From: Myxococcota bacterium
GTDB lineage: Bacteria > Myxococcota > JACRCW01
NCBI GenBank assembly: GCA_040752415.1
Contig: JBFMGU010000244.1
Coordinates: forward strand, 1 to 16,152
Reading direction: 5' to 3'
DNA length: 16,152 bases
Shown here piece by piece: positions 1-16,152 of the stretch. Every line of letters starts with the position of its first letter. Positions within the stretch are counted from its first letter, which is position 1. The notes beneath the pieces were generated by a model that worked only from the letters and a program-made list of their open reading frames with translations, ran no database searches and was not told where the DNA came from. Position numbers and translations under genes: made by a program.

Positions 1-233
1 CCAGGAGCGGGAACTTCCCGGAGCCGGAACACGCGACCGGTCCCCGGGTCGGTCACGTGGATGGAGGCGTCCTCTTTGATGTCGCAGAGGATGTTGGCAA
101 TGGTGTTGGGGCCCTCCCCGATGTTGGCGAGACCCAGGCGCAACGCGCCGAGCCAGTTGTTGGCCTGGACGGTCAGTTGGACGTTGAAGCTGTCAGCATC
201 CTTGGCCGGGATGAAGACCTCAAAGTGAGGCAT
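1..233 (-). CDS. 5' part of a protein running off the window edge (MPHFEVFIPAKDADSFNVQLTVQANNWLGALRLGLANIGEG...); N-terminus resembles myxobacterial GAF-domain signalling proteins (from memory, unverified)
   Basis: Hand translation of the minus strand from ATG at 233 is open to the window edge; AGGAG RBS about 9 nt upstream; GC-rich third codon positions; absent from the ORF track because it has no stop in the window. Confidence 0.75.
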   Translation of the reverse strand, partial: MPHFEVFIPAKDADSFNVQLTVQANNWLGALRLGLANIGEGPNTIANILCDIKEDASIHVTDPGTGRVFRLREVPAP

Positions 234-309
234 CGGGTGGGACTCCTATGGGGATTTGTCGACGGTCACAGGCACGGGAGGGGCAAGACGCCCGCAGGAA
301 TGGGCGGCC

Positions 310-339
310 ATGCTAACGACCCGCATTTTCCAGGGTCAA
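310..339 (-). promoter_or_regulatory. Putative sigma70-type promoter for the 233-start gene (TTGACC-N18-TAGCAT)
   Basis: Minus strand reads TTGACC (339-334), 18-nt spacer, TAGCAT (315-310); lies just downstream of a terminator and upstream of the RBS. Confidence 0.5.
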
Positions 340-353
340 GGTGGCCTCCCCAC

Positions 354-387
354 AAAAGAAAAACGGCGCCAGGTTGCCCCGGCGCCG
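354..387 (-). terminator. Rho-independent terminator after the SctI-like gene
   Basis: Minus strand CGGCGCCGGG-GCAA-CCTGGCGCCG (10-bp stem with one G-U pair, GNRA loop) followed by TTTTTCTTTT, about 27 nt after the stop at 415. Confidence 0.9.
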
Positions 388-414
388 CTGCGGAAACAGG
401 AGGATGGGAGGCGC

Positions 415-921
415 TCAGACCTGGGTCTGCATGGTCTGCTTGACGCCGCTGGTGGCCTTCTCCACCACCTTGCTGGTCAGCTCCAGCTCCTGGCTGAACT
501 TGTAGACGCCCGCCTGCATGGCCAGCAGCTCCTGGTTGGAGAACTGCTTGCCACTGGAGGCCTTGGCAATGATCTTGTCCAGCGCGTTCTGGCCGTCCAT
601 GACGCCGGACATCAGGCGACGGACACCGTCAGCCTTCTTGGGGTCCTTGACGGCTTCCACCGCCTTCACGCCGGTGGAGGGGTCCACGCCTCCGGTCTTG
701 GCGGCGTGCAGCACGTCCACGGCCTTGGTGGCCTCCTGCGTCTTCTGGACGTCCTGGACCTGCTGGGCCTGGTTGACCTGCTGGGAGAGCATCTTGTCGA
801 ACTTGTTCTCCATGCCGCCCTGCTGACCGCCCACCTTCTGGGCTTGCTGGGCCTGCTGCTGGACCTGCTGCATCATCTGCTGCGCGGCCTTGCCAAGTCC
901 GCCACCAATGGGGTCTGCCAC
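415..921 (-). CDS. Type III secretion inner-rod-like protein (SctI/EscI/YscI/HrpB2 family), 168 aa
   Basis: GTG start at 921 with a strong GAGGAGG RBS; Gln-rich N-terminus; C-terminus NQELLAMQAGVYKFSQELELTSKVVEKATSGVKQTMQTQ fits the inner-rod pattern (LL..Q.......EL..K.V.K....V..L...Q). Confidence 0.75.
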   Translation of the reverse strand: MADPIGGGLGKAAQQMMQQVQQQAQQAQKVGGQQGGMENKFDKMLSQQVNQAQQVQDVQKTQEATKAVDVLHAAKTGGVDPSTGVKAVEAVKDPKKADGVRRLMSGVMDGQNALDKIIAKASSGKQFSNQELLAMQAGVYKFSQELELTSKVVEKATSGVKQTMQTQV

Positions 922-973
922 GGCTACCTCCTCAAGGAGAACCAACCCGCCGGGGGGCGGGCTTGCGGAGAGT

Positions 974-1000
974 GTATCGCATCCGGGGGACGGCAGTTGT
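974..1000 (-). promoter_or_regulatory. Putative sigma28-type promoter for the rod-like gene (ACAACTGC-N11-TGCGATAC)
   Basis: Same motif as 3457-3483; -10 resembles the sigma28 consensus GCCGATAA, with 8-N11-8 spacing. Confidence 0.7.
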
Positions 1001-1018
1001 GTGGGATACCGGGATCCC

Positions 1019-1924
1019 TCAGTTGCGCGCCCGGCCCGGTGTCGCGGTGGCCGCTTCCCGCGTGATTTCCTGCAGGATGCGACTGAGCTTCTCAATGGCC
1101 TTGGCGTGCAGGCGGCTGGTCCAGCTCTTGGACAGGCCCAGCTGGTCGCCCACCTCCTGCAGGCTCAGCTCCTTGAAGTAGTACAGCGTGAGCAGCTTCT
1201 GTTCCTGCTCCGGCATGCGCGAGAGCGCCTCACGCACGTGCTTCTTCATCTCCACGTCGGCGAGGCGGGTGTCGATGGGGACGGCTTCCTTGTCCTCCAC
1301 CTGCAGGCCTTCCATGCCCTCCAGCGAGGTCACATAGATGGTGACGAGGTTGCTGACCTGCTCCGCCAGCTCGTTGATCTCGTCCTCGGTGGGCTTGTTC
1401 TCGGCGGTGGAGCCGGCCTGGCGGTCCGCCATGTTCTGCAGGAAGGCGTTGGCGCGTTCCTCAAAGCGGAGCTTGGCGTACTCGTTGCGGTTGACCCAGC
1501 CCATCTGGCGCAGGCCGTCATAGATGGCGCCGCGCACGCGGTAGTAGCTGAAGGTCATGAAGTTGGCGCCGAACTTGGGGTCGTAGCGGTCGGCTGCCTC
1601 CAGCAGGCCGATCATGCCGAACTCCATGAGGTCGTCGAACTCGATCTCCTTGGCCAGCGTCTTCTTGATCTTGCCGGCAATGGAGCGGACGAAGGGCTTG
1701 TACTGGTCAATCAGCGCGGCCTTGTCGACCTTGCCGTCCGGGGTGAGCGCGGGGCCACCCTTGTTGTTGCCCTTGGGCGGAGGGATGGCCCCCAGCGACT
1801 CTCCCAGGTTCTGCACCGCGACCTGCTTGGCGGCCGGGTTGGGCGGCGGTCTGGGGCTGGGCCCCGGGGTCCGCGGCACGGGTCGCGGCGTGGAACCGGG
1901 GATGGTGGGAAGCTTGTCTCGCAT
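1019..1924 (-). CDS. fliA: FliA/WhiG-family (sigma28) RNA polymerase sigma factor with a Pro-rich N-terminal extension
   Basis: Region 2 DDLMEFGMIGLLEAADRYDPKFGANFMTFSYYRVRGAIYDGLRQMGW; region 4 LTLYYFKELSLQEVGDQLGLSKSWTSRLHAKAI. Confidence 0.9.
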   Translation of the reverse strand: MRDKLPTIPGSTPRPVPRTPGPSPRPPPNPAAKQVAVQNLGESLGAIPPPKGNNKGGPALTPDGKVDKAALIDQYKPFVRSIAGKIKKTLAKEIEFDDLMEFGMIGLLEAADRYDPKFGANFMTFSYYRVRGAIYDGLRQMGWVNRNEYAKLRFEERANAFLQNMADRQAGSTAENKPTEDEINELAEQVSNLVTIYVTSLEGMEGLQVEDKEAVPIDTRLADVEMKKHVREALSRMPEQEQKLLTLYYFKELSLQEVGDQLGLSKSWTSRLHAKAIEKLSRILQEITREAATATPGRARN

Positions 1925-1943
1925 GCGCCGCCAGTGCCGTGTT

Positions 1944-2333
1944 TCAGGAGCGGGCCAGCTTGGCCAGCTCGGTTTGGAGCCTGCTCACGAAGGACGGGTC
2001 CGCCTCACACATCTCCGAGATGGACTCCTCCATGGCCTTGATGCCCACGCCCTTGGCGCCCTTCATCTTGTCCTTGACGACGAGGGACACGAACTTCCGC
2101 GTGGCCTCCTCCTTGGACGCCTTGCCGTCCTTGAGGTCTTTGGCCAGGCCCGTGAGCTCATCCAGCAGCCAGCTGCGGACCTGGCGGGCCTTCTCGGTGG
2201 AGTCCTCGGCGGCGCCGGTGGCGGTGACCATGCCCTTGAAGCTGGCCTTCTCCGCCTTGCCGGTCTTTCCGGTTTCCTTGGCACCGCCGGTGCCGGTGGT
2301 ACCCCGCGGCCCACCTCCCCTACCCACACGCAT
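1944..2333 (-). CDS. Hypothetical protein, 129 aa (low-complexity G/T/K N-terminus, helical C-terminus); candidate secreted regulator or anti-sigma factor
   Basis: ATG with AGGAG RBS; co-oriented, ends 19 nt before the fliA start; coding-like codon usage. Confidence 0.75.
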   Translation of the reverse strand: MRVGRGGGPRGTTGTGGAKETGKTGKAEKASFKGMVTATGAAEDSTEKARQVRSWLLDELTGLAKDLKDGKASKEEATRKFVSLVVKDKMKGAKGVGIKAMEESISEMCEADPSFVSRLQTELAKLARS

Positions 2334-2374
2334 GGTTCACTCCTGGTAGGCCACGGGCTCGTTTCCGCAGCAGG

Positions 2375-2794
2375 TCAGACGCGATCAAAACAACCGGCCT
2401 CATGGGCATCAAGCAGCGCCCGCGCAAAGTCCGCGGCCATGCCCTTGGGGTCCTGGCTGATGGCGCGCTCCAGCTCGGCCTTCCCCTCGTCGAACTTCTT
2501 GAGGAACAAGAGGCTCTCCCCCACGTGGGCACGGGCCAGCGCGCTCTCCGGCGCCACCGACAACGCTTCCCGGTGACACTTCAGCGCCTGCTGGAACTTG
2601 CCCTGGGCGAAGAAGAGGTTGCCGAGGGCCATGTGGGGCACGTCGGAGTGCGGGACCAGGGCGGAGACGCCGGCAAAGACCTCCTGGGCCTCCTTCCACT
2701 TGCCCAGCTCCATCATGAGGTAGCCCGCCTCCAAGAGGAGAGCGACCTCCTTCTGGGGCACGGGGACAATGCCTTGGACCATTTCCTGGTTCAT
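2375..2794 (-). CDS. Small TPR protein, T3SS chaperone-like (SctG/SctY/SycD-type)
   Basis: About three TPR units (LLEAGYLMMELGKWKEAQEVF; MALGNLFFAQGKFQQALKCHREAL; HVGESLLFLKKFDEGKAELERAI); GGAG RBS; directly downstream of the needle-like gene. Confidence 0.8.
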   Translation of the reverse strand: MNQEMVQGIVPVPQKEVALLLEAGYLMMELGKWKEAQEVFAGVSALVPHSDVPHMALGNLFFAQGKFQQALKCHREALSVAPESALARAHVGESLLFLKKFDEGKAELERAISQDPKGMAADFARALLDAHEAGCFDRV

Positions 2795-2840
2795 TGGGAT
2801 CTCCGCCTGGGTTTTCGCAGGCTAGAGGTGTTGGGCCCCA

Positions 2841-2881
2841 CAAAGCAACAGGGCGGCCCGACGCAACGCCGGACCGCCCTG
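2841..2881 (-). terminator. Stem-loop (leaky terminator or mRNA stabiliser) after the needle-like gene
   Basis: Minus strand CAGGGCGGTCCGGCG-TTG-CGTCGGGCCGCCCTG (15-bp stem with 2 G-U pairs) followed by an interrupted U-tract TTGCTTTG. Confidence 0.75.
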
Positions 2882-2901
2882 GTGTCAGATGCCCCGTCCT
2901 A

Positions 2902-3405
2902 TCAGCGGACGTTGTTGATGCTGTTCTTGACGGTGTCGTGCTTGGTCTTCAGCACGTTGGAGATGGTGGTGTACTGGCGGTTCTCGTTCTGCATCTTCTC
3001 CTGCAGCGTCAGGTACTGCATGGAGAAGGACATCTGCATCTCCTGCATCTTCTTGGTCTGGTTCAGCATGTCCTGCTGCGGGTTGCCCGTGGAGGCCACG
3101 TCCGTGCCCGCGCTGCCAAGACCGGTGCCGTTCCCGGGGATCTGCTGGGTGCCACCCGCGTAGCCCGTCCCGCCGGCGCCCATGGCCTGGGCACCACCGT
3201 TGACGGCGGCGGTGATGACGGTCCCACCCGGCACGAATGGCGCTGCCACCGAAGCCGCTCCGGCCGCGGCTCCGGCTCCGGTCGCAACGCCCGTACGCAC
3301 CATGGTCCCGAAAGAGCTGTTGGGAGTCTGCCGGGTGGAGCTCGTCTGGGTGGACATCTCCGTGGAGCCGCCCCGGGTGGTGTTGTTGGTGCTGACGATA
3401 GCCAT
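2902..3405 (-). CDS. T3SS needle/filament-subunit-like protein (SctF-like C-terminal helix) with a long Gly/Ala/Thr-rich N-terminus, 167 aa
   Basis: CAGGAG RBS; S/T/N-rich N-terminus like T3S export signals; C-terminus YLTLQEKMQNENRQYTTISNVLKTKHDTVKNSINNVR resembles SctF/EspA-type ends (SN..K...D....I..N.R). Confidence 0.7.
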   Translation of the reverse strand: MAIVSTNNTTRGGSTEMSTQTSSTRQTPNSSFGTMVRTGVATGAGAAAGAASVAAPFVPGGTVITAAVNGGAQAMGAGGTGYAGGTQQIPGNGTGLGSAGTDVASTGNPQQDMLNQTKKMQEMQMSFSMQYLTLQEKMQNENRQYTTISNVLKTKHDTVKNSINNVR

Positions 3406-3456
3406 GTTGTTCTCCTGTGTTGGGTGCCGTGGGGGAGTGCCCTCAAGGCAGCGAAG

Positions 3457-3483
3457 TTATCGCACCGGGCCCGTGGCAGTTGC
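3457..3483 (-). promoter_or_regulatory. Putative sigma28-type promoter for the needle-like gene (GCAACTGC-N11-TGCGATAA)
   Basis: Same motif as 974-1000; -10 TGCGATAA matches GCCGATAA at 6 of 8 positions. Confidence 0.7.
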
Positions 3484-3524
3484 TTCTCCCTGGGGGATCC
3501 AGGGCGGGCCCACCATCAAGGGAA

Positions 3525-3920
3525 TCAGCGAGCCGCGCCTCCGCGCGCGCCTTTCTTCTTGGCGTCCGCGGGGTTGGCGGCCGGGGGACTGGCCAGCTTC
3601 TGCTTGGTGTTCCAGAGGTACTCCAGCAGCTCCTGGGCGTGCTGGTAGGCCTGCAGCGCCTTCTTGGCCCCGGCCTTCTCCTTGTTGTTGCCGGTCTTGG
3701 CCAGCTCCTCCAGCGCCGCCACGCGGGCTTCCAGGCCGGAGCGGTCCAGTGAGTCGGACTCAATCAGCTTCTCGATGGTGGGGAAACCCACGCCGGGGGG
3801 CGGCTCCTCCTTGCCCTTCTTCTTGCTGAGGGCGGCGGGCGCCGAGGGCGCCACGGGGCGCTTCACCGCGTCGCTGATCTTGAACGTGCCCATGCCGGGC
3901 GCGGTCTTGTCCTTGGACAT
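3525..3920 (-). CDS. Hypothetical protein, 131 aa; possible SctE/YscE-like needle co-chaperone
   Basis: Likely start at ATG 3920 (MSKDKTAPG...), since the upstream ORF extension overlaps the divergent gene; helical hairpin LEARVAALEELAKTGNNKEKAGAKKALQAYQHAQELLEYL; located immediately upstream of the needle-like gene. Confidence 0.65.
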   Translation of the reverse strand: MSKDKTAPGMGTFKISDAVKRPVAPSAPAALSKKKGKEEPPPGVGFPTIEKLIESDSLDRSGLEARVAALEELAKTGNNKEKAGAKKALQAYQHAQELLEYLWNTKQKLASPPAANPADAKKKGARGGAAR

Positions 3921-3965
3921 GTGCTGGACCTCAGGGCGCCAGAGCCGACGCCAGACAGGGCTCGC

Positions 3966-3995
3966 ATGGTCCGCGCCGCGGCCCCGCGCTGTCAA
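3966..3995 (-). promoter_or_regulatory. Putative sigma70-type promoter at the head of the T3SS-like module (TTGACA-N18-GACCAT)
   Basis: Perfect TTGACA (3995-3990), weak -10 GACCAT (3971-3966), 45 nt upstream of ATG 3920. Confidence 0.45.
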
Positions 3996-4076
3996 GGTAG
4001 GCCGCACGCGCGGTGGCTGCGTGGCCCGGCCGTGTGGGCCCTGGTAGGGTCCGCGACCCCGCTTGTTGGAGCACGC

Positions 4077-6863
4077 ATGCCCCGCCTCACCCGCCTGTCC
4101 AGCCTGGCCTTCCTGCTTGCCCTGTCCGCCTGCCCCACCTGCGTGCAACCCGAGCCCGGTCCCGGACTGGAAGGCGACGAGTGCGGCGCGGAGCGGGAGT
4201 GCGACACGGGCCTGCGCTGCGTGGAGGCGCACTGCGTGGCGGCGGACCTGGATGGGGGCAACGGGCAGTCGTCGTCCGGCGGTGCTTCCTCCAGCAGCAG
4301 CGGCGCGCCCGACGCGTGGACGCCGGAGTGCAACATCAAGCTGGACTGCGCGGTGAACGGCAGCGTGGACGGACGGGATTGCGTGGACGGTCGTTGCGTC
4401 TGGCTCTCATGCGAGTCCGACCTGGAGTGCGGCGCACGCTTCTGCGTGGAAGGCAGGTGTGAGGACCGCACCCGCTGCGAGTCCGACGAGGAATGCGCGG
4501 GGGAAGGCGGCGTGTGCGAGGCGGGCGTGTGCGTGGCGGCCTGCGCCGACGACGCCCAGTGCAACGAGGGCGCGCCGCTGCCGGTGTACACGTGCTCGGA
4601 GGGTCGGTGCCGGCAGCGCTGCCTGGGCGACTTCACGTGCCTGCTGGAAGGCGGCATCTGCGAGGGCGGCGTGTGCATTCCGCCGCTGTGCGAGGTGGAC
4701 GAGGATTGCGCCGAGCAGGGTCAGTACCTGGAATGCGCCTCCGGCCGCTGCACCCCCTACGAGCCCTGCACCGACGACGCCGCGTGCGGCAGCGCGACCT
4801 TGTATTGCGCGGAGGACGGGAAGTGTCGCGACCGGCCGGCGTGCGCGCGGGATGCGGATTGCGCGGGCGGGTTGTGCGTCTCCGGCGTGTGCCAGCCGGC
4901 CGCGGAGTGCGGGCCCAACGTGCCGGCCTGCGGCCTCTCCGAGGAGTGCGTGGGCGGGGTGTGCGTGCCGGCGCTGGAGTGTCGCGGCACCGGGGATTGC
5001 GCGGCGCCCCAGATCTGTCGCGCGGGCGTGTGCGCGGACCCGCCCACCTCGCAGGTGGCCAAGATCGTCATCTCCACGCCGTACGGCCTGTGCGACCCGC
5101 TGCTGGACGCGCGCGCGGCCTGCACGCTGACCATGCGCCCCGGCGAGAGCGCGCCGCTGGGGGCGTTGGCGCTGGATGCGGCGGGCCGGATCCTGGTGGG
5201 TGTGGCGCTGACCTGGGCCACCGACCAGCCCAGCATGGCCGACGTGCTGGCCGGTCCCTCGACGGAGACGCTGCTGACCGCGGGCCTGGACAGTGGCACC
5301 GCGCGCATCACCGCCAGCGCGCAGAACGTGACCAGCCCGGCGGTGAGCGTGGTCAACCTGGGCGCTCCGCCCGCCGGCGTGCGCGTGGCCGTCACCGACG
5401 CACGCAGCGGCAGCCCGGTCTCCGGCGCGATTGTGCGCGTGAACGACCAGGAGGAGACCACGGGTCCCGCGGGTCTCGTCGAGCTGGAGCCGGAGGCCAC
5501 GAGCGCGCCCTACACCGTCAGCGTGTTCCACCAGGCCTTTGACTACGTGACCTTCTTCTCCCTGCCGGCCGAGCAAGGCGGTGGGCTGGACGTGGTCATT
5601 CCGCTGGCCTCGTTGCAGCCGCCGCAGCAGTCCGCGGGGCTGCGCGGCACGGTGAACCTGGAGTCCGCGACGAGCCAGGGTCCGGTGGAGATGGCGCTGG
5701 CCGGCGTGAGCGCGCCCAACGTGGCGGACCTCTCGTTCTCGCGCCTGCTCGGGGACACCATCTTCGTCGACATCGAGCTGCCCATCATCGGCAGTCAGCA
5801 GATTCCGCTGCCGGGTGGCATCACGCTCTCGGCGGAAATCCCGCTGGTGGGCGCGCAGACGTTCAAGGACTCGTTCTACGCGCTGGGCAGCGGTGGGCGG
5901 CGCATTGCGTGGGCGTTCGGCGGTCGCCTGCCGTTTGCGGCGGTGCAGGGCCTGTTGGGACTGGGTGACCCCGTCACCGCGATCCTGGCGCTCATCCCGT
6001 ACTTCGAGGGGCTGACCCATGGGCTGGCCACCGGCTACCTGCTCACCGACCTGCCCTACGTCTACGACGGCGACACCGACTTCGACGGCGAGCCCGACGT
6101 GAACAACAACGGCGTCACCGACGAGTACGTGCCCGACTACTTCGCCTTCCCGCAGGCACCGCTCACCGTGCGGCAGGAGCAGACGCTGTACACCAGCGTG
6201 TCGTTCAGCGGGTTCCCCGACGGCGCGGCCGCTCCCCAGGCGCTGGTGGCCGCGGGCGCGCGCGTGCCCGGTCACGGCTTTGTCCCGCTGGGCCTGACCA
6301 GCCTGGCCCCCGACGAGGCCGCGGCCGGGTTCCAGCCCATCAAGCTGGCGCCGCGCTACGGCGGGCTGGAGTCCGGTGATTACGCCGTGTCCACGTTCGC
6401 GTTTGGTCCCGCGCCCGGCGGCGCGCCCACCGAGCTGAGCCTGCGCACCGCCGCGTTCGAGGTGCTGCCGTCGGAGGTGGACCTGGGCGCCATGATGCCG
6501 TTCGCCACCGGGAGCACCTACCGCGTGACCGCGAATCCGTCGCCGACGCGCACGTTGAATGTCGCGGGCGTGCCGGGCTCGGACTTCCACCGCGCCGTGA
6601 TTGCCGGTGACGACGGACGCTGGGTGATCTACCTGCCCGGCGGCGCCGGCGCACAGAACATCACCGTGCCCGACAGCCCCGCGAACCTCCCCGAGCGCGG
6701 TCTCTCCGGTCTGTACGTGGAGGCCATCCAGGTGTCCGCCGCGCTGCGCACCGCCGACCCGGCCAACCAGGTCCGCGCGCTTGTGAGCGGAGAAGGTCAG
6801 GGACTCACCCGTCTGGGCAATGAGACCGAGGGCCTCAGCCGCGGCGCCTTGCAGGCTCCGTGA
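4077..6863 (+). CDS. Large surface lipoprotein, 928 aa: lipobox, 11 four-Cys repeats, Ig-like and carboxypeptidase-regulatory-like beta domains, Ca-binding-like acidic loop
   Basis: ATG 4077 with GGAG upstream; signal MPRLTRLSSLAFLLALSA-C (lipobox LSAC); Cys repeats; GTARITASAQNVTS (Big_2-like); VAVTDARSGSPVSGAIVRV...TTGPAG (carboxypeptidase regulatory-like); DGDTDFDGEPDVNNNG. Confidence 0.85.
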   Translation: MPRLTRLSSLAFLLALSACPTCVQPEPGPGLEGDECGAERECDTGLRCVEAHCVAADLDGGNGQSSSGGASSSSSGAPDAWTPECNIKLDCAVNGSVDGRDCVDGRCVWLSCESDLECGARFCVEGRCEDRTRCESDEECAGEGGVCEAGVCVAACADDAQCNEGAPLPVYTCSEGRCRQRCLGDFTCLLEGGICEGGVCIPPLCEVDEDCAEQGQYLECASGRCTPYEPCTDDAACGSATLYCAEDGKCRDRPACARDADCAGGLCVSGVCQPAAECGPNVPACGLSEECVGGVCVPALECRGTGDCAAPQICRAGVCADPPTSQVAKIVISTPYGLCDPLLDARAACTLTMRPGESAPLGALALDAAGRILVGVALTWATDQPSMADVLAGPSTETLLTAGLDSGTARITASAQNVTSPAVSVVNLGAPPAGVRVAVTDARSGSPVSGAIVRVNDQEETTGPAGLVELEPEATSAPYTVSVFHQAFDYVTFFSLPAEQGGGLDVVIPLASLQPPQQSAGLRGTVNLESATSQGPVEMALAGVSAPNVADLSFSRLLGDTIFVDIELPIIGSQQIPLPGGITLSAEIPLVGAQTFKDSFYALGSGGRRIAWAFGGRLPFAAVQGLLGLGDPVTAILALIPYFEGLTHGLATGYLLTDLPYVYDGDTDFDGEPDVNNNGVTDEYVPDYFAFPQAPLTVRQEQTLYTSVSFSGFPDGAAAPQALVAAGARVPGHGFVPLGLTSLAPDEAAAGFQPIKLAPRYGGLESGDYAVSTFAFGPAPGGAPTELSLRTAAFEVLPSEVDLGAMMPFATGSTYRVTANPSPTRTLNVAGVPGSDFHRAVIAGDDGRWVIYLPGGAGAQNITVPDSPANLPERGLSGLYVEAIQVSAALRTADPANQVRALVSGEGQGLTRLGNETEGLSRGALQAP
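4182..5033 (+). repeat. Eleven Cys-rich protein repeats C-x5/6-C-x4-10-C-x4/5-C
   Basis: Counted in the translation, e.g. CESDLECGARFCVEGRC, CESDEECAGEGGVCEAGVC, CARDADCAGGLCVSGVC, CRGTGDCAAPQICRAGVC. Confidence 0.85.
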
Positions 6864-8822
6864 TCAACCCGCCGCGCGCGGTGAGCGGCGCACGCGCTTC
6901 TCGCCGACGCGCAGGGTGATGCGTGCGTCGTCCAGGTGCTCCAGGAAGGGGATGACGTACTTGCGCGTCTCCCCCATCAGGTCCTTGAACTCCTGCGTGG
7001 TGATGCCGCCCTTCTCGTCGATGAAGGCGAGCGTCCTGGCCACCAGCGCGTCGTACGGCGTGCGCGCGAAGTGCAGGTCATCCTTCACCCGCACCAGCTT
7101 CTGGCTGCTGACCAGCGCCTTGGTGGCGTCGGAGACCGCACCCTCCGAGACGCCCAGCGACGTGGCGAGCTGACCGCGCGAAGGTGGCGCCAGACCCGCT
7201 TCCACGTGCGCGTGTTCCACCTTGGACAACAGCTCCGGGCTCACGCCCTTGGGGCGGTGGGAGGCCAGTCGCACCCCGTCGCCCTCGACGACGACCGCGT
7301 TGCTCTTCAGCACGCCGAGAAGCGCGGAGAAGCGCGCGCGCTCCAGCACCTGGCCGTCCACCTTCAGCGTCGTGCGCATCTCCTCCAGCGGGGCATGCGG
7401 CTCCAGCGGATGATCCTGGTGGTAGCGCGTGAGCGCGGCCTGCAGTCGCGTGGTGAATTCCGCGAGGCGGTCGGGGTGCCAGAGGACTTCGGTCTCGCCC
7501 AGGCGGGCGCGACGGAGCTGGGCGCGCCCCACCGCGTCGTCCACCGCCTTCTTCACGTCCTTCCAGGGCAGCCGTCGACGAAGCTGCGCGAGGTCCGCGC
7601 CGAGGGCGCCCGTGTCCCAGACCGCCTGCCCAAGTCGCTGCGGCAGCCCGCCGGAACGCAACGCCTCCAACGCGCTGGCGGTGTCGGGCCGGCCGCGGCG
7701 ACGACGGGGAGGATGCGGATCCAGGATCTCCCCGCCCCCAAACGTCGCCCCCTGCCCGGGCAGACGACGATGTCCGCGCAGGATGAACCGCTGCCCAGGA
7801 CGACACACCATCTCGCCCTCGAGAATCAGCTGCACCACCGACGTGGTTCCCGGCTCCAGCCCCGGTGATTCGCCGGCAGGCTCGTAGACCAGACGCAGAC
7901 GCGCTGGCACCGCGGCGGCGCCCACGTGCACCATCACGGAAGCGTGGTCGCGCAGGCGCGGCGCTTCAGCGAGCGTGCGCAGTTGCACGTCGACACGTCG
8001 GGTGGGCACCAGCGCTCCCGTCGGGCAGAGCACCGCGCCGCGCGGCACGTCCGTCACCGCCACGCCCGGCAGGTTCACCGCGGTGCGCCATCCCGGCTGC
8101 GCCTGCGTCACCGTCTTGCCATGGCTCTGCAGCCCGCGGGCACGCACGCCCTTGGGGCCGGGATGCACGTCCACCTCGTCGTCGACCTTGAGGGATCCAC
8201 CGGAGAGCGTCCCGGTGACGACGGTGCCAAACCCCTTCACGCTGAAGACGCGGTCCACCGGCAAGAAGGGCACTCCGTCGACGGGACGGGGCGGGAGGGC
8301 CTTCACCGCCTTCAGGAGCTCCGCGCGCAGCGTCGGGAGCCCCACCCCGGTCTGTGCTGACACCGGCACCACCGGCACCTCTCCCAGCCCCGCGCCCTGC
8401 AGCTGCGCGCGCACCTCCTCGGCGGCCAGCTCGACGAGCTCCGGCTCCACGCGGTCCACCTTGGAGAGCGCCACCACCATCCCGCGCACGCCCAGCAGGC
8501 TGGCAATGGCCACGTGCTCCCGCGTCTGCGGCATCACGCCTTCATCCGCGGCCACCACGAGCAGCAGGAGATCCAGGCCCCACGCGCCGGCCACCATGGT
8601 GTGCACCAGGCGCTCGTGCCCGGGCACGTCGATCACGCTGGCGGTGACGCCTGAGCCGAGATCCCAGGAGGCGAACCCCAGCTCGATGGTGATGCCGCGG
8701 CGTTTCTCCTCAGGGAGGCGGTCGGTGTTGGCGCCGGTGAGGGCCTTCACCAGCGTGCTCTTGCCGTGGTCGATGTGGCCTGCGGTTCCAATGGCGACGT
8801 GCATGGTAGGTGCGTCCTGCAT
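6864..8822 (-). CDS. selB: Selenocysteine-specific translation elongation factor SelB
   Basis: IGTAGHIDHGKS, DRLPEEKRRGITIELGF, IDVPGHE, VAADEGVMPQTREH, VDRVFSVKGFGTVVTGT, RTAVNL; C-terminal winged helix TRKYVIPFLEHLD...TLRVGEKR; start at ATG 8822 or 8804. Confidence 0.95.
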   Translation of the reverse strand: MQDAPTMHVAIGTAGHIDHGKSTLVKALTGANTDRLPEEKRRGITIELGFASWDLGSGVTASVIDVPGHERLVHTMVAGAWGLDLLLLVVAADEGVMPQTREHVAIASLLGVRGMVVALSKVDRVEPELVELAAEEVRAQLQGAGLGEVPVVPVSAQTGVGLPTLRAELLKAVKALPPRPVDGVPFLPVDRVFSVKGFGTVVTGTLSGGSLKVDDEVDVHPGPKGVRARGLQSHGKTVTQAQPGWRTAVNLPGVAVTDVPRGAVLCPTGALVPTRRVDVQLRTLAEAPRLRDHASVMVHVGAAAVPARLRLVYEPAGESPGLEPGTTSVVQLILEGEMVCRPGQRFILRGHRRLPGQGATFGGGEILDPHPPRRRRGRPDTASALEALRSGGLPQRLGQAVWDTGALGADLAQLRRRLPWKDVKKAVDDAVGRAQLRRARLGETEVLWHPDRLAEFTTRLQAALTRYHQDHPLEPHAPLEEMRTTLKVDGQVLERARFSALLGVLKSNAVVVEGDGVRLASHRPKGVSPELLSKVEHAHVEAGLAPPSRGQLATSLGVSEGAVSDATKALVSSQKLVRVKDDLHFARTPYDALVARTLAFIDEKGGITTQEFKDLMGETRKYVIPFLEHLDDARITLRVGEKRVRRSPRAAG

Positions 8823-8937
8823 ACTCCCCCACCCGTGGCGCCGTCCTCCTGCCCGCGGTCCGGGTGGCGGTGGCTGGGATGGGACGGAAAGCCGACGCGC
8901 GACCGCCGGCACCCTTGGTCTATGATGCCGCCGCCCC

Positions 8938-10374
8938 ATGTCCGTCCAGCGCTACGAATGCCCCCGCTGCCAGAGCGTCTTCGTCCCCGCGGAAGCGGTG
9001 AGCGAGGGCGCCTTTGCGCGTTGTCCCTCGTGCGGGGGCGTGGCGGTGCCCGCAAGCAAGCCGCCGGGCCCCAGCCGCGAGCGCCTGCTGCACAACGAGG
9101 GTGACGGGTCGAGCATCACGGGGGCCTCCGACCCGCCGGAGCGCAGCGCGCCCGACTTCACCGCGCCCCCGCCCGCGCCTCCGCCCGCGACGATGTGGCC
9201 GCAGGACGCCACCATGCCCACGAGCAGCGGCCTGTTCGCCGCGCTGCTCAGCGGGAGCCCCGACCTGGAGCTGAGCGGCCCGGCGCTCTCGGCTCCGCCC
9301 CCGTCGACACCGCCGCCCGCCGCGACGGAGGAGGCCCCGCCGGAATCCGCGCCGGAAGCGCCGGGCGGCGGCCTGTTCGCCTCGCTCATCTCCGGCACCC
9401 CCGACCTGGTCCCCAGCGCCGCACCGCGCGCGAAGGTGGGCGGAGGCGCCGCGGAGCTGGGGATCCACGACGAGGAACGCAGCGGCGACGACCCCGACCG
9501 CACCACGACGTACGGCACCGGCGACGAGGCCACCCACGCCGCGACTTCCGAGCTGACCCTGCCGCCAAATTCCCAGGAGTTCCTGCTGCCGCCGGTGACC
9601 GGCACCGCGGAGCTGATCAGCACGTACCACGGCGAGCCAACGATGGACGGGGAGCTGCCCCGCCCGCCCCCGTCGGCGGCGCCCACGGGCGAGGCACCCG
9701 CACCGGAGGAGTCTCCGTACCTGGACAAGGAGACCTTCAACGACGACGAGTTCGCCTCACTGCTCGGCGGCTCCTTCAACACCGCGCCGGTGCCCGAGGA
9801 GACGGTGCGCGCGCCCGTCGTCGACGGCTGGGTGGTGAACGCGCCGGGCAAGCCTCCGCCGCTCAAGAAGCCCGTCGAGGCACCCGCGCCGCCACCCGCC
9901 AAGCCCAAGACCGACAACGCGGCGAGCCTGCTGGCCGGGTTGGCGCCGATTCCGTCGGTGGCGTCGTTGGGACCGGCGCCGAAGCTGGGCAGCGGAATCA
10001 CGCCGCTCCGCGTGGCCGCGGTGCTGGTGAGCGCGCTGCTGCTGGGAACACTCAGCGGCGTGGGCCTGGCGCCGCCTCCGCCCACCCCCGCCTCGACGGG
10101 ACCAGAGGGCGCGCGGGTACGGCTGGCGGAAGCGCGTCGCCTGCTGGCGAGCGGGCAGGACAAGGAAGCCGTCCAGGTGCTGCACGCGGCGCTGGCGTTG
10201 GATGACAAGCTGGCCGAGGCCATGCGCGACCTGGGCGTGGCCTACGCGCGACAGGAGAAGTACGAGGAGGCGGCGCGCGCGTACGAGGCGTACCTGGAGA
10301 TGTCGCCCAAGGCTCCCGACGCCATCGAGATGCGCACCAGCATCGAGCGCTACAAGAAGGGCGGCCCCCGGTGA
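8938..10374 (+). CDS. Zinc-ribbon / Pro-rich linker / transmembrane / C-terminal TPR protein
   Basis: N-terminal CPRC...CPSC; long Pro/Ala/Glu-rich region; hydrophobic VAAVLVSALLLGTLSGVGL; TPR AMRDLGVAYARQEKYEEAARAYEAYLEMSP. Confidence 0.85.
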   Translation: MSVQRYECPRCQSVFVPAEAVSEGAFARCPSCGGVAVPASKPPGPSRERLLHNEGDGSSITGASDPPERSAPDFTAPPPAPPPATMWPQDATMPTSSGLFAALLSGSPDLELSGPALSAPPPSTPPPAATEEAPPESAPEAPGGGLFASLISGTPDLVPSAAPRAKVGGGAAELGIHDEERSGDDPDRTTTYGTGDEATHAATSELTLPPNSQEFLLPPVTGTAELISTYHGEPTMDGELPRPPPSAAPTGEAPAPEESPYLDKETFNDDEFASLLGGSFNTAPVPEETVRAPVVDGWVVNAPGKPPPLKKPVEAPAPPPAKPKTDNAASLLAGLAPIPSVASLGPAPKLGSGITPLRVAAVLVSALLLGTLSGVGLAPPPPTPASTGPEGARVRLAEARRLLASGQDKEAVQVLHAALALDDKLAEAMRDLGVAYARQEKYEEAARAYEAYLEMSPKAPDAIEMRTSIERYKKGGPR

Positions 10375-11288
10375 CAACGGGAGTGGCCGCGCGGACGGTG
10401 GCCACGGTGCTGCTGGCCGCCGCGCTCTGCCCGTTACCGGCATGGGCGCAGGCGGAGGAGCCACCACCACTCCCGCCGCCGCTCCCCGACGAGGAGATGG
10501 CGCCGGAGCCCACGCCGTCCTTCCCTCCCGCGCCTCCGCCCACGCACCCGCGCCCCGCGCCCACCCCCACCGACGACGAGCCGGAAGCGCGCGCGTTGGG
10601 ACTGCATCCCGCGTCGCTGGTGGGTGGCGCGGCGGGGTTGTGGGTGGCCGCGTTGGGCTGCCTACCGCTGAGTGGCCTGGCCTGCGCGCTGGGGACGGGG
10701 CCGGTGCTGGGCTACAGCCAGGGTGGCGACACGAACCTGCTCTACGTGGGCTGCTTTGGCGGCGCGGGCCTGGCGGCGGCGGCGCTGCTGGGGATGGCGG
10801 TGCCGGTGGGCATCTCCGTCATCCTCACCTCCGTCAACGACATGCTGCTGGGCGGGCGCTCCAAGCTGTTCTGGGTGCTGGGCGCGGCGTACGCGGCGGT
10901 GTGGACCCTGGGCGTGGCGACGGCACTGCCGCTGATCGCCGGGATCCTGTTCAACACGCTGGTGGTGGTTCCCTGGCTGTACGAGCGGCAGCTGGCGCGC
11001 CAGAAGGCTCGACAGACCGGGGTGGACAGCGAGACGGCGGCCGCCGCCGGGGCGAGCCTGCTGGTGGCCACGCTGGGCACGGGCGTGCTGACGGTGCTGG
11101 CGCTCTCCCTGGTGATGCTGGCGCCACTGGCCCTGGACGTGATCACGCGGGCACCGGAGCCGGAGCTGGAGGCGGAGACGTACGAGGTCATTCCGCCGGA
11201 GGAAGGCCGGCCGCGGACGTGGCGGAAGAAGCGGGTCATCCGGCCCGGCGAGCCCACCACCAGCCCGCAGGACGCCGTGACGTTCTGA
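10371..11288 (+). CDS. Multi-pass membrane protein with signal peptide and Pro-rich N-terminus, function unknown
   Basis: GTG start overlaps the previous TGA (GTGA coupling); signal ...LCPLPAWA-Q; about 4-5 hydrophobic segments. Confidence 0.75.
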   Translation: MTTGVAARTVATVLLAAALCPLPAWAQAEEPPPLPPPLPDEEMAPEPTPSFPPAPPPTHPRPAPTPTDDEPEARALGLHPASLVGGAAGLWVAALGCLPLSGLACALGTGPVLGYSQGGDTNLLYVGCFGGAGLAAAALLGMAVPVGISVILTSVNDMLLGGRSKLFWVLGAAYAAVWTLGVATALPLIAGILFNTLVVVPWLYERQLARQKARQTGVDSETAAAAGASLLVATLGTGVLTVLALSLVMLAPLALDVITRAPEPELEAETYEVIPPEEGRPRTWRKKRVIRPGEPTTSPQDAVTF

Positions 11289-11327
11289 CCGGCCGCCGCG
11301 GAAATCCCGCGCCAACCGGGCGGGCGC

Positions 11328-11531
11328 TCAGTGCTGCAGCGCCAGGATTGCCGCCTCCGTGGGCCGGGGCGGGGCCACGCCGGTCTTGCCCGCCACCTTC
11401 CTCCGCGCCGCCTGACGACGACGCAGCACACACAACGCGTGGATGAAACGCTCTGAGACCAGGGACTTGGGCGACGCCTCCCCCTCCTGCTCTTCCTCTC
11501 CGGGCAACGGCCCGGTTCGCTCCGTGGCCAT
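11328..11531 (-). CDS. Small hypothetical protein, 67 aa (MATERTGPLPGEEEQEGEASPKSLVSERFIHALCVLRRRQAARRKVAGK...)
   Basis: ATG 11531 with GGGAGGA RBS; fills the gap between neighbouring genes without overlap; preceded by a sigma54 consensus promoter. Confidence 0.65.
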   Translation of the reverse strand: MATERTGPLPGEEEQEGEASPKSLVSERFIHALCVLRRRQAARRKVAGKTGVAPPRPTEAAILALQH

Positions 11532-11558
11532 GGCTTCCTCCCTTTCCGCTCCAGACCC

Positions 11559-11575
11559 AGCAACCCCTGTGCCAG
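11559..11575 (-). promoter_or_regulatory. Sigma54 (RpoN) -24/-12 promoter
   Basis: Minus strand CTGGCACAGGGGTTGCT versus consensus YTGGCACGRNNNTTGCW, with correct GG-N10-GC spacing. Confidence 0.8.
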
Positions 11576-11654
11576 GGAAATCCCGGGCCTCCGAAAGGTG
11601 GCCGGTGTCCGTGGAGGCGGACACGGCGACTGAAGCGCAATAGAATCCCGCGCC

Positions 11655-12752
11655 ATGGCACGCCCAACCGAGCCGCTTGTGGGCTTTGGCCCGTCCGTGC
11701 ACCAGCGCGTGCGCAAATTCACCGGAGACGCTCCCATCCGCGCCCCCCGACGAGAGATGCCGATGGGGGCACGTCGTGAGGCGCTGGCCGCGGCGCGCAA
11801 GATCCGTCTGAGCCCGTTGTTGTCCCGTCCCGACCTGGATGCGTTGGAGCGCGGCCTGGAGCTGCTGGACGAGCTGTGCGGTCCGCTGCCGCCGACGAAG
11901 ACGCTGGATCAGCCGCTGTGGGGCCCGGCTGAGCTCAAGGAGCTCACCGAGCTGCTGCCCGAGCTGAACAAGCTGGTGGTGACGCGCGACCCGCTGTTCG
12001 TGCACCACCTGGCGGAGTGGCGCAAGGAGAAGCGCCCGCACAGCGAGATGGCGCTGCGGCTGCGCATTGGCTTTGCGTGCGGGTACCTGCCGGTGGACCC
12101 GCAGCCCAAGGACGCGAGCACGGTGCCGTGGGAGGTGCGCGACCTGCAGGTGGTGGAGCCGGTGGCCGCGGCCCTTCCGGCGCAGCTCAAGAAGCTGGGC
12201 AACCTGCGCACGCTGCGACTGGCGCCGCTGGCTCCGGAGGTGAAGGAGCTGCAGGAGGTGAAGGAGGAGTGGCGTCGGACGGCGGACCGCGACAAGGCCA
12301 ACATCACCGCGCGCATGGCCAAGGTGAAGGGCATGTTGCGGGTGCGCCTGCTCGCGGAACCGCTGCCCGCGGCGCTGGGCACCGACGAGGTGCGCGGCAT
12401 CCATGTGCCGGGCGAGCTGCTGGCCATCAGCAAGCTGCGCGGTCTGCGGGGCGTGGCGGCGCTGGGCATCCTTTACGCGCTGTCCGAGGAGCACTACCGC
12501 CAGGACGAGCGCGAGCGTGCACTGTTCGACCAGAAGCTGGAACGCGCGATGCGGCGGGAGCGCATGGCGGACGATCCCGCGCGGGCCTACGCGCTGGCGG
12601 TGACGGCGTTTGCGGTGGCGCCCTCGCTGGTGGAGGAGAAGTGGCCCAAGACGCACACGCACATGCTGGACCGGTTTGATACATCCCTGGCGGCTTTTGA
12701 CGGTGGAGCGCTGCTCCGCCCCGCCATGGAGAGCCTCCTGGCGCTGCGCTGA
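11655..12752 (+). CDS. Hypothetical protein, 365 aa (helical, no recognised family)
   Basis: Long ORF with strongly GC-rich third positions; TAGAAT -10 element 8 nt before the ATG; alternative starts near 11757. Confidence 0.8.
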   Translation: MARPTEPLVGFGPSVHQRVRKFTGDAPIRAPRREMPMGARREALAAARKIRLSPLLSRPDLDALERGLELLDELCGPLPPTKTLDQPLWGPAELKELTELLPELNKLVVTRDPLFVHHLAEWRKEKRPHSEMALRLRIGFACGYLPVDPQPKDASTVPWEVRDLQVVEPVAAALPAQLKKLGNLRTLRLAPLAPEVKELQEVKEEWRRTADRDKANITARMAKVKGMLRVRLLAEPLPAALGTDEVRGIHVPGELLAISKLRGLRGVAALGILYALSEEHYRQDERERALFDQKLERAMRRERMADDPARAYALAVTAFAVAPSLVEEKWPKTHTHMLDRFDTSLAAFDGGALLRPAMESLLALR

Positions 12753-12757
12753 CGGAG

Positions 12758-13483
12758 ATGTCCTCGTGCCCAGGAGAGGGGACGAGCCGTTTCAACAATC
12801 CCTTCGTGCGGCCGGAGGTCCGGGCGCGGCTGAAGCACCACGTCACGACGCAAGCGCCAAAGCCCGCGCCCGCGCGGCCGGCGGTGCGCCCTGCCCCCAC
12901 GGAGCACGGACCCGGGGACGACGCGCGACTGTGGCTGGAAGCCGTGCGCGGTGCCACGCCGATGGCGGTGCTGCACCCGGGCAAGCGGCCCGTGCTGCCA
13001 ATGCGCGTGGACCTGGAGCGCCCGGAGGTCGACCCCGACGACGAGGCGTTCGAGGAGCTGTGCCGCTTCGTGCGCGGGGAGGGCGTGTTTGACCTGGCGG
13101 ACCAGGACGAGTTCGTGGAGGGAGCGCGCGCGGGATTGGACCCGCGGGTGATGGCGCGGCTGCGCGCGGGTGAGTTCAGTGTGCAGGGTTACGTGGACCT
13201 GCATGGGCGCGTGGTCGACGAGGCGTACGACGAGCTGCGTGGGTTTCTCCGTCGGGCCAGGCTGGAGGCGCGTCGCTGCGTCCTGGTGGTGCACGGGCGC
13301 GGGCGGCACAGCAAGGACCGCATTCCGGTGCTCAAGGAGAAGGTGGTCCAGTGGCTCAGCCGCGGAGCGATGAGCCGACAGGTGCTCGCGTTCTGCACCG
13401 CCAGGTCCCACGACGGGGGAGCGGGCGCCATGTACGTGTTGCTGCGGAGGAAGGGAGAGGAGCTTGCGGTGGGGAACCGGTGA
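12758..13483 (+). CDS. Smr/MutS2 C-terminal domain protein (SmrA/SmrB-like endonuclease)
   Basis: LRAGEFSVQGYVDLHG, VLVVHGRGRHS, VLKEKVVQWL, VLAFCTARSHDGGAGAMYVLLR are hallmark Smr motifs. Confidence 0.9.
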   Translation: MSSCPGEGTSRFNNPFVRPEVRARLKHHVTTQAPKPAPARPAVRPAPTEHGPGDDARLWLEAVRGATPMAVLHPGKRPVLPMRVDLERPEVDPDDEAFEELCRFVRGEGVFDLADQDEFVEGARAGLDPRVMARLRAGEFSVQGYVDLHGRVVDEAYDELRGFLRRARLEARRCVLVVHGRGRHSKDRIPVLKEKVVQWLSRGAMSRQVLAFCTARSHDGGAGAMYVLLRRKGEELAVGNR

Positions 13484-13528
13484 CGGGCACGGACGGGTGC
13501 GCAGCGTGACGACGGAGAACGCGGAACG

Positions 13529-14344
13529 TCAGTGCTTGTCCTTGTGCTTGCCGAGGTGGGGTCCGGCGCCGTCCCAGGTCTGCGTGGTGTAGCCCTGCGG
13601 GACGTCGAACAACGCCTCCGAAACCGGCACGCTCTCCACCCTGGTCACGCGCTCCTCCACCTTGAGTTGACCGCTGCGCTGATCCACCACCGCCATCTCC
13701 ACGGGAATTCCGTCGAGGAAGGCGCGGGTGAAGCCTCCGTCGTCGCCGCTGACGCCGGCATCCGCCATGTCCTTGGCCAGTTTCTGCAGCATGTGCCGGT
13801 CGCCCTCGGAGAGCTTGACGCCGCGGTGCACGCAGCTGGTGCCCACCCACTCGTCATTGAGCGTCTCCTTGACCTCTTCACACGCAAAGCCATTCACCGT
13901 GCGCTTCTTGCCCGTGGCGGTGCGCTTGTACGCGCCCTTCTGCCGCGCCGCCTGCGCCCGACGCTGCAGCCGGATGGCGTCCTCCACCTGCGCGCGCACG
14001 TTGGGCGGCATGGAGGACAGCTCCTTCTGCGCACGCGCCACCGCCTCGTCCGCCTCCTTGCGCGCGATCTCCGTCATCTCCCCCAGCTGCTTGAACGTGA
14101 TCACCCGCGCCGTCTTCTTGCGGTGATCCACCTCGATCATCAGGCCGTTGCGTGCGTCCAGGATGTGGCTCTCGCCCTCCGAATCCACGCGGATGCCGCG
14201 CGGGCTGATGTACACCTTCCGCTCCCGCTCACCCTGGCTGGCGCCGGTGCGGTCCTTCACCACCTCCGTCCCGGTGACGACGAGATCCGCCCGCGCACTG
14301 CCCACCGCGAGCAACATTCCCAAGACTCCCACGTAGCGCTTCAT
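13529..14344 (-). CDS. Secreted/periplasmic protein, DUF4412-like, 271 aa
   Basis: Likely start ATG 14344 (signal peptide MKRYVGVLGMLLAVGSARA-D); motifs TGKKRTVNGFACEE and LFDVPQGY are typical of DUF4412-like proteins. Confidence 0.75.
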   Translation of the reverse strand: MKRYVGVLGMLLAVGSARADLVVTGTEVVKDRTGASQGERERKVYISPRGIRVDSEGESHILDARNGLMIEVDHRKKTARVITFKQLGEMTEIARKEADEAVARAQKELSSMPPNVRAQVEDAIRLQRRAQAARQKGAYKRTATGKKRTVNGFACEEVKETLNDEWVGTSCVHRGVKLSEGDRHMLQKLAKDMADAGVSGDDGGFTRAFLDGIPVEMAVVDQRSGQLKVEERVTRVESVPVSEALFDVPQGYTTQTWDGAGPHLGKHKDKH

Positions 14345-14825
14345 GACCCCGCACCATGGCAAGGCGGGCGAGCCCGTGCAAACTCCTCCGCGGCCTGGTT
14401 CCGTCGGACGCGGAGGCACGGACCGTCCGGACGTGGGCGTTGCTCGCTTGCTGCGATCCCACGCGTGCGTTGCTACACCACACCACGGAGCCCGGCCTTG
14501 GCTCCTTGCCTTCCCTGAAGCTCCTGCATGCCGCCGACGAGAAACAGCCGGCTGCGTGCAGGGGCTTCGCCTTTTCCGCCGTCGAGCGTGCGCGATCCAC
14601 GCGCGTGACGACGCCCGCGCGCGAACGAGGCTGCGCTGACGGGAGGCCCCACGCCCGGCCCTGTCCGCGACGGAGCACACCCTCCCGGGTTCCGGGATGA
14701 CCGGCACACCTGTGCGCGCCGTGACGTCGGGGTTTCCGCGCTCCCCGGCCTGCGCGCGGTCCCCCCGTCGGCGAGATCCCGGTGGAAGCGGTTGCGCACG
14801 TGACGCGCCGCCGACGGGAGGAACC

Positions 14826-15404
14826 ATGCTCGCTGCCTTGGCCGACTGTTGGTCCTTGTTCGTCATCCGTGGGGTGCTGGCAATCCTGGCAGGTGCCCTC
14901 GCCATTGCCTGGCCGGGCCTCACCCTGTTGATGCTGGCTGCGTTGTTCGCCGTGATGTCGTTCGCCGACGGGATTGCATCCTTGTGGCTGGGGCTGAGCC
15001 ACCACAACGCGGGCGGAAAGGCCTGGCCCTACGTGATCACCGGCATCCTCGGCCTTGCCGCGGGCATTGCGGCGGTGGCGTTCCCGGGTGTCACGTTGCT
15101 GGCGCTGCTCTACCTGGTGGCCGGCTGGTCGATTGCGCGCGGGATCCTTGACGTGGTGGGAGCCATCAAGCTGCGCAAGCTGGTCCACGACGAGTGGGCC
15201 ATGGGCGTGGCCGGCGTCCTCTCGGTGGTGTTTGGCGTGCTGCTGGTGGCGTGGCCCGCGGCGGGCCTGCTGACCCTGGCGTGGATGGTGGCCGCGTTCG
15301 CCATTGCGTTTGGCGTGGTGTCACTGAACCTGGGGCTGCGTCTGCGCAGGCTGCGCCGCGAGACCGGCGTGCCGCGCGGCACCGCACGTCCCGCGATGGC
15401 CTGA
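14826..15404 (+). CDS. hdeD: HdeD/DUF308-family membrane protein, 192 aa
   Basis: ATG 14826 after GGGAGGA; WSLFVIRGVLAILAGALAIAWPG and duplicated ..GVLSVVFGVLLVAWP pattern; about six TM segments. Confidence 0.85.
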   Translation: MLAALADCWSLFVIRGVLAILAGALAIAWPGLTLLMLAALFAVMSFADGIASLWLGLSHHNAGGKAWPYVITGILGLAAGIAAVAFPGVTLLALLYLVAGWSIARGILDVVGAIKLRKLVHDEWAMGVAGVLSVVFGVLLVAWPAAGLLTLAWMVAAFAIAFGVVSLNLGLRLRRLRRETGVPRGTARPAMA

Positions 15405-15569
15405 ACGACGGAGCCGGTTCTCGTCGCCACTCCGATGCGTCGCGGCAAAACGCGGCACGCCCCACCCCACGTGGCACGTCGCCACGACGGAGAAACGGGT
15501 GTCATCCGCGCTCCGCCGTGATACGGATGCCACACCTGTGAGTGCGAAGCGGCCTTCAAGGGTGGTGCA

Positions 15570-16031
15570 ATGACGACGTGGGCAGCGGGGCGACACGGGG
15601 GCAGGACCATCTTCCGCGGAACGAATCTGAGCCAGCGTACCGCGCGTCGGGCGTTGGCCGGGCGCACCGCGCTGGTGGTGGATGATGATCCCGACGCGCG
15701 AGAGATGCTGCGTGAGCTGCTGGAGGCGCAGGGGATGGTGGTCATCACCGCGCACCATGGCTGGGCCGCGCTGCGCGAGCTGCGGAGCACGCGGGTGGAC
15801 GTCATCGTGCTGGACCTGCTCATGCCCATCGTCGACGGGTGGGCGTTCCGTCGTGCGCAGCTCCGGGATGCCAACCTGGCGACGATCCCCGTGGTGGTGT
15901 TGAGCGCCGCCGCCGGTGCCGGCGCGCCCATCTCCGCCAGCGCGGACCTGGAGAAACCGGTGGCGTTTGAAGAGCTCCTGGATGCCCTGGAGGAAGCCCT
16001 CCTGCAGGGTGCGCCCGCTCCCACGACGTAA
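15570..16031 (+). CDS. Single-domain response regulator (CheY-like receiver)
   Basis: LVVDDDPD, phospho-acceptor DLLMP, VVLS, EKP; exact start uncertain. Confidence 0.85.
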   Translation: MTTWAAGRHGGRTIFRGTNLSQRTARRALAGRTALVVDDDPDAREMLRELLEAQGMVVITAHHGWAALRELRSTRVDVIVLDLLMPIVDGWAFRRAQLRDANLATIPVVVLSAAAGAGAPISASADLEKPVAFEELLDALEEALLQGAPAPTT

Positions 16032-16152
16032 GGGGCTGCGTCTAAACAAGATTGCCCATTCCGTCGTGGCGGGCGAACACCTAACCCCCCACGTTCATGC
16101 CGTTGCGCCCGCTCGCCCCCCTTCCCCACACCCGCTCACCGTCGTCAACCAT

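Follow-up and report, generated by a model that had tools for sequence, protein, structure and literature searches.

A candidate late axial-component cassette with its own FliA-type sigma factor in a Myxococcota-type non-flagellar T3SS

Introduction

The closest described systems to the locus reported here are the non-flagellar 'Myxo' type III secretion system (T3SS) of the Cystobacterineae, which is secretin-less (Abby and Rocha 2012, PMC3459982), and the T3SS* of Myxococcus xanthus, encoded by mxan_2434-2464 (PMC10433427, PMC12075869). In the sections of these papers that deal with gene content, SctI is listed among the components (PMC3459982, PMC10433427), and the system is described as being without SctF and FliG and is termed needle-less (PMC3459982, PMC10433427, PMC12075869). 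The myxobacterial T3SS has been positioned as the root of the injectisomes as a whole (PMC3459982). Prey lysis by M. xanthus requires it (PMC10433427, PMC12075869). The exit route of the substrates and the effectors are stated there to be unknown (PMC3459982, PMC10433427, PMC12075869).

In this study, we analysed a 16,152-base stretch of a Myxococcota genome (the window), which is one entire contig of a draft assembly of 520 contigs and carries a cassette of six genes, here called A to F. The system to which it belongs shares with the Myxo T3SS and T3SS* the lack of a secretin, the set SctJ, SctI, SctQRSTUV, SctN and LcrH-like chaperones, and the occurrence of long (cassette-type) and short locus forms. 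Unlike the published Myxo T3SS, as far as its gene content is set out in those sections, it has a conserved gene before sctI that we tentatively assign to the SctF superfamily (B) and a FliG-like gene after sctJ, and in this genome its genes are distributed among at least six loci. Both a FliA-type sigma factor and a promoter motif are present here; the sections of the Myxo and T3SS* papers on gene content make no mention of either. The order of small protein, needle-like protein, TPR chaperone, small protein, inner rod and, in relatives, sctJ resembles Yersinia yscE-F-G-H-I-J and Aeromonas ascE-J. The Chlamydia needle operon, cdsE-F-G, has the same kind of order; in this cassette the likeness to Chlamydia is borne by one result, the NCBIfam CdsG match of C.

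Results

Layout and boundaries of the cassette

The six genes are co-oriented on the minus strand and occupy positions 415-3920. Open reading frames and third-position GC (0.85-0.98) agree on this, as the first-pass annotation had proposed. The features are as follows.

Gene A, 3525..3920, minus: 131 aa; GFP.IE motif (conserved), with two helices at the C-terminus; no family
P_B, 3457..3482, minus: candidate promoter, sigma-28-type motif CAAC-N16-CGATAA, 51 bases upstream of the B ATG
Gene B, 2902..3405, minus: 167 aa; C-terminal 58-aa helical domain, assigned through intermediates to the SctF (needle) superfamily
Hairpin, 2849..2881, minus: 15 pairs (12 G-C) with a T-rich tail, immediately 3' of B
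Gene C, 2375..2794, minus: 139-aa TPR chaperone, LcrH/SycD-CdsG class
Gene D, 1944..2333, minus: 129 aa; no family
Gene E, 1019..1924, minus: 301 aa; sigma factor of the FliA/WhiG family, extended at the N-terminus by about 65 aa
P_F, 974..999, minus: candidate promoter, sigma-28-type motif CAAC-N16-CGATAC, 97 bases upstream of the F ATG
Gene F, 415..876, minus: 153-aa SctI-like inner-rod protein; frame open up to 1095
Intrinsic terminator, 352..389, minus: stem 389-362 of 12 pairs (9 G-C), then TTTTCTTTTGT
-35-like hexamer TTGACA, 3990..3995, minus: in the gap of about 156 bases between A and the divergent lipoprotein gene

The strong terminator predicted at the end of the cassette is present as a 12-pair stem with a T-run. 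A sigma-70 promoter had also been proposed at 3966-3995; its -35 hexamer is perfect, but an acceptable -10 was not found after the TTGACA at 3995-3990, and a consensus promoter scan reported nothing there. The hairpin between B and C is a putative terminator or attenuator. P_B and P_F, both within the cassette, and the hairpin after B had been overlooked by the first-pass annotation. The divergent frame at 3921-6863 encodes a lipoprotein-type signal peptide about 53 codons in.

Both flanks had been described as free of sctC, sctD, sctJ and export-gate genes. This holds for 3921-16152, where a Pfam search of eight ORFs found no T3SS families, and SelB, TPR, Smr, DUF4412 and similar families instead; the opposite flank amounts to just 414 bases, since the window is a complete contig. 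For the same reason, detachment of the cassette is demonstrated by the rest of the genome and not by the window sequence alone.

The cassette belongs to a T3SS whose apparatus is encoded elsewhere

The genes sctJ, sctV, sctU, sctN and sctQRST lie on five other contigs of the same genome, in agreement with the proposal that the cassette serves an apparatus encoded elsewhere. A 66-kb contig carries sctJ in its middle part, right after an unrelated 723-aa membrane protein. The cassette is truly detached from the apparatus genes in this genome. A second export-gate set passes the hrcV and SctR cut-offs but not those of FlhA and FliP, and no T3SS-type secretin scored above cut-off in this genome.

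Synteny was assessed by tblastn of the window proteins; the targets were the 20-kb regions of 20 relatives together with 80 additional loci. The order A-B-C-(D)-E-F was seen repeatedly. Thirteen of the 32 distinct cassette loci run directly into sctJ and a FliG-like gene, and 19 of the 32 have the detached layout; these and the other locus and genome counts are not independent because the compared genomes are relatives, and they include one locus (L125) from a genome flagged as unpublished. In the 'short' loci the order is B-F-sctJ (13/13 distinct), and most of them run on into sctQ-R-S-T-U-V. F lies directly 5' of sctJ in 26 distinct loci. Gene B was found in 34 of 41 genomes, and at least 581 genome stretches from many families of the phylum contain it; the same set of gene families occurs in loci of Archangium and Anaeromyxobacter. 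Conservation across many Myxococcota families extends to gene order, both promoter motifs and the protein sequences. The synteny with sctJ and sctQRSTUV in relatives confirms the cassette as a T3SS module, and it is part of a Myxococcota-type non-flagellar T3SS.

Gene F is SctI-like

The F family matched SctI sequences (Yersinia enterocolitica, Aeromonas, Shigella and Mycetohabitans) in hhalign at 80.7% (E 1.3e-5) over 53 columns at the extreme C-termini, with all cross-controls below 1%. This upholds the earlier annotation of F. With the NCBIfam SctI model NF038054, the last 52 residues of F gave 13.5 bits (E 0.057), short of the 39-bit cut-off. Judged by the profile of its C-terminal helix and its position directly before sctJ, F is SctI-like.

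Gene B and the needle

B has no signal peptide. Its N-terminal half carries a conserved motif, RQTP..FG ... AAPFVPGG.V..AAV, a moderately hydrophobic conserved segment, AAPFVPGGAVVSAAV, and a variable Gly-rich linker. In the AlphaFold model, a single long helix spans residues 109-166 (pLDDT 67-87), and the remainder is of low confidence. B gave no match at E<=1 to Pfam or NCBIfam, so the cut-off of PF09392 T3SS_needle_F (29.4 bits) was not reached, and searches of the PDB by phmmer and with a 21-sequence profile found no needle proteins. Against four SctF sequences (76-87 aa, compared with 167 aa for B), the B family scored 2.8% in hhalign (E 0.016) with the exact C-termini in register. Canonical SctF subunits are helix-turn-helix hairpins of about 70-90 aa. 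B as a canonical SctF was rejected: it is too long, is modelled with a single helix instead of a hairpin and falls below every SctF model.

Matches to PF09392 at E<=0.01 were obtained in 55 of 301 Myxococcota genomes and in none of the 14 controls; in 5 of the 301 the score was above cut-off, on related ORFs. Members of the B family elsewhere score 18-23 bits, and in 9-10-Mb genomes the alignment covers model positions 14-71 of 71. An HMM of the B C-terminal domain also matched 19 of 30 fetched PF09392-matched ORFs by script (20 with L204, judged by eye). The nearest ESM Atlas feature cluster to B has T3SS_needle_F in 19% of its members, which we take as a lead only. The C-terminal 58 aa of B appear to be in a sequence continuum with Pfam T3SS_needle_F, via intermediate family members only. 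The designation of B as the needle gene is supported only in part: B by itself fails the SctF models and has twice the SctF length, and it is the C-terminal domain that is linked to the needle family. PF09392 detected no short SctF-like gene in this genome (best match E 0.225, on another contig).

Domains of this type also occur outside the T3SS loci. A near-identical C-terminal stretch of 55 aa was found on proteins with Sec signals in Chitinophagaceae, Bacteroidia and Acidobacteriota, in neighbourhoods of housekeeping genes. Three Bacteroidota genomes with Sec-exported B-like domains yielded no FHIPEP gate gene, and the domain therefore functions without a T3SS somewhere. In Myxococcota, many larger proteins (300-540 aa) end in a B-like C-terminus. 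Two larger proteins with needle-like C-termini sit behind a sigma-28-type motif in this genome, and in Archangium gephyra a 72-aa protein, of canonical SctF size, sits behind the same motif.

Genes A, C and D

C was matched by NCBIfam CdsG (NF052304; 1.6e-8, 34.8 bits, cut-off 170) and by LcrH/SycD (TIGR02552; 6.3e-8, 32.4 bits, cut-off 104.8). In hhalign it matched the LcrH/AcrH/IpgC set at 96.3% over 126 columns, YscY at 78.5% and YscG/AscG at 0.2%. C is placed in the LcrH/CdsG class, and in neither equivalog, because the profile-profile match is strong but both cut-offs are missed. It is therefore a T3SS-type TPR chaperone, as had been proposed, and not a YscG-like one.

The suggested likeness of A to YscE and of D to YscH/YopR found no support (hhalign 0.1% versus YscE/AscE and 0.4%, respectively). 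A is present only in cassette-type loci; it matched no known family, and a profile search of the PDB was without match. D stands just upstream of the sigma gene in nearly every cassette. Its N-terminal 50 residues are disordered, basic and Gly-rich, and four helices follow. Foldseek gave no significant likeness of D to solved folds (best E 0.84). FlgM (PF04316) was considered for D and rejected, with no Pfam match and 5.9% over 14 columns in hhalign against 28 Myxococcota FlgM sequences; the sole feature shared by the two is the architecture of a disordered N-terminus and four helices.

Sigma factor E and its candidate promoters

E matched TIGR02479 FliA_WhiG over 223 of 224 model positions (E 5e-47; 160.5 bits, cut-off 189.6). 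Sigma70_r2 (50.6 bits) and r4 (50.3 bits) were both above their Pfam cut-offs, and the FliA-type sigma factor claimed for the cassette is supported. Sigma-28 promoters are characterised by a -10 half as in CGATAA and a -35 consensus of TAAA. The loci were scanned for CAAC-N13-18-CGATA[ACT] within 160 bases upstream. The motif preceded B in 43 of the 50 loci that also hold C versus 5 of the 40 without C, F in 17 of 48 loci and A in 0 of 30. A sigma-54-type element, GGCA[CT]-N5-[TC]TG, preceded B in 12 of the 40 loci without C and in 0 of the 50 with C; in short loci without the sigma gene, it replaces the sigma-28-type motif before B.

The strict motif occurs at 14 sites in this 11-Mb genome, two within the cassette (upstream of B and of F) and 12 exact-pattern sites outside it, compared with 0-7 for seven scrambled versions. 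Six genomes with an E orthologue had 7, 12, 17, 21, 63 and 29 sites (controls 3, 2, 4, 2, 5 and 14). Four genomes in which the query found no E orthologue had 0, 0, 1 and 0 (controls 0, 0, 1 and 1). New in this work is the motif CAAC-N16-CGATAA, which stands upstream of B and F and whose enrichment is confined to genomes with an E orthologue. In A. gephyra there are 22 sites versus 2 for the control, of which 21 are located 0-90 bases upstream of an ORF; genes behind them encode an amidase, a LysM-CHAP hydrolase, a subtilase and an NleD-family protease. No flagellin was found in A. gephyra, and its best FliA/WhiG match is the cassette sigma factor.

The sites before B and F, with a GCCGATAA-type -10, are candidate cognate promoters of E, given that the genome-wide enrichment of the motif tracks the presence of E. 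The motif indicates the genes that are probably switched on by E. In this genome it was not found upstream of sctJ, sctV, sctU or sctQ, and E therefore leaves the expression of the apparatus genes unexplained. The first-pass annotation was right that the cassette is separately regulated; the regulation would act through internal sigma-28-type promoters, one upstream of B and one upstream of F, and not as had been proposed.

Discussion

We consider it likely, with some reserve, that these genes form the late module, for axial components, of a non-flagellar T3SS of the secretin-less Myxococcota type, and that the module has a flagellar-type regulatory tier of its own. E would recognise promoters of the form CAAC-N16-CGATAA, two of which lie in the cassette, before B and F. 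F, as an SctI-type adaptor, would be seated on the SctRST export gate. Lacking a signal peptide, B would be a substrate of T3SS export; C, as a chaperone of the LcrH/CdsG class, may keep B in the cytoplasm, perhaps together with A. Through its SctF-superfamily C-terminal helices, B could stack on F to form a short periplasmic needle or a distal rod, with its 110-residue N-terminal half on the outside. The hairpin after B would make the B transcript abundant, while read-through would supply C, D and E. D may be a regulator of E, as its position beside the sigma gene in nearly every cassette suggests.

The cassette differs from the needle operons of Yersinia, Aeromonas and Chlamydia in that no relationship of A, C and D to YscE, YscG and YopR could be detected, B is about twice as long as SctF and a sigma gene is inserted before the rod gene. 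It resembles flagellar class 3 (FliA/FlgM) in having a FliA-family sigma factor, a CGATAA-type -10 and targets that are late axial or secreted proteins rather than basal-body components. Unlike flagellar class 3, its -35 is CAAC and not TAAA, no FlgM homologue is present and the targets belong to a non-flagellar T3SS. HrpL of Pseudomonas syringae and BtrS of Bordetella are T3SS-encoded sigma factors of the ECF type that drive scattered substrate genes. E is likewise a T3SS-linked alternative sigma factor, but of the group 3 FliA/WhiG type rather than ECF.

It is also conceivable, though in our judgement rather unlikely, that B is not a filament subunit but a secreted substrate (translocator-, tip- or effector-like) that an LcrH-type class II chaperone retains in the cytoplasm, and that its C-terminal domain acts alone in the envelope of the producer or the prey; the rest of the reading would be unchanged. 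The profile of C (LcrH/SycD and YscY, and only 0.2% for YscG) fits such a role, as do the moderately hydrophobic N-segment of B and the Sec-exported copies of its C-terminal domain in genomes where no gate was found. The many 300-540-aa Myxococcota proteins with this type of C-terminus, two of them behind the motif here, point the same way, and the 72-aa protein behind the motif in A. gephyra could be the true needle there. However, B holds the sctF position before sctI-sctJ in all 13 distinct short loci, and the Pfam needle model aligns nearly end to end on members of its family. Its own candidate promoter and the strong hairpin behind it fit a high-copy structural subunit, and PF09392 finds no short SctF-like gene in this genome.

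Two further readings seem very improbable. The cassette might belong to the flagellar regulon of what is a flagellated organism, with a second FliA, flagellar chaperones and axial proteins; E is FliA-like, the promoter -10 is of the sigma-28 type, and complete-looking flagellar clusters lie on contigs C24 and C357. The flagellar cluster has its own FliA (only 28% identical to E) and its own FlgM, however, and the motif was not found upstream of flagellin, flgL or flgM in this genome. The same cassette and motif occur in Archangium and in a Myxococcaceae genome, in which flagellin was not detected (0 of 4 genomes) and the cassette adjoins sctJ. The cut-offs passed by the second gate set (hrcV and SctR, not FlhA and FliP) also argue against this reading. 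Equally improbable is a decaying, functionless remnant of a rearranged T3SS. The spread of the T3SS genes over at least six contigs and the lack of a T3SS-type secretin above cut-off would suit decay, but the six frames are intact with full codon bias, the detached layout recurs in 19 of 32 distinct cassette loci, and gene order, both promoter motifs and the protein sequences have been kept in many families of the phylum.

If the late axial module is taken further, a tentative extension, which we regard as possible rather than probable, is that the 'needle-less' myxobacterial T3SS does have a needle after all, with B as an extended axial protein of the SctF superfamily retained on an SctI adaptor, together with a checkpoint like that of flagellar class 3. 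E would be held by secreted D until the apparatus is complete and would then activate B, SctI, axial-like proteins and effectors. If this is true, CAAC-N16-CGATAA would mark the long-sought T3SS* secretome, and the hydrolases and proteases listed for A. gephyra would explain the need for T3SS* in prey lysis.

The results presented here provide testable handles on this system: the conserved, unannotated SctF-superfamily candidate B at the sctF position, the dedicated FliA-type sigma factor E, and a motif that selects about 14-22 genes per genome, several of which encode cell-wall or protein hydrolases without signal peptides. Since Sec-exported proteins in Bacteroidota and Acidobacteriota carry the B-like domain, the 'needle' helix could have a life outside T3SSs. 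An intermediate between flagellum and injectisome would be expected to show a flagellar-type sigma tier and, next to sctJ, a FliG-like gene.

Results

Cassette genes and DNA elements

The window is the whole of contig C162 (16,152 bases) of a draft genome of 11.0 Mb in 520 contigs (~70% G+C), which the organism names of related records assign to Myxococcota. The six co-oriented genes reported in the first-pass annotation, here called A to F, are borne out by their open reading frames (ORFs) and by a third-position G+C signal that is as strong as in real genes for 6/6 of them (415-3920). The features of the cassette are as follows.

3995-3990, minus strand: TTGACA, a perfect -35-like hexamer
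3525-3920, minus strand: A, 131 aa
3482-3457, minus strand: P_B, a sigma-28-type motif site 51 bases before B
2902-3405, minus strand: B, 167 aa
2881-2849, minus strand: hairpin directly 3' of the B stop codon, 15 pairs (12 G-C) with a T-rich tail
2375-2794, minus strand: C, 139 aa
1944-2333, minus strand: D, 129 aa
1019-1924, minus strand: E, 301 aa
999-974, minus strand: P_F, a site of the same type with the variant CGATAC, 97 bases before F
415-876, minus strand: F, 153 aa
389-362, minus strand: 12-pair stem of the terminator after F, followed by a T-run

The terminator proposed after F is real. Of the sigma-70 promoter proposed ahead of A, only the perfect hexamer stands, and a sigma-70 consensus scan called no promoter there. 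Behind genes whose products are abundant filament subunits, hairpins such as the one after B are often seen. Between P_F and F there is a smaller one, at 944-963. Divergent from A, the gene at 3921-6863 (plus strand) encodes a large repeat protein that is rich in Cys and whose lipoprotein-type signal lies ~53 codons in, and the next gene encodes the selenocysteine elongation factor SelB (6864-8822, minus strand). Four public soil and rhizosphere sequencing runs, one of them a metatranscriptome, contained only ~5% of the sampled words. The pieces from these runs were short, with 90-99% identity over conserved parts, namely the gene of the sigma factor and the codons for the C-termini of B and F, and most diverge from the window beyond them; they are relatives and have no bearing on expression of the cassette in the window.

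Synteny and detachment from the basal-body genes

The proteins of the window and its genome were compared by tblastn with 20-kb regions of 20 relatives and with 80 further loci. The gene order A-B-C-(D)-E-F recurs among these loci. In Archangium and a Myxococcaceae MAG, among others, the cassette runs directly into sctJ and a FliG-like gene, and more distant short loci, those of Anaeromyxobacter included, read B-F-sctJ...sctQ-R-S-T-U-V. Judged by this synteny, which we regard as decisive, the cassette belongs to a secretion system of type III (T3SS). After removal of seven duplicate loci (same contigs, recognized by their equal lengths), sctJ lay within 1.5 kb behind F in 13/13 short loci and in 13/32 cassette loci. 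Because sctJ is not within 1.5 kb after F in the other 19/32, the detached layout is real and common to a lineage. In the window genome itself, sctJ lies midway along the 66-kb contig C157, directly behind an unrelated 723-aa membrane protein. The earlier observation was largely right, and its interpretation as a T3SS rod and needle-like module that has its own sigma and is detached from the basal body holds in outline.

T3SS and flagellar genes elsewhere in the genome

The Myxococcota are known for gliding. The window genome carries a flagellar cluster on C24 (flgE, motAB, fliLMNPQR, flhBAFG, fliA, flgFGAHI, flgM and flagellin) and further flagellar genes on C357 (flgBC, fliEFG). Together these form an apparently full flagellar set (L025, L027, L147, L221 and L222) with two flagellin-family genes. 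Since FlgM is present in 57/151 sampled Myxococcota genomes, flagella may be widespread among the uncultured members of the phylum. Besides the flagellar clusters, the genome has another set of gate genes, which is non-flagellar.

Table. Non-flagellar T3SS genes of the window genome
C143: sctQ, a FliO-like gene, sctR (SctR 263 bits, above cut-off), sctS, sctT
C278: sctU
C138: sctV (hrcV model, 832 bits, above cut-off)
C157: sctJ (L028:9927-10835) and, directly after it, the gene of a 339-aa FliG-like protein (L028:10847-11866, plus strand; FliG_C 2.1e-9, FliG_M 1.7e-5)
C491: sctN (569 bits)

No T3SS-type secretin was found at cut-off in this genome. The dispersal of the core is unusual: sctV, sctU and sctN are each solitary among unrelated genes. 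The gene next to sctU is PspA-like, and sctV adjoins a Ser/Thr kinase gene and a pair resembling a toxin-antitoxin system. The FliG-like gene behind sctJ is also found in relatives (13 distinct cassette loci), and its product may take the place of SctK.

Identity of E, F, C, A and D

By sequence, E is a FliA/WhiG-type sigma factor. Its sigma-70 regions 2 and 4 both exceed the Pfam cut-offs, and it matches TIGR02479 (FliA/WhiG) with E 5e-47, the 160.5 bits of this match falling short of the 189.6-bit cut-off. F matched the SctI family model weakly (E 0.057); in hhalign, its family aligned over the final 53 columns with SctI of Y. enterocolitica, Aeromonas, Shigella and Mycetohabitans at 80.7% (E 1.3e-5), and the cross-controls (B vs SctI, F vs SctF) gave <1%. 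SctI is listed in the myxobacterial system in the portions of PMC3459982 and PMC10433427 drawn on here. Searches of PDB sequences with A and F, as single sequences and as profiles, returned nothing relevant.

C belongs to the TPR proteins. Its best specific matches, CdsG (1.6e-8) and LcrH/SycD (6.3e-8), both fall far below the cut-offs, and its profile recovered only generic TPR proteins among PDB sequences. The first-pass annotation had likened A, C and D to YscE, YscG and YscH/YopR; these likenesses were not recovered by hhalign (all <7%). C scored 0.2% with YscG, against 96.3% with LcrH/AcrH/IpgC and 78.5% with YscY; A scored 0.1% with YscE and resembles no known protein, and D scored 0.4% with YopR. 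A, B and D had no family match in the initial family-model search. A 5.9% score of D with FlgM was rejected as evidence; A, B and F each gave <1% with FlgM. AlphaFold modeled D (pLDDT 59) with a disordered 50-residue N-terminus and four helices, and Foldseek found no PDB match to this model below E 0.84. Almost all cassettes, that of Archangium among them, nonetheless have a D-like ORF separating C from E (D-HMM E ~1e-13 to 1e-14).

B and the needle superfamily

B consists of a conserved N-terminal motif (RQTP..FG ... AAPFVPGG.V..AAV), a Gly-rich variable linker and, as its last 58 residues, a C-terminus that is strongly conserved. Its public homologues are named only 'hypothetical protein' or bear chance labels, and 2/120 of those listed have a Pfam domain. 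Direct comparisons of B with SctF gave nothing in Pfam, NCBIfam, PDB phmmer or PDB profile searches; hhalign of the B family against four SctF sequences reached 2.8%, with both C-termini aligned in register. The AlphaFold monomer, a single long C-terminal helix with pTM 0.20, was too poor for a fold search. The Pfam needle model (E<=0.01 per genome) matched 55/301 Myxococcota genomes vs 0/14 control genomes, and the matched ORFs range from 72-93 aa, the size of SctF, to 300-540 aa with the same tail. An HMM of the C-terminal domain of B also matches 19 of 30 such ORFs (a 20th overlaps by eye only), and the alignment of true B orthologues (~195 aa, from genomes of 9-10 Mb) with the 71-position needle model spans its positions 14-71. 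On this indirect evidence, the C-terminal domain of B is provisionally placed within the SctF superfamily. The proposal that B is the needle is only partly supported; since the direct SctF tests fail, B is not classed as a canonical needle subunit. Short SctF-size proteins that combine an A(A/S)P(E/D)E turn with a needle-like tail occur in some Myxococcaceae and Archangiaceae genomes, for example three tandem ORFs of 91-106 aa (L198), one of 93 aa (L205) and one of 72 aa in Archangium gephyra (L225).

Sec-exported proteins are a real complication for the needle reading of B. Its last ~55 residues are nearly identical in proteins of Chitinophagaceae and Bacteroidia (L113, L120, L130, L131, L133, L143) and of Acidobacteriota (L110, L122, L127, L132, L137, L138, L141, L145). 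These proteins are 147-181 aa long, and most of them carry a Sec signal peptide, then a coiled coil and last the B-like end; their genes sit among housekeeping genes. No FHIPEP gate was found in three, possibly incomplete, Bacteroidota genomes with a B-like protein. One such protein is by eye the same as the Myxococcota copy L047 over ~55 residues (38% vs ~65% G+C).

A sigma-28-type motif and the sigma that probably reads it

Alignment of the DNA upstream of B showed a motif of CAAC, 16 (sometimes 17) bases and CGATAA, the latter half being the -10 hallmark of the sigma-28 consensus. Within the 160 bases searched, it precedes B in 43/50 loci with C and in 5/40 without C, F in 17/48 and A in 0/30. 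A sigma-54-type GGCA[CT]-N5-[TC]TG precedes B in 12/40 loci without C and in 0/50 with C; judged by these sites, B appears to have been swapped between sigma-54 and sigma-28-type control. In short-type loci without a sigma gene (L044, L049, L052, L053, L054, L061 and others), sigma-54-type promoters of the form TGGCAC-N5-TTGC lie 13-36 bases before B.

The strict motif occurs 14 times in the 11-Mb window genome, both strands counted, and seven scrambled versions 0-7 times. An ORF starts 7-81 bases behind 11 of the other 13 strict sites. Two of these ORFs, on the minus strand of C401 (L216:2323-3594, 423 aa) and C454 (L217:386-1420, 344 aa), encode paralogues that begin 30-81 bases after the motif and have no signal peptide and needle-like C-termini (..LSNMMKSMHDMQMTPIR..); we regard them as candidate T3SS substrates of the tip, cap or translocator-like kind. 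Several other motif-preceded ORFs have neither a signal peptide nor a Pfam family.

Because the window genome is flagellated, the motif could belong to its flagellar FliA. However, it is absent upstream of flagellin, flgL and flgM in this genome, as it is upstream of sctJ, sctV, sctU and sctQ. Moreover, in four genomes in which flagellin was not found (0/4; one genome is flagged unpublished), the best FliA/WhiG match is the cassette sigma. The motif count also follows the presence of E in ten further genomes: 0, 0, 1 and 0 sites (control 0, 0, 1 and 1) in four in which the query found no E orthologue, and 7, 12, 17, 21, 63 and 29 (control 3, 2, 4, 2, 5 and 14) in six with one. As the genomes are relatives, these counts form a consistent pattern but do not amount to a statistical test; one high count is inflated by a repeated element. 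In the genome of L092 (G316), an identical 26-base string, CAACTCGCGCCCTCGTCGTACGATAA, is present in ~10 copies and gives about 10 motif sites; it is probably a repeated element that contains the motif by chance, and it inflates the count of that genome. On the grounds of the missing upstream sites, the genomes without flagellin and the link to E, the flagellar assignment was set aside in favor of E, but in the flagellated window genome it keeps some probability.

A. gephyra has 22 motif sites vs 2 for a reversed-pattern control, and 21/22 lie 0-90 bases before an ORF. The motif-preceded products include B itself, the 72-aa SctF-size protein (behind CAAC-N16-CGATAA), PG_binding with Amidase_2 (7.8e-35), LysM with CHAP, Peptidase_S8 (9.5e-44) and RTX repeats with Peptidase_M91, the NleD effector family (1.5e-39).

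Discussion

We propose that a Myxococcota-type T3SS, equipped with a sigma tier of flagellar style, has its late, axial module in this cassette. In that tier, E would drive B and F, and probably also a dispersed set of substrates, and D is a candidate regulator of E. B would be kept in the cytoplasm by C, perhaps together with A. F would seat on the export gate, and B may stack on it as a short periplasmic needle or rod; alternatively, B may be a secreted substrate.

In the portions of the published accounts drawn on here, myxobacterial non-flagellar systems are described as lacking SctF and FliG (PMC3459982), and the T3SS* of Myxococcus xanthus as lacking secretin, needle and translocon, with effectors unknown (PMC10433427, PMC12075869). 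In contrast to the absence of FliG in those systems, a FliG-like gene follows sctJ in the window genome and in the 13 cassette loci of relatives. In the parts of the myxobacterial T3SS literature covered, neither a needle-like gene nor a FliA-type sigma nor the motif is mentioned; they may have been annotated elsewhere. The main interest of the cassette lies in a sigma-28-type regulon and in the presence of a putative SctF-superfamily gene where the T3SS has been regarded as needle-less.

Follow-up and report, generated by a model that had tools for sequence, protein, structure and literature searches.

Class 3 promoters of enteric bacteria are driven by the sigma factor FliA (sigma-28) together with its anti-sigma factor FlgM, and SigD of Bacillus acts in a similar way. 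In the type III clusters of Pseudomonas syringae and Erwinia, the ECF sigma factor HrpL drives the pilus subunit and secreted proteins through hrp-box promoters, which have served to find effectors. Bordetella pairs BtrS with the secreted anti-sigma factor BtrA/BspR, and in the ExsE-ExsC-ExsD-ExsA cascade an exported regulator frees a transcription activator. Chlamydia, a non-flagellate, has both an injectisome and a sigma-28, and the latter is not known to drive its needle or rod genes.

The T3SS* of Myxococcus is required for prey lysis and is described, in the accessible parts of three reports, as needleless, with effectors unknown (PMC12075869, PMC10433427, PMC10849154). The accessible part of Abby and Rocha puts the systems of Myxococcales, which are stated to lack SctF, at the base of the whole non-flagellar type III group (PMC3459982). 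Table S1B of PMC9548883 lists MXAN_2434-2442 as hypothetical, TPR, hypothetical, sigma-70 family, hypothetical, YscJ, hypothetical, FliH and SctN.

We analyzed a window of 16,152 nt, positions 1 to 16,152 of contig JBFMGU010000244.1, from the genome of a Myxococcota bacterium (assembly GCA_040752415.1). It contains the same five-gene block as T3SS*: a needle-like gene, a TPR gene, a gene for a 129-aa protein, a sigma factor gene (hereafter module sigma) and a rod-like gene (Table 1). A complete genome of another Myxococcota family (f11) shows the order needle-like, TPR, 129-aa-like, sigma, rod-like, SctJ, large protein, SctL and SctN, identical to that of MXAN_2434-2442 within the T3SS* cluster of Myxococcus xanthus (MXAN_2434-2464). 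The two loci also agree in the length of the sigma gene, 837 nt, and of SctN, 1314 nt. The f11 module thus lies inside a type III secretion cluster, whereas the secretion core genes of the window's genome are on other contigs, away from the module and unlike T3SS*. The window's organism further differs from M. xanthus in being flagellated, with a full flagellar cluster and its own FliA. Taken together, the earlier note's view of an injectisome-like module agrees with the needle-like and SctI-like genes and with the f11 arrangement, but not with the location of the core genes here.

Table 1 Features of the module, in window coordinates.
Feature	Position	Strand	Remarks
131-aa gene, upstream in the module	3525..3920	-	conserved in 25 loci (tblastn)
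Putative promoter of the needle-like gene	3457..3484	-	-35 CAAC 3482-3479, 16-nt spacer, -10 CGATAA 3462-3457
Needle-like gene, 167 aa	2902..3405	-	disordered N-terminal part; long conserved C-terminal helix, end ...SNVLKTKHDTVKNSINNVR
Terminator-like hairpin directly 3' of the needle-like gene	2849..2881	-	15 pairs, then TTGCTTTG
TPR protein, 139 aa, chaperone-like	2375..2794	-	Pfam TPR families; directly after the needle-like gene
129-aa protein, no known family, candidate anti-sigma factor	1944..2333	-	alignment A2 and predicted complex
Sigma factor, 301 aa, FliA/WhiG-like sister clade	1019..1924	-	region 4.2 helix GLSKSWTSRLH; TIGR02479 160.5 bits
Putative promoter of the rod-like gene	974..1001	-	-35 CAAC 999-996, 16-nt spacer, -10 CGATAC 979-974
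Short GC hairpin of the rod-like leader, after the -10 box and before the start codon	944..963	-	
Rod-like (SctI-like) gene, 168 aa, GTG start	415..921	-	weak PF17001 matches of orthologues
Terminator-like hairpin 3' of the rod-like gene	362..389	-	12 pairs, then TTTTCTTTTGT

Needle-like, rod-like and neighboring proteins

Because a terminator-like hairpin follows each of them, the needle-like and rod-like genes appear to be single-gene units. If termination after the needle-like gene is efficient, the TPR, 129-aa and sigma genes of the window would depend on another promoter. The TPR protein matched several NCBIfam models, all below cut-off (LcrH/SycD at 32.4 bits against 104.8, SctY at 21.1 against 70); its best specific match, weak at 34.8 bits against 170, is the chlamydial needle chaperone CdsG. 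The protein of the 131-aa gene matched no family in Pfam or NCBIfam, and its gene lies where YscE is found in Ysc-type loci.

The needle-like protein of the window has no Pfam match, and none of 24 proteins, comprising it and 23 relatives, matched PF09392 at E ≤1. One f11 orthologue aligned with PF09392 (T3SS_needle_F) at an E-value of 0.0075, below the cut-off, with residues 127–182 placed against profile positions 19–71. In a protein-atlas search the nearest cluster scored 0.89, and it serves as a lead only, since just 11% of its members carry PF09392. A profile search of the needle-like alignment A1 against solved structures did not recover a needle protein, even with E-values of up to 10. 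The fold model built from A1 was discarded; it consisted of just a long C-terminal helix and, with a mean pLDDT of 50.7 and a pTM of 0.18, was too poor to be used for a fold search. A search for needle-like relatives within the family, order and class to which the window's organism belongs covered 2, 2 and 4 genomes, respectively, and yielded one match.

The rod-like orthologues matched PF17001 (T3SS_basalb_I) weakly in 15 of 18 cases (best E 0.00062, all below the 32.4-bit cut-off), and the window copy itself gave no match to this family. Its nearest atlas clusters scored 0.94–0.95, with PF09392 on 58–80% of their members. Judged by these matches, the rod-like protein is assigned to the needle/rod superfamily, as either an SctF-type or an SctI-type member.

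As a separate observation, one rhizosphere metatranscriptome (0.05 of sampled words) contained contigs of relatives, 85–95% alike over parts of four genes (rod-like, sigma, TPR and needle-like); such contigs cannot give starts, strand or level, and they speak for relatives, not for the source organism itself.

Motif conservation and specificity in orthologous loci

The earlier note had described two copies of the 25-nt motif CAACTGCC-N10-TGCGATA, one ahead of the needle-like gene and one ahead of the rod-like gene. Both were confirmed on the minus strand, at 975–999 and 3458–3482, the positions originally given (974–1000 and 3457–3483) including one extra base on each side. The remaining details held as well: 15 bases are identical between the copies, the spacers differ, and the end of CGATAA/C is separated by 51 nt from the needle-like start codon (ATG at 3405) and by 52 nt from the rod-like one (GTG at 921). 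The GTG start is backed by the orthologue alignment, with the consensus N-terminus MxDPxGGGIGKAA. Allowing up to two mismatches, the window held two matches against 0.01 expected, and two or more copies were reached in 0 of 200 shuffles. With up to one mismatch, the two window copies were the only ones in the 11,011,160-base genome, and the reversed-pattern control returned 0. In orthologues, CGATA is separated from the start of the gene match by between about 50 and 180 nt, and the equal distance of the window pair is not conserved.

When orthologous upstream regions were scanned, as the earlier note had proposed, the strict motif CAAC-N16-CGATA preceded 28 of the 33 needle-like and 13 of the 17 rod-like orthologues; the former count excludes L036, a locus labeled candidate division WWE3 with neither synteny nor motif (28 of 34 with it). 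Across 35 loci (705,808 nt, both strands), 41 of the 47 strict sites were located at needle-like or rod-like genes. A position weight matrix (PWM) applied at ≥13 bits to 80 loci placed 30 matches at needle-like genes, 14 at rod-like genes, one at a TPR gene, one at a 129-aa gene and 11 elsewhere, two of these 11 falling in the gap between the 131-aa and needle-like genes. The rod-like gene keeps its adjoining box despite 0.7–2 kb inserted after the sigma gene in three loci (L008, L015 and L021).

The consensus of the class is C-R-CAAC-(C)-N15-CGATAA. The 41 sites were collected by CAAC, the 16-nt spacing and CGATA, and conservation at unforced positions comprises C at -2 (0.71), a purine at -1 (0.92), C at +4 (0.67) and A after CGATA (0.90). 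The -10 box CGATAA is conserved at 0.90–0.97 per position, where CGATA is forced by selection and the final A is not. Regarding the variant promoter proposed earlier, the sigma-28 geometry was retained, but TGC(C) after CAAC and T before GCGATA proved peculiar to the window's genome and do not belong to the consensus.

This conservation upstream of orthologues supports the earlier assignment, and on sequence grounds we consider the boxes a real promoter class, conserved across Myxococcota and of sigma-28 geometry. The class shares its CGATAA -10 core and its spacing with the flagellar class 3 form, given in the earlier note as TAAAGTTT-N11-GCCGATAA, and RCAA-N17-CGATAA aligns with TAAA-N17-CGATAA of flagellar FliA. 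A -10 box of the GCCGATAA type at sigma-28 spacing is found in the promoters of the class. Each window promoter would drive one gene, either the needle-like gene or that of the SctI-like rod.

Clade, region 4.2 signature and candidate partner of the module sigma

The best family of the module sigma is FliA/WhiG (TIGR02479), as the earlier note had implied, although its 160.5 bits fall short of the 189.6-bit cut-off; region 3 was not found by Pfam, and f11 orthologues score 113 bits against FliA_WhiG. It is nevertheless a diverged paralogue rather than the FliA of this genome, which encodes three FliA-like sigmas, among them the separate flagellar FliA, and has many weaker sigma-70-family matches. 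A tree separated 11 module sigmas from 7 flagellar or other FliA-like sigmas with a support of 100/100 on the dividing branch. In region 4.2, all 11 module sigmas carry GLSKSW(T/M)SR(L/R/K)H, whereas the flagellar and other FliA-like sigmas of the same genomes show (V/I)(S/T)E(S/P)R(V/I)CQ(L/I)(H/L) at the same position in 7/7. These features assign the module sigma to a separate sister clade of putative FliA paralogues outside the flagellar group. The changed region 4.2 helix fits the -35 change from TAAAG to RCAAC; recognition of the -10 box (CGATAA) would have stayed sigma-28-like, with the helix changing alongside the -35 box. Against the chlamydial sigma-28 model PRK05911 the module sigma reaches 87.2 bits, compared with a cut-off of 378, and is not an orthologue by score.

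Identity with the published Myxococcus SigF was ruled out, as SigF is MXAN_0785 and the cluster sigma is MXAN_2437. A literature search found no discussion of the module sigma; Thiery et al. 2022, the primary T3SS* paper, and Konovalova et al. 2010 were outside its reach and may mention it. Neither did a term search of four papers return a mention: three lack the word "sigma", and its sole occurrence in PMC10849154 is SigF.

The motif co-occurs with the module sigma. Among 131 Myxococcota genomes, the 76 with an orthologue (E ≤1e-45) hold 291 exact sites (9 in the control) and the 55 without it hold 33 (2 in the control), numbers whose statistics are overstated because related genomes are not independent. 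Seven of the 33 come from one f11 genome without the module sigma at that threshold, and 14 genomes with the module sigma have no exact site. True FliA was absent from the four f11 genomes searched, in which the module sigma is the best FliA_WhiG match and the next is an open frame of 716–736 aa, taken to be the primary sigma.

Flagellar genes lack the box where we looked for it. In one module-bearing genome, the -35 boxes of three flagellin genes, at the spacing of sigma-28 promoters, are of the T(A/C)AAG type rather than CAAC. In the window's genome, neither the flagellar contigs (C24 and C357) nor the secretion-core contigs gave a PWM match at ≥12 bits, TAAA-N17-CGATA has 0 sites, and the flagellin upstream region contains neither the module motif nor an obvious box. 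A module carrier without an FHIPEP or flagellin match (G004) was set aside as a flagellum-less case, its genome being only 82% complete. From the co-occurrence and the sequence signatures, we infer that the module sigma reads the motif.

The product of the neighboring 129-aa gene is predicted to bind this sigma. Complex prediction with sigma residues 60–295 gave a score of 0.83 (best of three controls, 0.00). This mark was attained by 116 of the 157 solved complexes and, among 215 mismatched pairs, by 2. Contacts agree between runs to at least 80%, with a partner pLDDT of at least 64. The predicted contacts join sigma regions 2, 3 and 4 to residues 53–126 of the 129-aa protein, which is probably an anti-sigma factor that keeps the sigma inactive. 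None of the 17 members of alignment A2 matched FlgM (PF04316) at E up to 1, and the high score may also mirror likeness to the solved FliA-FlgM complex. The N-terminus of the family is disordered and rich in Gly, Pro and basic residues (consensus MRIxxxGGP...), the sole hint of putative type III export. By analogy with FlgM, release of the 129-aa protein may be coupled to its export through the finished secretion base.

The observed conservation and specificity of the motif, its co-occurrence with the module sigma, and the clade and signature of that sigma enter an explanation that we regard as likely as a whole, namely a conserved sigma-28-type promoter class, most likely read by the intervening sigma, which is probably held by a 129-aa anti-sigma factor. 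Like FliA and FlgM, the pair would consist of a sigma with a small neighbor predicted around its regions 2–4, and its targets would be exported axial type III subunits; unlike FliA, the module sigma has RCAAC rather than TAAAG as its putative -35 box, a changed 4.2 helix, a separate clade and a partner without FlgM homology, and it occurs beside true FliA in flagellated species and alone in the four f11 genomes. With HrpL it shares the arrangement of a dedicated alternative sigma encoded with secretion genes, although HrpL belongs to the ECF family, has another -10 box and lacks an adjacent anti-sigma candidate. The BtrS and Exs circuits would follow the same logic, with regulators of another type, since the module sigma is sigma-28-like and not ECF or AraC-type, and with export of the 129-aa protein as a putative step. 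The likeness to Chlamydia lies in a sigma-28-type factor kept beside a non-flagellar machine, which is the only type III machine that Chlamydia has, and in the weakly CdsG-like TPR neighbor.

It is rather unlikely, though the most serious alternative, that the boxes are real promoters read by another sigma, either of ECF type or, in flagellated species, the true flagellar FliA. ECF-sigma promoters have an AAC-containing -35 box, a -10 box starting with CG and similar spacing, and the (G/A)CAAC core with its 16-nt gap would fit this general pattern. The several FliA-like and sigma-70-family proteins of the window's genome, and the 33 exact sites in genomes without a detected module sigma, would also be accommodated. 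Against this stand the full CGATAA, a sigma-28 signature (with the reservation on forced bases given above), the tie of the motif to genes flanking the module sigma in 17 syntenic loci and the site numbers, which track the presence of that sigma. The persistence of the motif in f11 genomes without true FliA and the T(A/C)AAG boxes of the flagellin promoters in a module-bearing genome likewise speak against it.

Promoter sites beyond the two genes

At ≥16 bits the PWM gave 21 real and 13 control matches in the window's genome, i.e., about eight excess sites; with scores of 16.2 (rod-like) and 15.8 bits (needle-like), the window sites would not be singled out by the PWM alone. The relaxed 9-base CAAC-N16-CGATA occurs there at 27 sites, where composition predicts about 25, and is uninformative alone. 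In two complete f11 genomes, GCAAC-N16-CGATAAT was found 7 and 5 times, where the reversed control gave 0 in both. All 12 exact sites lie 20–71 nt upstream of a correctly oriented ORF, and the genes encode uncharacterized proteins. The claim that only the two subunits are controlled is not borne out, given these f11 sites and the excess in the window's own genome. About ten further genes elsewhere in that genome would be under the same promoter class. Most of them encode uncharacterized, probably secreted proteins that lack signal peptides, a feature that makes these proteins candidate substrates for the non-flagellar machine.

The single orientation and narrow placement of the 12 sites also argue against a transcription factor site or leader RNA element in place of a -35/-10 pair, a reading that we hold to be very improbable. 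The short hairpin in the rod-like leader would suit an RNA element, but the motif consists of two short conserved blocks always set 16 nt apart by unconserved sequence, is found at varying distances from the start codon among orthologues and has a downstream block equal to the sigma-28 -10 core. Chance resemblance or a functionless local duplication, to which the mere 15 common bases and the near-compositional frequency of the 9-base version might point, has a negligible probability and is refuted by the orthologue comparison, in which orthologous positions are conserved across distant genomes amid unrelated flanks and spacers, as well as by the shuffles.

Returning to a promoter class read by the module sigma, a broader reading is possible rather than probable: the Myxococcota non-flagellar lineage, which includes T3SS* and is the earliest-branching, may have kept a flagellar-style checkpoint, in which a small exported anti-sigma factor restrains a sigma-28 paralogue, and release of the latter switches on axial subunits and substrates. 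If so, the needle-like protein would be a real polymerizing subunit, and the system would therefore not be needleless; the circuit would preserve a relic of the flagellar ancestry of injectisomes, and the CRCAAC-N16-CGATAA box would identify the substrates or effectors with which T3SS* acts in predation. The module also offers a case in which two sigma-28-type factors of one cell would be kept apart by the changed -35 box and region 4.2 helix. The needle-like protein offers a candidate filament subunit, and a dedicated sigma with a recognizable box would provide a computational and genetic handle on the exports of the machine, beginning with the five to seven exact-box genes, all uncharacterized, in each of the two complete f11 genomes.

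Paired promoter boxes and their conservation

Two near-identical boxes precede the needle-like and rod-like genes on the minus strand (Table), sharing 15 bases and the length of a 10-nt gap whose sequence differs between them. This pair, described in the earlier note, was confirmed by sequence match, shuffling and genome scan. Two matches, with up to two mismatches allowed, were found in 0 of 200 dinucleotide-preserving shuffles of the window, and a scan of the whole assembly (11.0 Mb, 520 contigs, the window being one entire contig) with at most one mismatch returned both window copies as the sole matches, the reversed-pattern control giving 0. The distance from box end to start codon, 51 nt for the needle-like gene (ATG) and 52 nt for the rod-like gene (GTG, a start backed by orthologue alignment), had been counted as a feature of the pair; it is coincidental, because it ranges from about 50 to 180 nt among orthologues. 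Terminator-like hairpins stand behind both genes, and therefore each promoter in the window seems to drive a single gene.

Features of the window
Feature	Position	Strand	Remarks
Box CAACTGCCGTCCCCCGGATGCGATA	999-975	-	ahead of rod-like gene
Box CAACTGCCACGGGCCCGGTGCGATA	3482-3458	-	ahead of needle-like gene
Conserved 131-aa gene	3920-3525	-	conserved ORF
Needle-like gene	3405-2902	-	167 aa
Terminator-like hairpin	2881-2849	-	after needle-like gene
TPR protein	2794-2375	-	weak matches to needle/translocator chaperone families CdsG, LcrH/SycD
129-aa protein	2333-1944	-	without family match
Sigma factor	1924-1019	-	best family FliA/WhiG, 160.5 bits vs cut-off 189.6
GC-rich hairpin, 8 pairs	944-963	-	rod-like 5' leader, between -10 box and ribosome-binding site
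Rod-like gene	921-415	-
Terminator-like hairpin	389-362	-	after rod-like gene
Large Cys-rich lipoprotein-like gene	3921-6863	+	divergent from module; probable start near 4077
SelB-type selenocysteine elongation factor gene	6864-8939	-	apparently unrelated to module
Smr-domain gene	12758-13483	+	apparently unrelated to module

Searching the protein collection with the needle-like protein gave 127 relatives, and a genome scan identified 402 loci encoding such relatives, the best 80 of which were retained for analysis; the order needle-like, TPR, (129-aa), sigma, rod-like is preserved in 17 of these best 80. The strict motif CAAC-N16-CGATA lies ahead of the needle-like orthologue in 28/33 loci (28/34 with locus L036) and ahead of the rod-like orthologue in 13/17, the conservation upstream of orthologues that the earlier note had proposed to look for. 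Loci without it have variants, for example CAACC...GAGATAA. Altogether, 35 loci (705,808 nt, both strands counted) hold 47 strict matches, 41 of them at needle-like or rod-like genes, and where DNA is inserted behind the sigma gene, as in some loci, the box still adjoins the rod-like gene. A weighted matrix built from the 41 sites reads C-R-CAAC-C-N15-CGATAA-K-G, with positions outside the selection criteria conserved too. Given its block structure, fixed gap, single orientation and sigma-28-like -10 core, we take the conserved motif, on sequence grounds, to be a promoter. The earlier reading was right in kind, in that it recognized sigma-28-type promoters; compared with the matrix, its consensus was too specific, and its scope was too narrow.

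The SctI (rod) family PF17001 gave weak matches in 15/18 rod-like orthologues, whose nearest protein-atlas clusters score 0.94-0.95, with the needle family PF09392 present in 58-80% of the members. The needle identity of the needle-like protein is less certain than the rod-like assignment: the PF09392 profile matched 0/24 of its relatives and one distant orthologue (E 0.0075), the nearest atlas cluster (0.89) is a lead only, and the fold model is of poor quality. Small proteins encoded at loci L037-L085 share the last ~55 residues of the needle-like protein (QEMQMSF..QYL.LQ.KMQ.ENR....SN..K.KHDT.K..I.N.R) at 55-75% identity, and their records bear the labels Chitinophagaceae, Acidobacteriota, Chlorobiaceae, Verrucomicrobiae, Geothrix and others (402 loci overall). 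In a genome of the same class (G002 contig C452, L100:12266-16264), a Ser/Thr kinase, an FHA/YscD-cytoplasmic-domain protein and two uncharacterised genes precede the module; an acyltransferase lies behind it, and secretion core genes are absent nearby.

A sigma-28 paralogue and its probable promoters

In the genome that contains the window, contig C24 holds a complete flagellar cluster with flhA-flhF-flhG-fliA at its end and, after these, genes for rod, ring, hook-associated proteins, flagellin and cap; a second, non-flagellar core set is scattered over C138 (SctV), C143 (SctR), C157 (SctJ-like) and C491 (SctN). It encodes three FliA-like sigmas, and flagellin together with a pair of FHIPEP genes occurs in four of five other genomes that carry the module. 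On this gene content, the module sigma is a paralogue, usually coexisting with a true FliA. The interval C24:1-32000 (loci L096, L097) spans flagellar genes FliH to FliD, MotAB, FlhF/FlhG, FliA and flagellin. The third FliA-like sigma (C168:55826-56443; L099:11824-12876, minus strand; 350-aa frame, 171.6 bits) has the canonical region 4.2 helix and adjoins a sigma-54 activator with a receiver domain.

We aligned 11 module sigmas with seven FliA-like sigmas, flagellar or other, encoded by the same genomes. All 11 module sigmas carry the region 4.2 helix GLSKSW(T/M)SR(L/R/K)H, and all seven others (V/I)(S/T)E(S/P)R(V/I)CQ(L/I)(H/L); a tree separated the two groups with 100/100 support. The altered positions, which from alignment to sigma-70 we presume to be -35 box contacts, would fit a -35 change from TAAAG to RCAAC. 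In one module-bearing genome, three flagellin genes show -35 boxes of the TAAAGTTT, TCAAGACC and TAAAGTTC type at sigma-28 spacing, and the flagellar and secretion-core contigs of the window's own genome gave zero matrix matches of at least 12 bits.

The strongest argument on which sigma reads the box comes from f11, another Myxococcota family with large genomes, in which the module sits inside a type III secretion cluster and the box is kept. Each of four f11 genomes searched has one module-sigma orthologue (about 43% identity, helix GQSKSWASRLH), which is its top FliA_WhiG match, and no true FliA was found in these four; two of them hold 7 and 5 exact GCAAC-N16-CGATAAT sites (control 0 and 0). 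Across 131 Myxococcota genomes, 324 exact sites were counted vs 11 in the control. The 76 genomes with the module sigma account for 291 (9 control) and the 55 without it for 33 (2 control), counts that come from related genomes, are not independent and include exceptions in both directions. We consider it likely that the module sigma reads the RCAAC/CGATAA promoters.

A candidate anti-sigma factor and further box genes

The N-terminus of the 129-aa protein is rich in Gly, Pro and basic residues and its C-terminal part is helical; no homology to FlgM was found. Its complex model with the sigma factor scored 0.83, the best of three controls reaching 0.00; this mark is attained by 116/157 solved complexes vs 2/215 mismatched pairs. 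At least 80% of contacts agreed among runs, the partner pLDDT was at least 64, and the contacts cover sigma regions 2, 3 and 4. The model supports a predicted binding of the 129-aa protein to the sigma, with a score that may partly stem from likeness to the solved FliA-FlgM complex. On balance, we lean towards the protein being an anti-sigma factor. In two loci a strong box follows the TPR gene, at L033:3830 (-) before the 129-aa gene and at L055:7341 (+) in the gap ahead of the sigma gene, which points to a promoter of this class for the anti-sigma candidate or for the sigma itself in some lineages; the positions resemble the habit of the flagellar system, which puts flgM and fliA under their own promoter class.

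In the mechanism we propose, the sigma-28 paralogue would recognise RCAAC/CGATAA promoters and be held inactive by the 129-aa protein. Its release, possibly via export of that protein across the finished base in the manner of FlgM, would start expression of the rod-like and needle-like subunits together with a set of other proteins. That export is coupled to sigma release we regard as a tentative and rather doubtful step. The system would be a variant of the sigma-28/anti-sigma scheme, attached to a non-flagellar type III system.

The earlier note had limited these promoters to the two polymerising subunits; a matrix excess in the window's own genome and 12 sites in f11 point to a larger regulon. 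The matrix scan of the own genome returned 11 sites of at least 18 bits and 6 of at least 20 bits, the reversed control 3 and 1. Among the best sites are those ahead of a Gln/Thr-rich protein of 414 aa on contig C63 and of its paralogue on C312. Others of the best stand ahead of 451-, 290-, 344- and 423-aa proteins without family or signal peptide, and a few ahead of Sec-type products (an FG-GAP/TSP3 lipoprotein, a transglutaminase-elicitor protein and an RTX-repeat protein). At least 114/401 sampled genomes encode the C-terminal domain of the C63 protein, of which at least 109/172 in f11, both counts being floors under a stricter first-look filter. Among 29 C63-family loci fetched from other genomes, 22 have a box (at least 11 bits) at the expected place, typically CGCAAC-TGATCG...-GCGATAATC. 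In two complete f11 genomes, 12/12 exact sites have a correctly oriented ORF 20-71 nt downstream, the products being two needle-like orthologues, one C63-family member and nine uncharacterised proteins with polar Ser/Thr/Pro-rich N-termini. Such uncharacterised products are candidate substrates, their secretion being putative.

Box-gene products (L173-L184) often begin M-x-(R/K/x)-I-(D/N/x), followed by a Ser/Thr/Pro/Gly-rich stretch, and the family of the window's 129-aa protein begins MRI(K/R)xGGP; compared by eye, these N-termini could share an export signal. Box-like sites also lie upstream of Cys-rich lipoproteins on C224 (22.7 bits) and C60 (relaxed CAAC-N16-CGATA) that are similar to the divergent gene of the window, which has no box of at least 7 bits upstream.

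Relation to the Myxococcus type III cluster

A complete f11 genome has the order 148-aa, needle-like, TPR, 130-aa, sigma, rod-like, SctJ, 695-aa, SctL, SctN, with a box upstream of the needle-like gene. As listed in Table S1B of PMC9548883, MXAN_2434-2442 of Myxococcus xanthus DK1622 follow the f11 order: MXAN_2434 (hypothetical, 567 nt), MXAN_2435 (TPR), MXAN_2436 (hypothetical, 396 nt), MXAN_2437 (sigma-70 family, 837 nt), MXAN_2438 (hypothetical, 417 nt), MXAN_2439 (YscJ), MXAN_2440 (hypothetical), MXAN_2441 (FliH) and MXAN_2442 (SctN, 1314 nt). The module sigma is not the Myxococcus SigF, which is MXAN_0785; the cluster sigma is MXAN_2437.

The relevant passages of PMC12075869, PMC10433427 and PMC10849154 describe this cluster (T3SS*, MXAN_2434-2464) as lacking secretin, needle and translocon, with effectors not known, and Myxococcales systems, placed at the root of non-flagellar type III systems, are said in the corresponding part of Abby and Rocha (PMC3459982) to be without SctF. 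The word 'sigma' is absent from the texts of PMC12075869, PMC10433427 and PMC10196010, and neither MXAN_2437 nor MXAN_2436 is mentioned in the main texts of the literature searched. The box offers a testable route to T3SS* substrates. The time-zero values in Table S1B (PMC9548883), in the units of that table, are about 240 to 1070 for MXAN_2434-2438, about 220-330 for MXAN_2439 and MXAN_2441, and about 30 to 100 for MXAN_2440, 2442 and 2447-2449; the higher values of MXAN_2434-2438 are, short of proof, consistent with abundant structural subunits.
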